A stretch of DNA of 64,000 nucleotides from Thermoplasmatota archaeon (GTDB lineage: Archaea; Thermoplasmatota; Thermoplasmata; Thermoplasmatales; ARK-15), in assembly GCA_031961545.1 (NCBI GenBank), contig JAVRLK010000001.1:75140-139139 (forward strand), written 5' to 3'. Every line of letters starts with the position of its first letter. Position 1 is the stretch's first letter. Both the position numbers and the translations under genes were made by a program. Shown here piece after piece: positions 1 to 64,000 of this stretch. The notes below the pieces were generated by a model. The model saw only the letters and a list, made by a program, of their open reading frames with translations, was not told the DNA's origin and made no database searches.

Positions 1-914
1 TGGCGGAGCATTTCAAAAATGTTGAACTGAAGAAGGCAATAAAAGAATGGTTGAACCTCGTTTATTTTGGGAACCAATACTTTGATAGATCGGCACCATG
101 GGATCTCATAAAAGAGAATGAGAAAAAATGCTGGACAAAGCTAAACGTATCATTGCAGATTGTGAAGGCTCTGGCAATATACGGTTATCCATTCATTCCA
201 TTCACATCACAGAAAATATGGAACATGCTTGGATACAAGGATAAAATTGAAAATTACAGGTGGATTGAGGCATTAACACCAATTGGTGAGACAGCCTTAC
301 AGGAACCAAAGATACTTTTCAAAAAACTTACACAGGATGAAATAAGTGAATGGAAGAAGGTTGATATAAGAACAATAAAAATAGTTGATGTTATGGATCA
401 TCCCAATGCTGACAGGCTTTATTTGTTAAAGGTTTCACTTGGAAATGAAGAGAGGACACTTGTTGCCGGTCTTAAGAAACATTATCGCCCTGAGGAGCTC
501 ATGGGTAAATATGCCCTGATGGTTTATAACCTTGAGCCTGCGGAGATAAGGGGAATTGTTTCACAAGGTATGATCCTTGCCGCTGATGATGGAAATACAG
601 TTTCACTCCTCGTGCCAACAGAAAAAATTGAGGGAAAAAAGGTACTCGCAAACAATTATGAAAGTACGGTGGAATCAAAGATATCACATAAGGATTTTAT
701 GAAGATGAATTTTGAAATTGCTAGGTTGAAAATCAATGAAAGGATCCTTGCGGAGGGAAATAGAATTCATAAAATAGATTATAACATTGATAAAAAGTAT
801 GATGGTCTTTTAACGGTGATTTATCTTGAGAAAAACAGACCTTATATATTGAGAACAGACAATGGAATCATAACACTTGACAGAGATGTTAATTTAAACG
901 CAAAAGTGAAATAG
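1..914 (+). CDS. metG: methionyl-tRNA synthetase, C-terminal part (5' end lies outside the window)
   Basis: Frame 3 is open from the window edge (AEHFKNVELKKAIKEWLNLVYFGNQYFDRSAPWDLIK, MetRS anticodon-binding tail). A Trbp111/EMAP-type OB tRNA-binding module follows (VDIRTIKIVDVMDHPNADRLYLLKVSLG...SQGMILAA). Stop TAG at 912-914. Confidence 0.9.
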   Translation, partial: AEHFKNVELKKAIKEWLNLVYFGNQYFDRSAPWDLIKENEKKCWTKLNVSLQIVKALAIYGYPFIPFTSQKIWNMLGYKDKIENYRWIEALTPIGETALQEPKILFKKLTQDEISEWKKVDIRTIKIVDVMDHPNADRLYLLKVSLGNEERTLVAGLKKHYRPEELMGKYALMVYNLEPAEIRGIVSQGMILAADDGNTVSLLVPTEKIEGKKVLANNYESTVESKISHKDFMKMNFEIARLKINERILAEGNRIHKIDYNIDKKYDGLLTVIYLEKNRPYILRTDNGIITLDRDVNLNAKVK

Positions 915-915
915 A

Positions 916-1551
916 ATGAAATTTGATATTCACATACATTCAAAATATTCAAACGATGGTGTTCTGGAAATAAATGAAATAATAAAAATTGCAAAAAAGG
1001 TTGGGCTCGATGGAATAGCGATAACGGACCATAATTCCATGGAGGCTTACAGAAAAATTGAAAGCAAAGATATTGAAATAATAAAGGGTGTTGAAATATC
1101 AAGCGCATCCGGGCATATTATCGCGCTGAACATCAATGAAATTATACCGAAAGGGTTGAGTGTTGATGAGACCATAGAAAGGATACATGAGCAGGGTGGA
1201 ATAGCGATAGCAGTTCATCCATACAGGTTCTGGAGCGGTTTGGGTGAAAAAAACATAGTTGGAAAAAAGTTTGATGTTATTGAGGTGCTGAACGGAAGAT
1301 GTAAAAAGTTGAATAACCGGAAGGCAATGGATCTTGCCCAAAGGTTAAGCAAACCATTTTCAGCAGGAAGTGATGCACATTTTGCAGGTGAGATAGGAAG
1401 AGCTTACATAATAAGTGATGGGGATCCAATTGAAAATATCATAAAAAAGGATGTAAGGGTTGATGGAAGTTCAAGGGATTTCTTTGGAACAATTAAATAT
1501 GTGACAAATACGATTTATCACTGGGCGGGGAGAGGATTCAGGAGAATTTGA
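916..1551 (+). CDS. PHP-family metal-dependent phosphoesterase
   Basis: N-terminus MKFDIHIHSKYSNDG, then ITDHN and GSDAH motifs typical of PHP (COG0613-like) phosphoesterases. The ATG lies 1 nt after the metG stop. Confidence 0.8.
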   Translation: MKFDIHIHSKYSNDGVLEINEIIKIAKKVGLDGIAITDHNSMEAYRKIESKDIEIIKGVEISSASGHIIALNINEIIPKGLSVDETIERIHEQGGIAIAVHPYRFWSGLGEKNIVGKKFDVIEVLNGRCKKLNNRKAMDLAQRLSKPFSAGSDAHFAGEIGRAYIISDGDPIENIIKKDVRVDGSSRDFFGTIKYVTNTIYHWAGRGFRRI

Positions 1552-2025
1552 TCATGGGCCTATATGCATCATCTCAAAGTACTGGTCATAGTTTTCAAAC
1601 TGAAGAATTAATTCCCTCTCAGATTTCAGGAAATAGTAATGTGACATTTCCACAGAGGAAAGGTAAAGCATTATTGCCTTTTTCTCATCATCGAACCTTT
1701 TTGATAGATCCTCATAGAACTTTGATGATGCAAGTTCAGCGTCCATTGCCTGCGTTATAAGCTTTGAAATTGGATCCTTTTCAGTCACAGTGACCCTGGG
1801 TAATGGCACCTCTGTACTTTCGGGTATGTTTATCTTTTCTCCGGGGAATTTCATTTTGATTATATTTTCAATCAATTCTCTGTGCTTTTCCTCTTCCTTT
1901 GAAAGAAATTCAAATTTTTCCTTCAACAGTGCGTTTTTTACATTTTCCGATGCCTTTTTGTATATGTCCCTTGAATCTATTTCCGATCTAAGGGCCATTT
2001 CCAACAATTCCTTTAAAGATGCCAT
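1552..2025 (-). CDS. ferritin-like / rubrerythrin-family diiron domain protein
   Basis: Two E...ExxH-type half sites (SKEEEKH and SSVEMSH, with EIDSRDIY and ELASSKFY) on a four-helix-bundle-sized 157-aa protein. Its stop codon directly abuts the PHP stop (TGATCA). Confidence 0.7.
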   Translation of the reverse strand: MASLKELLEMALRSEIDSRDIYKKASENVKNALLKEKFEFLSKEEEKHRELIENIIKMKFPGEKINIPESTEVPLPRVTVTEKDPISKLITQAMDAELASSKFYEDLSKRFDDEKKAIMLYLSSVEMSHYYFLKSERELILQFENYDQYFEMMHIGP

Positions 2026-2066
2026 AATATTTGATATGTCAAATACTATTTAGATTTTTTGTATTT

Positions 2067-2696
2067 TTATAATTGCTGGAATATTGGTTTGTAGATTATT
2101 AGAGATATTGTTAATAAAATAATTAAAATTAATGATTCCGTTATCCCTACCCATTTTATTTTTAGCCTTTTTATTCCCAGCGGTATCCTTACCAAGGAAA
2201 GTGAGAAAATTGCATTCATTGGATTAAGAAAAATAAAAAATATGGGAATAATGTTATATAAAAGGTAAAAACTATTTTTTCTTATTATTGATCTAACGGT
2301 AAACTCTGATCCCACCATAAAGAGGAAAAGGAAAATTGAATAAACATAGGTGTTATGTGAAAAGTAAATTGAAGTTATATAAAAATTTAAAACCATACCA
2401 ACTATTCCAGTTATTGCCTTAAGGTATGATCTTTTGAAAATTCCATTTTTGAAAATGTAAACAAGAAGGAAAAATGCATAGGGGATGATGAAATAATAAA
2501 AAATTAATATGGAAATTATTGAAAATATGAAGGATATGAAAAGTGCAATTTTATCAATTCCTTTTTTAAAATCCATGGCTATTAAACCCGATAACAGTGG
2601 AATCCAGAAAATTAATACATAAATATTTTTGTAAAGAAACAATGAAAATAGGAAGAGTGAATATGTGGTTATCCAAGCACCGTACTCTATTTTCAT
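2067..2696 (-). CDS. integral membrane protein, function unknown
   Basis: About six hydrophobic helices rich in F/I/L/Y. I prefer the ATG at 2696 (MKIEYGAW) over the TTG at 2708 given by the ORF track. No family motif recognised. Confidence 0.5.
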   Translation of the reverse strand: MKIEYGAWITTYSLFLFSLFLYKNIYVLIFWIPLLSGLIAMDFKKGIDKIALFISFIFSIISILIFYYFIIPYAFFLLVYIFKNGIFKRSYLKAITGIVGMVLNFYITSIYFSHNTYVYSIFLFLFMVGSEFTVRSIIRKNSFYLLYNIIPIFFIFLNPMNAIFSLSLVRIPLGIKRLKIKWVGITESLILIILLTISLIIYKPIFQQL

Positions 2697-2750
2697 TGGT
2701 AACTGCAATTTTCACGTTATATTTATTTATTTTTTCTACTTTTTTTCTTC

Positions 2751-3386
2751 ATGAACTTTATAAAGAAAATTGTTGATGAATTTAAAAATAAAAGAATAAT
2801 TGGCATTGATCTTGCCGGTTCATCGAAAAGGGAAACAGGTTTAAGTTTCCTTCATGGATACAATGCTGAAATAAATTCATTAAAAAGTGATGCAGAAATA
2901 ATTTCATTTACCCTTGATTTTAAGCCCGATTTAATTGCAATAGACGCACCACTTTCTTTACCGGAAGGAAGATGCTGTACCTGGGAAAAATGTTCATGCA
3001 GCGTTCATGGAATAATGAGGGAAAGTGACAGGGAGCTGATAAGAATGGGTATAAGGGCATATCCAACACTTATAGAGAGTATGAGACCATTGACAAGGAG
3101 AGGTATTAACCTTTCAGTTTTATTGAGATCAATGAATTTTGATGTTATTGAAACCTATCCGCATGGTATAAAAATCATGCTTGGTTTACCCAGGGAAATG
3201 GAAAAGATTCTGGAAATTTTTTCAAACACAGGTTTCAATTTTATTTATAAAAAATTAAGTAAACATGGAATTGATTCATTCCTTTCAGCCATTGTCGGAT
3301 ACTTTTATTTATCAGGAAATTTTATTGAAATTGGCAAGAAAAATGAAGGAAAAACAATTTTACCAAAGATAAGGGTAAAAATTTAA
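2751..3386 (+). CDS. DUF429 / COG2410-like predicted RNase H-fold nuclease
   Basis: The pattern IIGIDLAGSSKRETGL ... LIAIDAPLSLPEGR ... RESDRELIRMGI ... VIETYPHG matches what I remember for DUF429/COG2410. Confidence 0.6.
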   Translation: MNFIKKIVDEFKNKRIIGIDLAGSSKRETGLSFLHGYNAEINSLKSDAEIISFTLDFKPDLIAIDAPLSLPEGRCCTWEKCSCSVHGIMRESDRELIRMGIRAYPTLIESMRPLTRRGINLSVLLRSMNFDVIETYPHGIKIMLGLPREMEKILEIFSNTGFNFIYKKLSKHGIDSFLSAIVGYFYLSGNFIEIGKKNEGKTILPKIRVKI

Positions 3387-3428
3387 TGGAAATAGAAATT
3401 TAAATACCTATATTTTTTACATACCTAC

Positions 3429-3968
3429 ATGGATGATTTAATTTTGAGTTTTAAAAGCTCAATAGAAGAGGCAAATGGTAAATGTTACATTATTGAAAAA
3501 ATTGATGAAATTTCTGACATAATTCTTGAAATAACTGAAAATTTCAAAAACGTTTTCATACATAACATTAATGATATTTTAGGAGAATATGTAAAAAATA
3601 TTTTGAAAAATAGTGGTAAAAATGTTATGACAATTGAGGATATGAAAAGGGATCCTGGGAAAATTGAAATTGGCATAACAGGTGCACATGCAATGGCTGC
3701 AGAATCGGGATCAATAATATTTTATGAAGATGGTGTTCTTACAGCCTTTACATCCTTCCTTCCGGAAAAACATATTGTTATAGAATATTCCGATAAAATT
3801 TTTCCGGAAATACTTGATGCTCTTGATTATGTTGTTAAAGAATCCGGCAAAATGCCATCATACATTCAGATAATACAAGGCCCGAGCTATACTGGTGATA
3901 TTGAAAAGAAAATAGTGAGACCTTCACATGGACCCAAGGAATTCCATGTTTTAATTGTTAAGAGGTGA
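3429..3968 (+). CDS. LUD-domain protein (LutC-like)
   Basis: IGITGAHAMAAESGSIIF ... LPEKHIVI ... IQGPSYTGDIEKKIVRPSHGPKEFHVLIV is the typical LUD/DUF162 signature. Confidence 0.75.
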   Translation: MDDLILSFKSSIEEANGKCYIIEKIDEISDIILEITENFKNVFIHNINDILGEYVKNILKNSGKNVMTIEDMKRDPGKIEIGITGAHAMAAESGSIIFYEDGVLTAFTSFLPEKHIVIEYSDKIFPEILDALDYVVKESGKMPSYIQIIQGPSYTGDIEKKIVRPSHGPKEFHVLIVKR

Positions 3969-3973
3969 ATAAA

Positions 3974-5107
3974 ATGATTTTTGAAGAGGTTCATAAAAAA
4001 ATTCTCAATGCCCTTGAGGATCAGGATCTAAGGAATGGATCATACATAGGAACGAAATTTGAAATAATTAACAGAAGGGATGCAATTAAAAGACACACAT
4101 ATATTGAAGAATGGGCAAATGAAACAAGGAAAAATAAGGAATATGCAATTGAAAATGTTGATGAGCTTATATTAAAATTCAAAGAAAATTTTGAGAAAAA
4201 TGGCGGTCATTTCCATTATGCAAAAGATGGGGATGAAATGAAGAACATTGTTCTAAAAATAATTGGTGAAGGTAAAACAATTGTTAAAAGCAAAAGTCTT
4301 GTTGGTGAGGAGATTGAACTGAGGCAGTTTCTTGAAGGTAAGGGAATAAGGGTATACGAGACGGATCTTGGAGAATTCCTTGTACAGTTAACAAACGGAA
4401 AACCAGCACATATGGTCACACCCGCTGTAAACATGACAGAAGGGAGGGCTAAATCCGTTCTGGAAAAGAATCTCAAGGTTGAACTAAGTGATGTAACATC
4501 AATGGTTCTTGCAGTAAGAAAATTCATGCGTGAAAAGTTCCTTAACGCTGATGTTGGAATTATTGGAGCTAACGCACTTTCAGCTGAGACGGGTTCTGTC
4601 GTTTTTGTAACAAATGAGGGTAACGGTGCACTTACATCAACAATTCCAAAAAAATTGATTGTCATTACATCCATTGAAAAAATATATCCAAAATTAAATG
4701 ATGCCATAAAGGCTTCAATTGTCCAGACAGTATACGATGGGTTCAAGAAAACATCGTACATTCACATAATAAATGGACCATCAAGAGAGGATATAGGTCC
4801 TGAGGAATTGCATATAGTTATCATGGACAACAACAGGAAAAGTGCAAGGGAAACGTTTCTGAAGGAAACACTTTACTGTATTAAATGTGGATCATGTCAG
4901 CTATCCTGCCCCGTTTTCCAGGTTATTGATGGTGCATGGGGCGATATATATACTGCAGCAATAGGAATACCATGGACGGCAATAACAGGTTCAAGGGAAA
5001 AGGCAAAGGCATTATCCTTTTTCTGCCTGGGTTGTGGAAGATGCAGGGAAGTATGCCCCATGAAAATAGACATACCTGAACTAATTAGAAAAATTAAATC
5101 TATCTGA
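3974..5107 (+). CDS. LutB-like iron-sulfur protein (LUD domain plus 2x 4Fe-4S ferredoxin motifs)
   Basis: LUD core (VGIIGANALSAETGSVVFV ... INGPSRED) followed by CIKCGSCQLSCPV and CLGCGRCREVCPM. The ATG at 3974 is preceded by AGAGGTGA; the alternative GTG at 3965 overlaps the upstream stop. Confidence 0.8.
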   Translation: MIFEEVHKKILNALEDQDLRNGSYIGTKFEIINRRDAIKRHTYIEEWANETRKNKEYAIENVDELILKFKENFEKNGGHFHYAKDGDEMKNIVLKIIGEGKTIVKSKSLVGEEIELRQFLEGKGIRVYETDLGEFLVQLTNGKPAHMVTPAVNMTEGRAKSVLEKNLKVELSDVTSMVLAVRKFMREKFLNADVGIIGANALSAETGSVVFVTNEGNGALTSTIPKKLIVITSIEKIYPKLNDAIKASIVQTVYDGFKKTSYIHIINGPSREDIGPEELHIVIMDNNRKSARETFLKETLYCIKCGSCQLSCPVFQVIDGAWGDIYTAAIGIPWTAITGSREKAKALSFFCLGCGRCREVCPMKIDIPELIRKIKSI

Positions 5108-5169
5108 TTTACAAAATGTCAATTTTTAATTAAAAAAATTAAAATATTGTTTTTCGATTTAAACATCTG

Positions 5170-6315
5170 ATGAAAAAATTAAAGAAAAACATTGTGGATG
5201 ATATTTCCTTCGGTGCAATAGTGAAAATAAGGGATGATCTTTTATCAATGCAGAGGCAGGGGAAAAAGGTATACAGGATGGAGTCGGGCGACCCATCATT
5301 TGATGTTCCTGAGCATGTTAAAAATGCAATCATTGATGCTTTAAAAAATAACAGAACACATTATACGGATTCAACGGGAATACCTGAATTAAGAGAGGCA
5401 ATTGCACAGAAACTTCATAGAAAAAATGGAATTAATGCAACGAAGGATGAAGTGCTTGTAACAAACGGTGGTATGAATTCATTGTATGTAACATTCCGTG
5501 CACTGCTTTCAAAGAATGAAAAGGTGATCATACCCGATCCCATGTGGACAGAGATTGGTGAAAACATAAAGCTTTCCCTTGGCATTCCTTTGCCCGTTGA
5601 TGTATTCAACTATGTTGAAAATATTGAAGGTATGAATTTAAAGAACGTAAGGGCAATATTTATAAATTCACCACACAACCCAACTGGTAAGGTTTTTTCA
5701 GAAAATGAAATAAGAAAAATTGTTAATATTGCATCAGAGAATGGAATTTTTATTGTCAGTGATGAAGCCTATGAGGATGTGATTTTTGATAATTTAAAAC
5801 ACTTCAGTCCGGGATCAATTTATGAAAATACCATTTCACTTTATTCAATGTCAAAGAGCTATGCAATGAGCGGCCTGAGAATAGGTTATGCGCACGTGAA
5901 AAATGAAACTTTAAAGGAAAGAATGAAAAAGTTGTTGAGATGTACCATAAACGGTGTAAATTCAATAACACAATATGGTGCTCTTGCTGCACTTCAGGGG
6001 CCACAGGATTACGTATCCATTATGAAGGATGAGTACCAGAAAAGGAGGGATATCCTTTACGGTTACTTGAAAAATTCAAGTTACCTTGATCCATATTTAC
6101 CACAGGGTGCATTCTATATGTGGAATAAAATAAAGGAATACCCTGAAGGTGTGAAGGATAGCTGGGAAATGAGCGAATACATTCTTAAAAAAACAGGTGT
6201 TGGTTCCACCCCAGGCCCTGTTTTCGGACAAGGTGGTGAAAATCATATAAGGTTTGCATTCAGTATTGAAACTGAAAAGGTAAGGGAAGCAGGTGAATTA
6301 CTATCAACATTATGA
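5170..6315 (+). CDS. class I/II pyridoxal-phosphate aminotransferase (aspartate aminotransferase-like)
   Basis: SPHNPTGKVF, SDEAYED and the PLP-lysine motif SMSKSYAMSGLRIGY. Confidence 0.9.
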   Translation: MKKLKKNIVDDISFGAIVKIRDDLLSMQRQGKKVYRMESGDPSFDVPEHVKNAIIDALKNNRTHYTDSTGIPELREAIAQKLHRKNGINATKDEVLVTNGGMNSLYVTFRALLSKNEKVIIPDPMWTEIGENIKLSLGIPLPVDVFNYVENIEGMNLKNVRAIFINSPHNPTGKVFSENEIRKIVNIASENGIFIVSDEAYEDVIFDNLKHFSPGSIYENTISLYSMSKSYAMSGLRIGYAHVKNETLKERMKKLLRCTINGVNSITQYGALAALQGPQDYVSIMKDEYQKRRDILYGYLKNSSYLDPYLPQGAFYMWNKIKEYPEGVKDSWEMSEYILKKTGVGSTPGPVFGQGGENHIRFAFSIETEKVREAGELLSTL

Positions 6316-6316
6316 T

Positions 6317-6958
6317 TCAAATCTTTTTCTTACATTTTTCTCTCAACGGACAGTTATCACATCTTGGAACTTTTCTGCAGTATTCCTTCCCCAATTTTAC
6401 AAGTAATGCATGGAATTCCTGGAGATCCTTAACATTTTTGTTAAAAGTTTCTTCAACCAATTTTCTGACATTCTCATAATTTTTCTTATCCTCATTATCA
6501 ATAATGCCGTATCTTTTAAAAATTCTTAAAGTGTAGGCATCAACAACAAAGTATGGTTTATCCATGGCATACAAAAGGATTGAATCCGCTGTTTCCATTC
6601 CAATTCCCTTTATGTTCAATAAAAATTCCCTTTCACCATTCTCAAGAAAATTCTCAAATGTTCCATATTCCTCTTTAATCTTAATTACAAGGTTTTTCAA
6701 CCTTTGGGCCTTCTGTTTATAAAAACCCGAGGATCTTATTTTTTCCTGAAGAACATTTTCATCAACATTCAGAATTTTTTCAAATTCCAGAAGATTATTC
6801 TCTTTAAGTTCTTTGATTGATTTTTCAACGTTTTTCCATGAAGTATTCTGTGTGAGTACTGCACCAACAACAATTTCAAATTTTGTTTCACCAGGCCACC
6901 AGTGCTGCGGCCCGAAACTTTCGAAAAGTATATTGTAAATATTCTTTATTTCATTCAT
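6317..6958 (-). CDS. HhH-GPD DNA glycosylase, endonuclease III-related (COG2231-like)
   Basis: FGPQHWWPGETKFEIVVGAVLTQNTSW, HhH element IKGIGMETADSILLYA, VVDAYTLRIF, and a C-terminal four-Cys cluster CRKVPRCDNCPLREKC. Confidence 0.8.
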   Translation of the reverse strand: MNEIKNIYNILFESFGPQHWWPGETKFEIVVGAVLTQNTSWKNVEKSIKELKENNLLEFEKILNVDENVLQEKIRSSGFYKQKAQRLKNLVIKIKEEYGTFENFLENGEREFLLNIKGIGMETADSILLYAMDKPYFVVDAYTLRIFKRYGIIDNEDKKNYENVRKLVEETFNKNVKDLQEFHALLVKLGKEYCRKVPRCDNCPLREKCKKKI

Positions 6959-7278
6959 TCTTTTGTTTTTTCAATGAACTCTTCAGTCAATTTTTTTACA
7001 TCCTTGTTTGCAGGAATAATCAATGACCAGAAATGTCTTGAATCGTAGGGAAAAAGAACAACGTATCCCTCCTGCCCTTCCATATATATCTGTGTTGGTT
7101 CCCTGTATTTCATTTCACCATAAACAGTTACCGCAGCACCATATATTGTTGCGCACATTACGGAGAATGTTTCCTTATCTATACCGTCAGGTAGGATATT
7201 CTTAACAACCGTACCATCCTTCCTGATCAACGCTGCCCCGATCAAACCTAGTTCTTGAACAACCTGATCCGGATTCAT
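6955..7278 (-). CDS. Roadblock/LC7 (MglB-like) domain protein
   Basis: 107 aa with LGLIGAALIRKDGTVVKNILP...FSVMCATIYGAA...GYVVLFP, typical of Robl/LC7. Its stop overlaps the glycosylase ATG (ATGA). Confidence 0.75.
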   Translation of the reverse strand: MNPDQVVQELGLIGAALIRKDGTVVKNILPDGIDKETFSVMCATIYGAAVTVYGEMKYREPTQIYMEGQEGYVVLFPYDSRHFWSLIIPANKDVKKLTEEFIEKTKE

Positions 7279-7345
7279 AACATGTCACATTCTATCAATT
7301 TTCATTCTACTAAATTATAATTTCTTTAATAAACTTTTCCAAAAT

Positions 7346-8215
7346 TTATATTTCGGTTGTAACAATTATTCTATCTTTGAGCAATAAAATTGTATGTTCG
7401 TGCTGCGAAACCGTACCTTTTGCTTTCTCCTTTAGAATAGGGAATCTGTAAATATCCTTACTTTTCATAACAATATCCATTATATGCTCTGGATCCCTGA
7501 AATCCCTGTAGATCCATCTTGTTGAAAATGGTAGATTATTATATTCTTCAAAAATCCTTTTTGTTTCATCATTTATTCTTATAACCTGGGCAATGTTTCC
7601 AAATTTTGTTTCCTTTACGTAACCGGATCCATCAGTTGCAAAGGGTTCAATCGCTATAGCCATGTCTGAATAGAGAGATTTCCTTGATCCATCATTGTAG
7701 TTGGGTATGGATATTCCTGCGTGTAGAACAAATTTTGATACCTGATGGCCTGTAAGGTTGTATATTGGTTTATAACCGAAGGATTCAATAACCCTTTCAA
7801 TAATTGATCCCAGTTCCCATGTTTCAATACCAGGTCTTATGGAATTTATAACCGTTCTGAGTGCTGTCTCTGATGCCATGGATAAACTCTTTTTATCGTT
7901 TCCTCCAATCTCTATTGTAATTGCCGTATCTGCAATGTAACCATCCACATGCGCACCCAGATCAAGCTTTACAACATCACCCTTTTTGAATATTCTGTTA
8001 TCATTCCTTGATGGTGTATAATGCGCTGCCTCATCATTAACACTTAAATTCACAGGGAATGCGGGTTTTGCACCACTTTTTATAATAAAACTCTCTATTT
8101 CATCGGCCACATCCTCTGCCCTTTTTCCCTCCTCTATTAAATTCTTACCCAGTTTAATGGCCTCTCCGGCTATTCTTCCTGCCTTTATGTACTTTTCTAT
8201 TTCATTCTGATCCAT
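7346..8215 (-). CDS. map: methionine aminopeptidase, type 2 (archaeal)
   Basis: FPVNLSVNDEAAHYTP, VKLDLGAHVDGYIAD, LTGHQV, AIEPFAT, QHEHTILL. The length of 289 aa is typical of archaeal MetAP2. Confidence 0.9.
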   Translation of the reverse strand: MDQNEIEKYIKAGRIAGEAIKLGKNLIEEGKRAEDVADEIESFIIKSGAKPAFPVNLSVNDEAAHYTPSRNDNRIFKKGDVVKLDLGAHVDGYIADTAITIEIGGNDKKSLSMASETALRTVINSIRPGIETWELGSIIERVIESFGYKPIYNLTGHQVSKFVLHAGISIPNYNDGSRKSLYSDMAIAIEPFATDGSGYVKETKFGNIAQVIRINDETKRIFEEYNNLPFSTRWIYRDFRDPEHIMDIVMKSKDIYRFPILKEKAKGTVSQHEHTILLLKDRIIVTTEI

Positions 8216-8795
8216 AAATTTCCATCACCTTTTTAAATGGTACCGCACCTTCCCTTATAAGCCTTGGTTTTTGTGATGTTAGATCTATCACAGTTGATGG
8301 TATACCAAGGCAGGATCCACAGTCCACATATATTTTAATTCTCTCACCAAGCTGTGAATATGCATCCACAACATTTACAGGATTCTTTCCTCCATGTTTG
8401 TTTGCGCTTGTGATCGTTATGGGCCCTATTTTTTCAACTATTTTTCTTATTATTTCATTTTTTGGGAATCTTATACCAACCGTTTCACCAACAAGGTTAT
8501 ATGGTATTTTTTTATTTTTTAGCACAAAGGTAACAAGGTATCCCCAATCCTCTTTTATTATTTTTTCAACAAGAGGATGAGGATACACATAATCTTGAAT
8601 GTTATTAAAATCAAAAAGGGCAACGGGAACGGGTACATCCTTTTTTCTACCCTTTATTTCATAAATTTTTTCAGCATTATCTGAAAAAACCCAGATAGAA
8701 AGTGCATAAAGAGTATCGGCTGGAATAACAGCAAAATCATGTTTTAAATACTCTGAAAGATCATCAACATTAACATCATTACACTTATAGATCAC
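8202..8795 (-). CDS. tsaC: YrdC/TsaC-family L-threonylcarbamoyladenylate synthase (t6A pathway), short form without Sua5 domain
   Basis: AVIPADTLYALS, VLKNKK...GIRFP, ITSANKHG and STVIDLT motifs. There is no in-frame ATG. The only sensible start is GTG 8795-8793, 2 nt past the tRNA-Asn 3' end. The first 19 codons of the ORF-track model are the tRNA read as protein. Confidence 0.8.
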   Translation of the reverse strand: MIYKCNDVNVDDLSEYLKHDFAVIPADTLYALSIWVFSDNAEKIYEIKGRKKDVPVPVALFDFNNIQDYVYPHPLVEKIIKEDWGYLVTFVLKNKKIPYNLVGETVGIRFPKNEIIRKIVEKIGPITITSANKHGGKNPVNVVDAYSQLGERIKIYVDCGSCLGIPSTVIDLTSQKPRLIREGAVPFKKVMEIYGSE

Positions 8796-8797
8796 AG

Positions 8798-8870
8798 CGC
8801 CGCCGGTCGGATTCGAACCGACGACCACTCGGTTAACAGCCGAGCGCTCCACCGGCTAAGCTACGGCGGC
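8798..8870 (-). tRNA. tRNA-Asn (anticodon GTT)
   Basis: Hand-folded 73-nt cloverleaf: acceptor GCCGCCG/CGGCGGC, D stem GCTT/GAGC, anticodon stem CTCGG/CCGAG with loop CTGTTAA, T arm GTCGG-TTCGAAT-CCGAC, discriminator G. No encoded CCA. It is a GC-rich island in AT-rich DNA. Confidence 0.9.
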
Positions 8871-8895
8871 ACATTTGGAAAAGAATGTAAAAGAT

Positions 8896-8903
8896 CTATT
8901 AAA
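8896..8903 (-). promoter_or_regulatory. candidate TATA box for tRNA-Asn
   Basis: TTTAATAG lies at about -33 to -26 from the mature tRNA 5' end, preceded by an A-rich BRE-like stretch. Position-based guess only. Confidence 0.3.
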
Positions 8904-8963
8904 CTTTTTTCTTGATGAAAAGATAAAGATTAAACATTAATACCTATAATCATTTTACCAAAT

Positions 8964-9623
8964 ATGTTGATCAAATTAATTGGATCGGATTACGACAGGG
9001 TTCTCACAGATGAAAATTTGAACTTTGACTTTTCCCTTTTGCCCCTGATAGAGAAAATAAGGGAAAAGGGTGTAAAGTTTGGCATTATTACTGGAAGAAG
9101 ATGGAGAAAGATGGAAAACATTAGGGATTATTTTGATTTCATTGTTTATGAGAACGGTTATTTCCTCTACAACGGCTCGCACAAAAAACTTTTTAACGAA
9201 AAACACGAAAATATTGTGAAAAATGTTAGGAAAATTCTTGAGGAGAATGGTATGGAATATATAAGCGGTGAAATGATCATTTCCCTGTCAATTGAAAAGA
9301 TTGATGAATTGAAAAGAATTTTTTCCGATTTCAAAGAAATAAAATTCGTTACAAATGTTGACAGTGTTATGATTCTACCTTTGGAAATTGACAAGGGCTG
9401 GGGTTTTAAGAATGTTCTTGAATTTTATAAAATTAAGAGTGATGAGGCAGGTGTAATGGGTGATGGTGAAAATGATCTGCCCATGTTTGAAATTGCAAAA
9501 TACAGGTTCACTGTTGGAAACTCTATTGAAAGTCTTGTAAAAATATCAACATTCCATTCAGAAAAGAAATATTCTGAAGGATCCATGGAAATTTTGAAAC
9601 ATGTTCTGGAAAATATTTATTAG
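8964..9623 (+). CDS. HAD-superfamily (IIB/Cof-type) phosphatase
   Basis: GIITGRRW and the GDGENDLPMF motif. Size and layout resemble archaeal phosphoglycolate/sugar-phosphate phosphatases. Confidence 0.8.
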   Translation: MLIKLIGSDYDRVLTDENLNFDFSLLPLIEKIREKGVKFGIITGRRWRKMENIRDYFDFIVYENGYFLYNGSHKKLFNEKHENIVKNVRKILEENGMEYISGEMIISLSIEKIDELKRIFSDFKEIKFVTNVDSVMILPLEIDKGWGFKNVLEFYKIKSDEAGVMGDGENDLPMFEIAKYRFTVGNSIESLVKISTFHSEKKYSEGSMEILKHVLENIY

Positions 9624-9644
9624 TTGTTTTCAATTGTGATTTAA

Positions 9645-10196
9645 ATGCTTGTTGAAATAATAAACGCTCTGTGGTACATGCTTCCCGCATATGTTGCAAA
9701 TCCTGCGGCCGTTTTATTCAAGGGTAAAACGCCCATGGATTTTGAAAAAAAATTTTTTGATGGTAGGAGAATACTCGGTAAGGGAAAAACCTGGAGGGGT
9801 TTCTTCGGCGGAATATTTTCAGGGTACATTGTTGGAATTATTGAAAATATTATTGGGTATTTTATCAAAAATCCCTATTTTCCACCATTTTCGCATGATT
9901 TAAGCATGTTCATCATTCCCCTGGTTATATCCGCAGGATCGATGATAGGTGATGCAACGGGTTCATTCATTAAAAGAAGGATTGGTTTTGAAAGCGGAAG
10001 CAACGCATTCCTTCTTGATCAATACCCATTCCTTTTAATTTCACTTCTTTTCCTTTACATATTTTATCCAATAGAATTTTTCATGTATGTGTGGAATTTG
10101 CCAGGTATTATCACACTAATCGTTATAACACCTTTACTTCACAGGGCTGTGAATATAATTGGATATAGAATTGGAAAAAAGGATGTACCCTGGTAA
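9645..10196 (+). CDS. carS: CDP-archaeol synthase (CDP-2,3-bis-O-geranylgeranyl-sn-glycerol synthase)
   Basis: Membrane protein with LPAYVANPAAVLF and GKGKTWRGFFGG, characteristic of CarS/DUF46. Confidence 0.8.
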   Translation: MLVEIINALWYMLPAYVANPAAVLFKGKTPMDFEKKFFDGRRILGKGKTWRGFFGGIFSGYIVGIIENIIGYFIKNPYFPPFSHDLSMFIIPLVISAGSMIGDATGSFIKRRIGFESGSNAFLLDQYPFLLISLLFLYIFYPIEFFMYVWNLPGIITLIVITPLLHRAVNIIGYRIGKKDVPW

Positions 10197-10400
10197 TTTT
10201 TTGGGCATAAAGTTCTTAAAAAAATATTATTTTTTAATTATAAATATTCAAAGAAATCATAAATTTGTCTATTTTCCACTGAAAAATTTTTTAAAAAAAA
10301 ATTCCTGAAAATTTGAATCACTCCCCTTGATCTCTTTGAATAAATGATTGGTAAATTTTTAATATAATAAAAAAATGAGGTAAACTAAGGTGATAAGGTT

Positions 10401-11108
10401 ATGAGTAAGATTCTAATAATCTCTGATATTCATGGAAACCTTGAGGCCCTGAACTCTGTTCTTGAAGAAAAATATGATCACGTTATATGTGCTGGGGATC
10501 TTGTTGATTATGGCCCAAATCCACAGGAAGTTATAGATCTATCAAAAAATTTTTTTAAAATAGTTATGGGAAACCATGATTCAGCAAATGCATTCAACAT
10601 AGATTGCCACTGTTCCCAGAAGTTCCATGAATATTCCGTTGAAACAAGAAACTATTTCAGAAAATATATCAGGGATCTGGATTTTTTGAGAAACCTTAAA
10701 ATGGAGGAAAGGTTTGAAATTGATAATCTAAAAATCATACTTGTTCATGCATCACTTGTTGACCCTCTTTACGATTATATTTTTGATAACATTGATGATA
10801 ATGATTTAATGAAAAAATTCAAGAATACACAGGCTGACATTGTTATATTCGGTCATTCACACCATAAATTTTTCAGGAAGGTTGGAAAAACAATATTTAT
10901 AAATCCTGGAAGTGTTGGACAGCCAAGGGATGGTGATCCAAGGGCATCTTATGCAATCCTTGATACAGAAAGTATGAATGTGGAGTTTAAAAGGAAAGAT
11001 TATGATATTGAAAGAACAATTAAAAAATTGAAAGAAACAGGTTTAAGTGAAAAAACTAAAAATGCTCTAATCAATATACTTATGAATGGTGGCTTAAATG
11101 GAGATTGA
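10401..11108 (+). CDS. metallophosphoesterase (YfcE/MJ0936-like)
   Basis: ISDIHGN, AGDLVDYGP, GNHD, VHAS and GHSH motifs. SD AAGGTGAT lies upstream of the ATG. Confidence 0.8.
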   Translation: MSKILIISDIHGNLEALNSVLEEKYDHVICAGDLVDYGPNPQEVIDLSKNFFKIVMGNHDSANAFNIDCHCSQKFHEYSVETRNYFRKYIRDLDFLRNLKMEERFEIDNLKIILVHASLVDPLYDYIFDNIDDNDLMKKFKNTQADIVIFGHSHHKFFRKVGKTIFINPGSVGQPRDGDPRASYAILDTESMNVEFKRKDYDIERTIKKLKETGLSEKTKNALINILMNGGLNGD

Positions 11109-11616
11109 GGATCTGCTTATAAAATCGGGTGCTGTAATGTTCGGTGATTTTATTCTAACATCAGGTAAAAGGAGTAACTATTACATAAACATAAAGAAGG
11201 CGACAACCGATCCAGAAATATTGAGAAAGATTGCCAGCGGATTTTCAAAATTCGTTAAAAATGAAAAAATAGCAGGTATTGAGCTTGGATCCGTTCCACT
11301 TGCCGTCGCTTTATCTTTAGAGACAGGAAATAAATACATAATTATAAGAAAGGAATCGAAAACACATGGAACACAGAGCTTAATAGAGGGTGATCTTGAA
11401 AAGGGTGAAGAGGTTATAATTGTGGAGGATGTAATGACAACAGGTCAATCAATAATAAGGGCCGCAAAAATTGTCAGGGAAATGGGTGGAATTGTTAAGA
11501 AGGTTCTTGTTGTTGTTGACAGGGAAGAAGGAGGTTTGGAAAACTTAAGGAATGAAAACCTTGAGGCAATTTCACTTGTAAAGGTTTCAAATCTTCTGAA
11601 AAAAGTTAAAACATAA
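11098..11616 (+). CDS. pyrE: orotate phosphoribosyltransferase
   Basis: FILTSGKRSNYYIN and the PRPP loop VIIVEDVMTTGQS. The ATG overlaps the upstream gene by 11 nt. Confidence 0.9.
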   Translation: MEIEDLLIKSGAVMFGDFILTSGKRSNYYINIKKATTDPEILRKIASGFSKFVKNEKIAGIELGSVPLAVALSLETGNKYIIIRKESKTHGTQSLIEGDLEKGEEVIIVEDVMTTGQSIIRAAKIVREMGGIVKKVLVVVDREEGGLENLRNENLEAISLVKVSNLLKKVKT

Positions 11617-11666
11617 AGAAGGAAAATAGAATGACAAACTAACTTATTTCAATTTTTTATCCATTT

Positions 11667-12312
11667 TTATAGTTCTTTAAATTTTATGATCATATCAACA
11701 ATAGCAGGAACCACATTATTTCCGATTTTGCATTGACTCTCAATTCTCAACGTAAAGGTATTAGGGATATTAAAATTACGGATTTCCCGATAAAAAAGAT
11801 CTTGCGCATAAAATTTGGTTGAATTTGGTGTAAATCCTATATATGCAATATTGGGAGTTAGAGCACCAAATTGATCTAACGTGTTAGGATCCCAGATTGT
11901 GGCATTGTGAGCTATGATCCATGTTGGATCAAACAAATATCCGTTTGTAAAATTATCTAATTCCTTTGCGGTAAATAAGAAATTCTGTGCGAAAAGTCCA
12001 GAATTTAAAACAACATTTGAGGAAATAATTAAAGCAATTAATAGGTCCGTGCTGGATGAAAAGTAATACCAAAACATAACTTCCAAATCTATAATTCCAC
12101 TCCCATCATTTATAATTGTAGTAGCATTTGTGATATTTTCTATGTGGGTAACATTATCCGGTATTGGGATATTTATGACATAAGTGGCATTGGCATATCC
12201 CACATTAACTTTTAAAACTGGTTTATGGGGCTCTTAATACCAGTAGAATGTGCCCGCTAAAAACAATTAATAAAGAAATTATCGATGCAATGATCACTTT
12301 TTTATTTAGCAT
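11667..12312 (-). pseudogene. secreted/membrane-anchored sequon-rich protein split by a 1-nt frameshift (or sequencing error) in a homopolymer
   Basis: ATG 12312 opens a 29-codon signal-anchor ORF (MLNKKVIIASIISLLIVFSGHILLVLRAP*). The 178-aa body (11667-12203) has no ATG and is open in another frame back to 12233. The two frames meet at the plus-strand G4 run 12227-12230, and removing one base joins them. Confidence 0.5.
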
Positions 12313-12493
12313 AATAACTCCCCAAAAATACTAATTTAATTATTATATAAAAATTTTTCAAGCTTATAACCCTGTTGTAATACTACATATTTATTGATGC
12401 CTTTTAATAAAATAGATCCCTAATACACTATTTCACTTAAAAAATGTTAAATATAACTTAATTCTTTACCTTTTGATTTTCAAGGGAGTAAGG

Positions 12494-15400
12494 ATGATAT
12501 ATAGAATAGAAAAGAGGTATTCAAAAGACGAGGTTCTGGGACTTCTTGATCCAATAGTTAGGGAATGGTTTGAATCAAAATTTAAGGATATTACTGAACC
12601 CCAGGCCTATGCAATTCCTTATATTCACAAAGGTAAAAATGTTCTTGTATCATCACCAACTGGTTCGGGAAAAACTCTCACAGGTTTCCTTTCAATAATA
12701 AATGAACTTTTCCTGCTTGCAAAGCAGGGTAAGCTTGAGGATAAGGTATACTGTGTTTATGTTTCTCCTCTAAAGGCTTTGGCAAATGATATTCACAGAA
12801 ACCTTGAAGAACCGCTTGAAGAGATAAACCAGCTTGCAAAGAAAAAGGGTATTGAAATACCAAAGATAAATGTTGCAGTAAGGTCCGGTGATACACCACA
12901 GAACCAAAGACAGAGAATGTTGAGGAAACCTCCCCATATATTCATAACAACACCAGAATCACTTGCCCTTGTTTTGTCATCACCAAAATTCAAGGAAAGG
13001 TTCAGGAATGTAAAGTATTTGATTATAGATGAAACGCATGAACTTTCATCAAACAAAAGAGGGGTGATGCTCTCACTCAACGCAGAAAGACTTGAAAGGT
13101 TAACGGGTCACTTGGTAAGGATTGGGCTGTCTGCAACACAGTCACCAATTGAAGAAATGGCAAAGTTTGTTGCAGGTTACGATGATAAAGGTGATGTTAG
13201 GGATATTTACATAGCTGAAGTGGAGGCAAAGAAATCTCTGGATCTTAAGGTCATAACACCCGTACCGGATCTTGTTAATACACCATATGAGATAGCAAAT
13301 GAAAGGATGTACGATGTTCTTGTTGATATAATAAATTCGCATAAAACAACATTAATATTCACAAACACCAGGAGTGGAACGGAACACGTTGCATTTAAAC
13401 TGAGAGAGAGGGGAATAAAGAGTCTTGAGGCACACCATTCTTCACTTGGAAAGGCAACAAGGCTAAGGGTTGAGGAAATGTTAAAGAAAGGTGAACTGAA
13501 ATGTGTTATTTCTTCAACAAGCCTTGAACTTGGCATTGATATTGGATACATTGACATGGTTGTCCAGATAGGATCACCAAAAAGCATAGCGAAGGGTCTT
13601 CAGAGGATTGGAAGATCAGGTCATAAATACGGTGATATATCAAGGGGGAGAATGGTTGTTTTTGATATGGACGATCTTGTTGAATGTACTGTAATAACAA
13701 AATCTGTTTATGAAAACAACATTGACAGGGTTTTTGTTCCAAAAAATTCACTTGATGTTCTTGCACAGGTAATAGTCGGTATGAGCCTGGAGGATGTGTG
13801 GAATGTTGATGAAGCCTATAAATTAATAAAAAGATCCTACTGTTACCATGATCTGAAAAAAGAGAAATTCCTTGAGGTACTTGATTACCTTTCAGGTAAG
13901 TCATACGGTGAAACATTCTATTCAAAGATCTGGTACGATGAGAAGGAGGGCGTTTTTGGTAAAAAGAGATCCTCCAGGATGATATTTTTCATGAACATGG
14001 GAACGATACCTGAGGAAGCCGATTATGTTGTTATTGATGAAAACAATGTTCCACTTGGTGAATTAAGCGAAAAATTTGTTGAAAGGCTCAGGGAGGGAGA
14101 TATATTTGTTCTAGGAGCAAGAACTTACGAATTTATCAGGGTAAGGGGATCCAGGGTTTATGTTAAAAGTGCTGAGGGAAAAAGGCCAACTGTACCATCA
14201 TGGGCTGGTGAAATGTTACCGAGGAGTTTTGATCTCAGCATTGAGGTGGGTAAATTCAGAAAGAAAATAATGGAAATGATAAAGAAAAAGGAAGATGTTG
14301 TAAAGTACCTTATGGATGAATATTACCTTGATTATTCAGGTGCGGTAAGTATTTACAAATACATAATGGAACAGATGGTTGATTATGTTCCCACCAATGA
14401 AGGTGTTTTAATTGAGGGTTACGTTGATCCATCAAACATGTACAACATAATATTTCATTTTCCATTCGGAAGAAGGGTAAACGATGCACTATCAAGGGCA
14501 TTCGCATACCAGATAGCAAACAGGTACAACACAAACACAAGGATAACAGTTACAGATGATGCATTTATGATTTCAACGAACAAAAAAATACCAATTGATT
14601 CCATTCCAGGGCTTGTGAGGGCTGAAAACCTTGAAAGGGATCTGAAGAATGCAATAAGGAATACAGAACTATTCAAACAAAGGTTCAGGCATTGTGCAAC
14701 AAGGTCATTCATGATACTGAAAAAATACAAGGGAGCGGATATATCAGTAACAAAACAGCAATTAAAGAGCGATAAGATCCTTGAAATACTTTCAGAAATA
14801 CCAAATTTCCCTGTAATTGAAGAAACATACAATGAAATATTTAACATTGTTATGGATCTTCCCAATGCAAGGGAAATTCTTTACAAAATAGAGAATGGGG
14901 AGATTGAAGTAAAGCTTAAGGATTATTCTGATGAACCATCCATATTCTCAAACGGTGTAATTCTTGCAAGCATATCAGATATTGTTCTCATGGAAGACAG
15001 ATCCTCACTTCTGAAAGAAATACATATGAAAATACTTAAAAAGGTTCTTCCTGAGGAGAGTGTTCATCTCCTTGAACCAGAAGAAGTGAAGAATTATTTC
15101 AGAAATAAGTTCAGCATTGAGAATGAGAATGATATTATTAAATTCATTGAAAGTGTTGGAGCGGCGGATATTCTTTCAGAAAAGGGTGTAAATATTTATT
15201 CTTTTTCAAAAATGAAATTTGATGATCTTAAAGCACTTGCATTGAAATTGATAAGGGAAGGTAGATTGAAATCCGTTTATACAGACAGGGCAGTTTTCAC
15301 ATTACCCCAATTTGTACCATATTATATGGCTGTATACTCAAAGGGTATAACAATCGATGAAACAGTTGAGAAAATATTGAATAACATTGATGGAAAGACA

Positions 15401-17665
15401 ACAACAGAAATATGGAAGATAAGCGGATTGAAGAGAGAAATATTCATGGATGTCTTAAGGAACATTGAAAGGGCATACCTGATAGAAAGGGTGGATATAA
15501 GGGATAATGAGATGGTCTGGAAAAGAAGGGATGTAAAGCCAGAGGAAAGGAAAAAATCAATAAAGTTTCTCATAGGGAAGATACTTTCATACTATGGACC
15601 AATAACTCTATCCGAACTTGCATTTTACCTTAACACTCTTGAAGAGGACGTTTCTCCTTCTTTAAAAGAACTGATTCAGGAAAATGTTGTGGTTGAGGGA
15701 AATTTCCTTCCTGGCTATGAAAAACAGTACATGCTTGCTGAGGATTTTAAAAAAATAAAACCCATTGATTTAATATCAAAAAATGATCTGAAAAACTATA
15801 GATTCACAAAGTTGATGAAAGTAGAAAATAGCATTGATGAGATGTTCAGAACCTATCTTGTTTTCAGCCACCCATACCAGATACATGTAAGGATGAAGGA
15901 ATTCACATACAATGACTGGGTTGAAATGAAGAAAAAGGATATGCTTGTTTATGCAAAATTCCTTGGAAACAGATACTTTTTCACAACAAAGGAGATTGCA
16001 CCATTGTTCAGATTCTGGACATTTGAAATGGACGATATTGCATCAAGAATACTTGGAAAACTTAAATCAGGAATCATGGATGTTCAGGAGATTTCAAGAT
16101 CGCTGGATCTTCATCCAAGGACAGTTAAAAATTACTTAACAATTATGGAAAAGAACCTTATGGTTTCAAGATCCTTTGAGAATGATGCCTATGTTTCACT
16201 TAACCTTGAGGGGAACGGTGACATAAGGGATCTCATAAAGAAAATTATAGAAAAACTGGGTCCCTTGACTGTTAAAGATATTGAGTATTTCATAGATATA
16301 CCCAAGGAAAACATTATGCCAATAATAAACGAAATGGATATTGAAAGATTCTACGCTGAGGGAAACTACTATTATGGTGAATTCAAAAAAGTTGAAAAGA
16401 AAGGTATTTTTGTTCTTTTACCTGAAGGTGATCCTTTCCTATTACCATATCACTTTGAATTAATTGAAAAATTTGGTGAGGGCTATAACTATTTCCTTGT
16501 AAACGATGGTGAAATTATCGGAGCAGCGGATATTGAGGATAATGGTGATCATCTCCATGTTTTTAAAATAAACTGTGGCAATGATTACATTGACATTTTT
16601 GTTGAAAAGGTGATTGAACTATCAAATTTCCTTGGTAACATAAATATTATTTTCTCCAATGTAACTGAAAATCTAATAAAATCTTTGAAGAAAAATGGAT
16701 TCGAAAAACATGGTAATTTTTATTCAAGGCCAAAGGTTTCGGGATTGCAGCTTGGGCAGGAAAATCTTTACAGGTATGTTTCCAGAAGACAGGGGCTTGA
16801 TGTGGAAACAAGGCTTAAAAATATAATTGAATTAGAAAAGAATTTTCCTGGTATAAGGAGTGATCTCGAGGCATTGATCAGAACATGGAGGTACATATCA
16901 CTTGAAAGGTTGAAAAGAAGCGGTATTTTGTACCTTACCTACGGCATTCCACCAATAAACACGTACGCAAGCATGGAAAATATTGTTCTTTTCAAATCAA
17001 TTAAGGATGCAAGGATTGAAAAAATACATGAAAGCATAATAAAAATGGTAAGGGAACTTCAGTATGAGGATGAAATAATCAACGAATCGCCCTTCGGTGA
17101 GGAAATTACAAAAAATGCTCTTGATTATCTATTCAAAAACAATTACATTGTTAAGGGGCCTAGGGATGAATACATTGTTGTAGAAAACATGCTTGACAGG
17201 GATTATGCAATAAAGGTTTACATTGAGAAACTTTTCAACATATTCGGTGCATTAAACATTAAAAAAATCATGAACATCACATATGGATTGATTGATGTTG
17301 ATGATATAAAGAAAGCATTGAATACTATTTATAAAGAAAATAAAATTTCAAATGTTTTCTTTAAGGATGAACTCTTTTATTTGCCATCAAATGATATTAA
17401 ATCTTTAAAATCTAAAAGAATGGATCTAGAAATAATCCTGGATCCCCATGATATTGCATACCTTTACATGCAGGATTATCTGAAGAATTATGTGGAACCG
17501 GGTAAATTCGTTATTCTTAAGGGTCTTGAAATCATAGGATCCTTCAGGGCAGTAAAGAGGAAAAATATCTGGACAATTTATGATTTCTCAGGATCCGATC
17601 ATGCAAAAACTGTTCTTGAATCCGTTATGAGATCCATGGGCATAAGGGTTGAGTTCAAAGAATAA
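12494..17665 (+). CDS. lhr: Lhr-family SF2 helicase (Lhr core plus ~830-aa C-terminal extension)
   Basis: Helicase motifs SSPTGSGKT, VYVSPLKALAND, IIDETHEL, GLSAT, LIFTNTR, SSTSLELGIDIG and QRIGRSGH. DEAD-associated region FPFGRRVNDALSRAFAYQIANRY. ATG 12494 (MIYRIEKRY) is preferred over the TTG at 12473. Confidence 0.9.
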   Translation: MIYRIEKRYSKDEVLGLLDPIVREWFESKFKDITEPQAYAIPYIHKGKNVLVSSPTGSGKTLTGFLSIINELFLLAKQGKLEDKVYCVYVSPLKALANDIHRNLEEPLEEINQLAKKKGIEIPKINVAVRSGDTPQNQRQRMLRKPPHIFITTPESLALVLSSPKFKERFRNVKYLIIDETHELSSNKRGVMLSLNAERLERLTGHLVRIGLSATQSPIEEMAKFVAGYDDKGDVRDIYIAEVEAKKSLDLKVITPVPDLVNTPYEIANERMYDVLVDIINSHKTTLIFTNTRSGTEHVAFKLRERGIKSLEAHHSSLGKATRLRVEEMLKKGELKCVISSTSLELGIDIGYIDMVVQIGSPKSIAKGLQRIGRSGHKYGDISRGRMVVFDMDDLVECTVITKSVYENNIDRVFVPKNSLDVLAQVIVGMSLEDVWNVDEAYKLIKRSYCYHDLKKEKFLEVLDYLSGKSYGETFYSKIWYDEKEGVFGKKRSSRMIFFMNMGTIPEEADYVVIDENNVPLGELSEKFVERLREGDIFVLGARTYEFIRVRGSRVYVKSAEGKRPTVPSWAGEMLPRSFDLSIEVGKFRKKIMEMIKKKEDVVKYLMDEYYLDYSGAVSIYKYIMEQMVDYVPTNEGVLIEGYVDPSNMYNIIFHFPFGRRVNDALSRAFAYQIANRYNTNTRITVTDDAFMISTNKKIPIDSIPGLVRAENLERDLKNAIRNTELFKQRFRHCATRSFMILKKYKGADISVTKQQLKSDKILEILSEIPNFPVIEETYNEIFNIVMDLPNAREILYKIENGEIEVKLKDYSDEPSIFSNGVILASISDIVLMEDRSSLLKEIHMKILKKVLPEESVHLLEPEEVKNYFRNKFSIENENDIIKFIESVGAADILSEKGVNIYSFSKMKFDDLKALALKLIREGRLKSVYTDRAVFTLPQFVPYYMAVYSKGITIDETVEKILNNIDGKTTTEIWKISGLKREIFMDVLRNIERAYLIERVDIRDNEMVWKRRDVKPEERKKSIKFLIGKILSYYGPITLSELAFYLNTLEEDVSPSLKELIQENVVVEGNFLPGYEKQYMLAEDFKKIKPIDLISKNDLKNYRFTKLMKVENSIDEMFRTYLVFSHPYQIHVRMKEFTYNDWVEMKKKDMLVYAKFLGNRYFFTTKEIAPLFRFWTFEMDDIASRILGKLKSGIMDVQEISRSLDLHPRTVKNYLTIMEKNLMVSRSFENDAYVSLNLEGNGDIRDLIKKIIEKLGPLTVKDIEYFIDIPKENIMPIINEMDIERFYAEGNYYYGEFKKVEKKGIFVLLPEGDPFLLPYHFELIEKFGEGYNYFLVNDGEIIGAADIEDNGDHLHVFKINCGNDYIDIFVEKVIELSNFLGNINIIFSNVTENLIKSLKKNGFEKHGNFYSRPKVSGLQLGQENLYRYVSRRQGLDVETRLKNIIELEKNFPGIRSDLEALIRTWRYISLERLKRSGILYLTYGIPPINTYASMENIVLFKSIKDARIEKIHESIIKMVRELQYEDEIINESPFGEEITKNALDYLFKNNYIVKGPRDEYIVVENMLDRDYAIKVYIEKLFNIFGALNIKKIMNITYGLIDVDDIKKALNTIYKENKISNVFFKDELFYLPSNDIKSLKSKRMDLEIILDPHDIAYLYMQDYLKNYVEPGKFVILKGLEIIGSFRAVKRKNIWTIYDFSGSDHAKTVLESVMRSMGIRVEFKE

Positions 17666-18677
17666 TTTTTATCTTTTCACCACACTTTGAACATCTTCCA
17701 TCGGGTGTAAGGTTTTCAATCTTTATATTATAGCCAGATCTCCTTATCAGCCTTGCCCCGCATTTTGGACAGTAGGTACTTTCATACTTTTCATCCCATA
17801 CGTTACCAAGGTAAACATAGTTTATTCCCTCCTCCTTTGCTATTCTGTAAGCCTTCAAAAGTGTTTCCATTGGTGTTTCATAGAGATTCATTAACTTGTA
17901 ATCCGGATGAAACCTTGAAAAATGCACGATGGAATCCTTACCAAAAACATCAAACATCCATTTTGAAAAATTCCTTATCTCATCCTCCTTATCGTTAAGT
18001 GTTGGTATTATGAGATATGTTATTTCAACATGTATGCCAAGATCCCTGGCCCTTTCCACGGTCTCAAGAACAGGTTCAAGTCTTCCACCAACTATTTTTC
18101 TATAAAATTCATCCGTGAATCCCTTAACATCAATGTTCATCGCATCTATGTACTTTGAAAGTTCCTTAAGGGGTTCTTCGTTTATGTATCCATTCGTTAC
18201 ATAAACGTTGTACATTCCTCTTGATTTGGAAATCTTTGAAGCTTCAAGGTTGAACTCAAACCATATTGTTGGCTCGTTGTATGTCCAGGCAATGCCATCG
18301 GATCCCTCCTCAACCGCAAGATCAACTATTTCCTCAGCAGAATAGTTCCTGAGAGGAAAATTTTCAACCATGCTCTGGCTTATTTCCCAGTTCTGACAGT
18401 GTTTGCATTTAAGGTTACAGCCAACCGTACTGAGGGAAAATATCCATGATCCGGGATGGAAATGGAAAAGCGGCTTTTTCTCAATGGGATCCATTGCCAT
18501 TGCACTTACCTTCCCATAGACCATTGAGTACAATTTTCCGTCAATGTTTTTTCTAACATTGCATATACCGTATTTACCATTATCTATTATGCATCTGTGT
18601 GGACATAAGGTGCATCTTACCCTTTTCCCGTCAATTTTTTCGTAATATTCAGCCTCGTGTAAAGTGTTCGTATCCAT
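17655..18677 (-). CDS. AmmeMemoRadiSam-system radical SAM enzyme (PflA-like activase fold)
   Basis: N-terminal Cys-rich CTLCPHRCIIDNGKYGICNVRKN, radical SAM cluster motif GCNLKCKHCQNW, and C-terminal CPKCG...CSKCG. ATG 18677 is preferred over the TTG at 18686. Confidence 0.85.
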   Translation of the reverse strand: MDTNTLHEAEYYEKIDGKRVRCTLCPHRCIIDNGKYGICNVRKNIDGKLYSMVYGKVSAMAMDPIEKKPLFHFHPGSWIFSLSTVGCNLKCKHCQNWEISQSMVENFPLRNYSAEEIVDLAVEEGSDGIAWTYNEPTIWFEFNLEASKISKSRGMYNVYVTNGYINEEPLKELSKYIDAMNIDVKGFTDEFYRKIVGGRLEPVLETVERARDLGIHVEITYLIIPTLNDKEDEIRNFSKWMFDVFGKDSIVHFSRFHPDYKLMNLYETPMETLLKAYRIAKEEGINYVYLGNVWDEKYESTYCPKCGARLIRRSGYNIKIENLTPDGRCSKCGEKIKIIL

Positions 18678-19596
18678 ACTTTTCAATTTTCACCTCCTCA
18701 TTATTTTTTATCAGCAAATTATCTCCTTCCCATACCTCACCAATTTGCGTGACCATATAACCCTTTTGTTTCATTCCCTTTTCAACTGTATCCCATAATT
18801 CCCTGTTAACGGTGAAAAAGATCTCATACTCACCACCAAAGTTAAGGAATATTTCCTCACCTGGAATTTTCAATTCATCCATTACCTTCAATGCAATCGG
18901 GTGTTTTGGTAATTTTTCATAGTATATTTTAAAACCCAAACCTGTTTGTTTTTTTAGTTGATGAACAACGGAAAATATTCCATCGGAGAGATCCATTGCA
19001 CTTTTAACACCAAGCCTTGATAGTTCCCTTGCCTCATTTATCCTTGGTTCTATATCAATAAGAATATCCGCACCTTCATCAAAACCATTCTTCCATAAAT
19101 AGTAACCCGCTGCGTTTTTACCAAGATAATTTGTTACACCCACCACATCACCATTCTTAACATTTTTCCTTTTCATTATTCTATCCTTTTCAACCCTACC
19201 AATTGCTATTCCCGTTGCAACAAAATCGGGACCTTCCTTTGTATCCCCTCCAACCATGCTAACATTGTATTTTTTCAAACAGTCCAAAATTCCCTTATTA
19301 AAATCAAAAAAGAAATCAAAATCAGTATCACCCTTCATTGAATATGATGTCATGAAAAATTCAGGTATACCCCCCATTGCCGCTATATCGCTCAAATTGA
19401 GTGATGCAAAAAAATATCCTGCTTTTTCAGGGTTAACGTTATCGGGTATGTGTGTTTCCTTTGATATTGAATCCGTTGTTATCAAAATGTATTCGCCGGC
19501 AGATTCAAAATAAAATGCATCATCCTCAACAACTGTTCCGTAGAGATCCATCAACGATTTTATAATTTTTCTTTCACCAAGGTCATTAAGATGCAT
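18649..19596 (-). CDS. thiL: thiamine-monophosphate kinase (AIR synthase-related fold)
   Basis: GERKIIKSL, TTDSISKETH, NLSDIAAMGG and VGGDT motifs. Its 3' end overlaps the radical SAM start by about 29 nt. Confidence 0.8.
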   Translation of the reverse strand: MHLNDLGERKIIKSLMDLYGTVVEDDAFYFESAGEYILITTDSISKETHIPDNVNPEKAGYFFASLNLSDIAAMGGIPEFFMTSYSMKGDTDFDFFFDFNKGILDCLKKYNVSMVGGDTKEGPDFVATGIAIGRVEKDRIMKRKNVKNGDVVGVTNYLGKNAAGYYLWKNGFDEGADILIDIEPRINEARELSRLGVKSAMDLSDGIFSVVHQLKKQTGLGFKIYYEKLPKHPIALKVMDELKIPGEEIFLNFGGEYEIFFTVNRELWDTVEKGMKQKGYMVTQIGEVWEGDNLLIKNNEEVKIEKYGYEHFTRG

Positions 19597-19624
19597 GGTT
19601 AACTGTAAATTTTAATAATAAAAA

Positions 19625-20347
19625 ATGTTTTGTTTACCTGTGGATGAGATTGAAATTGATGGTGTTGTTTTCACGAAATATTATTCAATTTATTTACCAG
19701 ATGAAAGTATGGTTGTTTTGAGCGATCTTCACATAGGGTTTGAGGAGGTAATGGCCCAAAAAGGTCTGATTTTACCAAAGTTACAGAAAAACAGGATATT
19801 AAACATACTTGAAAAAAATTTTGATAAATTCTCGCCTAGGAAAATTTTGATAGATGGTGATTTCAAGCATGAATTTTCAAAAAATGTCAGGCAGGAATGG
19901 AGGGAAATAACAGAGATCATCGAGTTCATAAAATCAAGATCCGAGCTTATAGTTGTAAGGGGTAACCATGATAATTATCTAAAAAATATACTTGCAAGGT
20001 ATTCAATAACGCTTCACAATTATTATAGAACAAAGGATTTCACCTTCATCCATGGGGATAAAAAAATGGATTGGAAGGGCAAAGTGATAATTGGTCATGA
20101 GCATCCATCCATAAAAATAAGGGACAGTGTTGGTGGTCTTTTAAATTTGCCAGTATTTCTACATGGTAAAAATATAATTGTCCTTCCATCACCAAGCGTA
20201 TATTCATCCGGATCGGATATTCTTGGGAACGAAATAATTTCTCCTGTTCTTTCGGATTTCAATATGGATGATTTGGATTGCATAGGTATTGATGAAAAAA
20301 TAGGTATACTTGAAATGGGAAAAATTAAGGATATAAAAGAATTATAA
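19625..20347 (+). CDS. ICC/calcineurin-like metallophosphoesterase (COG1407, MJ0037-like)
   Basis: LSDLHIGFE, IDGDFKHEF, RGNHDNY and GHEHP motifs. Confidence 0.8.
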   Translation: MFCLPVDEIEIDGVVFTKYYSIYLPDESMVVLSDLHIGFEEVMAQKGLILPKLQKNRILNILEKNFDKFSPRKILIDGDFKHEFSKNVRQEWREITEIIEFIKSRSELIVVRGNHDNYLKNILARYSITLHNYYRTKDFTFIHGDKKMDWKGKVIIGHEHPSIKIRDSVGGLLNLPVFLHGKNIIVLPSPSVYSSGSDILGNEIISPVLSDFNMDDLDCIGIDEKIGILEMGKIKDIKEL

Positions 20348-21136
20348 TTTTTTGAAACGGTTTATTGTTGGTTCGTAAATAATCCCTCTATCCTGTAAAT
20401 TGTTGAGTATTTCATCAACAACAGTTCTTTCAATACCCTCATCGGATGCCTTCTCAACAATATCATCGTATTTTGCTCCTCCACCCTCAAAATCAAGCTT
20501 TTCTATGAGTTCAAGAATTATATCCTCCACACTTTTTTCTTTCTTTTCCTCATTGACAAAAAATTTCCTCACCATGTTCCTGTATTCCTGTATGTGTGAA
20601 ATTTCCGTATCAGGGAAATACTGAAGGGAAAGCTGTGCATTCTCAATATAATAATGAGGATACCCTTCCTTTTCAAGTGTTGAAAAATCTTTGTATTCAA
20701 TTGCCTTTTCCATGATTTCAGCCCTGTACAACAAATTTTCAATTGCCCTGTATTTCCAGTAGTTTTCAATTTTTTCATCACATTCCCTCATGTGTTCAAT
20801 TCTTAAGGAATAACCATTTGCATCCTCAAGCAGTTTACCAACAAATATTACCCTCAATGGTGGTTCCATATTCTCAATAAAACTGTATATTTCAGGATCT
20901 GAAAACTGTTTATAAATTTTTAAATTGAATATTCCGGTTCCATCATTTACTGTGGTAAAAACTACACCATTCCCAACATTTTTACTTTCAACTATTCCTG
21001 CACCAATCACCCTGTTTACCTTTGCACCCAGCCTTGTTATACCGTACCTTGTTTCTTTCTCTTCCCCCTTTCTTTCAATAAACTTTATTTCAGAAAGTTC
21101 CCTTGAAAACAATCTCCATGCAATTTCCCTTACCAT
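20342..21136 (-). CDS. RPA-associated OB-fold protein (COG3390, RPAP-like)
   Basis: N-terminus REIAWRLFSRELSE...ITRLGAKVNRVIGAGIV resembles haloarchaeal RPAP proteins (REVAYRLFAAEF...GARVNRLF). It lies immediately downstream of RPA with no spacer. Confidence 0.7.
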   Translation of the reverse strand: MVREIAWRLFSRELSEIKFIERKGEEKETRYGITRLGAKVNRVIGAGIVESKNVGNGVVFTTVNDGTGIFNLKIYKQFSDPEIYSFIENMEPPLRVIFVGKLLEDANGYSLRIEHMRECDEKIENYWKYRAIENLLYRAEIMEKAIEYKDFSTLEKEGYPHYYIENAQLSLQYFPDTEISHIQEYRNMVRKFFVNEEKKEKSVEDIILELIEKLDFEGGGAKYDDIVEKASDEGIERTVVDEILNNLQDRGIIYEPTINRFKKL

Positions 21137-22285
21137 TCAGAATCCTGCCTCCAGTTCATTTTTTATAATTTCCAAATAATCCTCAGTTATTTCATTCATT
21201 TCAATTGGAAATATTGTTACATTATTCTTTTTTGATATTTTCCCGAAAACTGTGTATGGCTTAAGGACCATGTCTTTAACGTATTCCTCAATCATCTTAC
21301 CTTTTATCTGTTCCTGGTAAAGAACAATAAAGGCAACATCGCTACCATCATCAAAGATCAAACTGGCCTTCACATCAAACTTTGGATCCACATTTCCATG
21401 TACGGGACAAACATTATCGCTAAGGGTTCTTCCACAAACAGGGCATTTTTTTACCTGTTCTATGTTCTTAATACCAAGAATGAAACCTTCAAGGTATGCA
21501 TAATTTAAATTCATGGCTATTGCCTGTGAAAGTGGTATTGCCCTTATTTCAATTTCCTTGTTTGTTTCAGTAACCTCAGTATTCTCATTTATGTTTAGAT
21601 ATATTGATCCCTTAAATTCATTAACATAAGCACCCCTTATTCTGTACGTTTTATTCTTTTCAAGGTTTCCCTTCCAGGATGTGAACTGTATCAACCCTGT
21701 TGTATCCCCTGCAATACCCTTGTAAATTGTTCTATCCTTCCCCTGTACGGGTTCTGAATAAAGAACCTTAAGTGTTATATCAACGTTCCTTGAATTTTTA
21801 TTTAATCTTTCCACCGTATATATTACATATTCTTTCCTTGCACTCTCTATTTTTGTTTCACTCTTTTCAAAAGAAGATTTTTCGGATATGTATAATCTTA
21901 AAGAATCCTTATAAATACCTGTCCTTGCATTTTTTAAAAGAATTGTTGTACCCCTTTCGAAAGGTATTGGTAAGAAACTCATGAATGTTATTGTTCCTGT
22001 ATCATCACCTATTGAACCAAGGTAATATTTCTTTCCATCCTTCGTGTACTCCTTTAAAGAAATAATTTTACCTATTATGTTAACATTCTCCATGTTTTTC
22101 TTCAGATCCCCAATTTTGTACAATTTTTCCTCAGGTTTATATCTCTGCAGAATCTTTTCCTTCACTACCTCCGGTGAGTATCCATACTTTATCCACTGGT
22201 TAAAAAGATTTTTTATTTCATCCCTGCTCACATTTTTTACCATACTAACTATTTCATCAACATAATCATCAACTGTTTTACCCAT
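21137..22285 (-). CDS. replication protein A (ssDNA-binding, multiple OB folds plus zinc finger)
   Basis: Repeated OB-like units (IIGKIISLKEY...IGDDTGTITFMSF; ITLKVLYSEP...IAGDTTGLIQFTSW) and zinc motif CPVCGRTLSDNVCPVHG. Confidence 0.8.
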   Translation of the reverse strand: MGKTVDDYVDEIVSMVKNVSRDEIKNLFNQWIKYGYSPEVVKEKILQRYKPEEKLYKIGDLKKNMENVNIIGKIISLKEYTKDGKKYYLGSIGDDTGTITFMSFLPIPFERGTTILLKNARTGIYKDSLRLYISEKSSFEKSETKIESARKEYVIYTVERLNKNSRNVDITLKVLYSEPVQGKDRTIYKGIAGDTTGLIQFTSWKGNLEKNKTYRIRGAYVNEFKGSIYLNINENTEVTETNKEIEIRAIPLSQAIAMNLNYAYLEGFILGIKNIEQVKKCPVCGRTLSDNVCPVHGNVDPKFDVKASLIFDDGSDVAFIVLYQEQIKGKMIEEYVKDMVLKPYTVFGKISKKNNVTIFPIEMNEITEDYLEIIKNELEAGF

Positions 22286-22290
22286 TTATC

Positions 22291-22890
22291 TCACCTGTAC
22301 TCTGGCAATTCCTCCCCCTTCTTTATCAATTCATCAAGTATTTTATTTGCATCATTCTCATCAAGTCCAACCTTTTTAATTAAAAATTCAAGCAATTCCT
22401 CCCTGCTCATTCCTTCACTAATCTTTTCATTGATCATTGAAATTATGTGATCCCTTACCATGTTACTGAATTCTTCCTCAAGCTTGAATTCCCTTATCAT
22501 AAGATAAAGGGATGTTACCATTGCCATTAGGGCATCACCAAATTCCTTTTTGTCAATTGATGAAAGGTCAAGATCAATCTTTAAAACAATCTCCTCATTT
22601 TCTCCCGAAAGAGCAAACTTTACAAAATTAACGCCATCGTTAAGTATGAGTAACTTTCTTGCAAAGTCAAGTCTCTGAATGGAATCAAGAAGGGCTGTCT
22701 CAATACCCGTTGAAATAATTAGTGAAACAAAATCATCATGGAATTCAATAAAAAGAGTATATGGTAATCTTGGATTTTCTGCAATTAAATTCCCATCACT
22801 TTCCCTCACATTCCATACCATGTCCAGCAAATCGTTTTTCTTTCCTGTGCCTGATGTTAACCAATTTTTAATTTCCTCTTTGTAATTCAT
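22291..22890 (-). CDS. hypothetical protein, YbjN/secretion-chaperone-like pattern; first gene of the RPA operon
   Basis: The pattern LPYTLFIEFHDDFVSLIISTG...ARKLLILNDGVNFVKFALSGENEEIVLKIDLDL is reminiscent of the YbjN family. The ATG at 22890 has GGTGA 5 nt upstream; an alternative ATG lies at 22911. There is a 5-nt gap to RPA. Confidence 0.55.
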   Translation of the reverse strand: MNYKEEIKNWLTSGTGKKNDLLDMVWNVRESDGNLIAENPRLPYTLFIEFHDDFVSLIISTGIETALLDSIQRLDFARKLLILNDGVNFVKFALSGENEEIVLKIDLDLSSIDKKEFGDALMAMVTSLYLMIREFKLEEEFSNMVRDHIISMINEKISEGMSREELLEFLIKKVGLDENDANKILDELIKKGEELPEYR

Positions 22891-22929
22891 CCTTTCACCC
22901 TTTTTAAACATTATGATTTGGTATTTAAA

Positions 22930-25191
22930 CTATTTTCCAAAACTTTCCTCTATAAACTTCAATCCAAGTTTGTTGTCCCTCTTTATGAACGCTCTTTTTG
23001 TCTCCTCCTCCTCATACTCAAAAACAACCCAGGTCTCCTTATCAACAATGTATGCATAATAATCGGGCTTGATTATTGAATGTGGTTTGTATGCAATTGT
23101 ACAAACAACAATTGGTTTATCCGTCTGATCCCTGAGTTTGTTCAAAACAGCTTCAAGCGTTTTTCCTGTATCGGCAATATCATCAACAAGCAGAACATAA
23201 TTTGAAACATTTTTTAAATTACCTGTAAATTCGCCCAGTTTAACATGCGTGCTTGGAGTACCATCCTCAAGGTAATAGGATGCCTTTATACTCTGTACAT
23301 CCTTTACATTAAGGTAATCGCTGAGCAGTCTTCCTATTACCATTCCTCCTCTTTCAATGTAAACAAGTAAATCCGGCCTTCCCCTTGTTTTAAGTATTTC
23401 ATCTGCGAGCTTTTTTGCATAATATTTCATGCTCTGAAAACTAAGGAAAACATACTTTTTCTTTTCACTTTCAAATTTCAGGAATTCCAGCCATTCTCTT
23501 GCACTGAGAAGAAGATCGTTTATTACACCAGAATCCCTGAGTTTCTTTGATAACCTGACAGCCTTTGGAGGAAGAAGGCTTGATTCCTTCAGAATATCAT
23601 CCCTCAGGAACAGTTCTTCAGGAGATCCATCGAATATTATTTTACCCCTTTTCATAACAACAGTTCTTCTGCAGTATTCAGCAACAAGCCTCATGTCATG
23701 TGTTATGACAATTATTGTTGTACCATCCATGTTCAGTTCAAAGAGTAAATCCATTATCTCCCTTGACATTTTATAATCCTGACCTGTTGTAGGTTCATCA
23801 ACAATCAATATCTTTGGTCTCATGGCAATTACACTTGCTACAGCCAGCCTTCTTTTCTCACCCCTGCTGAGAAAAAGAGGATCTTCGAATTTCTTGCTCA
23901 GCAAGCCAACCCTTTTAAGTGTTTCATCAATAATTGGTTCAATGTTCTTTTCACCTATGTTTTTCAGTCCATAGGCAATTTCATCCCTGACTGTTCTGTT
24001 GAATATCTGATGAACCGGATTCTGAAAAACGTAACCAACATATTCTGGTATCTTTTCCCTTACCTTTTTATCAGATAGATCCATACCAAGTATCTTCACT
24101 GATCCCTTCCATTTTGTAAGATAACCCGATATTATTTTTGAAAATGTACTTTTACCGGATCCGTTCTGACCAACAAGGGCGATCATTTCACCCTTCCCGA
24201 CAACAATATTTATACCATTCAGCGCCCTTGTACCATCAGGATAATCATATACAAGATCCTTTACCTCTATTATATTTTCCCCTTTTACACTCTTTCCCCT
24301 TTCGAGTTTGAATCCCCTTGCAATTTCAAGATCCACCTTTTTCAAAAATTCTTCATCATCCACCATCCTTTCTATTTCAGGTACCTCTATATATTTTCTT
24401 GACATTTCATCTGAAAATATCTTTTCTGGAGTATCAAGCATAACTATTTCTCCATTGTAAAGAACAGCAAGCCTGTCCGTGAACTTCATAAGAATTTCAG
24501 GATCATGTTCAACAAGTATTACCGTAATATCTCCCTTTTCCTTGACATTCTTTATTGCCTCTATAATCTCCATCTTCCCGAGAGAATCAAGATCCGATGT
24601 GGGTTCATCAAGTATCAATATTTTTGGTCTCATTGCAAGGAAACTTGCAAGAATTAGTCTCTGTTTCTGACCACCTGAAAGTTCAGATGGATGAAGTTTG
24701 TCCAATACTGGATAAAGATCACCAAGTCCGACAAGTTCCAGGGATTCCTTTATCCTATTCTCCATCTCCTCCTTTGAAAGGCCCATGATACGCATACCAA
24801 GTGTTATTTCTGTTAGCGCACTCATGGTTAAAAACTGGCTTTCCGGATCCTGCATAACAAGACCAAGATCCGGTGCAGCATTCTTTTCTCCAACCAGAAC
24901 GTATCCATTCTCTCCTTTTTCAATCTTTGATATTGTTTTACCAAGAACTATTACTTCCCCGCTGAAGTAATTCTCAATTTTACCGTCTGGAACCTTAATC
25001 TGGTGTGGTATAATTCCTGAAATTAATTGGCAGAGTGTTGATTTTCCTGAACCTGTAGAACCCGTTATACCAAAGAATTCATTTTTATAGATTTGAAGGT
25101 TTATATTTTTCATCTGAAAGTTGGATTCCTTTCCGGAAAAGGATGGATATTTCCAGTTCACATTCTTCAGTTCTATAACAACATCAGCCAT
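22930..25191 (-). CDS. ECF-transporter tandem ATPase (EcfA-EcfA' fusion) with C-terminal Gpt-like phosphoribosyltransferase domain
   Basis: Cassette 1: GSTGSGKST, LSGGQKQR, ILILDEPTSDLD, LVEHD. Cassette 2: GQNGSGKST, LSRGEKRR, ILIVDEPTTGQD, VITHD. The last ~175 aa carry IERGGMVIG, YVLLVDDIADTGKTL and TWVVFEYE, as in xanthine-guanine PRTase. Confidence 0.9.
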   Translation of the reverse strand: MADVVIELKNVNWKYPSFSGKESNFQMKNINLQIYKNEFFGITGSTGSGKSTLCQLISGIIPHQIKVPDGKIENYFSGEVIVLGKTISKIEKGENGYVLVGEKNAAPDLGLVMQDPESQFLTMSALTEITLGMRIMGLSKEEMENRIKESLELVGLGDLYPVLDKLHPSELSGGQKQRLILASFLAMRPKILILDEPTSDLDSLGKMEIIEAIKNVKEKGDITVILVEHDPEILMKFTDRLAVLYNGEIVMLDTPEKIFSDEMSRKYIEVPEIERMVDDEEFLKKVDLEIARGFKLERGKSVKGENIIEVKDLVYDYPDGTRALNGINIVVGKGEMIALVGQNGSGKSTFSKIISGYLTKWKGSVKILGMDLSDKKVREKIPEYVGYVFQNPVHQIFNRTVRDEIAYGLKNIGEKNIEPIIDETLKRVGLLSKKFEDPLFLSRGEKRRLAVASVIAMRPKILIVDEPTTGQDYKMSREIMDLLFELNMDGTTIIVITHDMRLVAEYCRRTVVMKRGKIIFDGSPEELFLRDDILKESSLLPPKAVRLSKKLRDSGVINDLLLSAREWLEFLKFESEKKKYVFLSFQSMKYYAKKLADEILKTRGRPDLLVYIERGGMVIGRLLSDYLNVKDVQSIKASYYLEDGTPSTHVKLGEFTGNLKNVSNYVLLVDDIADTGKTLEAVLNKLRDQTDKPIVVCTIAYKPHSIIKPDYYAYIVDKETWVVFEYEEEETKRAFIKRDNKLGLKFIEESFGK

Positions 25192-26039
25192 TGCAATACA
25201 CCCAGCTGTATTGTTAAATTATAAAAATAGGATATATATAGTGAAATTATGGAAAGAGCAATTAAAATTGCATCACCAAATGTTGGTTTTACTTCAATAA
25301 CAGGTTTGGATAACTTTTTGGCCTTTGAGAATCCCCTTGCCTCAAGTGCGGTACCCATTTCAACAGCCCTTTTTATCATGAGTGCAGTTAATGGAATCGC
25401 CAAGGCTATGAAATCCTTTGCCCTCTTAAACAAATTTTTTGATTTTTGTCCACCTCCTCTTGCAAACTGTGCATGTCTTATTGATTCCAGATCCTCCGCC
25501 ATTATGTTTAATGATCTGAATATAAGGGTAAAGAAAATTGATATTTTGAAAGGTAATCCTATTTGACTCAGTGCCTCAACAATTTCTGCATCCCTCGTTG
25601 TCATAAGAACAAGGAGTGTAAAAAGTGCCATCGAACCATATCCAAGCATCTTTGCAACACCTATGTAAAGTGATTGATATGTGATCTTAAAACCGTAAAA
25701 TGAAAATATGATATCATTGCCAACCTGATTGAAAACTAACCACCATATAAGGAAAACGAAAAGGGCTATAATAATAAGAACAAGATAGGACTTTACCAAA
25801 TATTTCAATGTTCCGCTCTCTATCAAAAATGCTAGAACAAAAATAAAAACTAAAAGTGAAAAGAGAAGATCAGGATAGGGCTTTGTCATGGCAAATATAA
25901 CAGCTATTGAAAAAATAACAAGAATTGAAAATTTTGTGAATGGATGCAATTTTACAAAGATAGAATTTGCCCTGGCGGAGAAGAGAATAGTTCGAATGTA
26001 TTTCTTTTCACCAGATATGTTTTCTCTATTTCCAGACAT
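25173..26039 (-). CDS. ecfT: ECF transporter transmembrane (T) component, CbiQ/EcfT family
   Basis: Multi-TM protein with the C-terminal coupling motif region (IRHAQFARGG ... ALEARGF). It overlaps the ATPase start by 19 nt. Confidence 0.85.
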   Translation of the reverse strand: MSGNRENISGEKKYIRTILFSARANSIFVKLHPFTKFSILVIFSIAVIFAMTKPYPDLLFSLLVFIFVLAFLIESGTLKYLVKSYLVLIIIALFVFLIWWLVFNQVGNDIIFSFYGFKITYQSLYIGVAKMLGYGSMALFTLLVLMTTRDAEIVEALSQIGLPFKISIFFTLIFRSLNIMAEDLESIRHAQFARGGGQKSKNLFKRAKDFIALAIPLTALMIKRAVEMGTALEARGFSKAKKLSKPVIEVKPTFGDAILIALSIISLYISYFYNLTIQLGVLQWLMLL

Positions 26040-26040
26040 G

Positions 26041-26664
26041 TTATGATATCAAACCCTTCGCTATAAGACCGTACCTTTCAACTATAGGTGTTAGGGCTTT
26101 TGAAAGGAATGGTGCTATAATCAATACTATTGCATCCCCTATTATCCATAGAGCTGAACCAAGCCAGTAAGCACTTGGAGGAACAATACCTAGCACGACA
26201 AGCATCCATACACCCCATAGACCACCTATTATGTTTGTTATTCCCATAACCCAGAGAACAAACCAGAATGCAGCCTTTTTGTTTGTTAAAATATCACGCC
26301 CAAGAGGATCAACACCTATTTTCTTCAAAAATCCCCTGTAAAATGTCAATGTGAGAAGAGCTGGAACAAAATCACCAACACTGAAGGCAAGTGAAGGAAT
26401 AACTGGGAGACCTGTAAGGAGACCTGCACCAATAAAGCAGCCTAAGAATGCGGCAATCACACCCCAGAGGCCCCACCACCAGGTGAAAACAATGAAAAAT
26501 GGATATGCCCAGTAAAGTAATCCTATACCGGGTCCAACAACAGGAGTGGCAATAACACCCAGCCAGGAGAGGAGAATGACAACGGCAATCTGTATGGCAT
26601 AAAGTGCGTACTGTGTTGTTGTATTTTTACCTCCGCCTCGCCATTTTAAGCTTACATCAACCAT
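26041..26664 (-). CDS. putative ECF substrate-capture (S) component, family unassigned
   Basis: 207 aa, about six TM helices, Trp/Gly-rich (FTWWWGLWGVIAAFLGCFIGAG). It lies 1 nt upstream of ecfT. Assignment rests on size, topology and operon position only. Confidence 0.55.
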   Translation of the reverse strand: MVDVSLKWRGGGKNTTTQYALYAIQIAVVILLSWLGVIATPVVGPGIGLLYWAYPFFIVFTWWWGLWGVIAAFLGCFIGAGLLTGLPVIPSLAFSVGDFVPALLTLTFYRGFLKKIGVDPLGRDILTNKKAAFWFVLWVMGITNIIGGLWGVWMLVVLGIVPPSAYWLGSALWIIGDAIVLIIAPFLSKALTPIVERYGLIAKGLIS

Positions 26665-26725
26665 AGATGATAGTATAATAAAACTATATTTTATCTTTTC
26701 TTTTTAAAAAATTTTTATGTGAGAA

Positions 26726-27448
26726 ATGATTTCAAAAATCATGGCTGATATAACTGTAATATTTGTTTCACCAAAGTATTCTGGAAACGTTGGATCACTT
26801 GCCAGGGTAATGAAAAACTTTGGGTTCAAAAATCTTATACTTGTTGATCCAAAGTGTGAAATTGATGATGAATCATTCAAATTTGCCATGCATGGACAGG
26901 ATGTTCTTGAGAATGCAAGAATCGTGAATGATCTGAATATTTTAAAAAATGAATTTAATTTACTCATTGGTACAAGTGCAATATCAACAAAATCTGAAAA
27001 ACATTTTTTAAGGATACCAAAAACGCCAAGAGAAATTGCAAAATTTTTAAAAAAATATAAAGGGAAGGTAGGTATTGTTTTTGGCAGGGAGGACATAGGT
27101 CTTTTAAACAACGAACTTGAAATGATGGATATGTTTGTTACAATTCCAGCAAGTGAAGAATATCCTGTAATGAACATTACACATGCCGCAAGCATAATTC
27201 TATACGAAATATTCCTTGCAGGTTATTCAAAAAGGGAAAGGATACTTGCGGGAGGTAATGAGATAGAAATACTTTATAAAAATATTGTTGAAATAATTGA
27301 TCTAATTGATTATCCTGAACACAAAAAGAAAAATACTGAAATTATGATAAAAAGGATAATTGGAAGGGCAGGTTTAACGTCCTGGGAGTACCATATACTT
27401 ATGGGTGTTGTTAAGGGTGTCAAGGATAAATTGAGTCAACATCCATGA
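26726..27448 (+). CDS. trmJ: SpoU/TrmH-class RNA 2'-O-methyltransferase (TrmJ-like)
   Basis: VIFVSPKYSGNVGSLARVMKNFGF, IVFGREDIGL and IPASEEYPVMNITHAASIILYE (SPOUT knot motifs). Confidence 0.75.
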   Translation: MISKIMADITVIFVSPKYSGNVGSLARVMKNFGFKNLILVDPKCEIDDESFKFAMHGQDVLENARIVNDLNILKNEFNLLIGTSAISTKSEKHFLRIPKTPREIAKFLKKYKGKVGIVFGREDIGLLNNELEMMDMFVTIPASEEYPVMNITHAASIILYEIFLAGYSKRERILAGGNEIEILYKNIVEIIDLIDYPEHKKKNTEIMIKRIIGRAGLTSWEYHILMGVVKGVKDKLSQHP

Positions 27449-28466
27449 GAGCTCCTTCTTTAACCAGAGATACCTTCTTTCTACCATATGCCCCCTCTAT
27501 GTTTGTGAATATTGCTGTTATTGAAACCCTGTTCATCATGTCCTCTTTTATCCTTGTTCCAACCTTAATTTCAGCGTTTGAATCAAGTCCTTCAGTAAGG
27601 CTTTCAACGATTAAATTCATTGCATTTAAACTGAGATCCGGACCACCCGTAATATGTATCAAAGCCCCCTTCGCTGTTGTATGGTCAACATTGTAAAATT
27701 TGTTGTTAAGCGTTTCATCAATAACATACCTTAAATCCCTCAGTTCCCCTTCACCATACATGATTGTTGATGCACCACCTTTTTTCATGAGCCTTGATAA
27801 ATCCGCAAAATCTATACGCATCATGGATGGTTTGTTAACAGTTTCCGCTATGTTATTTATAATATCACTTATAAGAGTGTCCATTATACTGAATGCCTTG
27901 AGTATTGGTAAATTTGGTACAATCTTTAAAAGAACATTGTTGTCAAGCACTATAACTGTATCGGATGATTTATAAAATCTTTCAAGTGAAACCTTCGCCT
28001 TCTCCTGCTTTAGTGGACCTTCTGCAAGGAATGGAAGTGAAACAACCGAAACAGTTAGGGCACCTGTGGACCTTGCAATTTCAGCAACCTTTGGTCCTGC
28101 ACCACCACCCGTCCCTCCACCCAGACCCGCTATAACAAATACAATATCAAAACCTTCAACCTTTTCCCTGATTTCCCTTTCCGAGAACTCAGCGGCCTTA
28201 AGACCCTTTTCAACATCACCTGCCGTTGATTCCCCTTTCAAATACTTTTTACCTATTATTAACTTTATTTCAGCTCCATTGTTCTGTAAAGATAGAAGAT
28301 CCGTGTTTATTGCCATAAGTTTCACGTTTGTTGTCTGCCTTTTGGACAAATTGTTCACCGTATTTGATCCTGCTCCTCCGACACCAACCACAGCCATGTT
28401 AATGTTTCCATCCGATATCTTTGTATTTATCTCCATTGCTTCCTTCAATAACATATCCCAGGCCAT
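27420..28466 (-). CDS. ftsZ: FtsZ-family tubulin-like GTPase (divergent paralogue)
   Basis: AVVGVGGAGSNTVNNL, INTD, tubulin signature AGLGGGTGGGAGP and T7-like RIDFADL. The ATG at 28466 has AGGTGG upstream; the ORF track's GTG is at 28475. Confidence 0.85.
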   Translation of the reverse strand: MAWDMLLKEAMEINTKISDGNINMAVVGVGGAGSNTVNNLSKRQTTNVKLMAINTDLLSLQNNGAEIKLIIGKKYLKGESTAGDVEKGLKAAEFSEREIREKVEGFDIVFVIAGLGGGTGGGAGPKVAEIARSTGALTVSVVSLPFLAEGPLKQEKAKVSLERFYKSSDTVIVLDNNVLLKIVPNLPILKAFSIMDTLISDIINNIAETVNKPSMMRIDFADLSRLMKKGGASTIMYGEGELRDLRYVIDETLNNKFYNVDHTTAKGALIHITGGPDLSLNAMNLIVESLTEGLDSNAEIKVGTRIKEDMMNRVSITAIFTNIEGAYGRKKVSLVKEGALMDVDSIYP

Positions 28467-28629
28467 TTTTACCACCTGTCATATAAATATTTAATTTTGT
28501 CTGACATTTGTCTTAATTAACAATTCAGTTTATAAATCTTTCCATTATTTTTACCAATCATTTTTTAACATTGTACCAAAATATTTATATGGGATTTTGC
28601 CTTGTTTTTTCATTGCAGAGGTAGATAGT

Positions 28630-31308
28630 ATGAAGAAAACAACAGCAGCTATTATAGCTGCGGTGGTAGTGATTGTTGTAGTGGTAGCAGCAGTAGCAGT
28701 AGTAATGTATAAACCATCGAGTACAACGACTACAACTTCAACACCAACTCCACCACCTGTTTCAGGACCAACAGCGGTTTCTGTATCTGCATCCACACAA
28801 CTTGCATCTGCAGGAAGTGAAATAACATTCACAGCAACGGTTACGGGAAATGCAACATCCGTAACGTGGAACTTCGGTGATGGTTCTACGGCAACAGGAT
28901 TAACTGTTAATCACGCTTATCAATATGCTGGATCATACCTTGTTGAAGTAAATGCTTCAAATTCAGCGGGATATGTTACAAACCTTGCCCATCTGTTTCC
29001 AGTAACAATAACAGCTCCCCAGCTTTCACCATCTGTGGCAAGTGAAGCTTCACAGCCAGTTATAACGTTCAACACAACAATAAACAAAAATGCACCAATA
29101 TTTGGAATAAATGAAAATGCTAATTTTCTACTATCATATCTCCAGCCACCATCCGCAGCAAACTGGTCCCTTGCATACTATGTTATAAACTTCGGTGATG
29201 GAAACTCAGCTGTTTATCCTGTCCAATACAACAGTTCATCAGGATCATTTTTGAGCCAACTTGTTACTCACACCTATTCTAAACCAGGTATTTACACAGT
29301 AACATTAACATTGATATCTTATAACCAGACAAATTTCATGAATGATCTCGTTGTAAACAATACAACATCCATAAGCTATTTACCAACAAGCTATATGTCA
29401 CAGGTTTTGAGTGGAGAGCATTATAATATGACAGCCATGTACACAATAGTTGTTGCATCAAATGTTCAAACAGTTGGTATATTAAAAGGAGCTGGAAATG
29501 TTCCAAATCCCGGTGTGATAAATGTTGCTGAGGTTGTGCCCAGTGGCCCATATTCATTTGATCCAGCAATAGACTATGAAACAGTGGGTTATGAGATAAT
29601 AGCAAATGTTTATGAAACATTGATAGCATACAATGGATCAAGCACAACACAATTTGTACCAATAGTGGCAAAACAGGTACCATCCATTTCCAATGGCCTC
29701 ATTTCACCAGATGGCTTGAATTACACATTCTACATTAGGTCAGGACTGAAATTTGCAAACGGAGATCCTGTGACAGTGTTTGATGTGTATGCAAGCTTGG
29801 TAAGAACATTACTCTTCATGACCGGAGAACCGGGAACAGCAGGTTGGATCCTTGCACAGGATCTTTTGCCAGGTGGCGGATGGGCATTGAACTGGTCCAA
29901 TGGACAATCTCTTTATACGAATATTACAAGCGCTATAACATACAACAATGCAACACAGAGTATAACATTCCATCTTTTGAAACCAGATCCGGCATTTCTG
30001 TACTATGTTGCAGATGCGCTTGGTGGTGGAATTGTCGATTATAATTGGCTTGTCCAGCATGGAGCAGGCATACAGTTTACACCGTCAGGATTCCTGAATT
30101 ACACAAAATTTGGGAACGAGGCAAACTATAATACCTATGTGCGCTGGAATACCATGGGGTCAGGTCCTTACATGATTGAATCATACTTACCTGGACAATC
30201 AATTGTCCTTGCACCAAATCCTAACTTCGTTCCAATCCCTGGTGTTCCCGGGTACAATAAAGTTCCAACACTTAAGGTATATATACAGTGGGTAAAGGAT
30301 CCTGAAACAGCATTATTGATGATGGAAAGTGGTCAATCTGATATAACAAACGGATTGCCAACATCAGATTATCCAATAGCTGCTTCACTGCAATCACAGG
30401 GTAAATTGAATATATATTTCTTCCCCACACTTTCAGTCTTCTTCTTTAACTTCGTATGGAACGTTAATGTATCAATGATGCAGAGTGTTTACGGGTCCCA
30501 GTATCACTTGCCATACAACTATTTTGCCAATCCTCTTGTAAGAAAGGCATTTGCATATGCATTCAACTACACGGATTATATTGACTATATACTTGGTAAC
30601 AAAGTATACCATGCAAACTTCGGATTCCATTACACCGGAATAATACCAAAGGGCATGATTGGCTATGTTCCTCCACAGAACCTTTCAAATGTCCCAGTAT
30701 ATAATCTTACACTTGCAAAACAGTTCATGATGGAATCTGGAATGTACAATGTGAGCGTGAACATACCTATAGTAATATATGCCGGTGATCCTATTGACTA
30801 TGCTGCAGCAGGCATGTGGGCACAGAATCTTACCGCAATGGATCCAAATATACACGCATCACCTGTTTATCAGCCATTCTCTGCAACAATAGGTTACATG
30901 GTTCCGGGTGCAAATCCAATGCCTATCTATCTATTAGGATGGGCACCTGACTATCCATATCCTTCAGATTACGTAAACGCAATGTACCTGGAAGGTGGAA
31001 CATATCCAGCAGCAAATGGATGGAATTATACCAACTTAATGGCATGGAATTACACGCAGGAAGCACAGGAATGGAAGAACATGACAAATCTGATACTTCA
31101 GGCTGACAGTACTGCCAATGAAACACTTGCAATACACCTATACGATCAGGCAGAACAGATTGCTGTGAATCTAACATTGTTCGTTTACACATACCAATCA
31201 AATGCCTTCTGGTTCTATTCTCCATGGTTGCATGGAGTACAGTATGAGGAAAACCCAATGATCGGCGGTGGCGGTGACACGTTGTACTTCTATTTAACAA
31301 AGGGATAA
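28630..31308 (+). CDS. ABC oligopeptide/dipeptide-family (family 5) substrate-binding protein with N-terminal TM anchor, Thr/Pro linker and two PKD-like domains
   Basis: Anchor MKKTTAAIIAAVVVIVVVVAAVAVV, then linker SSTTTTTSTPTPPP. PKD-like WNFGDGSTATG...HAYQYAGSYLVEVNASN and INFGDGNS...HTYSKPGIYTVTLTL. SBP_bac_5-like core YSFDPAIDYETVGYEIIANVYETLIAYNG. ATG 28630 is preferred over the upstream TTG. Confidence 0.85.
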   Translation: MKKTTAAIIAAVVVIVVVVAAVAVVMYKPSSTTTTTSTPTPPPVSGPTAVSVSASTQLASAGSEITFTATVTGNATSVTWNFGDGSTATGLTVNHAYQYAGSYLVEVNASNSAGYVTNLAHLFPVTITAPQLSPSVASEASQPVITFNTTINKNAPIFGINENANFLLSYLQPPSAANWSLAYYVINFGDGNSAVYPVQYNSSSGSFLSQLVTHTYSKPGIYTVTLTLISYNQTNFMNDLVVNNTTSISYLPTSYMSQVLSGEHYNMTAMYTIVVASNVQTVGILKGAGNVPNPGVINVAEVVPSGPYSFDPAIDYETVGYEIIANVYETLIAYNGSSTTQFVPIVAKQVPSISNGLISPDGLNYTFYIRSGLKFANGDPVTVFDVYASLVRTLLFMTGEPGTAGWILAQDLLPGGGWALNWSNGQSLYTNITSAITYNNATQSITFHLLKPDPAFLYYVADALGGGIVDYNWLVQHGAGIQFTPSGFLNYTKFGNEANYNTYVRWNTMGSGPYMIESYLPGQSIVLAPNPNFVPIPGVPGYNKVPTLKVYIQWVKDPETALLMMESGQSDITNGLPTSDYPIAASLQSQGKLNIYFFPTLSVFFFNFVWNVNVSMMQSVYGSQYHLPYNYFANPLVRKAFAYAFNYTDYIDYILGNKVYHANFGFHYTGIIPKGMIGYVPPQNLSNVPVYNLTLAKQFMMESGMYNVSVNIPIVIYAGDPIDYAAAGMWAQNLTAMDPNIHASPVYQPFSATIGYMVPGANPMPIYLLGWAPDYPYPSDYVNAMYLEGGTYPAANGWNYTNLMAWNYTQEAQEWKNMTNLILQADSTANETLAIHLYDQAEQIAVNLTLFVYTYQSNAFWFYSPWLHGVQYEENPMIGGGGDTLYFYLTKG

Positions 31309-31309
31309 A

Positions 31310-31340
31310 TTTTTAATAAATTATTTTTATTTTTTTATTT
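31310..31340 (+). terminator. oligo-T tract cluster downstream of the binding-protein gene
   Basis: T5, T5 and T7 runs lie within 30 nt of the stop (tttttaataaattatttttattttttta). Archaeal termination typically uses oligo-T. This could attenuate read-through into the permease genes. Confidence 0.35.
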
Positions 31341-31406
31341 AAATATTTATGAGTAATGCTTAAATAAAAGAATCCTTTTAGGGTTTTAAAGAAGGTGACA
31401 GGTTTA

Positions 31407-32474
31407 ATGAAACTGTCCACATACCTGATAAGAAGAACATTGATGCTGATACCAACACTTATTGGATTGACTGTGATTGTTTTTGCATTAAGCAGAGCTG
31501 GTGGTATTCAGCTTGTAATTTCTGCATATATAAATCCACATATACCTTATCAGGTTCAATATAATGAACTGGTTAAGGAATTCCACCTTAACGACCCATT
31601 ATGGGTACAATATTACTATTACCTTGTAAGTTTGTTCCAGGGTAACTGGGGATACACAAGAACAGCAATATATACGGGACCTGTTATCGATGCAATTACA
31701 ATATTTTTGCCAAACACAATACAACTCAGTATTGTTGCATTTATTATTGCTGTCCTGATAGGAATTCCTGCAGGTACTGTCTCGGGCGTTAAAAAAGATA
31801 GTTTGACAGACCAGATAACAAGAGTAATTGCATTTGTAGGTATTTCTCTTCCAGTTTTCTGGCTTGCGCAGATTCTTAGCCTGGCCTTTGCAACTGGTAC
31901 GATTAGCCCGAGCTTCGATATCCTGCCTCTTTCAGGAACCGTTGACGCTAACCTTATAGCAAACTTGAGCTGGGTTCAAAATGGTATTTCATATCCAACG
32001 CATGTTATGATGATTGATGCCTTAATACATGGAGACCTACCTGTCTTCTTTTCAGCATTAAGGCATGTTATTCTTCCTGCAACAACACTCGCCTTTACAA
32101 CAATCGCGCCCATAATGAGGTACATGAGAGCAAGCATGGTTGAAAGCATGAACCAGGATTATGTAAAAACTGCCAGATCAAAGGGTATTCCTGAAAAAAT
32201 TGTAATAAAGAAACATGCAAGGAAAAATGCATTGATACCTGTGACAACAGTTCTTGGCCTTATATTTGCAGGTCTTCTTGGAGGAGTTGTTGTAATAGAG
32301 GAAATATTCAACTACCCTGGAATGGGTTATTGGACAGTTCAGGCATTGATTAACTATGATACGGGTGGAATTATGGGATCCACATTACTCTTTGGTCTAA
32401 TTCTCGTTACAGCAAATTTCATTGTGGATTTACTCTATGCATATATTGATCCAAGGATTAGGCTGGGTGAATAA
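31407..32474 (+). CDS. ABC peptide transporter permease (OppB/DppB-like)
   Basis: N-terminal YLIRRTLMLIPTLIGLTVIVF and the EAA-loop region YVKTARSKGIPEKIVIKKHARKNALIP. SD AAGGTGA lies upstream of ATG 31407. Confidence 0.9.
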   Translation: MKLSTYLIRRTLMLIPTLIGLTVIVFALSRAGGIQLVISAYINPHIPYQVQYNELVKEFHLNDPLWVQYYYYLVSLFQGNWGYTRTAIYTGPVIDAITIFLPNTIQLSIVAFIIAVLIGIPAGTVSGVKKDSLTDQITRVIAFVGISLPVFWLAQILSLAFATGTISPSFDILPLSGTVDANLIANLSWVQNGISYPTHVMMIDALIHGDLPVFFSALRHVILPATTLAFTTIAPIMRYMRASMVESMNQDYVKTARSKGIPEKIVIKKHARKNALIPVTTVLGLIFAGLLGGVVVIEEIFNYPGMGYWTVQALINYDTGGIMGSTLLFGLILVTANFIVDLLYAYIDPRIRLGE

Positions 32475-32476
32475 AT

Positions 32477-33385
32477 ATGGCGGAATATACATTCAGGGAA
32501 AGTTTGAAACCAAGAATTGAGAATTTCAAACTCACAATGTCCATCCTTTTAAAAAGTCCAGCATCATTGATTGGCATGATAATTGTTATTGCCTATATCA
32601 TAATTGCATTGCTTGATCAATTTGATCCTTCAGCTCTCGGTTTAACAGGAAGTGTTGACTACCTTTATCCGAATTTCATAAATACTGTTCCAATGCCACC
32701 TGGTCCCGGACACCCTCTGGGTACAACATACCCTGGTATTGATCTTTATCAAGGAATAATGAAGGCCATAAGAATTGATTTAAGTTTTGCTGTCTTTGTT
32801 GTAACGTTTGGAGCTCTATCTGGAATTCTCATAGGTGTAGTTTCGGCCTATTATGGTGGATGGGTTGATGAGATTGTAATGCGTATAACAGATATTTTCT
32901 TCAGCATTCCATACCTTGTTCTTGCAATAGCTGTAGGTGTATTTCTAGGAAGATCCCTTCTCATTCTCTCAATAGCTCTAATAATAATATGGTGGCCTAT
33001 CTATGCAAGGGTTGTAAGAGGTCAGGTTCTTTCCCTAAGAGAGCAGACATTTGTTGAGGCAGCTAGGGCATCGGGGGTAAAGAATGGAAAAATTATGTTA
33101 AAGCATATACTTCCCAATACATTTGCACCCATATTCGTTCAATTTTCATTCGACCTTGCAACAATAGTCCTCACACTTGCAACATTATACTTCATAGGAT
33201 TTGCACCTTCAAACACATATATGCCGGAACTTGGTTACCTTTCAAGTATAGGTTATGAGTATGCAATTGTGGGTGACTGGTGGACAATAGTATTCCCGGG
33301 TTTTGCATTGCTCATATTCGCTCTTGGAATGAACCTGCTTGGTGATGGTTTAAGGGATGCTCTTGATCCAAGGTTGAGAAGGTGA
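32477..33385 (+). CDS. ABC peptide transporter permease (OppC/DppC-like)
   Basis: FVEAARASGVKNGKIMLKHILPN and the C-terminal GDGLRDALDPRL. Confidence 0.9.
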   Translation: MAEYTFRESLKPRIENFKLTMSILLKSPASLIGMIIVIAYIIIALLDQFDPSALGLTGSVDYLYPNFINTVPMPPGPGHPLGTTYPGIDLYQGIMKAIRIDLSFAVFVVTFGALSGILIGVVSAYYGGWVDEIVMRITDIFFSIPYLVLAIAVGVFLGRSLLILSIALIIIWWPIYARVVRGQVLSLREQTFVEAARASGVKNGKIMLKHILPNTFAPIFVQFSFDLATIVLTLATLYFIGFAPSNTYMPELGYLSSIGYEYAIVGDWWTIVFPGFALLIFALGMNLLGDGLRDALDPRLRR

Positions 33386-33389
33386 TTCA

Positions 33390-34754
33390 ATGGAAAGAAA
33401 GGTTCTAGTTAAAGTTGAAAACCTGAAAACACACTTCGTAACATGGAAAGGTGTTGTCAAGGCACTGGATGGTGTAAACCTTGAAATTTATGAGGGTGAA
33501 ACGCTGGGACTTGTCGGTGAAACTGGATGTGGAAAATCAGTAACATCCTTATCCATAATGGGTCTCATACCTCCAACACAGGGATGTATAGTTGAGGGTA
33601 AAATATACTTTGAGGGTGTTGAATTAACAAAGAATGTAGGAAAGGATGTTAGAATCGTTCAGAAAAGAAAAAAGGCAAAACTCAAAGTTAAAAGAAAACT
33701 TTACAATAAGACACAGGAATTCCTGAATAAATTCCGCGGGGAAAAAATGGCAATGATATTCCAGGAGCCCATGACCGCTTTGAACCCTGTACTATCAATA
33801 GGCTATCAGCTAACTGAACCGATCCTTGAACATCAAAGGAAACAGCTTGCACAGAGGATCCTTGCGAGAGAGACATTGAGTGATGAAAAATTCATGGAAA
33901 TAAAAAATGCTGTTTTCTCAGGAGACAAAAAGGCACAGGAAAAATTTTCAAACGATGAAATTTCAATGGCAATGGTACAGCAGATGAGTTCAATTTTTTA
34001 TAGAACCGATCTAACAAAACTTCAGAAGGAAGAAGAAATTGATAAACTTAAAAATGATAAAAAATTGTCAAGGTTGAGAATAAATTATCTTAAGGCTGTG
34101 GCTGAAGGAAAAAATCCATTAATTGGAAGGATCCCAGGTCTAAAGGGCTACTTGAACAAACCTTTAATAAAAGAAGCTGAAAAAAGGGCTATAGAATTAT
34201 TAAGGTTGGTGAACATTTTCAACCCTGAAAGTCTCCTGAATGCATATCCGCATGAACTCAGCGGCGGTATGAGACAGAGGGTAATGATAGCCATGGCCAT
34301 GTCCTGCGATCCAAAGCTACTTATAGCTGATGAACCCACAACAGCACTAGATGTAACAATCCAGGCCCAGATACTTGATCTTATGAAGGATCTGAAAGAA
34401 AGAACATCCTCTTCAATACTCTTCATCACCCATGATCTTGGTGTTATTTCTGATGTTGCTGACAGGGTTGCTGTTATGTACGCAGGAAACATTGTTGAGA
34501 TCGGTGAAAAAATGCAGATATTCTATAATCCAAAGCATCCATACACGCAGGGACTTCTGAGATCCATACCGACGGAAGAAACAATGAAATCAAAGCTGCA
34601 TATAATTCCTGGGAGTATACCAAACATGATAAATCCCCCACCTGGATGCAAGTTCCATCCGAGGTGTGAATATGCCATGGACATTTGCTCAAGGGAAAAA
34701 CCTCCCATGAAGGAAATTGAACCGGGTCATTATGTTGCCTGCTGGCTCTACTGA
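33390..34754 (+). CDS. ABC peptide transporter ATPase (OppD/DppD-like) with large insertions
   Basis: GETGCGKS, MIFQEPMTALNP, YPHELSGGMRQR, LLIADEPTTALD, and a C-terminal Cys motif GCKFHPRCEYAMDIC...GHYVACWLY. At 454 aa it exceeds the ~330 aa typical of the family. Confidence 0.9.
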   Translation: MERKVLVKVENLKTHFVTWKGVVKALDGVNLEIYEGETLGLVGETGCGKSVTSLSIMGLIPPTQGCIVEGKIYFEGVELTKNVGKDVRIVQKRKKAKLKVKRKLYNKTQEFLNKFRGEKMAMIFQEPMTALNPVLSIGYQLTEPILEHQRKQLAQRILARETLSDEKFMEIKNAVFSGDKKAQEKFSNDEISMAMVQQMSSIFYRTDLTKLQKEEEIDKLKNDKKLSRLRINYLKAVAEGKNPLIGRIPGLKGYLNKPLIKEAEKRAIELLRLVNIFNPESLLNAYPHELSGGMRQRVMIAMAMSCDPKLLIADEPTTALDVTIQAQILDLMKDLKERTSSSILFITHDLGVISDVADRVAVMYAGNIVEIGEKMQIFYNPKHPYTQGLLRSIPTEETMKSKLHIIPGSIPNMINPPPGCKFHPRCEYAMDICSREKPPMKEIEPGHYVACWLY

Positions 34755-34763
34755 GGTGAAAAG

Positions 34764-36050
34764 ATGAATAATGAACCACTGATAGTTGGAAGACAGTTAA
34801 AAAAGCTCTTTGAACTAAAAACAGGTATGTTCACAAGAAGGAAACTTTACGTTAAGGCTGTGAACGGTGTTGATATTGTTATACATAAAGGTGAGGTTGT
34901 TGGACTTGTTGGTGAATCTGGATGCGGAAAAACGACACTTGGCCGTTTACTTCTAAGATTAATTGAGCCATCGGGCGGAGAACTTTTCATAGATCCACCA
35001 CAGGAAATAATGAATAAAATTATGAACAATGAAAAATTAAGCAATGATGAACTCAAAAAATATTCCCTTTACCATATGTCAAAGAAAAAGGTAAGGGAAA
35101 TGAGGAAAGATATACAGATAGTTTTCCAGGATCCATATTCCTCTCTTGATCCCAGGTATCTAATAAAGGATATTATAGCTGAGCCTTTGGTAACATTTGG
35201 ATGGAAACAGAAAGATGCCTATAAAAGGGCTGAGGAACTTTTGATTAAGGTAGGATTGGGCCCTGAATACATGAACAAATTCCCCCATGAACTTTCAGGA
35301 GGTCAGAGACAGAGGGTGGCGATTGCAAGGGCATTAGCGCTTAATCCAAAGTTCGTTGTTCTTGATGAACCAACATCAGCTCTTGATGTTTCAGTTCAGG
35401 CACAGGTTCTTAATCTTCTTGATGATCTGAAGAAGGATTTTAACCTTACAATGCTCTTCATCTCACACCATATACTTGTTGTAAGGCACATAGCTGATAG
35501 AATAATGGTAATGTACCTTGGTAAAATTGTTGAAATTGCTGAAACAAAGGAAATTTTCAAAAATCCATTACATCCATATACGCAGGCTTTACTATCAGCA
35601 GTACCAATACCTGATCCAAAAACAAAAAGGCAGAGGGTAATTTTGGAAGGAGAAGTACCAAGCCCCATCAATCCACCAAAGGGCTGTGCATTCCATACAA
35701 GGTGCAGGTTTGCGTTTGAAAAATGCGGTTGGGAATCAAGGGATCTTGTTGAACCTTTAAGGTTTGCCCTTGATCCTCAAAGGAATCCCGAACTGGGTAA
35801 TTCAGGTTTAAAGAGCATTGAAATCCTCAGCGATACCGATATTATTCTTGAATTCACAGGAAATGTTAATCCTGAGGTTGTAAGATCAATAATTGAGAGG
35901 GAGAAAAAGGAGTCAAACTTAAGGGCTTTCTACGGTATAAAGGAAATAACAAAGGAAAATGAAAAAATACATGTAAAGCTTTATGATCAACAGGAACCGC
36001 AGTTAAAGGATACCGGTAATGGTCATTTTGTTTCGTGCTTCTTATATTAA
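34764..36050 (+). CDS. ABC peptide transporter ATPase (OppF/DppF-like) with C-terminal insertion
   Basis: GESGCGKTT, VFQDPYSSLDPR, FPHELSGGQRQR, VVLDEPTSALD, and GCAFHTRCRFAFEKC ... GHFVSCFLY. SD GAGGTGA lies upstream. Confidence 0.9.
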   Translation: MNNEPLIVGRQLKKLFELKTGMFTRRKLYVKAVNGVDIVIHKGEVVGLVGESGCGKTTLGRLLLRLIEPSGGELFIDPPQEIMNKIMNNEKLSNDELKKYSLYHMSKKKVREMRKDIQIVFQDPYSSLDPRYLIKDIIAEPLVTFGWKQKDAYKRAEELLIKVGLGPEYMNKFPHELSGGQRQRVAIARALALNPKFVVLDEPTSALDVSVQAQVLNLLDDLKKDFNLTMLFISHHILVVRHIADRIMVMYLGKIVEIAETKEIFKNPLHPYTQALLSAVPIPDPKTKRQRVILEGEVPSPINPPKGCAFHTRCRFAFEKCGWESRDLVEPLRFALDPQRNPELGNSGLKSIEILSDTDIILEFTGNVNPEVVRSIIEREKKESNLRAFYGIKEITKENEKIHVKLYDQQEPQLKDTGNGHFVSCFLY

Positions 36051-36095
36051 AACATAAAAAACATTTTTAAAGTCTTTTTTCATTATTTTTAAACA

Positions 36096-38054
36096 ATGAA
36101 GGAAATGCTATGGAAACCCGATGATGAAAGAATTAGTAATTCAAACATTAAAAAGTTCATGGATTATGTTAATGAAAGGTATTCAAAAGATTTCAGAAAT
36201 TACTTTGATCTTTATAAATGGTCCATAGAAAAACCTGAAGATTTCTGGGAATCTATCTGGTATTTCACAGGTATTAAATATTCAAGGAACTTTGATGAAA
36301 TACTTTCAAAGCCCGTAAAATTTCCAGGTGCTGAATGGTTCAAAGGTGCAGAATTAAACTTTGCTGAAAACCTTTTAAGGTATGAAGATGGTATTGCAAT
36401 AAAAAGCTATAACGAGAATGGTAAGATTAAGGAGATCACCTATGAAAATCTGAGGAGGGATGTTTCAAGGATACAAAATTTTCTGAAGAAAATTGGGGTA
36501 AAGGAAAATGATAGAATTGTTGGCTATATGCCAAACATATCTGAAACTGTAATTTACATGCTGGCAACAACATCACTTGGTGCAATATGGTCTTCTGCGG
36601 GAACTGAACTTGGACCCGGTGTAATTGAAAACAGGTTTTCTCAGATCGAACCAAAAATAATGTTTACAGTTGATGGATACTATTACAAAGGTAAAAAATA
36701 CTCTCTATTGGAAAACATAAAATCTCTCTCCAAAAATTTGAATTCTCTTAAAAAAATTGTAATTTTTTCATATACTGGTGAGGAAAAAATAAAAGATGAT
36801 AAATTTGTTTATGATGATGAAATTGAATATGTCAATAATGAATTGGAATTTGTTCAGGTACCATTCTCACATGCACTTTACATAATGTTTTCTTCCGGAA
36901 CAACAGGTAAACCAAAGTCCATGGTTCAGAGCGTTGGTGGTGTTTTAATCAACCATCTTAAGGAATTGATAATACATTCAGACCTGAAGAGAGATGATGT
37001 AATAACATATATAACATCACCCAGCTGGATGATGTGGAACTGGCTTGTAAGTTCACTTGCCGTTGGATCACAGATCATCCTCTATGATGGAAATCCAAAC
37101 CATCCTGACTGGAAAAGGATGTGGGAAATAATAGAAAATGAAAAAATAACCATATTTGGTTGCAGCGCATCCTATATAAATTATTTAAGGGGTGTGAATG
37201 CAAAGCCTGGAGAAATTTTTGATCTATCATCATTGAAGGAAATATCACAGACAGGATCACCCCTTTCGCCGGATGGATTCAAATGGATCTATGAAAACGT
37301 AAAGAAAGATTTACATTTTAATTCAATATCCGGAGGGACAGATATAAATGGATGTTTTGCAATAGGTTCACCAATTCTACCTGTTTATCCCGGTGAATTA
37401 CAATCACCAGGTTTGGGCATGAAAATAAAGGCATACGATGATAATGGTAATGAAATATACGATAGGGTGGGTGAACTCGTTTGTGAATTCCCCACACCGT
37501 CCATGCCAATATATTTCTGGAATGATGAAAATTATGAAAGATACATATCATCATATTTTTCCTACTACATGGAAAAGGGAAAAAATGTATGGAGGCATGG
37601 TGACTTTGTTATATTCCACAGCGATACTGGAGGTATAACAATCCTTGGAAGATCAGATACAACATTAAAACCTTCAGGTGTGAGGATTGGAACTGGTGAA
37701 ATATACAGTGTAATAGAATCAATTCCAGAAATTGAGGACAGTGTTGTTGTTGGACAGAACTATAAGGGTGATCAGAGGATTATACTTTTTGTTAAGTTAA
37801 AGGACAATATTATTTTAAACAAAGACCTTGAGGAGAGAATAAAAAGGGAATTGAGAACAAAGGCATCACCAAGGCATGTTCCGGATCTCATATTTCAGGT
37901 ACCTGACATACCGTACACATTCAATGCAAAGAAGGTGGAAATTGCAGTATGGAACATTGTTAATGGAAAAAATGTAACAAACACGGAAACAATAATAAAC
38001 CCTGGGAGTTTGAAATACTTTGAGGAAATAGCAAAAAAATTGAATTCACCTTGA
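36096..38054 (+). CDS. acetoacetyl-CoA synthetase (acetoacetate-CoA ligase)
   Basis: Typical N-terminus MLWKPDDERISNSNIKKFMDYVN, AMP-binding motif MFSSGTTGKPK, and a 652-aa length matching the AACS subfamily of acyl-CoA synthetases. Confidence 0.85.
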   Translation: MKEMLWKPDDERISNSNIKKFMDYVNERYSKDFRNYFDLYKWSIEKPEDFWESIWYFTGIKYSRNFDEILSKPVKFPGAEWFKGAELNFAENLLRYEDGIAIKSYNENGKIKEITYENLRRDVSRIQNFLKKIGVKENDRIVGYMPNISETVIYMLATTSLGAIWSSAGTELGPGVIENRFSQIEPKIMFTVDGYYYKGKKYSLLENIKSLSKNLNSLKKIVIFSYTGEEKIKDDKFVYDDEIEYVNNELEFVQVPFSHALYIMFSSGTTGKPKSMVQSVGGVLINHLKELIIHSDLKRDDVITYITSPSWMMWNWLVSSLAVGSQIILYDGNPNHPDWKRMWEIIENEKITIFGCSASYINYLRGVNAKPGEIFDLSSLKEISQTGSPLSPDGFKWIYENVKKDLHFNSISGGTDINGCFAIGSPILPVYPGELQSPGLGMKIKAYDDNGNEIYDRVGELVCEFPTPSMPIYFWNDENYERYISSYFSYYMEKGKNVWRHGDFVIFHSDTGGITILGRSDTTLKPSGVRIGTGEIYSVIESIPEIEDSVVVGQNYKGDQRIILFVKLKDNIILNKDLEERIKRELRTKASPRHVPDLIFQVPDIPYTFNAKKVEIAVWNIVNGKNVTNTETIINPGSLKYFEEIAKKLNSP

Positions 38055-38798
38055 GAGTATTGAAATAACCTGGTCAACAACATTGTAAAATTCAGGGTCC
38101 TTTCTGTTCCTTGGTCTTGGTAGGTTTACCTTGAAATCCTCAACAATCCTTCCAGGCCTAGGGCTCATTATCAATATTCTATCGCTCATTAAAACCGCCT
38201 CATCTATGTTATGTGTTACGAGTATAATTGAATCCGGTGGCAATGATGGATCGGCCCAGAGCATTAAAACCTCTTCCCTCAATGCATCAGCGGTAAGGGA
38301 ATCAAGGGAAGAAAATGGTTCATCCATGAGGAGGACTTCCGGATCCACCGCAAGTGCCCTTGCAAAACCAACCCTCTGTTTCATTCCACCAGACAGTTCC
38401 TTCGGATATGCGTTTTCAAAACCATCAAGACCAACAATTGAAAGATACTTTTTTGCAATTTTACCTGCCTCCTCCTTGGAATATCCAAGTGGCTGAAGAA
38501 CTATTTCCACATTTTCCTGAACAGTTAGCCAGGGAAAAAGAGAAGGATTCTGAAAGACCATTGAAAACCTCGGTTTTGATTCTTCAATTGGTTTATCCAT
38601 ATAAAGTATCTGTCCGAATGTTGCCTTTTCAAGACCAATAATAATCCTTAAAAGTGTCGATTTACCGCATCCGGAAGGGCCAACAATGGATAAAAATTCC
38701 CTTTTTTCAAGTTTAAATGAAATGTTTTCCAGAGCAACAACCTTTTTACCGTTAACACCGTATACCTTTGAAAGGTTCCTGACCTCAAGGAAAGCCAT
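38046..38798 (-). CDS. ABC transporter ATPase, NitT/TauT (nitrate/sulfonate/bicarbonate) family
   Basis: GPSGCGKST, MVFQNPSLFPWLTVQENV, LSGGMKQRVGFARAL and LLMDEPFSSLD. Confidence 0.85.
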   Translation of the reverse strand: MAFLEVRNLSKVYGVNGKKVVALENISFKLEKREFLSIVGPSGCGKSTLLRIIIGLEKATFGQILYMDKPIEESKPRFSMVFQNPSLFPWLTVQENVEIVLQPLGYSKEEAGKIAKKYLSIVGLDGFENAYPKELSGGMKQRVGFARALAVDPEVLLMDEPFSSLDSLTADALREEVLMLWADPSLPPDSIILVTHNIDEAVLMSDRILIMSPRPGRIVEDFKVNLPRPRNRKDPEFYNVVDQVISILSR

Positions 38799-38817
38799 TG
38801 TAATGGAAATTATTCAA

Positions 38818-40284
38818 TCATATATTGTTTTTTCCATCTTCCCTTGGTGCAAGTATTGGATATAGAATAACTTCCTTTATGCTTTTTGCACCCGTCAGTA
38901 TCATTGTTATTCTGTCTATGCCTATGCCAACACCACCTGCTATAGGCATACCTACCCTTAATGCCTCAACAAAATCGTAATCCATCTGCTGCGCTTCCTC
39001 ATCACCAAGCGTTCTCCTTTCCATTTCCTCTTTCAAAAATCTCTCCTGCAAAACAGGATCGTTAAGTTCGGTATAACCATTCGCTACCTCAATACCATTT
39101 ATGAATAGCTCAAACCTCTCAACAAGATCTTTATTGTTCCTGTGAAGTTTGCACAGAGGTGTACTTTCTTTTGGATAATCTATAACAAATGTTGGCTCTA
39201 TAAGCTTCTCCTCCCATATTTGTTCGAATATTTTTGTAATTGCAATTCCCCTGACATAAACAGGTATTTTTATTCCATAATCATCAAGCATTTTCCTTAT
39301 ATCTTCATCACTCAACTTTTCAACATCTATTCCCGCTTCACTAAGCATTTCCATCATTGGTTTTCTTTTCCACTTACCCGATATGTCAACTTCCCTACCA
39401 TTCAAATTCAATTTTAAACTATTGTTTACCTTTTGGGCAAGGTGTTTTATCAACTCTTCAGTTAAATCCATCATATCGTTGTAATCCTTATATGCTTCAT
39501 ATATCTCTATCATTGTGAATTCAGGGTTGTGTTTTGAATCTATATCCTCATTCCTGAAATCCTTTCCGATCTCAAAGACCTTTGAAAATCCACCAACCAG
39601 CAACCTTTTAAGGTAAAGTTCATCCGATATTCTAAGATAAAAATTTCTGTCTATTGCATTAACATGTGTTATGAATGGCTTTGCGTTTGCGCCACCATAA
39701 ACTGGCTGTAAAATTGGTGTTTCGAATTCCAAAAAACCCCTGTTTTCAAGGAACCTTCTTATTTCGGAAACAATTTTACTCCTCTTCCTGAATATTTCAA
39801 AAACATCCCTGTTAAGGATAAGGTCAAGGTATCTCTGCCTGTACCTTGTTTCAACATCCTCTATACCAAACCAAGTATGGGGTAAATCGTAAAGGGACTT
39901 TGAAAGAATTGTAAAATCTTTTACAAGTATGCTCAATTCACCCTTTTGGGTTCTGACAACAGTGCCGGATACTCCAACAATGTCCCCTTTATCAATGTAT
40001 TTTTTAAAAAAATCATACTTTTCATTCAAAACATCAAACTTGAGGAAAAGCTGTATCCTTTCCTGATCCTGGACAAGATCACCAAATCCAACCTTACCAT
40101 GAAAACGCAATGCCATTATTCTTCCCGCAACTTTTACATCCCTGTTCATGAAGGATTCAGGATCCTTCACTATTTCACCTATTTCATTTGTTATACTGTA
40201 GGAATTTGGATAGGGATTTATGCCCATTGAATTTAACTCTTCAAGCTTTGATAGCCTGTAAAGATAATCCTTTCTTTCAGGCAT
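38818..40284 (-). CDS. lysS: lysyl-tRNA synthetase, class II
   Basis: N-terminal OB anticodon-binding domain (VKVAGRIMALRFHGKVGFGDL), class II motif 2 FRNEDIDSKHNPEFTMIE, and motif 3 GVGIGIDRITMIL. Confidence 0.9.
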   Translation of the reverse strand: MPERKDYLYRLSKLEELNSMGINPYPNSYSITNEIGEIVKDPESFMNRDVKVAGRIMALRFHGKVGFGDLVQDQERIQLFLKFDVLNEKYDFFKKYIDKGDIVGVSGTVVRTQKGELSILVKDFTILSKSLYDLPHTWFGIEDVETRYRQRYLDLILNRDVFEIFRKRSKIVSEIRRFLENRGFLEFETPILQPVYGGANAKPFITHVNAIDRNFYLRISDELYLKRLLVGGFSKVFEIGKDFRNEDIDSKHNPEFTMIEIYEAYKDYNDMMDLTEELIKHLAQKVNNSLKLNLNGREVDISGKWKRKPMMEMLSEAGIDVEKLSDEDIRKMLDDYGIKIPVYVRGIAITKIFEQIWEEKLIEPTFVIDYPKESTPLCKLHRNNKDLVERFELFINGIEVANGYTELNDPVLQERFLKEEMERRTLGDEEAQQMDYDFVEALRVGMPIAGGVGIGIDRITMILTGAKSIKEVILYPILAPREDGKNNI

Positions 40285-40287
40285 TTT

Positions 40288-41115
40288 TCACACCGATATG
40301 GATTCCCTTACCTTTTCAAGCCTTTCCCTTATTCTCTTAACAGCATAAAGAAGCGTGTCCTTTGCCTTCAGCGATCCATCAGTTTCAAACTGAAAAACAA
40401 ACCTTGTTTCATCCTCAAAAATCTTCACATCATCGTGCTGGTAAAGACTTGCAATGTATTTGCATGGAATATCATCTGTAACAACTATTACATCATCCTT
40501 TTCCTCAACAATACTTTCAGGGCATTCTTTTTTGATATTTTCAAGAACATCTATGTATTTTGGAACATGGAATTCCCTGTGGTATTTGTATGCAACACCG
40601 CTTGTTACCTGGTACCTTGCATGTTCCTTTGCCGTACCCATTACTGCCTCAGCATCAACTATAAGCGCCTGGTTTTCCCTCAATTTTACTATGGGAATTT
40701 CCTTATCAACGGGTGCAAAGCTTGGATCACCAACCGGAATGAGATCACCGGAATAAACTGTGCATGGACCGAACTTTGTTATGTTGTATGTAACAGTGCA
40801 TAGCGGGCATGCCTGGTCTGGTGGGTGTGAACACTCACTCCTGAATTTCATGTTAAGATCCGTTGGCAATGGAACAAGACCAAGCCTGTGTGCTATTATT
40901 TCATTAAAAAGAGGGGCTGAACTGTTGTAAATATGTTCCTGTCCATTCTCATCTATCCTCTGTATTGAACCAAGATGGAATGTTACATTCTTTATTGCAA
41001 GCTTTGGGATATCGTTTATTAAAGTTCTCCTTAAAATGTTTGCAATCGAATAATTTATATCACTTACCTCGAACCTTATAAATCTGTCATTAATTTCAAG
41101 GATTCTGATATTCAT
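40288..41115 (-). CDS. rpoD: DNA-directed RNA polymerase subunit D (Rpo3)
   Basis: SIANILRRTLINDIPKLAI and a Cys-containing insert domain (CSHPPDQACPLCTV). It lies downstream of uS11, as in the archaeal alpha operon. Confidence 0.9.
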   Translation of the reverse strand: MNIRILEINDRFIRFEVSDINYSIANILRRTLINDIPKLAIKNVTFHLGSIQRIDENGQEHIYNSSAPLFNEIIAHRLGLVPLPTDLNMKFRSECSHPPDQACPLCTVTYNITKFGPCTVYSGDLIPVGDPSFAPVDKEIPIVKLRENQALIVDAEAVMGTAKEHARYQVTSGVAYKYHREFHVPKYIDVLENIKKECPESIVEEKDDVIVVTDDIPCKYIASLYQHDDVKIFEDETRFVFQFETDGSLKAKDTLLYAVKRIRERLEKVRESISV

Positions 41116-41145
41116 AATGGTGGGTTGATTAACCCGCCACCTCCT
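41116..41145 (-). promoter_or_regulatory. Shine-Dalgarno plus hairpin in the uS11-rpoD spacer
   Basis: The minus-strand spacer reads TAA-AGGAGGTGGCGGGTTAATCAACCCACCATT-ATG. A strong SD (AGGAGGTG) sits 22 nt from the ATG. GGTGGCGGGTT can pair with AACCCACCATT (5 bp, one C.A mismatch, 3 bp, 2 G.U). Confidence 0.4.
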
Positions 41146-41529
41146 TTATACTCTCCTTCCCCTCTTTCCACCCTTTCTCCTTGTTCCATCATGCGGAATG
41201 GGGGTAACATCCTCTATTCTTATTACCCTGAAACCTGCCCTTGTAAGTGCCCTTATTGCTGCCTGCGCACCCGGACCAGTTGAATGGCTCTTGCTACCAC
41301 CAGGTGCCCTTACCTTTATTATTATATCGTTAATGCCCTTCTCCTTCAATTTTTCAGCAACAATATCTGATGCCTTCATTGCAGCATAGGGTGAAGACTC
41401 ATCCCTATCAGCCTTTACAACCATACCACCTGATGCCTTGGCAAATGTTTCGGCACCAGTTATATCCGTTACCGTAATTATGGTATCATTATGTGAAGCA
41501 TAAATATGAACAACAGCTATTTTTGTCAT
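41146..41529 (-). CDS. rps11: 30S ribosomal protein uS11
   Basis: [16 protein letters not shown] ... [16 protein letters not shown]. Conserved operon position. Confidence 0.95.
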
Positions 41530-42077
41530 TGTGCCTCACTCCCTTCCTCTTTTGGCTTTACACGCATTGGATGGAGTTCATTACTCAAAGGTGAATTTTC
41601 ATTGAATTTTATTAAGGGCTCTTCACTCTTCTTTACCATATAACCCGGTATTGAAACAACCCTTTCACCTATGCATATATGGCCGTGGGTTATGAACTGC
41701 CTTGCCTGCTTAACAGTATTTGCCATACCAAGTTTGTAAACAACGTATTCAAGCCTTCTTGCAAGTAATGATTCAAGGTTGAGTGCAAGAATGGCATCAA
41801 TGTTCGCTGTTTTTTCATCTAGCAGACCGTAGGAAATCAATTTATCAAGCAGCTGTTTTAACTCCCTGTTTGCCTGCGTATCGTTGTACCTTATCTTTGC
41901 CTGGAGTTTTCTTGCCTGTGCCCTGAAATTCCTCAAAATTGATTCTGTTTTCCATATTTCCCTTTTGTTTTTCAGACCATACTCCTTGAGAAGTTTATTT
42001 TCCTGCTCTATCCTTTCCTTCTCCCATGGACGCCTTGGCTTTTCATAGGTTTTCCTGTTGAACTTTGGATCTCCCAT
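41526..42077 (-). CDS. rps4: 30S ribosomal protein uS4
   Basis: [23 protein letters not shown] and an S4 RNA-binding domain ([34 protein letters not shown]). Confidence 0.95.
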
Positions 42078-42541
42078 TAACTCTTCGCCTCCTCCTTCTT
42101 TCTTGCCACACCAACAGTCATACCGCTCCTGTTGTTTGACCTTGTTCTCTGACCCCTGACAGGAAGGCCCCTCTCATGCCTTATTCCTCTATAAGCCCTT
42201 ATTTTCTTGAGCAAATCTATATCATCCTTTACTGCAAGATCAAGATCCGCCCCAACCAAATGCAAATTTTTACCTGTTAAAAGATCCCTTTTTCTGTTCA
42301 CAGCCCACCAGGGTAAATGTTCTCCTGCATTATCAATAATTTTTTTCAATTTATCGATCTCATCATCAGTAAGTTCTCCAATCTTTTTATTTTTTGGTAT
42401 TCCTGCAGCTTTTAGAATAAGTTCCGATGCCCTGTAACCAATACCCTTTATCTGCATAAGTCCATAAACAGCAATCCTATTACCATCTAGATCTGTATTC
42501 GCGAGCCTTACTATGTATCTGAACTCCTTATTATCTTCCAT
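42077..42541 (-). CDS. rps13: 30S ribosomal protein uS13
   Basis: FRYIVRLANTDLDG ... IKGIGYRASE ... YRGIRHERGLPVRGQRTRSN. ATG 42541 (MEDNKEF) gives the family-typical N-terminus; upstream in-frame ATGs at 42568 and 42586 are possible. Its TAA shares one base with the uS4 ATG. Confidence 0.9.
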   Translation of the reverse strand: MEDNKEFRYIVRLANTDLDGNRIAVYGLMQIKGIGYRASELILKAAGIPKNKKIGELTDDEIDKLKKIIDNAGEHLPWWAVNRKRDLLTGKNLHLVGADLDLAVKDDIDLLKKIRAYRGIRHERGLPVRGQRTRSNNRSGMTVGVARKKEEAKS

Positions 42542-42605
42542 AGCAATCCCTTTGAATGTTTGTATCATTCCATAATTGTTACCCATATATGAATTTTATT
42601 TAGAT

Positions 42606-43907
42606 TCACATCATCGAAAGTAAGTCAATATATTTGTAAGCCTCCTTACCCTCATGGAAACAGTATTTGACCGTTTTGTATTGTGATTTGAAATCCTTCA
42701 CATCCTCCTTTACCCTGTTTGGATCCTCATTATCCATTGCAACCCTCTTTATGAAATATGCAATTTCATCCATTTCCGATTCTTTCATACCAATCCTTGT
42801 TACCTCCTGTGTTCCTATCCTTATTCCTGAAGGGTTCCTTGGCTTTGATGGATCGTCATAGGGTAAAAGGTTCATGTTCAGAATAATGTTTGCCTTTTCA
42901 AGGTTTTCAGCTACTTTCCTACCACCACCCTGTGCCTTCACATCAACAAGTATTGTATGGCTCTCAGTGAATCCAACCTTTTCACCAAGTACCTTGAAGC
43001 CAAGGGAATAAAGTGTCTCCGCAAGCCTTTTTGCATTCCTTATCACCTGATCAGCATACTGTTCACCAAACTCAATGTGTTCGGCAAGTGTTACACCAAG
43101 GGCGGCCATTGTGTTCAGATGATGGTTGCTTATAACACCTGGAAACACTGCCCTCTGTATCCTTTCCCACATCTCCTCATCCTTTGGATTTGCAAGTATT
43201 ATACCCCTCTGCGGTCCAGGTAATGTTTTGTGTGTGCTTCCAGAAACAACATGCGCACCTTCCCTCAATGGATCCTGGAATCTTTTACCGGCTATCAATC
43301 CAAGAACGTGCGCACCATCATACCAAACATAACAACCTGCTTCATTGAAAGCATCCTGCAGTTCCCTTAAGGGTGTTGGGAAAAGAAAAACAGACTGACC
43401 GAACAATGCAACCTTTGGTTTAACAATTTTTATCAATTTTGATGTAAGATCAACATCAATGTTCATTGTTTCAACATCAAATGGGTAGTTTATAACATTT
43501 AAACCCCTGAAGCCTACTGTACCAAATTTAGCGCTGCTTATATGTGCTCCACCTGCAAGAGGTAATGCTGTTATTATATCACCCGGCTGTGTTAGGGCAA
43601 AAACAACAGCCTGGTTTGCATTTGTTCCTGATATAGGTCTAACATCCGCATATTCCGTCCTGAAAAGTTTCTTTGCAAGTTCTGTTGTTAGTATTTCAAT
43701 CTGATCAACGTAATAGTTTCCCTGATAGTACCTCTTTCCGGGAAGACCTTCAGCGTATCTTGATCCAAGATCTGAAAGCAAAAGTTCCTTGGCAAGAGGT
43801 GAAATAACATTTTCACTGGCAATTAGTGGTATTGATTCCTCGAATAATTTGTTATGATTCATCGCAAGCTGCCTAATTTTTAGAGCATTTTCAAGATTCT
43901 CATCCAT
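42606..43907 (-). CDS. glyA: serine hydroxymethyltransferase
   Basis: ASENVISP, YAEGLPGKRYY and PLP-lysine motif SGSTHKTLPGPQRG. ATG 43907 is preferred over the GTG at 43916. Confidence 0.9.
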   Translation of the reverse strand: MDENLENALKIRQLAMNHNKLFEESIPLIASENVISPLAKELLLSDLGSRYAEGLPGKRYYQGNYYVDQIEILTTELAKKLFRTEYADVRPISGTNANQAVVFALTQPGDIITALPLAGGAHISSAKFGTVGFRGLNVINYPFDVETMNIDVDLTSKLIKIVKPKVALFGQSVFLFPTPLRELQDAFNEAGCYVWYDGAHVLGLIAGKRFQDPLREGAHVVSGSTHKTLPGPQRGIILANPKDEEMWERIQRAVFPGVISNHHLNTMAALGVTLAEHIEFGEQYADQVIRNAKRLAETLYSLGFKVLGEKVGFTESHTILVDVKAQGGGRKVAENLEKANIILNMNLLPYDDPSKPRNPSGIRIGTQEVTRIGMKESEMDEIAYFIKRVAMDNEDPNRVKEDVKDFKSQYKTVKYCFHEGKEAYKYIDLLSMM

Positions 43908-43925
43908 ATTTACCACGGAAAACTG

Positions 43926-43946
43926 TAATGATTATGTTAATCATTA
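43926..43946. repeat. perfect 9-bp inverted repeat in the glyA/proS divergent intergenic region
   Basis: TAATGATTA-tgt-TAATCATTA, read directly from the sequence. It lies 19 nt upstream of the glyA ATG and 57 nt upstream of the proS ATG. Confidence 0.5.
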
Positions 43947-44002
43947 AATTTTTTAAATTCATTGAAAAAAATTTTAAGTAATAAATCACTTTCTTCCAAT
44001 CC

Positions 44003-45406
44003 ATGGAATTCAGCAAAAAACAGTTTAACGAATGGTACAATGAGGTTATTGAGGAGGCAAAGCTTGTTGATAAAAGATACCCAGTTAAGGGCATGAACGT
44101 CTGGCTACCCTATGGCTGGGCAATTGCGAGAAAACTTGACGAAACATTGAGGAAACTTTTATATGAAACGAACCATGAAGAGGTTTATTTTCCTCTTCTA
44201 ATTCCAAAAGATCAGTTTTCAAAGGAGGAGGAACACATTAAAGGTTTCAGCGGTGAGGTTTTCTGGGTTGAGAGGGGAGGGGATTCAAAACTTGATGTTC
44301 CTCTTGTATTAAGGCCAACAAGCGAAACTGCCATGTATCCTCTATTTTCTCTATGGATAAGAACGCATGCTGATTTACCATTAAAAATTTTCCAGATTGT
44401 TAATGTTTTCAGGTATGAAACGAAACAGACAAGAACATTTCTGAGGGTGAGGGAGATACATTTCTTCGAGGCACATACCTGCCATGAGAGTTTCGAGGAT
44501 GCTGAAAGACAGATAAAAGAGGATATGGAAATATGGGAAAAGCTGTGCGAAAAACTTGCTTTACCGTATGTCTTAAATAAAAGACCTGACTGGGACAAGT
44601 TTGCCGGTGCATTTTATACAATTGCAGCAGATACATTTTTACCATCCGGAAGACCATTACAGATAGGTACAATGCACCAGTACAAACAGAATTTTTCAAA
44701 GGCATACAATATAACTTTCCTTAAGGAGGATGGATCAAGGGACTATGTGTATCAAACAACCTTTGGAATAAGTGAGAGAATTATAGGTGCGCTTATCGGG
44801 ATACATGGTGATGATAGGGGCCTTATTTTACCCCCTGAAATTGCACCCATACAGATAATTATAATTCCTATTGTTGGTGAGGAAAAGGAAAAGATAATTG
44901 ATGAAAGTAAAAAGGTTCTTAACGAACTTTCAAAGAGTTTCAGGGTAAAACTTGATGACAGGGATAATTATACTCCGGGCTACAAGTTCTATGACTGGGA
45001 GCTGAAGGGTGTTCCCCTAAGAGTTGAAATAGGTCCAAAGGATATAGCAAACAATGTTGTTACAGTAGCAAGAAGGGATACGGTGAAAAGAATTACACTG
45101 AGCAGGGAAAATTATGTTGAAAAGATTGGTGAAATACTCGAAGATATTCAAAAATCGCTAAGAAAAAGGGCATGGGAAACCATGTTTTCACAGGTAAAGG
45201 AGGAGAATAACCTTGATGATGTAAAAAATAGTGAACTTGTTTCAAAGGTATACTGGTGCGGTGAAGATTCCTGTGCACATAAGATTGAGGAATATACGGA
45301 AAAAAGGATACTTGGAACTCCTCTGGAGAAAAATGAAAAGGTAGGAAAATGCATTGTTTGCGGAAAAGAAACAACAAACTTTGCCTATGTTGGTAAACCT
45401 TACTGA
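44003..45406 (+). CDS. proS: prolyl-tRNA synthetase (archaeal/eukaryotic type)
   Basis: LRPTSETAMYPLF, FRYETKQTRTFLRVREIHFFEAH, and the C-terminal zinc-binding tail YWCGEDSCAHKIE...CIVCGKE. Confidence 0.9.
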   Translation: MEFSKKQFNEWYNEVIEEAKLVDKRYPVKGMNVWLPYGWAIARKLDETLRKLLYETNHEEVYFPLLIPKDQFSKEEEHIKGFSGEVFWVERGGDSKLDVPLVLRPTSETAMYPLFSLWIRTHADLPLKIFQIVNVFRYETKQTRTFLRVREIHFFEAHTCHESFEDAERQIKEDMEIWEKLCEKLALPYVLNKRPDWDKFAGAFYTIAADTFLPSGRPLQIGTMHQYKQNFSKAYNITFLKEDGSRDYVYQTTFGISERIIGALIGIHGDDRGLILPPEIAPIQIIIIPIVGEEKEKIIDESKKVLNELSKSFRVKLDDRDNYTPGYKFYDWELKGVPLRVEIGPKDIANNVVTVARRDTVKRITLSRENYVEKIGEILEDIQKSLRKRAWETMFSQVKEENNLDDVKNSELVSKVYWCGEDSCAHKIEEYTEKRILGTPLEKNEKVGKCIVCGKETTNFAYVGKPY

Positions 45407-45591
45407 CTCTGCTTTTCACTGACCTTTGCAAGTATTACACCAAGGATACCGAATAAAAGTATTGGCATGACGAATGAGTATAGGCCAACATCCAACCAGG
45501 CATTGTAGTATAAGGCCCAGCCAAAATAGAATAAAAGGGCTACAGTTATCAGAATGTAACCGAATATTTCTATGAGTGTATTCTTAAGCAT
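45400..45591 (-). CDS. small two-helix membrane protein (hypothetical)
   Basis: 63 aa with two clear hydrophobic helices (GYILITVALLFYFGWALYY and SFVMPILLFGILGVILA). It has an ATG start and fills an otherwise empty gap. No homology recognised. Confidence 0.35.
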   Translation of the reverse strand: MLKNTLIEIFGYILITVALLFYFGWALYYNAWLDVGLYSFVMPILLFGILGVILAKVSEKQSQ

Positions 45592-45653
45592 ATGCTTTTG
45601 GGAATTATTATCAATATAAAAGTTTTATCTATTTCCTTTAATTATCTTTCTTG

Positions 45654-46382
45654 ATGAAAATTGGTACATGCGGATTCTGCAGATCCCAAGAATATATTTT
45701 CAAAAAATTCAATGTGGTGGAACTGCAGAATACATTTTACGATTTTGTAAAGGATGAAACCATTAAAAATTATAGGGAAAAGGCGCCTGAAAATTTTGAA
45801 TTTACAATAAAGGCAATACAGATAATAACACATGAAAAAAATAGCCCAACATACAGGAGGTTCAAAAGCAAGAATTTTAACATGGATAACTTTGGAAATT
45901 TTAAATTGAACGCTGATACTGAAATGGCAATGGAAAAAATGCTTGGTTATGCAAAAATTTTAAAATCAAAAATTATAATATTTCAATCACCACCAACATT
46001 CCATGAAAGTGATGAAAATAAAAAGAATGTTTTTGAATTTTTCAGAACATTCAAAAGTGATGAAATTATATTTGGATGGGAACCAAGAGGAAAATGGTCC
46101 CATGATACATTAAAAAAAATTTTCAGTGAATTTGATATGATACATGTGGTGGATCCATTCAAAAATAAACCTGTTTATGGAAAATTCAACTATTTCAGGC
46201 TTCATGGCATTAATTCATATTCCTATATTTACAATGATAACGATCTCAGAAATCTTAAAACTATGACAAAGGAAAATGATTATGTACTGTTCAACAATGT
46301 AAATATGTGTGATGATGCATTAAGGTTCAGGAGGATCGTTGATGAAATCCAGGGCACCGGCGAAGGTAATACTGTTTGGTGA
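45654..46382 (+). CDS. DUF72 (UPF0759) family protein
   Basis: IGTCGFCRSQEYIFKKFNVVELQNTFY and FEFTIKA...ITH, typical of DUF72. The ATG at 45654 directly follows the ORF-track TTG. Confidence 0.8.
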   Translation: MKIGTCGFCRSQEYIFKKFNVVELQNTFYDFVKDETIKNYREKAPENFEFTIKAIQIITHEKNSPTYRRFKSKNFNMDNFGNFKLNADTEMAMEKMLGYAKILKSKIIIFQSPPTFHESDENKKNVFEFFRTFKSDEIIFGWEPRGKWSHDTLKKIFSEFDMIHVVDPFKNKPVYGKFNYFRLHGINSYSYIYNDNDLRNLKTMTKENDYVLFNNVNMCDDALRFRRIVDEIQGTGEGNTVW

Positions 46383-47262
46383 ACATGCCGTTGTTTACGG
46401 TGAACCGGCCATATCAATGGCAATTAATCTTTATTCCAATGTTGAAATAGAATACAGCCAAGAAACAACCATAGATGGATTAAAACCAGATTTCAAATAC
46501 CATTCATACATTTTAAAGGCACTTGAACTTGCAGGAATTGAAAGGGATGTTAAAATAAGGACTGAAAGCATGATAGAGAGCGCATCAGGTCTTGGATCCT
46601 CTGCATCAATATCTGTCGCAACAATTTCATCCGCTCTGGCCCTTAAAAATTCATGGAAAAGGGATGAAATAGCAAAACTTGCATTTTTAACAGAATACCA
46701 TGTGCAGGGGAGGGCAAGTCCTGTTGATACAAGTACAATAACAGCAGGTGGATGTGTTATTGTTTCTTCAGATTACAATGAAAATACACTCTGGAAAATA
46801 AGTATGGATGATAAAACCTGGTTTGTTTCAAGGGTAGATATTTCTGACATCAATTTTATTGTTGTTTTTTCAGGCATTAAGGGATCAACAGCCGAACAGG
46901 TAAGAAAGGTTTACAATTTTGTATCAAAAAATTCATTCGGTATGGAAATAATTAAGAAAATAGGTGAAATATCAAGGAATAGTTTGAGGGAACTGGAGAA
47001 TGGTAATGTTGAAAAAATAGGAGAATTGATGAATGAAAACACCAAACTTCTTTCAATACTAGGTGTTGGTCATGAAAAGACAAATGAAATCATGGAGAGC
47101 GTTTCCCATTATTCATATGGTGCAAAAATTACAGGTGCCGGTGGCGGTGGATCTGTCATAATACTCCCAAAGAATGAAAATAAGGTAATTGAAACACTTG
47201 AAAAAAAAGGTTACAGACCAATCAGTATAAAGATTGAAAAAAATGGTGTTTCATTAATTTAA
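46342..47262 (+). CDS. mvk: mevalonate kinase-type GHMP kinase
   Basis: APAKVILFGEHAVVYGEPAI, GHMP motif GLGSSASISVA, and KITGAGGGGSVI. SD AGGAGGA lies upstream. It overlaps the DUF72 gene by 41 nt. Confidence 0.75.
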   Translation: MKSRAPAKVILFGEHAVVYGEPAISMAINLYSNVEIEYSQETTIDGLKPDFKYHSYILKALELAGIERDVKIRTESMIESASGLGSSASISVATISSALALKNSWKRDEIAKLAFLTEYHVQGRASPVDTSTITAGGCVIVSSDYNENTLWKISMDDKTWFVSRVDISDINFIVVFSGIKGSTAEQVRKVYNFVSKNSFGMEIIKKIGEISRNSLRELENGNVEKIGELMNENTKLLSILGVGHEKTNEIMESVSHYSYGAKITGAGGGGSVIILPKNENKVIETLEKKGYRPISIKIEKNGVSLI

Positions 47263-47267
47263 AAATT

Positions 47268-49670
47268 TTAAATTTTAGGAATTTTTGTTGACGTTATTAC
47301 CCTGTCATTCTCCTTGAGCTCAATGATCCTAACACCCGCTGTGTTTCTTCCAAGAACAGGTATTTCCTTCACGGGAATCTGAATGGTCATGCCATTCATT
47401 GTTTGAACCATTATGGATCCAGAATCATCCGTGACGATCATTGAAACCATGGATCCAGTTAATTTGTTCAGCCTGTGTGCCTTAACGCCCATGGCACCCC
47501 TGTGCGAAAGTCTGAACTCAGAAATTTTTGTTCTCTTTCCCTTTCCATATTCAGTTAATGTTAAAAGGTTATCTTCATCCCTTCCTATTGCCATGCCTAT
47601 GATTTCATCTTTATCTGATAGTCTTATTCCCTTCACGCCATATGAATTCCTTCCCGTTGGTCTTATTTCCTCCTCACTGAACTTTGTTACAATACCATTC
47701 TTTGTACCTATCAGAACAAGATTATTACCCTCACTGTAAAGAACATCTGCAAGAGAATCTTCACCAAGGTTTATTGCAATTATACCCTTTTTCATGGGGT
47801 TTGAAAAGGCTTTAAGGGGTGTTCTTTTCACATATCCCTTCCTTGTAAGAAATATAATATAGCCTGAATCAAATCCCTTTACAGGTATTATCTTTTCAAC
47901 CCTTTCATTTTCATCAAGGTTAACATAGTTTATTATATTTTTACCGTTTGCCTTCCTTGATGTTTGAACTATCCTGTAACACTTTAACCAGTATACTTTA
48001 CCCTTATTGGTGAAGAGCAACAATGTATCCCTGTTGTTGGCTATGAATATCTGCTTCGGATAATCCTTTTCACCGTATTCTGTTATGAGACCAACACCCC
48101 CTCTGGACTGCTCCCTATATTCTGAAAGTGGTATCCTTTTTATGTATCCATCCTTTGAAAATGATACAAGAACATTTTCAGGTGGAATTAGATCCTCAAT
48201 ATCCCTTCTTGTTATTTCCTCCATGACTATTTCTGTTCTTCTTTCATCACCATACTTTTCTTTTATTTCCCTAAGTTCTTCAACCATTATCTGGTATATT
48301 TTCCTCTCATCGGAAAGTATTCCCTTCAGTTTCTCTATTTCCTCACTCAAGGATTTTTCCTCATTCACAATTGATTCCCTTTCCATGGCGGTTAATCTCT
48401 GTAGCCTTAGATCAAGAATTGCCTTAGCCTGTAATTCGGTCAATGAAAACTTTTCAATCAGCGATCTTTTTGCCTCATCGTAGTTAAGGGATGATCTTAT
48501 TGTTGATATCACATCATCAAGGTTATCAAGTGCAATAAGAAAGCCCTTCAGTATATGCTCCCTCTCCTCATCCTTTTTTAGATCATATTCAATCCTTTTC
48601 TTTATTATGTTGAATCTGTGATTTACAAAATGTTCTATCAGATCCTTGAGCGTAAAAAGTCTGGGAATGTTGTCAATTATTGCAAGATTTATTATGCCAT
48701 AGGATATTTCAAGCTGCGAATGTTCAAAGAGCTGGTTTAATACAATATCAACATTTGCATCCTTTTTAAGTTTGAATATTATCCTTATTCCATTTTTGTC
48801 AGATTCATCCTTTATGTTCTGTATTCCTGTTATTTTTTCTTCCTTTATAAGAGATGCTATTTTCTGTAAAAGATCCGATTTGTTTACCTCATATGGAATT
48901 TCCGTGAAAACTATGCTCCTCTGATTTTCATCACCCTCAATATGGTATTTTCCCCTCAGTTTGAATGTACCTTTCCCTGTTTTATATGCCTCTATTACGC
49001 CAGAAAAATTAAAAATCTGTCCACCTGTGGGGAAATCCGGACCCTTTATGAAATTAATTAGATCATCCACATCCGCATCCCTGTTGTTAATGTAGTATAT
49101 TATGGCATCAATAACCTCACCAATATTATGGGGTGGCATGTTTGTTGCCATACCAACAGCTATACCGGATGATCCGTTAATAAGAAGGTTTGGTATCTTT
49201 GATGGTAAAACTGCCGGTTCCTTAAGTGTACCATCAAAGTTCATTACCATTGGCACCGTTTCCTTTTCAATATCCTCGAGCATTTCCTCTGCTATTTTTG
49301 TCAGTCTTGCTTCGGTGTACCTCATTGCTGCTGGAGTATCACCATCAATGCTTCCAAAGTTACCCTGACCATCAACAAATGTATAACGCATGGAGAATGG
49401 CTGTGCCATCCTGACAAGAGCATCATATATGGGTGCCTCGCCATGGGGATGGTATTTACCCATTACCTCACCAACAATCCTTGCACTCTTTTTGTAAGGT
49501 TTATCATGGGTTAAATTCATTTCATACATTGAATATAAAATCCTTCTCTGTACGGGCTTAAGACCATCCCTTACATCAGGTAAGGATCTACCAACAATTA
49601 CACTCATTGCATAATCCATGTATGAACTTTTCATTTCCTCCTCAATTGCCCTTGTTTCAACGTTTGCCAT
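47268..49670 (-). CDS. gyrA: DNA gyrase subunit A
   Basis: [19 protein letters not shown], active-site region [10 protein letters not shown], and C-terminal beta-pinwheel repeats. Confidence 0.95.
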
Positions 49671-49679
49671 ATAAACACC

Positions 49680-51617
49680 TCATACATCTATGTTCATTGC
49701 TTCCCTTGCATGCTTCATTATGTATTCCTTCCTAGGCTCAACCCTGTCCCCCATTAGAAGTGTGAAAATCCTGTCAGCTTCAGCACCTGTTTCAATATCC
49801 ACCTTTATCAACCTTCTCGTTTCAGGGTTCATCGTTGTTTCCCATAACTGTTCTGGATTCATCTCCCCAAGACCCTTGAATCTCTGAACAATGGCTCCTT
49901 CACCCATCTCCTTTAGAACCTTTTCCTTCTCATCATCAGAATAAACATACCTCACTTCCTTTCCCTTCTGTATTTTGTAAAGTGGTGGCTGTGCAATGTA
50001 AACATGGCCATTGGTTATAAGATCCCTCATGTATCTGTAAAAGAATGTTAATAAGAGAGTTCTTATATGCGCACCATCAACATCCGCATCCGTCATTATT
50101 ATTATTTTTCCAAACCTTAGTTTGTTTATATCAAAATTTTCCTTAACACCTGTACCTATTGCAGATATCAGTGCTTTTATTTCCTCACTTCTGAATGCCC
50201 TGTCAAGGTTTGCCTTTTCAACGTTCAGTATCTTTCCCCTCAGGGGAAGAACAGCCTGAAACTCCCTGTTCCTTGCCTGCTTTGCCGATCCACCAGCACT
50301 ATCACCCTCAACAATGAAAAGCTCGGTTTTACTTCTTTCCTCGAGCGTACAGTCAGCAAGTTTGCCTGGTAAATCAAGTGTATCGAGGAGATTCTTTCTC
50401 TTTACCAATTCCCTGGCCTTTCTTGCTGCCTCCCTTGCCTTGGCTGTGTTTATCACCTTTAATGCAATCAACCTGGCAGTGTTTGGATGCTCCTCAAAAT
50501 ACTTCTTAAGGTTTTTCTGCGTTATTGAATAAACAATTCCCTTAACCTCACCATTTCCCAGTTTTGTTTTCGTCTGTCCCTCAAACTGGGGTTCAGGGTG
50601 CTTTACAAGTATTATTGCAGTTAGACCCTCCTTTACATCATCACCTGTAATGTTTATTTCACCAAGGTTGTTCTCCTTTATGTAATCATTTATTACCTTT
50701 GTCAATGCTGTTTTAAATCCAACAACATGTGTTCCCCCTTCCTCCGTATGAATATCATTAACATAACCAAGTAAAGTCTCATATGGGGAATCCGTATATT
50801 GCATTGCAATTTCCACATATACGGAATCATCGCTCTCAGAGAAATTTATTATATCCTCATGGATTGGGTTGTTTCCTTCATTCAGGAATTTTACAAATTC
50901 TACGAGACCACCATCATATTTAAACTCTTCAACTAAATTATTTCTGAGATCCTTGAGGACAATCCTAAGACCCTTGTTCAAAAATGCAAGGCTTCTCAAT
51001 TTACCCTTTACAATATCGTATTTGAAGTTTGTTGTTTCAAAAATTTCAGGATCTGGCTTGAAATGAACGAATGTTCCATGTGGTGTATCAATTTCAAGTT
51101 TTATATTTTCCGGTAGATCCATACCATTTTTCCATTCACCAAGATCAATGATTTCAGTTTTTTTCTTTCCCTTTTCATATTCCTGATAGTAAACCCTTCC
51201 ATCCCTTCTAACAACAATCCTGAACCATTCGGAAAGAAAGTTTACAACATGTATACCAACACCATGCAGGCCACCTGAAACCTTGTAAACCTTTCTGTCA
51301 AACTTTGCACCTGAATGTAGCTCTGTGAGAACTATCTCAAGTGCAGGTTTATTGTAAAGTGGATGTATTTCAACTGGTATTCCTCTTCCATCATCCTCAA
51401 CACTTGCAGATCCATCCGGATAAAGTTTAACTATAATGTTTTTGCAGACCCCCGCCAATGCTTCATCAACACTGTTGTCCACTATTTCCATGAGTAAATG
51501 GTGTAATCCCCTTTCCTCTGTGCTCCCAATGTACATTCCTGGCCTTTTTCTAACTGCTTCTATGTCGCTTAATATTTGTATATTTTCAGCTTTATAATCA
51601 TTTACATTATTTTCCAT
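49680..51617 (-). CDS. gyrB: DNA gyrase subunit B
   Basis: GLHHLLMEIVDNSVDEA, GGLHGVG, EGDSAGGSAKQ, PLRGKILNVE and IMTDADVDGAHI. Its stop overlaps the gyrA SD (TGAGGTG). Confidence 0.95.
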   Translation of the reverse strand: MENNVNDYKAENIQILSDIEAVRKRPGMYIGSTEERGLHHLLMEIVDNSVDEALAGVCKNIIVKLYPDGSASVEDDGRGIPVEIHPLYNKPALEIVLTELHSGAKFDRKVYKVSGGLHGVGIHVVNFLSEWFRIVVRRDGRVYYQEYEKGKKKTEIIDLGEWKNGMDLPENIKLEIDTPHGTFVHFKPDPEIFETTNFKYDIVKGKLRSLAFLNKGLRIVLKDLRNNLVEEFKYDGGLVEFVKFLNEGNNPIHEDIINFSESDDSVYVEIAMQYTDSPYETLLGYVNDIHTEEGGTHVVGFKTALTKVINDYIKENNLGEINITGDDVKEGLTAIILVKHPEPQFEGQTKTKLGNGEVKGIVYSITQKNLKKYFEEHPNTARLIALKVINTAKAREAARKARELVKRKNLLDTLDLPGKLADCTLEERSKTELFIVEGDSAGGSAKQARNREFQAVLPLRGKILNVEKANLDRAFRSEEIKALISAIGTGVKENFDINKLRFGKIIIMTDADVDGAHIRTLLLTFFYRYMRDLITNGHVYIAQPPLYKIQKGKEVRYVYSDDEKEKVLKEMGEGAIVQRFKGLGEMNPEQLWETTMNPETRRLIKVDIETGAEADRIFTLLMGDRVEPRKEYIMKHAREAMNIDV

Positions 51618-51676
51618 ACTTACTTTTCTCCTTTTTTATTCATATCTATAATATCTTCTTTAATAAAAATTTTTTC

Positions 51677-52309
51677 TTATTGCTTTTTCCCTATAAAAAA
51701 CAATGTTACCATATTGTATATTTTATTAAATATTTTTCTCTCTATAATAAATTTTTTCCTTTCAATGATTTTAAAATTAACAAGGAGATCTTCCATTTCA
51801 TTTTCGTGAAAATAATGCGTGATTATTCCATTACCCCTCAAAAATGTGTTCCTTTCAACTTCAATTCCCTTACCATACCTGAAATCTTCAACTGAAAATA
51901 TCTCAACAAAAATATAACCATTTTTCTTTGTTACCCTTTCAATTTCACTCATTATTCTTTTTCTATCAAACACATGTGAAATTATATGGATTGCAAGAAC
52001 TGCATCAAAACTTTCATCCTTGAATGGCATGTAAAGAGCATTACCAAGTACCCTTTGAAACTTTAAATTTCTCAGTGCATTCATAGAAAAATCCATCAGT
52101 ATTACATTGTAACCCCTGTCAATAAGATACTTTGATGATTTACCCTGCCCCGATCCCAAATCAAGTATAAGGAATGATTTTTCAAAGTATTTTATCATTT
52201 CAGACCAGTCCCTTTCACCCCTCCAGAGTACCCTGTTCCCCCTGTATTCCCTTTCCCATGCCTTACGCTGGTTCTCATACCTCATAGGAATGTAATCTTG
52301 CCCTTTCAT
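51677..52309 (-). CDS. class I SAM-dependent methyltransferase
   Basis: Motif I ILDLGSGQGKSS and DAVLAIHIISH. It overlaps the upstream permease gene by 35 nt. Confidence 0.75.
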   Translation of the reverse strand: MKGQDYIPMRYENQRKAWEREYRGNRVLWRGERDWSEMIKYFEKSFLILDLGSGQGKSSKYLIDRGYNVILMDFSMNALRNLKFQRVLGNALYMPFKDESFDAVLAIHIISHVFDRKRIMSEIERVTKKNGYIFVEIFSVEDFRYGKGIEVERNTFLRGNGIITHYFHENEMEDLLVNFKIIERKKFIIERKIFNKIYNMVTLFFIGKKQ

Positions 52310-53918
52310 AAAGCCTTCTCCATAAAAGTTTATTCAAGGTAAAAACAACTAAAACCATAATCATAACATATAGAATGTTCAGTGCAACGTTTCCAAGATC
52401 ATATGTTGCGTAATCAATGAGATAACCAAGGCCCAGAACGGAATAAACAACACCATTCACAACAATGTACTCTGAAACAATTAAAGCATTCCAGCCACCA
52501 CCCCAGCCAGTTATGCTTCCAGTAATAATAGATGGATAAATGCCCGGGAGAAGAACCTTTCTGATGTACTGCCATCTTGTCAGCCTGAAAGCCCTTGAAA
52601 CATCATCAAAATCCGATGGGAATGTATTTATTCCGGATAGAACATTGAAAAGTATGTACCATTGCATTCCTGTCATGATGAGGAATATGCTTGCAAGATC
52701 CACACCAAATGGTAAATTTATTAACAAAAGAACAAAGAATGGAAATAGAGCAGTTGCAGGGATTGATGCCAGTATTTCAAATACCGGTACAAGATAATTT
52801 GATTTTTCTTTTTTTGATTTAAGGTAAATTGCAACAGGAATGATCCATAATAGAGAGAGAAAGTATGCAATGGAAAGTCTAAGGATTGATAGAACTATTG
52901 CAAGTGGAATCGGATATAGATAGGATGGTGAAATTTCAACATTAATACCATGCTGGAATGACAAAATGATTGCGTAAACTATAAGTGAGAAAATGAAAAT
53001 CAGGAGGGCATAACCAACGTATTTAATATTTTTCCATATTTTTGAAAATAGAGGAAATTTAGCAACGGTCGTTATTCTTTCAATGATTTTCCTGAAAATG
53101 TCTAATGGTTTTTTGAACAATGGGAGGAATTTTAAAATGTTAAGCAGGTAGATTCTTCTTTCAGTTGTAGTTTCTGCAACACTTTCATATTTATATTTTT
53201 CAGATACTTTTGCTAACGGTCTCCATATTAAAATATCCATTGCGATTATTATAAGAATCAATGTGAAAAGGGCAAGAAGACCATTAAATATATGGCCGGA
53301 TTCAACCTCTGTCCAGAGGAAAGATCCCAAACCAGGTAGCGTATAGTTTACGTTTCCAACAGAAATTATTTCAGCAGCGAATAGGAAATACCATCCTCCA
53401 GCCCATGACATCATGCTGTTATAAACAAGCCTTGGTATCATGGCAGGGAAATATAGAATCCTGAACCTTGAAAGACCTGTAAGGGAAAATGCATTTGTTA
53501 CCTCCCTCAATTCCTTTGGTATTGTTATTATGCTTTCATATACACCGAAAGCCATGTTCCAGGCCTGGCTTGTGAATATTAGTATTATGGATGCAAGCTC
53601 CACGCCAATACCACCAGGAAAATAGTAAATAAAAAGGAAAAGTACAACGGGAAAGAAACCGAGAATGGGAACGCTCTGAAGTATATCAAGTATTGGAATA
53701 AGAATTTTTTCAGCTTTTTTATTTATGGCCGCATAAAGACCATAAAATATGGAAAATATTAGGGAAATAACATATGCTGCAAGCATTCTTCCGAATGAAA
53801 ACAATGAGTAGAGAAAAACCTTTAAATCAATAGATGGAGGAAACAAAGCGTATATTGCAACTATCAAAAGTATTGAAATTTCAACGATCAAATACTTTCT
53901 TATCTCTTTCCACACCAT
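52275..53918 (-). CDS. ABC transporter permease with duplicated transmembrane domain (NitT/TauT-type, COG4986-like)
   Basis: 547 aa with two repeats of a BPD-type permease unit (…AFSLTGLSRFRILYFPAMIP… and …AFRLTRWQYIRKVLLPGIYP…). Confidence 0.8.
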   Translation of the reverse strand: MVWKEIRKYLIVEISILLIVAIYALFPPSIDLKVFLYSLFSFGRMLAAYVISLIFSIFYGLYAAINKKAEKILIPILDILQSVPILGFFPVVLFLFIYYFPGGIGVELASIILIFTSQAWNMAFGVYESIITIPKELREVTNAFSLTGLSRFRILYFPAMIPRLVYNSMMSWAGGWYFLFAAEIISVGNVNYTLPGLGSFLWTEVESGHIFNGLLALFTLILIIIAMDILIWRPLAKVSEKYKYESVAETTTERRIYLLNILKFLPLFKKPLDIFRKIIERITTVAKFPLFSKIWKNIKYVGYALLIFIFSLIVYAIILSFQHGINVEISPSYLYPIPLAIVLSILRLSIAYFLSLLWIIPVAIYLKSKKEKSNYLVPVFEILASIPATALFPFFVLLLINLPFGVDLASIFLIMTGMQWYILFNVLSGINTFPSDFDDVSRAFRLTRWQYIRKVLLPGIYPSIITGSITGWGGGWNALIVSEYIVVNGVVYSVLGLGYLIDYATYDLGNVALNILYVMIMVLVVFTLNKLLWRRLYERARLHSYEV

Positions 53919-53986
53919 CCATCCTAAAATTTCATTAAGGTATATACATTTTTTTGGAATTTTTTTAATTCGATAAGATTAAAATA

Positions 53987-54712
53987 ATGTATGTTTTCAT
54001 GTGTTCCATGGACAACAAAACGCTCAATGATGCAGAAAAACTTTACAATAAAGAACAGTTCGATCAGGCACTGAAACTTTACCTTCAGGTCCTGAATGAT
54101 GCTGAGGAGAAAGATAAAGTTAACATACTTAGAAGGATCGCTGAATGTTACATTTACAAAGATCAACCTGATGTTGACAATGCTCTAATGTATGAGGAAA
54201 TGGTTTTAGAAAAAATTAAAAATGATGAAAAAAGCTATCTGAAGGAAAAAATGTTTTATGCAACAATTCTTGCAGAAAAGGATGAGAAAAAGGCCTTGGA
54301 TATTTTTAATGATCTGGAAAAAATAATTTCAGAAAAATATCATGAACTATTACCTGAACTTTATAACAACATGGGTCTTTTACTATGGAATGATAAAAAG
54401 GCTGCAGAAAACTATTTCAAAAAGGCACTGGAAATTTCAAGGGAAAAGAAGGATTTTGAAAACTACATACTTTCACTGCAGAATCTCAGTTACCTTGAAA
54501 GGGAAAATGGAAATATGACAAAAGCACTTGATTATCTAAAAATTGCAATGGATGCAATAGATGAGACCATGAAGGGAATTGCAAAAAGTAAAAGGAAGGA
54601 GTTTAAAGAATCATACATGGATGTTTACGATCAGGCCGCTGACCTTGCACTTGAAATGGAGGACTTTGACCTTGCCATGGAAATAACCCAGAGATCAAAG
54701 GATATTTCATAA
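53987..54712 (+). CDS. TPR-repeat protein
   Basis: Repeated 34-aa helical-hairpin patterns (AEKLYNKEQFDQALKLYLQVL; YNNMGLLLWNDKKAAENYFKKALEI; LQNLSYLERENGNMTKALDYLKIAM). The start is ambiguous among ATGs at 53987, 53999 and 54008. Confidence 0.65.
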   Translation: MYVFMCSMDNKTLNDAEKLYNKEQFDQALKLYLQVLNDAEEKDKVNILRRIAECYIYKDQPDVDNALMYEEMVLEKIKNDEKSYLKEKMFYATILAEKDEKKALDIFNDLEKIISEKYHELLPELYNNMGLLLWNDKKAAENYFKKALEISREKKDFENYILSLQNLSYLERENGNMTKALDYLKIAMDAIDETMKGIAKSKRKEFKESYMDVYDQAADLALEMEDFDLAMEITQRSKDIS

Positions 54713-55411
54713 TGAAAAATTATCTTTTACAATACTCCATAGTTTTTCAATAACATATTCATCAATTTTTTCACCAAGTTCCTTAGATGCACCATTCGGA
54801 TCGCTTAATGTTCCATAGGTGTATATTTCCCTGTACTTCCTTGTTACCATATATTTTTTATCGGGCTTTTTTTCAAACACCCAGTTTTTCTTCACAAGAT
54901 CCTCTCTTATATGCAGCATCCTTGATGTTTCAATTATTCCGGCATGTGAATCATTTTCAGGGACGAGTTTTGCTCTAAGTTCGTAAGCAATGTCATAATC
55001 GGAAAGGACCATGATTTTAACATCCTTTTTCTCAAGTATCTTTCTTGCAGCATACCTTATTGCACCCATATGGAGGGAACTTGCGTGCCCCGAAATTATC
55101 AGAATCTTTTTAACTCCATCCTCCGTAATTTCCTTAAGTATATCGTAAACAAGGTTGTAAAGGGTTTCAAAACTGATTGAAATTGTACCCTTAAAATCAT
55201 CAAGCTCCGTATACCCGTAATAAATGGGAGGTAAAATTAAACCGTTTGATTTTTCTGCAATTTTCTCAGCAACATATATGGCCTGCAATGAATCGGAACT
55301 TAAAGGTAAATGGTGACCATGCTCTTCAGTGGATCCAACAGGCAAAATCACTAGAGGATCTTGTTTTAATCTTTCCTCAATTTCAGGGTAGGTGAGATCC
55401 ATCCAGTACAT
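54707..55411 (-). CDS. creatininase-family amidohydrolase (creatinine amidohydrolase/ArfB-like)
   Basis: PVGSTEEHGHHLPLSSD, GHASS and HAGIIETS motifs of the creatininase fold. Confidence 0.8.
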   Translation of the reverse strand: MYWMDLTYPEIEERLKQDPLVILPVGSTEEHGHHLPLSSDSLQAIYVAEKIAEKSNGLILPPIYYGYTELDDFKGTISISFETLYNLVYDILKEITEDGVKKILIISGHASSLHMGAIRYAARKILEKKDVKIMVLSDYDIAYELRAKLVPENDSHAGIIETSRMLHIREDLVKKNWVFEKKPDKKYMVTRKYREIYTYGTLSDPNGASKELGEKIDEYVIEKLWSIVKDNFSL

Positions 55412-55449
55412 GATACAAAATAGGTAACTTTAAATTTAAAATTTTTGAG

Positions 55450-55543
55450 TCCCGGCTCCCGGACTCGAACCGGGGACATGCGGATTTCTGCGGCGGCTTT
55501 TTTCCCACTACAGTCCGCCGCTCTACCACTGAGCTAAGCCGGG
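55450..55543 (-). tRNA. tRNA-Tyr (anticodon GTA) with a 22-nt intron at the canonical 37/38 position
   Basis: Hand fold: acceptor CCCGGCT/AGCCGGG with archaeal-type C1-G72 and A73, D arm GCTC-AGTGGTA-GAGC, anticodon stem GCGGA/TCCGC, T arm CCCGG-TTCGAGT-CCGGG. It is 72 nt mature and 94 nt with the intron. No encoded CCA. Confidence 0.9.
55486..55507 (-). other. tRNA-Tyr intron (bulge-helix-bulge candidate)
   Basis: Intron UGGGAAAAAAGCCGCCGCAGAA. CUGU (nt 32-35) can pair with intron GCAG to form a 4-bp helix flanked by 3-nt bulges AG|U and AA|A that contain both splice sites. The boundary is ambiguous by 1 nt within the A run. Confidence 0.75.
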
Positions 55544-55565
55544 TAATTACTTTTATATCAAAAGA

Positions 55566-55575
55566 TTATTTAAAA
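55566..55575 (-). promoter_or_regulatory. candidate TATA box for tRNA-Tyr
   Basis: TTTTAAATAA lies at -32 to -23 from the mature 5' end, with a purine-rich GAAA BRE-like element just upstream. Confidence 0.4.
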
Positions 55576-55601
55576 TTTCTTTTTTCAAAAAGACTTTTGG
55601 G

Positions 55602-55630
55602 AAAACAATAAAATAAAAGGGGAGGAGGGG
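55602..55630 (-). terminator. pyrimidine/oligo-T tract downstream of the protease gene
   Basis: The minus strand reads CCCCTCCTCCCCTTTTATTTTATTGTTTTC, just 3' of the inverted repeat at 55640-55667. Confidence 0.4.
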
Positions 55631-55639
55631 CATCAGCGT

Positions 55640-55667
55640 GATTGATTGCATGCTCATGCAATTGATC
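55640..55667. repeat. imperfect 13-bp inverted repeat with an 8-bp perfect core
   Basis: GATTGATTGCATG-ct-CATGCAATTGATC, with perfect core ATTGCATG/CATGCAAT. It overlaps the palindromic hexamers GCATGC, CAATTG and ATCGAT. Confidence 0.5.
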
Positions 55668-55692
55668 GATTGGTATAATCATAACCTTATAT

Positions 55693-58092
55693 TTAAAACC
55701 TTCGTTTCAAAAGGTAGATTAAAACAAAAATTGAAATAATTAAGGCAAAAACGTAATATGGGCTGTAGATAAAAAGTGGAATTATGAAAAATATTACTTC
55801 TGAGTTAAAAGTATGAACAACACCTGAAAAAATTAATGGAAAGATGTAGAGGGAGGAATTTACAATATATATGTTTGAATAGAAAGAAATAATTGATATA
55901 CCGGCGAAAATTGAATCATTTTTAAAGTTTACCGTTGATGAATAAATGTAAATGCCTGTATTGGAAATACCTGTGTGAAATTTTGAATTTTCAACAAGAA
56001 TATTAACATTTTTTCCATAAAGTATTCCTGATGATGAATTTGCATAACATTCATTTATCAAATAATAACCTGGTAGATCAAGGTAAATTGCATAGCCTGA
56101 AGATGAATTTAAAATCAAACCAGATAGAATAAAGGGGTCGTAGTATTTGCCTGTTCCAACAATGAATGAATAGTTTAAAAGATCATTTTCATTTTTCAAT
56201 ATAATAGAATTAGTGTAAATGTATCTGTAATTGGACGGCCAGAGCGTTTTATCAATACTGGTAACCTTTCCAATCATAAAATCATTCTTTATGAATGGAA
56301 TTTCCATTGCGCCGTAAATTGTAAAATTTCTCTGTATCAAATATGCCGAATTAACATCCATTCCATTTACATGGAAATCCCTGAATTCGACGGGACCGAG
56401 GTTGGTGTAAAATGAACAGGGCCCGACACTTTCAGCAAAAACATATAATGAAAAATTTTTTAATTTTAAAGGTGTTGAATAAATATTATCATCAATATTT
56501 ATTAATGTAAAATTTGATTGAAAATTGATTGAAACATTGTATAAATTGTTTTCAATAACCTTTTTTTCAATAATGTTTATTTTTGAATCATTACCATAAA
56601 AAAAGTTTGAATTACCGTTATCATAAATCCCAAAATCAAATGAAAGGTTATAGGATCTTATTTCAACATAAAATGAATTTTCTTCAAACCTGTGCATGGG
56701 ATATTGGGAAAAACCCCTCATTTTAAATGTTATATTTTCAACATTTGTATAATTACCAAGAAAGACACCTGTAGAAAAACTTTTAACAGGAAATGTCCAT
56801 TTATCTATTTCAGGCGATCCAAGGCCTATCTGCTGATGCCATATGTAAACATTTCCATTATAGTAAACATCATGGAAATCTGAAGGATTGTAATATTTCA
56901 TATAATAAAGCTGGGGTAAAAAGTATCCAAGTGAGAAATGTAATTTTGAATATAAATCAAGCAACATACCCGCAAAAATTGGTGCCGATAGGCTTGTACC
57001 TCCAACACCGGTAATACCATTGCTGTAAATGAAAATACCTGTCTGGGGGTTACCATCCAGCGAAATATCCGGAACCCCTCTTCCGCTTGAATTTAAAAAG
57101 AATTGCCAAGGAGGTCTGGTAAAAATTGAACTGTAACCACCACCGCTTTCGGACCATGCCCTTTCATAAATGTAATTATTATTGATATACAATGTTGTCC
57201 CTCCAACACCAACAACATAGGGATCCGATGCAGGATATTCAACAATTGGCGAATCGCCGGATGATGCAATTACCGTTATGTTTTTATAAGCTGCTTCTTT
57301 TAATATTTCATGAAAATATGGATCATATATTTCATTTTCAGGACCCCCCCAGCTCAAAGAAATAACATTTCCAATATTTTCATCTATAACAGTTTTAAGA
57401 ACATTTTCTAGGGATGAAACATTATCATCAGGTGAAACAGCAAGAATTATATTTGCACCAGGCGCGAATGCATGTATTGTTTCAACATCCAGATCAGTTT
57501 CAAGAACCCATTGGGATGGAAATATTTTTGGTTTTGAAATGAAATATTTGACTGTTAGATTCAAAGGAGGTAAATTATAAATATTATTGAATTCATTTGT
57601 ATTTTCTGTTATATTGGGATCACCATATGGTACTACAACAACAGCTGTGAAATTTTTTCCATTGAATCCCGTGTTGATGAGATTGTTTACATTGTAAGCA
57701 TCGACAAGTTGATTAACGGTGTATGGATCATTGGAAAAAACCAAATTTGAACTTACGTTTGTATCAATGTAAATCAGGCTAGAATTTCTTATTAAATATT
57801 CTGGTAAATAGGCCCTATTATTATGGAAATTAAGTGCCTTAATAAGATAATTTGATTTACCCCATATACTGTAAAATAAACCAAATTTTTCAACATGAAG
57901 ATTAAAATGTGAAAAATAATTGTATAGATCTGAAAAATCACCATTATAAAACATTATGAGCTTCACATCTTTATTTGAGTTAAGAAAATTCAAATGATAG
58001 ATATTTATTTCACCTATATTTTGAACATTTTCATTTATTAAAGGTATCTGCGTGAGAATTAAAATTACTGTAAACAATACCAATACTTTCAT
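55693..58092 (-). CDS. secreted S53 (sedolisin/kumamolisin-like) serine-carboxyl protease with C-terminal repeat region and TM anchor
   Basis: Signal peptide MKVLVLFTVILILTQIPL. Catalytic-type motifs ETDLDVETIHAFAPGANI, ISLSWGGPE and GVGGTSLSAPIFAGM. C-terminal hydrophobic helix YVFALIISIFVLIYLL followed by KRRF. Confidence 0.8.
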   Translation of the reverse strand: MKVLVLFTVILILTQIPLINENVQNIGEINIYHLNFLNSNKDVKLIMFYNGDFSDLYNYFSHFNLHVEKFGLFYSIWGKSNYLIKALNFHNNRAYLPEYLIRNSSLIYIDTNVSSNLVFSNDPYTVNQLVDAYNVNNLINTGFNGKNFTAVVVVPYGDPNITENTNEFNNIYNLPPLNLTVKYFISKPKIFPSQWVLETDLDVETIHAFAPGANIILAVSPDDNVSSLENVLKTVIDENIGNVISLSWGGPENEIYDPYFHEILKEAAYKNITVIASSGDSPIVEYPASDPYVVGVGGTTLYINNNYIYERAWSESGGGYSSIFTRPPWQFFLNSSGRGVPDISLDGNPQTGIFIYSNGITGVGGTSLSAPIFAGMLLDLYSKLHFSLGYFLPQLYYMKYYNPSDFHDVYYNGNVYIWHQQIGLGSPEIDKWTFPVKSFSTGVFLGNYTNVENITFKMRGFSQYPMHRFEENSFYVEIRSYNLSFDFGIYDNGNSNFFYGNDSKINIIEKKVIENNLYNVSINFQSNFTLINIDDNIYSTPLKLKNFSLYVFAESVGPCSFYTNLGPVEFRDFHVNGMDVNSAYLIQRNFTIYGAMEIPFIKNDFMIGKVTSIDKTLWPSNYRYIYTNSIILKNENDLLNYSFIVGTGKYYDPFILSGLILNSSSGYAIYLDLPGYYLINECYANSSSGILYGKNVNILVENSKFHTGISNTGIYIYSSTVNFKNDSIFAGISIISFYSNIYIVNSSLYIFPLIFSGVVHTFNSEVIFFIIPLFIYSPYYVFALIISIFVLIYLLKRRF

Positions 58093-58153
58093 TTTATAAA
58101 GGATAGATTCTCAATAATAAAAATATTTTTGTAATGAATTCATTTAACTTTAA

Positions 58154-58603
58154 ATGATTTTCATGGAGATACCCGTTTTCAATTTAACAAAAAAAGGAAT
58201 TGAGGGCTATAAATCAATAGATGAATTTTTCCAGAACGTTAAGGATAAAACAATATATGTAATAGATATGGATTCGCTGAAAGGAAAGGAAATTAACTTC
58301 AAAATACTATCAAAAATATCAAAGATATATGATGTATGGTATGAATTCAATGCCAGGTGGATGAATGATGTTTCAGATGTTCTTATATCCGGTGCTAAGA
58401 TAGCAGTTATGTCGGGTGAGAGAATAAAAAATAAAGTTATAAAACATTCACTCGAAATAACGGAGGATCTTGCTCTAAGATCAGAGGATTTTAACACACT
58501 GAAATTCTTTGTTGAAAACGGTGGTAAAATTATAATATCATCAATACATTTTGAAAATGTTAGGAACTTCAGAGTGATTGATGGGAAGCTGGTGGAAATA
58601 TGA
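58154..58603 (+). CDS. hypothetical protein with HisA/HisF-like N-terminal pattern (short)
   Basis: MEIPVFNL...IYVIDMDSLKGKEINFKILSKIS...VLISGAKIAVMSGERI resembles the beta1-beta4 region of ProFAR isomerase-like barrels. At 149 aa it is too short for a full (beta/alpha)8 barrel. Confidence 0.45.
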   Translation: MIFMEIPVFNLTKKGIEGYKSIDEFFQNVKDKTIYVIDMDSLKGKEINFKILSKISKIYDVWYEFNARWMNDVSDVLISGAKIAVMSGERIKNKVIKHSLEITEDLALRSEDFNTLKFFVENGGKIIISSIHFENVRNFRVIDGKLVEI

Positions 58604-59085
58604 TAGATAATCTAAAAATGGCAATATTTTTCGTTGAAAAGAAATGCGGTAAAAAGGAGCTGAAAAGGGAGGATTTCATAAGAATACTTTCTTTTGAAAG
58701 CAGATGGCTTGAGCCGTCGATGGTTGACAAATTCCTTGAACTTTGCACCAGGATACATTTACTTGAAAAAAACAATGATGTTTATGTTTCACAGTTCAGC
58801 ACAAAGGGTATGGAAATACCAATAGATTTTTTCCTTTCCCCTGAGGATATTTTGAATTTTCAAGAAACAAAAGAAACAAAGAATATATTTTTGAATATAG
58901 TTGAATTCCTTCAAGAAAAAACTGGGAAGGGAAAGAATGAAATTGTCAGCGAAATAAACAAAATAAAGGCAAAAATGAAATATATTACAATTGAAACTGC
59001 AGCCCTGATATATGCAAATGATCTTGATGTGGATGTTTCACAATTCATTAAGGAGATTGAAAATTCAATCATTTCTAAAAAATAA
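58600..59085 (+). CDS. hypothetical archaeal protein (possibly DUF2240-like)
   Basis: 161 aa, helical and charged. Its ATG overlaps the upstream stop (ATGA), so the two genes are likely co-translated. The family assignment is tentative and from memory only. Confidence 0.5.
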   Translation: MIDNLKMAIFFVEKKCGKKELKREDFIRILSFESRWLEPSMVDKFLELCTRIHLLEKNNDVYVSQFSTKGMEIPIDFFLSPEDILNFQETKETKNIFLNIVEFLQEKTGKGKNEIVSEINKIKAKMKYITIETAALIYANDLDVDVSQFIKEIENSIISKK

Positions 59086-59464
59086 AATAATAATAAAAAT
59101 TTCCTAAAAAAGTCATTTTTGAGAAAAGAATTTTGTGAATAGTGTTTTTCATTTTTAATAAAATATATTAATGTACTAGCCCAAGCTCCTGAATCTTTAT
59201 GGATCGGGTCAAAGTAATATTTTAAATCCCGGTTTTCTTAAAAAAAAATTATTCGATTTTGTTTGGGTTATTAAGAAGCATGGAAAACATCTAATTAAAA
59301 ATCTAAAAGGGAAAGTAATAAATATGCCAAAAAATCAATTCCATTCGTTCATCAAATAAGCACGAAGAGAAAATTTTTCAATAAAAGATATAGATATTTG
59401 CAAGGTTTAAACGAAAATACCTGGCTACAAAAATTTTAATAATGATTTTCCTTTAAATTGCAAT

Positions 59465-59959
59465 ATGGACAGACCGGACTGGGACGAATATTTCATGAGA
59501 ATGGCTTATCTTGCTGCAACAAGATCCACATGTTTAAGAAGGAAAGTGGGTGCCATAATCGTTAAGGATAACAGGGCAATTTCAACAGGTTACAATGGTC
59601 CTCCTGCAGGGCTTGCACACTGTGATGTTACAGGCTGTATAAGGGATGATCTCAACATTAATTCAGGTGAAAGGCATGAGCTTTGCAGGGGCTTGCATGC
59701 CGAACAGAACGCAATTATACAGGCTGCAATGCATGGTGTGAGCGTTAAGGATTCAACAATTTACGTTACAAACCATCCATGCGTTGTATGCGCAAAAATG
59801 ATAATAAATGCGGGAATAAAGGAAATTGTTTATGCTGAAGGTTATCCGGATGATCTTGCCAAGTTGATTATACTTGAAAGTAACGTTAAGGTGAGACAGT
59901 ATTCGCTTAAGGACAAATCATTCGAAAGGTTAATTGATGTATCCGCTAAAAGATTCTAA
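59465..59959 (+). CDS. dCMP deaminase (ComEB-type cytidine/deoxycytidylate deaminase)
   Basis: Zinc motifs HAEQNAI and PCVVCAKMI, with the typical N-terminus [21 protein letters not shown]. Confidence 0.9.
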
Positions 59960-61731
59960 CCCCTGAAGTATATTTTTTTATTATCCATAAGGGCATCCAT
60001 CAATTTTTTACCCTGTTCTGACTTTATCTTTATTTTTGCAATACCATCCTTTGAGAAAACAATGTTGAAAAGATATTCATTGTCAGCATATATACTACCC
60101 TTTTTACCCGAGAGTGATTCATCACCAATCAGATATATAACATCCTTTTTCTTCTCAACCATAATTTCCCTTGTTAATTTTTCATCCTTAAGAGGATAGA
60201 CTTCAATATGCATTCCTATTACTTTCTCTATTTCATCAATGTTTGCTCCCTTCCTTCCTATTACCTCAGGTATTTCATCCTCCGGAACGTAAAGATTCAT
60301 GAGATTATCATTAACAATTTTAACTTTCACAGGCATTCTTAAATATTTTTTTATTAGATCTAAAACTTTAGATTCAGCAAGTTCTATTATTTTTCCCCTT
60401 TCCTCCTTTACGGGAATTACAACAACCTCCTCTCCAAAGGTATAGATTTCATATTCAACATTGTTTGTGTAATAGTCTTTAACTAAAATAACTGGTCTGG
60501 CAAGATCCTGTTCCGTCATACCGCTTGGTATTTTCACAACATATTCAAGAATGAGTATCTTTGAAATTTTACCATCCTGGATGTGTATAACAGTATCAAC
60601 TATCTGTGGTATCATACCAAGCTCAATCCTTCCAATAAGTCTCTGTATTGCATCAATTGCTCTTGTTGAATGGACAACACCAACCATTCCAACACCCGCA
60701 AGTCTCAGATCCGCATAAACCTTGAAATCCTCTGTTGTCCTTACCTCATCGAATATTGTGTAATCGGGTCTTACCAAAAGGAGAATGTTCCCTGTCTTTT
60801 CCATATCTCCCTCAAGGGCTGTGTACTGTGTTATTTCATCTGAAACCTGCAGATCCCTTGGCCTTTCCATGGTTTTTACAACTTTACCACTCTTTGAATA
60901 AAATTCTGCAACAGCCTGGGCGAAGGTTGTTTTTCCTGCACCGGGTGCACCGGATATTAAAATACCGCGTGATGGTTCAAGCAGTCTTTTAAGCAATTTT
61001 TCATCAAGTCCATAATGTTCTATTGAAAATTTAACAATAGGCCTTACAGCGGTAATTTCAAGACCATCAGAGAATGGTCTCCTTGTTATAACTATCCTGT
61101 ATTCCTTCAGTTGAACAACAGTAACACCCTTCATCTCATACTCAATATATGAATCATCACCCCTTGCCCTTTCTATAATATCGTTGGCTATGTTGTTCAA
61201 TTCATCCTCACTAATTGGTGAATTTGATAATGGATATAACTGAAAGTTTCCTGGTGAACCCTTCTTTGCCATGGGAACTGTATTGACTTTTAAATGCACG
61301 CTCATTGTGCTTTCATCAAAAAAATCCTCAATCTTCACCTTTGGACCAGTTATTTCACCAAGGTAAATAACATTTATACCCTTTATCCTTGCAACAGTTG
61401 ATTGAATAAAATCCTGTGTAACAAGTGTTGCATTGTTTTCTATTGCAACATTCCTTATCATTTCATCAATCTCTCCACTCTTTGCCCTATCAATCTGCCA
61501 TTTTTCAGGTCTTTTGCCACCGAATGACAATTTTATTACATTTTTATGGTAAAGATCAATTATTTTTTCAAGTTCGTTCAAACCTGTGAAACCAATCATC
61601 AATCCCCTGTTTGCCTGTGCCTCTATCTCGGATATCACAGCCTCGGGTATTATTACTTCCCCTCCTTCCTTTGATACAAGATCGTAAAACTTACCGCTTA
61701 TTATCACGGATGTATCCGGAACATATTTCAT
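59956..61731 (-). CDS. PIN domain - PilT/PhoH-like ATPase - KH domain protein (COG1855-like)
   Basis: PIN start [13 protein letters not shown]...[11 protein letters not shown], Walker [11 protein letters not shown], and KH GxxG element [20 protein letters not shown] 61731 is preferred over the GTG at 61740. Confidence 0.8.
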
Positions 61732-61749
61732 GATTAACACAAATAATTA

Positions 61750-63570
61750 TTACTTAAAATAATTTTTTAAAATTTCATCAAGTATCCTGTTCACCATGGA
61801 TCCATCCGCCCTTCCAGATACCTTTTCCATAACTGTTCCCATAAGTATTGCCTTTGCATTACTTTTTTTAACTATGCTCTCATTTTCCTTTATAATTTTG
61901 TTTATAAATTCTCTTAGATCCTTTTCACCCATGGGTCTGTATTTTTCAACTATTTCATCAATATTTTTTCCAGATTTTATGTAATCCCTGAGAATGTATG
62001 GTATTCCATCCTTCACAATGTATCCATTCTTAAGGAAAAGGAATATTTTTGAAAGTACATTTTCATCAATCTTTGTTGTATCATAACCATCCTTTTCAAT
62101 CTCTGAAATTGTGTTTATTAAGGTTCTTGATATAACATTACCGTTACCGTAAATTTCATAGAGTTTCACAAATGTTTCATCAAGATCGTTGTTTATTATC
62201 TGGTAAGCCTGCTGCTTCGAAATACCATATTTCTTTGAGAATTCCTCAACTGTTTCTTCAAAACTCTTTGGAAGATTTTTCCTTATTCTTTCTATCATTT
62301 CATCTGTAATTTTTACAGGTGGTATATCAGTTTCAGGATACATTCTTTCCCTTCCAGGTAAGGGCCTGAGAAATTCTGTTGTACCATCATCCCTTGGACC
62401 TCTTGTCTCTTCTGTTATTCCCTCCTTTGCCTTTTTTATCCTTTCAATGAGCATCGATATGGCTGTTTTTGCCTTATTTAAATCAGCAACAACAAAAATT
62501 ATCGCATCCCTTTCACCTGCATTGAAGAATTTTTTCAAATCATCAACTTCCTGCTCGCTTATTCCATATGCCGGTAATTCATCTGTATGGAAAAGTCCTC
62601 CTATGCCCAAAACCCTTACTATTTCTGCAAGCTCCTTCCCAAGCCTGTATTTTTCACTTTTTAAATATCCTGCAAGGTTCGAAACATAGAGTGCATATAC
62701 CCTGTTATTATTTTCAATCCCATTTTTAATTATCTTACTCTTGGTATTATTGAAAATATGGGTCACATCACCTTCTTTGAATTCAAATTTCAGATCCTTC
62801 AATTCCTTTGAAAGATCAAGTAACATTTTTTGCCTTTCCGCTTCATACCTTGATATTTTTTCAAGGAGGTTTAGCCTTGAAACACCCTTCACCTCAACCC
62901 TTTTTCCATCAATTGATATGTTCAGATCCTGCCTTATTGAGCCGAGACCCCTTTTCACCCTTTTTGTGGATCTCAGAACAAAACCAATCATTTCTGCAAC
63001 CTTTTTTACCTGCTCTGGTGTTGTCAGTTGTGGGGCGGTGGATATTTCAATCAATGGAATGCCAAGCCTGTCAAGCCTGTAAACAGCATAACCCTCCTTC
63101 TCATCTATTTTCCTTGCGGCCTCCTCCTCAAGGCATACTGTTGGAATATCAATCCTCCCAAATTCAGTATCAATGTAACCGTTAAGGCCTATTAATGCTG
63201 TCCTCTGAAAACCCGATGTGTTTGATCCATCTATAACAATTTTTCTCATGAAATGAACTTCATCAACTATTTTACAGTGCAGCAACAATGAAACAGTTAT
63301 GGCAATTTCCAGCGCATCCATATTTAGGGGATGCGGTGGCTCTTCATCCATTTCAACAAGGCATGAATTCTCAGTTATCTGATAAATAAATGTCCTGCTC
63401 TTTTTTGATTCTAAAAGTGCCGCAGCATCATATTCACCAAGTTCGCTCTGTACCGGCCTTAAAGTTCTTACAAATTCACCAAGAACGTTATCGCTCAAAT
63501 ATGAATCGCATGAACAGAAAAGTTTCTTTGTATCCAGCTGTTGATGGATCTCAAGACCTGCCTTGAACAT
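61750..63570 (-). CDS. gatE: Glu-tRNA(Gln) amidotransferase subunit E
   Basis: MFKAGLEIHQQLDT...KLFCSC, EMDEEPPH and the full 606-aa GatE layout. It lies directly downstream of gatD. Confidence 0.95.
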   Translation of the reverse strand: MFKAGLEIHQQLDTKKLFCSCDSYLSDNVLGEFVRTLRPVQSELGEYDAAALLESKKSRTFIYQITENSCLVEMDEEPPHPLNMDALEIAITVSLLLHCKIVDEVHFMRKIVIDGSNTSGFQRTALIGLNGYIDTEFGRIDIPTVCLEEEAARKIDEKEGYAVYRLDRLGIPLIEISTAPQLTTPEQVKKVAEMIGFVLRSTKRVKRGLGSIRQDLNISIDGKRVEVKGVSRLNLLEKISRYEAERQKMLLDLSKELKDLKFEFKEGDVTHIFNNTKSKIIKNGIENNNRVYALYVSNLAGYLKSEKYRLGKELAEIVRVLGIGGLFHTDELPAYGISEQEVDDLKKFFNAGERDAIIFVVADLNKAKTAISMLIERIKKAKEGITEETRGPRDDGTTEFLRPLPGRERMYPETDIPPVKITDEMIERIRKNLPKSFEETVEEFSKKYGISKQQAYQIINNDLDETFVKLYEIYGNGNVISRTLINTISEIEKDGYDTTKIDENVLSKIFLFLKNGYIVKDGIPYILRDYIKSGKNIDEIVEKYRPMGEKDLREFINKIIKENESIVKKSNAKAILMGTVMEKVSGRADGSMVNRILDEILKNYFK

Positions 63571-64000
63571 TCAGTTCACCCTCCTTTCTGAAATTTCACC
63601 TGCAATATTTTTTTCCATAATGTTTTCATAATTCTCTGGAAAGTTACCCATTGCCCACATAAGTTTAACGTATGCCACCTCAGGAAGCATGTCACCAAGA
63701 GGTCTCACACCTGCCTTCACCATTTCCCTGCCCGTTGAGTAAACGTTCAGGTTTACTGAACCGTAAAGGCACTGGGATGTTATGCCCACATAAACACCAC
63801 TATCTATAAGATCCTTCAAAACTTTTATTGTATCGGATGAAACATGACCTAAACCTGTGCCGGCGATTATTATACCCTTTTTTCTCGAACCTATATATTC
63901 AAGAGTATCAGTATCCATGTTCGGATAAAAGTAAATTAAAGCAACACTTTCATCCATTTTATCGTATAGTTTCAATGGCCCCGATCTTTTTTTATAATCA
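63571..64000 (-). CDS. gatD: Glu-tRNA(Gln) amidotransferase subunit D, C-terminal part (5' end outside window)
   Basis: Asparaginase-like C-terminal domain (IIIAGTGLGHVS ... ITSQCLYGSVNLNVYSTGRE). The frame stays open to the window edge, and its stop abuts the gatE ATG. Confidence 0.9.
   Translation of the reverse strand, partial: DYKKRSGPLKLYDKMDESVALIYFYPNMDTDTLEYIGSRKKGIIIAGTGLGHVSSDTIKVLKDLIDSGVYVGITSQCLYGSVNLNVYSTGREMVKAGVRPLGDMLPEVAYVKLMWAMGNFPENYENIMEKNIAGEISERRVN

Follow-up and report, generated by a model that had tools for sequence, protein, structure and literature searches.

The locus lies in a 64,000-nt window of a Thermoplasmatota contig, the whole stretch of DNA analyzed here. 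In the ORF list, it comprises three tightly packed minus-strand genes, encoding an S-component, then a T component, and then an ATPase in which two ABC cassettes are followed by a phosphoribosyltransferase (PRT) domain. The first two genes are separated by 1 nt, and the second overlaps the third by 19 nt. These open reading frames, the gap, and the overlap are exactly as described in the first-pass annotation of this DNA. The features are as follows:

26665..26725, no strand: AT-rich spacer of 61 bp that separates the S gene from a divergently oriented SpoU-type methyltransferase gene (read from the sequence); the presumed promoter region of the S-T-ATPase operon
26041..26664, minus strand: S-component, 207 aa (AlphaFold2 and Foldseek; without a curated family model)
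25173..26039, minus strand: EcfT/CbiQ-type T component (scaffold), 288 aa (PF02361)
22930..25191, minus strand: 753-aa ABC-ABC-PRT protein, whole ORF (PF00005 twice, PF00156)
24397..25191, minus strand: first ABC cassette (EcfA-like), residues 1-265 (PF00005, motifs, NCBIfam ECF ATPase models)
23602..24276, minus strand: second ABC cassette (EcfA'-like), residues 306-530 (PF00005 at residues 324-469)
23467..23601, minus strand: helical C-terminal end of the second cassette, where the PRT is joined, residues 531-575
22930..23466, minus strand: type I purine PRT domain, residues 576-753, with the stop codon (PF00156)

The 753-aa frame has its sole stop at its end. The PRT is therefore joined to the cassettes without an intervening stop, as first reported, and the four PRT peptides quoted at that time are all present (residues 581, 612, 665, and 720; nt 23011-23451). 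A missed stop or frameshift between separate ECF ATPase and PRT genes, whether from assembly or gene calling, had been raised as a concern. However, an uninterrupted ABC-ABC-PRT frame is shared by ~60 independent protein clusters (90% identity clustering) and by six separately assembled genomes (66-70% identity), and junction residues F573 and K577 do not vary among 39 fusions. This distribution refutes an artefactual origin, to which we assign a negligible probability.

Subunits of the importer and the PRT domain

The 288-aa protein matches PF02361 (CbiQ; 7.6e-27) and, among solved ECF complexes, the EcfT chains of 4hzu, 4huq, and 5d3m (~1e-9). An Ala-Arg-Gly motif occurs in it twice, starting at residues 193 and 234. 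In the 753-aa protein, the first cassette has Walker A at residue 44, the signature LSGGQ at 171, and Walker B at 191, while the second has Walker A at 341, the signature LSRGE at 441, and Walker B at 461. The protein scores 422 and 406 bits against the ECF ATPase models TIGR04521 and TIGR04520 (curated cut-offs 330 and 315, respectively). Among the best PDB sequence matches over the second cassette are CbiO (3gfo) and the EcfA/EcfA' proteins of 4mki and 4huq.

The 207-aa protein is rich in Trp (6.3%) and Gly (12.6%) and has no Pfam or NCBIfam match. Its AlphaFold2 model (pLDDT 86.9, pTM 0.85) has the fold of an S-component: the best Foldseek matches in the PDB are BioY (4dve), ThiT (4tkr), and FolT (9kym), with probabilities of 0.99-1.0 and TM-scores of 0.57-0.63 for BioY and FolT and 0.43-0.47 for ThiT. 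We predict that this protein is the substrate-capture subunit and that its cargo is a 6-oxopurine base. The family is rare (130 representatives among 1.84 billion), and no gene of the cassette is better conserved than S, which has 80-86% identity in L001-L006 compared with 62-70% for T and the ATPase. The first-pass annotation had proposed an S-component-like 207-aa protein within an ECF-type S+T+A-A' importer. PF02361, the NCBIfam ECF ATPase models, Foldseek, and sequence matches to solved ECF complexes agree on this identity.

The C-terminal domain matches PF00156 (Pribosyltran) at residues 592-724 (1.3e-16; 60.8 bits, cut-off 26.3). Its best PDB sequence matches are Sulfolobus solfataricus GpT-2 (4z1o; 1.1e-16), Pyrococcus horikoshii 1vdm, and GpT-1 (4trb), and it also matches Escherichia coli XGPRT at 6e-7. 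These matches and the intact catalytic motifs bear out its earlier description as Gpt-like; it is a type I purine PRT of the Gpt or archaeal GpT kind. Little or no variation is seen across the 39 fusions in the PPi loop RGG, the PRPP loop D-D/E-x-x-D-T/S-G-K-T, K702, and W721, and R614-G615-G616, D670, D674, G676, T678, K702, W721, Y726, and E727 are all invariant. At the positions aligned with these motifs, E. coli XGPRT has SRGG, DDLVDTGGT, AKP, and DTW. Mean pairwise identity is 0.51 for the PRT domain, 0.53 and 0.57 for the ABC cassettes, and 0.30 for the inter-cassette linker. The PRT domain is as conserved as the cassettes and, judged from its sequence, looks catalytic. PRPP-binding motifs are also conserved in the regulatory PRT-fold proteins PurR and PyrR, which we count against an active PRT. 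The domain scores below the curated equivalog cut-offs of PRK09177 (XPRT; 56 vs 138 bits), TIGR01203 (43 vs 150), and HPT_Archaea (21 vs 200), and base specificity is thus not readable from family membership.

Alignments of unfused homologues to the 753-aa protein span its residues 5-563 or 5-567. In the AlphaFold model, helix 564-575 passes straight into PRT strand 579-583, without a low-confidence linker. Model confidence in the PRT is mostly 83-94 per 10-residue block, dipping to 65 near loop 641-650 and to 70-78 in the last blocks. Judging from solved ECF structures, the attachment region is probably at the membrane-distal end of the ATPase.

Distribution and cargo

Fusion carriers (~60 clusters) belong to Thermoplasmata, Aciduliprofundum, Micrarchaeota, and Marsarchaeota. 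The order S, then CbiQ, then ABC-ABC-PRT is found in all 11 archaeal loci checked (L001-L006, L022, L023, L024, L034, and L035), and gene neighbours vary among the last five. L010, the closest relative of the organism analyzed here, has lost most of the operon and can therefore do without the system. Two short entries (P0001 and P0002) start inside the ATPase C-terminal region and look like truncated calls on short contigs. An unfused orthologous operon, with S 70% identical, occurs in Thermotogota, namely, Athalassotoga (L007) and Mesoaciditoga-like contigs (L025 and L029). More distant unfused S-T-AA operons are found in Bathyarchaeia and Limnocylindrales; these have no riboswitch and no PRT nearby. 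The clades with high S identity (Thermoplasmata, Aciduliprofundum, Micrarchaeota, Marsarchaeota, and Mesoaciditogales) are mostly acidophiles, for which ATP-driven import may be a better fit than uptake through proton-coupled purine permeases.

We find that RF00167 purine riboswitches precede the unfused operons of L007, L025, and L029 (84.6, 74.3, and 73.2 bits, respectively; gathering score 37). They lie directly upstream of the orthologous operon in two acidophilic Thermotogota lineages and agree with the canonical consensus of purine aptamers across the whole of the ligand-binding junctions. All of these aptamers have GACUAC at the specificity position, which, by comparison with the xpt and add aptamers, we take to be the guanine-class C74. 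In L007, the aptamer is followed by a terminator-like hairpin with a T-run, as in OFF switches. An Rfam scan of the whole window returned nothing above threshold except two tRNAs, and no riboswitch was found in the archaeal loci.

Guanine-class riboswitches before orthologous operons are an independent pointer to a 6-oxopurine substrate and lend support from outside the archaeal locus to the purine cargo that had been guessed at first. Guanine riboswitches also govern purine nucleoside transporters and biosynthesis genes. Thus, the riboswitch alone indicates "purine-related" rather than "free base". The cargo is most likely guanine, hypoxanthine, or xanthine.

The PRT might instead activate a purine-like compound, such as a 7-deazaguanine (preQ0, for archaeosine), 8-oxoguanine, uric acid, or benzimidazole or another cofactor base. 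The S family is new and rare, and the PRT clade falls below every curated equivalog cut-off. Furthermore, ECF S-components typically carry vitamins and cofactor precursors, and their cargo includes queuosine precursors (QrtT; PMC11477304). However, the riboswitches are canonical purine riboswitches with a guanine-type discriminator, not preQ1 or other classes, and the nearest solved PRT relatives are bona fide purine PRTs. In addition, tRNA-guanine transglycosylases take free preQ0 without phosphoribosylation. We therefore regard a cargo other than a canonical purine base as improbable.

The role of the fused PRT

The three genes probably encode an ECF-type, ATP-driven purine-base importer with built-in trapping of its cargo as GMP, IMP, or XMP. 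The S subunit would capture the substrate, the 288-aa protein would serve as the EcfT scaffold, and the 753-aa chain would provide both ATPase cassettes. The C-terminal 6-oxopurine PRT would convert the imported base and PRPP to a nucleoside monophosphate near the transporter, such that the cargo would be trapped by phosphoribosylation and passed into salvage. Uptake would thereby be coupled to phosphoribosylation, and the ATPase and PRT may also be coupled kinetically or allosterically. In the model, the PRT comes after the helices that end the second cassette, probably on the membrane-distal side; this position fits metabolic trapping and not true group translocation, and with that end probably far from the membrane, no direct channel is evident. 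If correct, the fusion ties purine uptake directly to salvage. Importer and PRT are also linked outside the fusion itself: in L035, an additional PRT gene comes directly after the fused gene, and P0056 has two intact PRT domains in tandem. In the literature searched, we found no description of an ECF-PRT fusion or of a purine ECF transporter.

The PRT could also be mainly a cytoplasmic sensor that binds PRPP or GMP/IMP and gates the ATPase of a purine importer, as in MetN, ModC, and MalK trans-inhibition or the regulators PurR and PyrR, with catalysis absent or secondary. It sits at the ABC ATPase C-terminus, as do the regulatory domains of other ABC importers, and the modeled run of helix 564-575 directly into the PRT fold would suit mechanical coupling. 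In fusion variants of 846-886 aa, the catalytic motifs have disappeared from a second PRT-like domain, indicating that non-catalytic PRT folds are tolerated in this context. The archaea also have no counterpart to the riboswitch control of the bacterial orthologues, a gap that a protein-level feedback device would fill. Nevertheless, invariance extends beyond PRPP binding to residues for chemistry and base stacking (D674, K702, W721, and the A-S-Y-Y loop with Y640). Stand-alone paralogues of the same clade (160-200 aa), one of them operonic, resemble ordinary enzymes. A primarily sensory PRT is thus rather unlikely, although sensing and catalysis can coexist.

Alternatively, the fusion might reflect co-expression in the Rosetta-stone sense, with the PRT acting on the general base pool and gaining nothing from proximity. 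Orthologous transporters are unfused in Thermotogota, Bathyarchaeia, and Limnocylindrales, and in L035 the fused gene is directly followed by a separate gene for another intact PRT from this clade (43% identity). The attachment point is also probably distant from the S subunit, judging from the model and solved ECF structures. Yet the fusion has been kept across ~50% sequence divergence in four archaeal lineages, and its junction residues are invariant. Such retention points to the fused state itself as a target of selection and leaves little likelihood that the fusion is mechanistically meaningless.

Comparison with known systems

We compared the proposed importer with dedicated, group I-like ECF systems (CbiMNQO and BioMNY) and with solved ECF-FolT and ECF-PanT complexes (4huq, 4hzu, 5d3m, and 9kym). 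It shares with them an EcfT/CbiQ protein with two Ala-Arg-Gly motifs, two EcfA/CbiO-type cassettes, a small BioY/ThiT/FolT-like S-component, and a single operon for all subunits. Unlike in these systems, both cassettes are on one polypeptide, the S-component is outside curated families, a nucleobase is predicted as cargo in place of a vitamin or metal, and the ATPase bears a fused metabolic enzyme.

In Bacillus subtilis, xpt-pbuX encodes a xanthine PRT and a xanthine permease under a guanine riboswitch. There, too, a purine-base importer is genetically tied to a PRT that consumes its cargo, and the Thermotogota orthologues sit under a riboswitch of that class, which in L007 has a terminator-type expression platform. 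In contrast to PbuX, an NCS2 proton symporter, the ECF system would be ATP-driven, and the archaeal link is a protein fusion, not an operon, in loci without a riboswitch.

The PRT has the type I fold of E. coli XGPRT (Gpt), GpT-2 (4z1o), GpT-1 (4trb), and P. horikoshii 1vdm and shares their RGG PPi loop, DDxxDTG PRPP loop, Lys-Pro, and base-stacking Trp. It differs from them in its clade-specific tail (E-T-x-x-x-F ... N-x-x-G-x-x-F) and A-S-Y-Y loop, in its covalent attachment to an ABC ATPase, and in scoring below all equivalog cut-offs. MetNI (C2 domain), ModBC, and MalK likewise have an extra C-terminal domain on the ABC ATPase, and the PRT could, like these, sense a cargo-related metabolite in the cytoplasm. 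Their domains are non-enzymatic ligand-binding folds, whereas the full catalytic motif set is kept here.

Group translocation and vectorial metabolism are exemplified by the sugar PTS and by vectorial acylation by FadL/FadD, and membrane-associated PRTs were reportedly proposed in the 1970s to translocate purines. As in group translocation, uptake here would be linked to a chemical modification that traps the cargo. Transport, however, would be energized separately, by ATP hydrolysis in the ABC cassettes. The modeled PRT does not appear to be a membrane component, and phosphoribosylation would thus come after translocation rather than be the translocation step.

The ECF transporter operon

The first-pass annotation described three closely packed minus-strand genes, and we find the open reading frames at the positions claimed:

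26041-26664, minus strand: S gene, 207-aa membrane protein
25173-26039, minus strand: T gene, 288-aa EcfT/CbiQ-type protein
22930-25191, minus strand: fusion gene, 753-aa protein with a tandem ATPase followed by a phosphoribosyltransferase (PRT) domain

The S and T genes are separated by 1 nt, and the T and ATPase genes overlap by 19 nt. The PRT is joined to the tandem ATPase without an intervening stop, the sole stop of the 753-aa frame lying at its end, and all four peptide motifs quoted for the fusion are present in it. The S protein is rich in Trp (6.3%) and Gly (12.6%), as described. A 206-aa protein is encoded on the same strand 18 nt downstream of the fusion (22291-22911, minus strand), and weak winged-helix-like matches at its C-terminus are its only signals. 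It is syntenic in L001 and L003-L006 (archaeal loci that carry the same gene cassette) and is kept in the transporter-less locus L010; it is missing from L002 and from more distant cassettes, and therefore is probably not part of the transporter system.

The T protein matches PF02361 in Pfam (7.6e-27) and, in the PDB, the EcfT chains of 4hzu, 4huq, and 5d3m (~1e-9), and it carries Ala-Arg-Gly coupling motifs at residues 193 and 234. Its score against the CbiQ model TIGR02454 is 55 (cut-off 112), which rules it out as a cobalt-specific CbiQ equivalog. The 753-aa protein passes both curated cut-offs of the NCBIfam ECF-ATPase equivalogs (TIGR04521, 422 bits against 330; TIGR04520, 406 bits against 315). 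Both of its ABC cassettes are complete, with Walker A, signature, Walker B, and H-loop, and PDB matches of the ATPase include CbiO (3gfo) and EcfA/EcfA' of 4huq. Eleven archaeal loci, and bacterial loci as well, keep the gene order S, T, ATPase, and none of them has a solute-binding protein (SBP) gene within the gene cassette.

The 207-aa protein has no match to a Pfam or NCBIfam family. It had been called S-component-like, and structural comparison supports that description: in a Foldseek search, the best PDB matches of its AlphaFold2 model (pLDDT 86.9, pTM 0.85) are the ECF S-components BioY (4dve), ThiT (4tkr), and FolT (9kym, 4z7f). Foldseek probability is 0.99-1.0 for 4dve, 4tkr, and 9kym, with a best E-value of 2.9e-3 and TM-scores of 0.57-0.63 for BioY and FolT and 0.43-0.47 for ThiT; the other matches are unrelated helical bundles of low probability. 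The S protein is thus predicted, at the level of fold and not of sequence family, to adopt the six-helix S-component fold. With the scaffold, two ABC cassettes, the modeled S fold, and co-localized genes that lack an SBP, the three-gene system shows each testable hallmark of an ECF importer, which is what the first-pass annotation had proposed.

S is the most conserved of the three genes (80-86% identity, versus 62-70% for the other two). Its family has few members: in a profile search over 1.84 billion representatives, 130 matched with E <= 1e-3 and ten with E <= 1e-30, and the ten of these 130 that were scanned contained no known family. The only Pfam signal of the S family is a sub-threshold similarity to MASE1 (PF05231). 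Against a gathering cut-off of 29.8 bits, the window protein reaches 12.1 bits (E 0.1) and the distant members scanned 19-26 bits; weak matches to the first half of the domain occur in 10 of the 23 members of the family alignment (best 1.4e-6). Because every score of the window protein and the scanned distant members falls below the Pfam cut-off, we do not assign S to the MASE1 membrane sensor domain. A distant kinship between MASE1 and ECF S-components may be reflected in this similarity. The database entries inspected name the S protein "hypothetical" or, in one UniRef entry, "MASE1 domain-containing protein."

The fused phosphoribosyltransferase

The 753-aa protein ends in a PF00156 PRT domain (1.3e-16), whose best solved relative by sequence is Sulfolobus solfataricus GpT-2 (4z1o, 1.1e-16); others are the purine PRT of Pyrococcus horikoshii (1vdm), S. 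solfataricus GpT-1 (4trb), and E. coli XGPRT (6e-7). The Gpt-like motifs noted at first reading do align to E. coli XGPRT (ERGG/SRGG, VDDIADTGKT/IDDLVDTGGT, YKP/AKP, ETW/DTW). The domain has the PRPP loop (VDDIADTGKT, residues 669-678) and PPi loop (ERGG, 613-616) of a type I 6-oxopurine PRT, together with a Lys (K702) and an aromatic residue (W721) that we take, from XGPRT structures, to bind and stack on the base, respectively. Across 39 fusions of ~50% identity, R614-G615-G616, D670, D674, G676, T678, K702, W721, Y726, and E727 are invariant, and an A-S-Y-Y loop (637-640) is nearly so. Overall conservation of the PRT (0.51) is close to that of the ABC cassettes (0.53 and 0.57), versus 0.30 for the inter-cassette linker. 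This pattern fits an active enzyme. Family cut-offs are not reached for any curated purine-PRT equivalog (PRK09177 XPRT, 56 versus 138 bits; TIGR01203 HGPRT, 43 versus 150; PRK09162, 36 versus 181; HPT_Archaea, 21 versus 200), and we therefore file the domain as a distinct clade of the superfamily rather than as Gpt or Hpt.

A search of 5.8 billion proteins recovered the ABC-ABC-PRT architecture in ~60 clusters at 90% identity (708-975 aa). This maps its phyletic spread, which the first-pass annotation had left to be established: where sources are named, they are archaeal (Thermoplasmata/Thermoplasmatales, Aciduliprofundum, Micrarchaeaceae, and Marsarchaeota). Six species-representative genomes encode a full-length orthologue of 66-70% identity, and F573 and K577 at the junction do not vary among the 39 aligned fusions. 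Together with the ~60 clusters, these observations refute an assembly or frameshift artefact. Module order is also constant, a ~210-230-aa protein without a family being followed by CbiQ and ABC-ABC-PRT in all archaeal loci checked: L001-L006, L022 (Thermoplasmatales archaeon B_DKE), L023 (a Marsarchaeota MAG), L024 (an ENA contig), L034 (a Micrarchaeaceae MAG), and L035. Gene neighbors vary among L022, L023, L024, L034, and L035; in L022, CTP synthase lies directly downstream of the gene cassette (8771-10399).

The PRT complement of the fusions is variable. In many fusions, 846-886 aa long, a second PRT-like domain is present but degenerate, without catalytic motifs:

C-terminal ~100-130 aa: degenerate second PRT-like domain, in fusion proteins P0059, P0068, P0073, P0076, and P0079

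Another fusion, P0056 (975 aa), has two intact PRT domains, the second at ~790-975, and in L035 a separate intact PRT gene of the same clade (6343-6897; 43% identity to the window domain) directly follows the fused gene. These variants tie the PRT clade more closely, in function, to the transporter, and they suggest a dimeric PRT that at times receives its partner in cis; the second PRT may be such a partner or may confer a second base specificity. Stand-alone members of the clade are 160-200 aa long. The few with named sources are from Marsarchaeota, and two further loci (L008, L009) are from Micrarchaeota, where no ECF genes are adjacent to the PRT.

In the AlphaFold2 model of the fusion (pLDDT 84.3), helix 564-575 passes straight into the first PRT strand with no disordered stretch, while the inter-cassette linker (residues ~270-300) is of low confidence. 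Such a rigid junction, like the degenerate second domains, favors a reading in which the PRT fold is mainly a PRPP or nucleotide sensor that gates the ATPase, comparable to the regulatory domains of MetN, ModC, and MalK. The catalytic and base-binding residues are invariant, which argues against a sensor, and we regard this reading as unlikely.

Distribution and cargo

The same operon is found in the bacterium Athalassotoga saccharophila (Thermotogota, L007), where the double ATPase is an unfused 585-aa protein. Identity to the window proteins is 70% (S), 55% (T), and 53% (ATPase). The S value (L007 4477-5121 against window 26041-26664), higher than those of T and ATPase, suggests unusually strong constraint on the S subunit, and such identity across the Archaea-Bacteria divide suggests inter-domain horizontal transfer. 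The lineages of this high-S-identity clade, including its bacterial members, are presumably acidophiles. More distant unfused operons of S, T, and double ATPase occur in Bathyarchaeia (L031, L032) and Limnocylindrales (L033), with S proteins 44-48% identical to the family profile. Since orthologous transporters work unfused in other lineages, the fusion might have no kinetic consequence at all; its retention over ~50% divergence argues instead for selection on the fusion itself, and we hold this reading to be very unlikely.

A purine riboswitch (RF00167; 84.6 bits, gathering score 37, E = 1e-15) lies directly upstream of the Athalassotoga S gene (L007 4320-4421) and is followed by a terminator-like hairpin with a T-run (4416-4442). 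Judged by sequence, the arrangement is that of an OFF switch that responds to a ligand. The Mesoaciditoga-like contigs L025 and L029, which carry the unfused operon and represent another lineage, likewise have an aptamer upstream of it, at 3826-3927 (74.3 and 73.2 bits). The aptamers of both lineages keep the consensus junctions and have GACUAC at the specificity position, which we take, from the xpt and add aptamers, to correspond to C74 of guanine/hypoxanthine/xanthine sensors and not to U74 of adenine sensors. An upstream aptamer with a guanine-type discriminator, the feature of a guanine-riboswitch regulon, was thus found in the bacterial orthologues only. No riboswitch or other Rfam element, and no purine aptamer, was detected in the window and nine archaeal loci, and for archaea such an absence of riboswitches is to be expected. 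Rfam elements were likewise missing from the loci of Bathyarchaeia and Limnocylindrales.

The riboswitch places the transporter in a purine regulon, and from the PRT fusion we further expect a free base as cargo. A non-canonical, purine-like cargo would also suit an importer of this kind, yet the aptamers are of the canonical guanine class and we hold such a cargo to be very unlikely. B12 or benzimidazole, considered because MetH adjoins the operon in Athalassotoga, was dropped once the purine riboswitch was found. Inspection of the Athalassotoga flanks for PRT and purine genes revealed genes for an SBP, an ABC-2 exporter, and MetH but no PRT. Elsewhere, nucleotide-metabolism genes flank the gene cassette in some lineages, and adenylosuccinate lyase is encoded convergently downstream in the Mesoaciditoga-like contigs (L025 7406-8645). 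In the window, an AIRS-domain gene (18649-19596) considered as PurM of de novo purine synthesis proved to be ThiL.

The closest relative of the window organism, Thermoplasmatota MAG TVZ.SD19.225 (L010), has flanking proteins 95-98% identical to those of the window. Between the same SpoU and downstream genes (L010 3264-4121, compared with window 22930-26664), all that remains is the initial ~190 bp of the S gene plus three fragments of the ATPase/PRT gene. Two internal fragments have a DNA identity of 78-85%; the PRT 3' end and the flanks reach 92-96%. In L010 the operon seems to have been deleted or to have decayed recently, barring a problem of MAG assembly, and would therefore be an accessory system lost recently in that lineage.

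Other genes of the window include a 1730-aa Lhr-type helicase (12473-17665, plus strand) with DEAD, Helicase_C, WH_Lhr, and DEAD_assoc domains within its first ~830 residues and no Pfam match at 1e-8 in its C-terminal ~900 residues, and a 799-aa open reading frame (55693-58092, minus strand) without a Pfam family at E <= 1e-8. An Opp/Dpp-type ABC system (28597-36050, plus strand) adjoins FtsZ; in its 903-aa SBP, the SBP_bac_5 domain is preceded by an N-terminal stretch rich in Thr and Val and by a PKD domain. The rest of the window consists of ordinary genes of an archaeal chromosome, encoding gyrase A and B, a GatB/GatE-family amidotransferase subunit, and class II aminoacyl-tRNA synthetases, including a ProRS-type enzyme, and matches suggest two RPA-like genes.

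Mechanism and relation to known systems

We consider it probable that the system is an ECF purine-base importer with built-in trapping of its cargo as GMP, IMP, or XMP. The S subunit would capture a 6-oxopurine base, EcfT and the tandem ATPase would drive import, and the appended PRT would convert the base and PRPP to GMP, IMP, or XMP, so that the cargo would be held as nucleotide. In the AlphaFold2 model, the PRT is placed after the C-terminal helices of the second ABC cassette, and the C-terminal helical region of ECF ATPases is, we assume, their membrane-distal end. This position therefore fits trapping by proximity, not a group-translocation step at the membrane. A more elaborate scheme, which we think quite unlikely, is allosteric coupling of the PRT and ATPase, in which ATP hydrolysis and substrate release would be gated by PRPP binding or by PRT turnover. 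Each cycle would pass one base directly to phosphoribosylation, and in the PRT-PRT and PRT-pseudoPRT variants the partner for PRT dimerization would come in cis. If true, this would amount to ATP-plus-PRPP-driven "group translocation" of nucleobases, which was proposed in the 1970s and, to our knowledge, never shown for any transporter.

Full-text literature searches uncovered no account of either a purine ECF transporter or an ECF-PRT fusion. The fusion entries inspected are named ECF or ABC ATPase, or hypothetical protein, with "hypoxanthine phosphoribosyltransferase" appended in a single JGI entry. Under such names, a likely route of purine salvage in Thermoplasmata, Micrarchaeota, and Marsarchaeota goes unrecognized; in organisms of this sort, the dependence between host and symbiont is believed to be shaped by nucleotide scavenging. 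ECF transporters are known for the import of vitamins, cofactor precursors, and metals, and a nucleobase-specific system with its own S-component would widen that range. The S proteins form a new family of S-components for which a specific substrate is predicted, and the riboswitch link makes this prediction directly testable. We know of no characterized ABC importer whose ATPase carries an enzyme that consumes its cargo. The fusion is thus a rare, conserved, and tractable case of an importer bearing the enzyme for its cargo, and an experimental handle on whether coupling uptake to metabolism gives a kinetic advantage. Nearest in function among known systems is the xpt-pbuX pair of Bacillus, which a guanine riboswitch controls; in the present case the transporter is an ATP-driven ECF system and, in Archaea, transporter and PRT are joined in a protein fusion.
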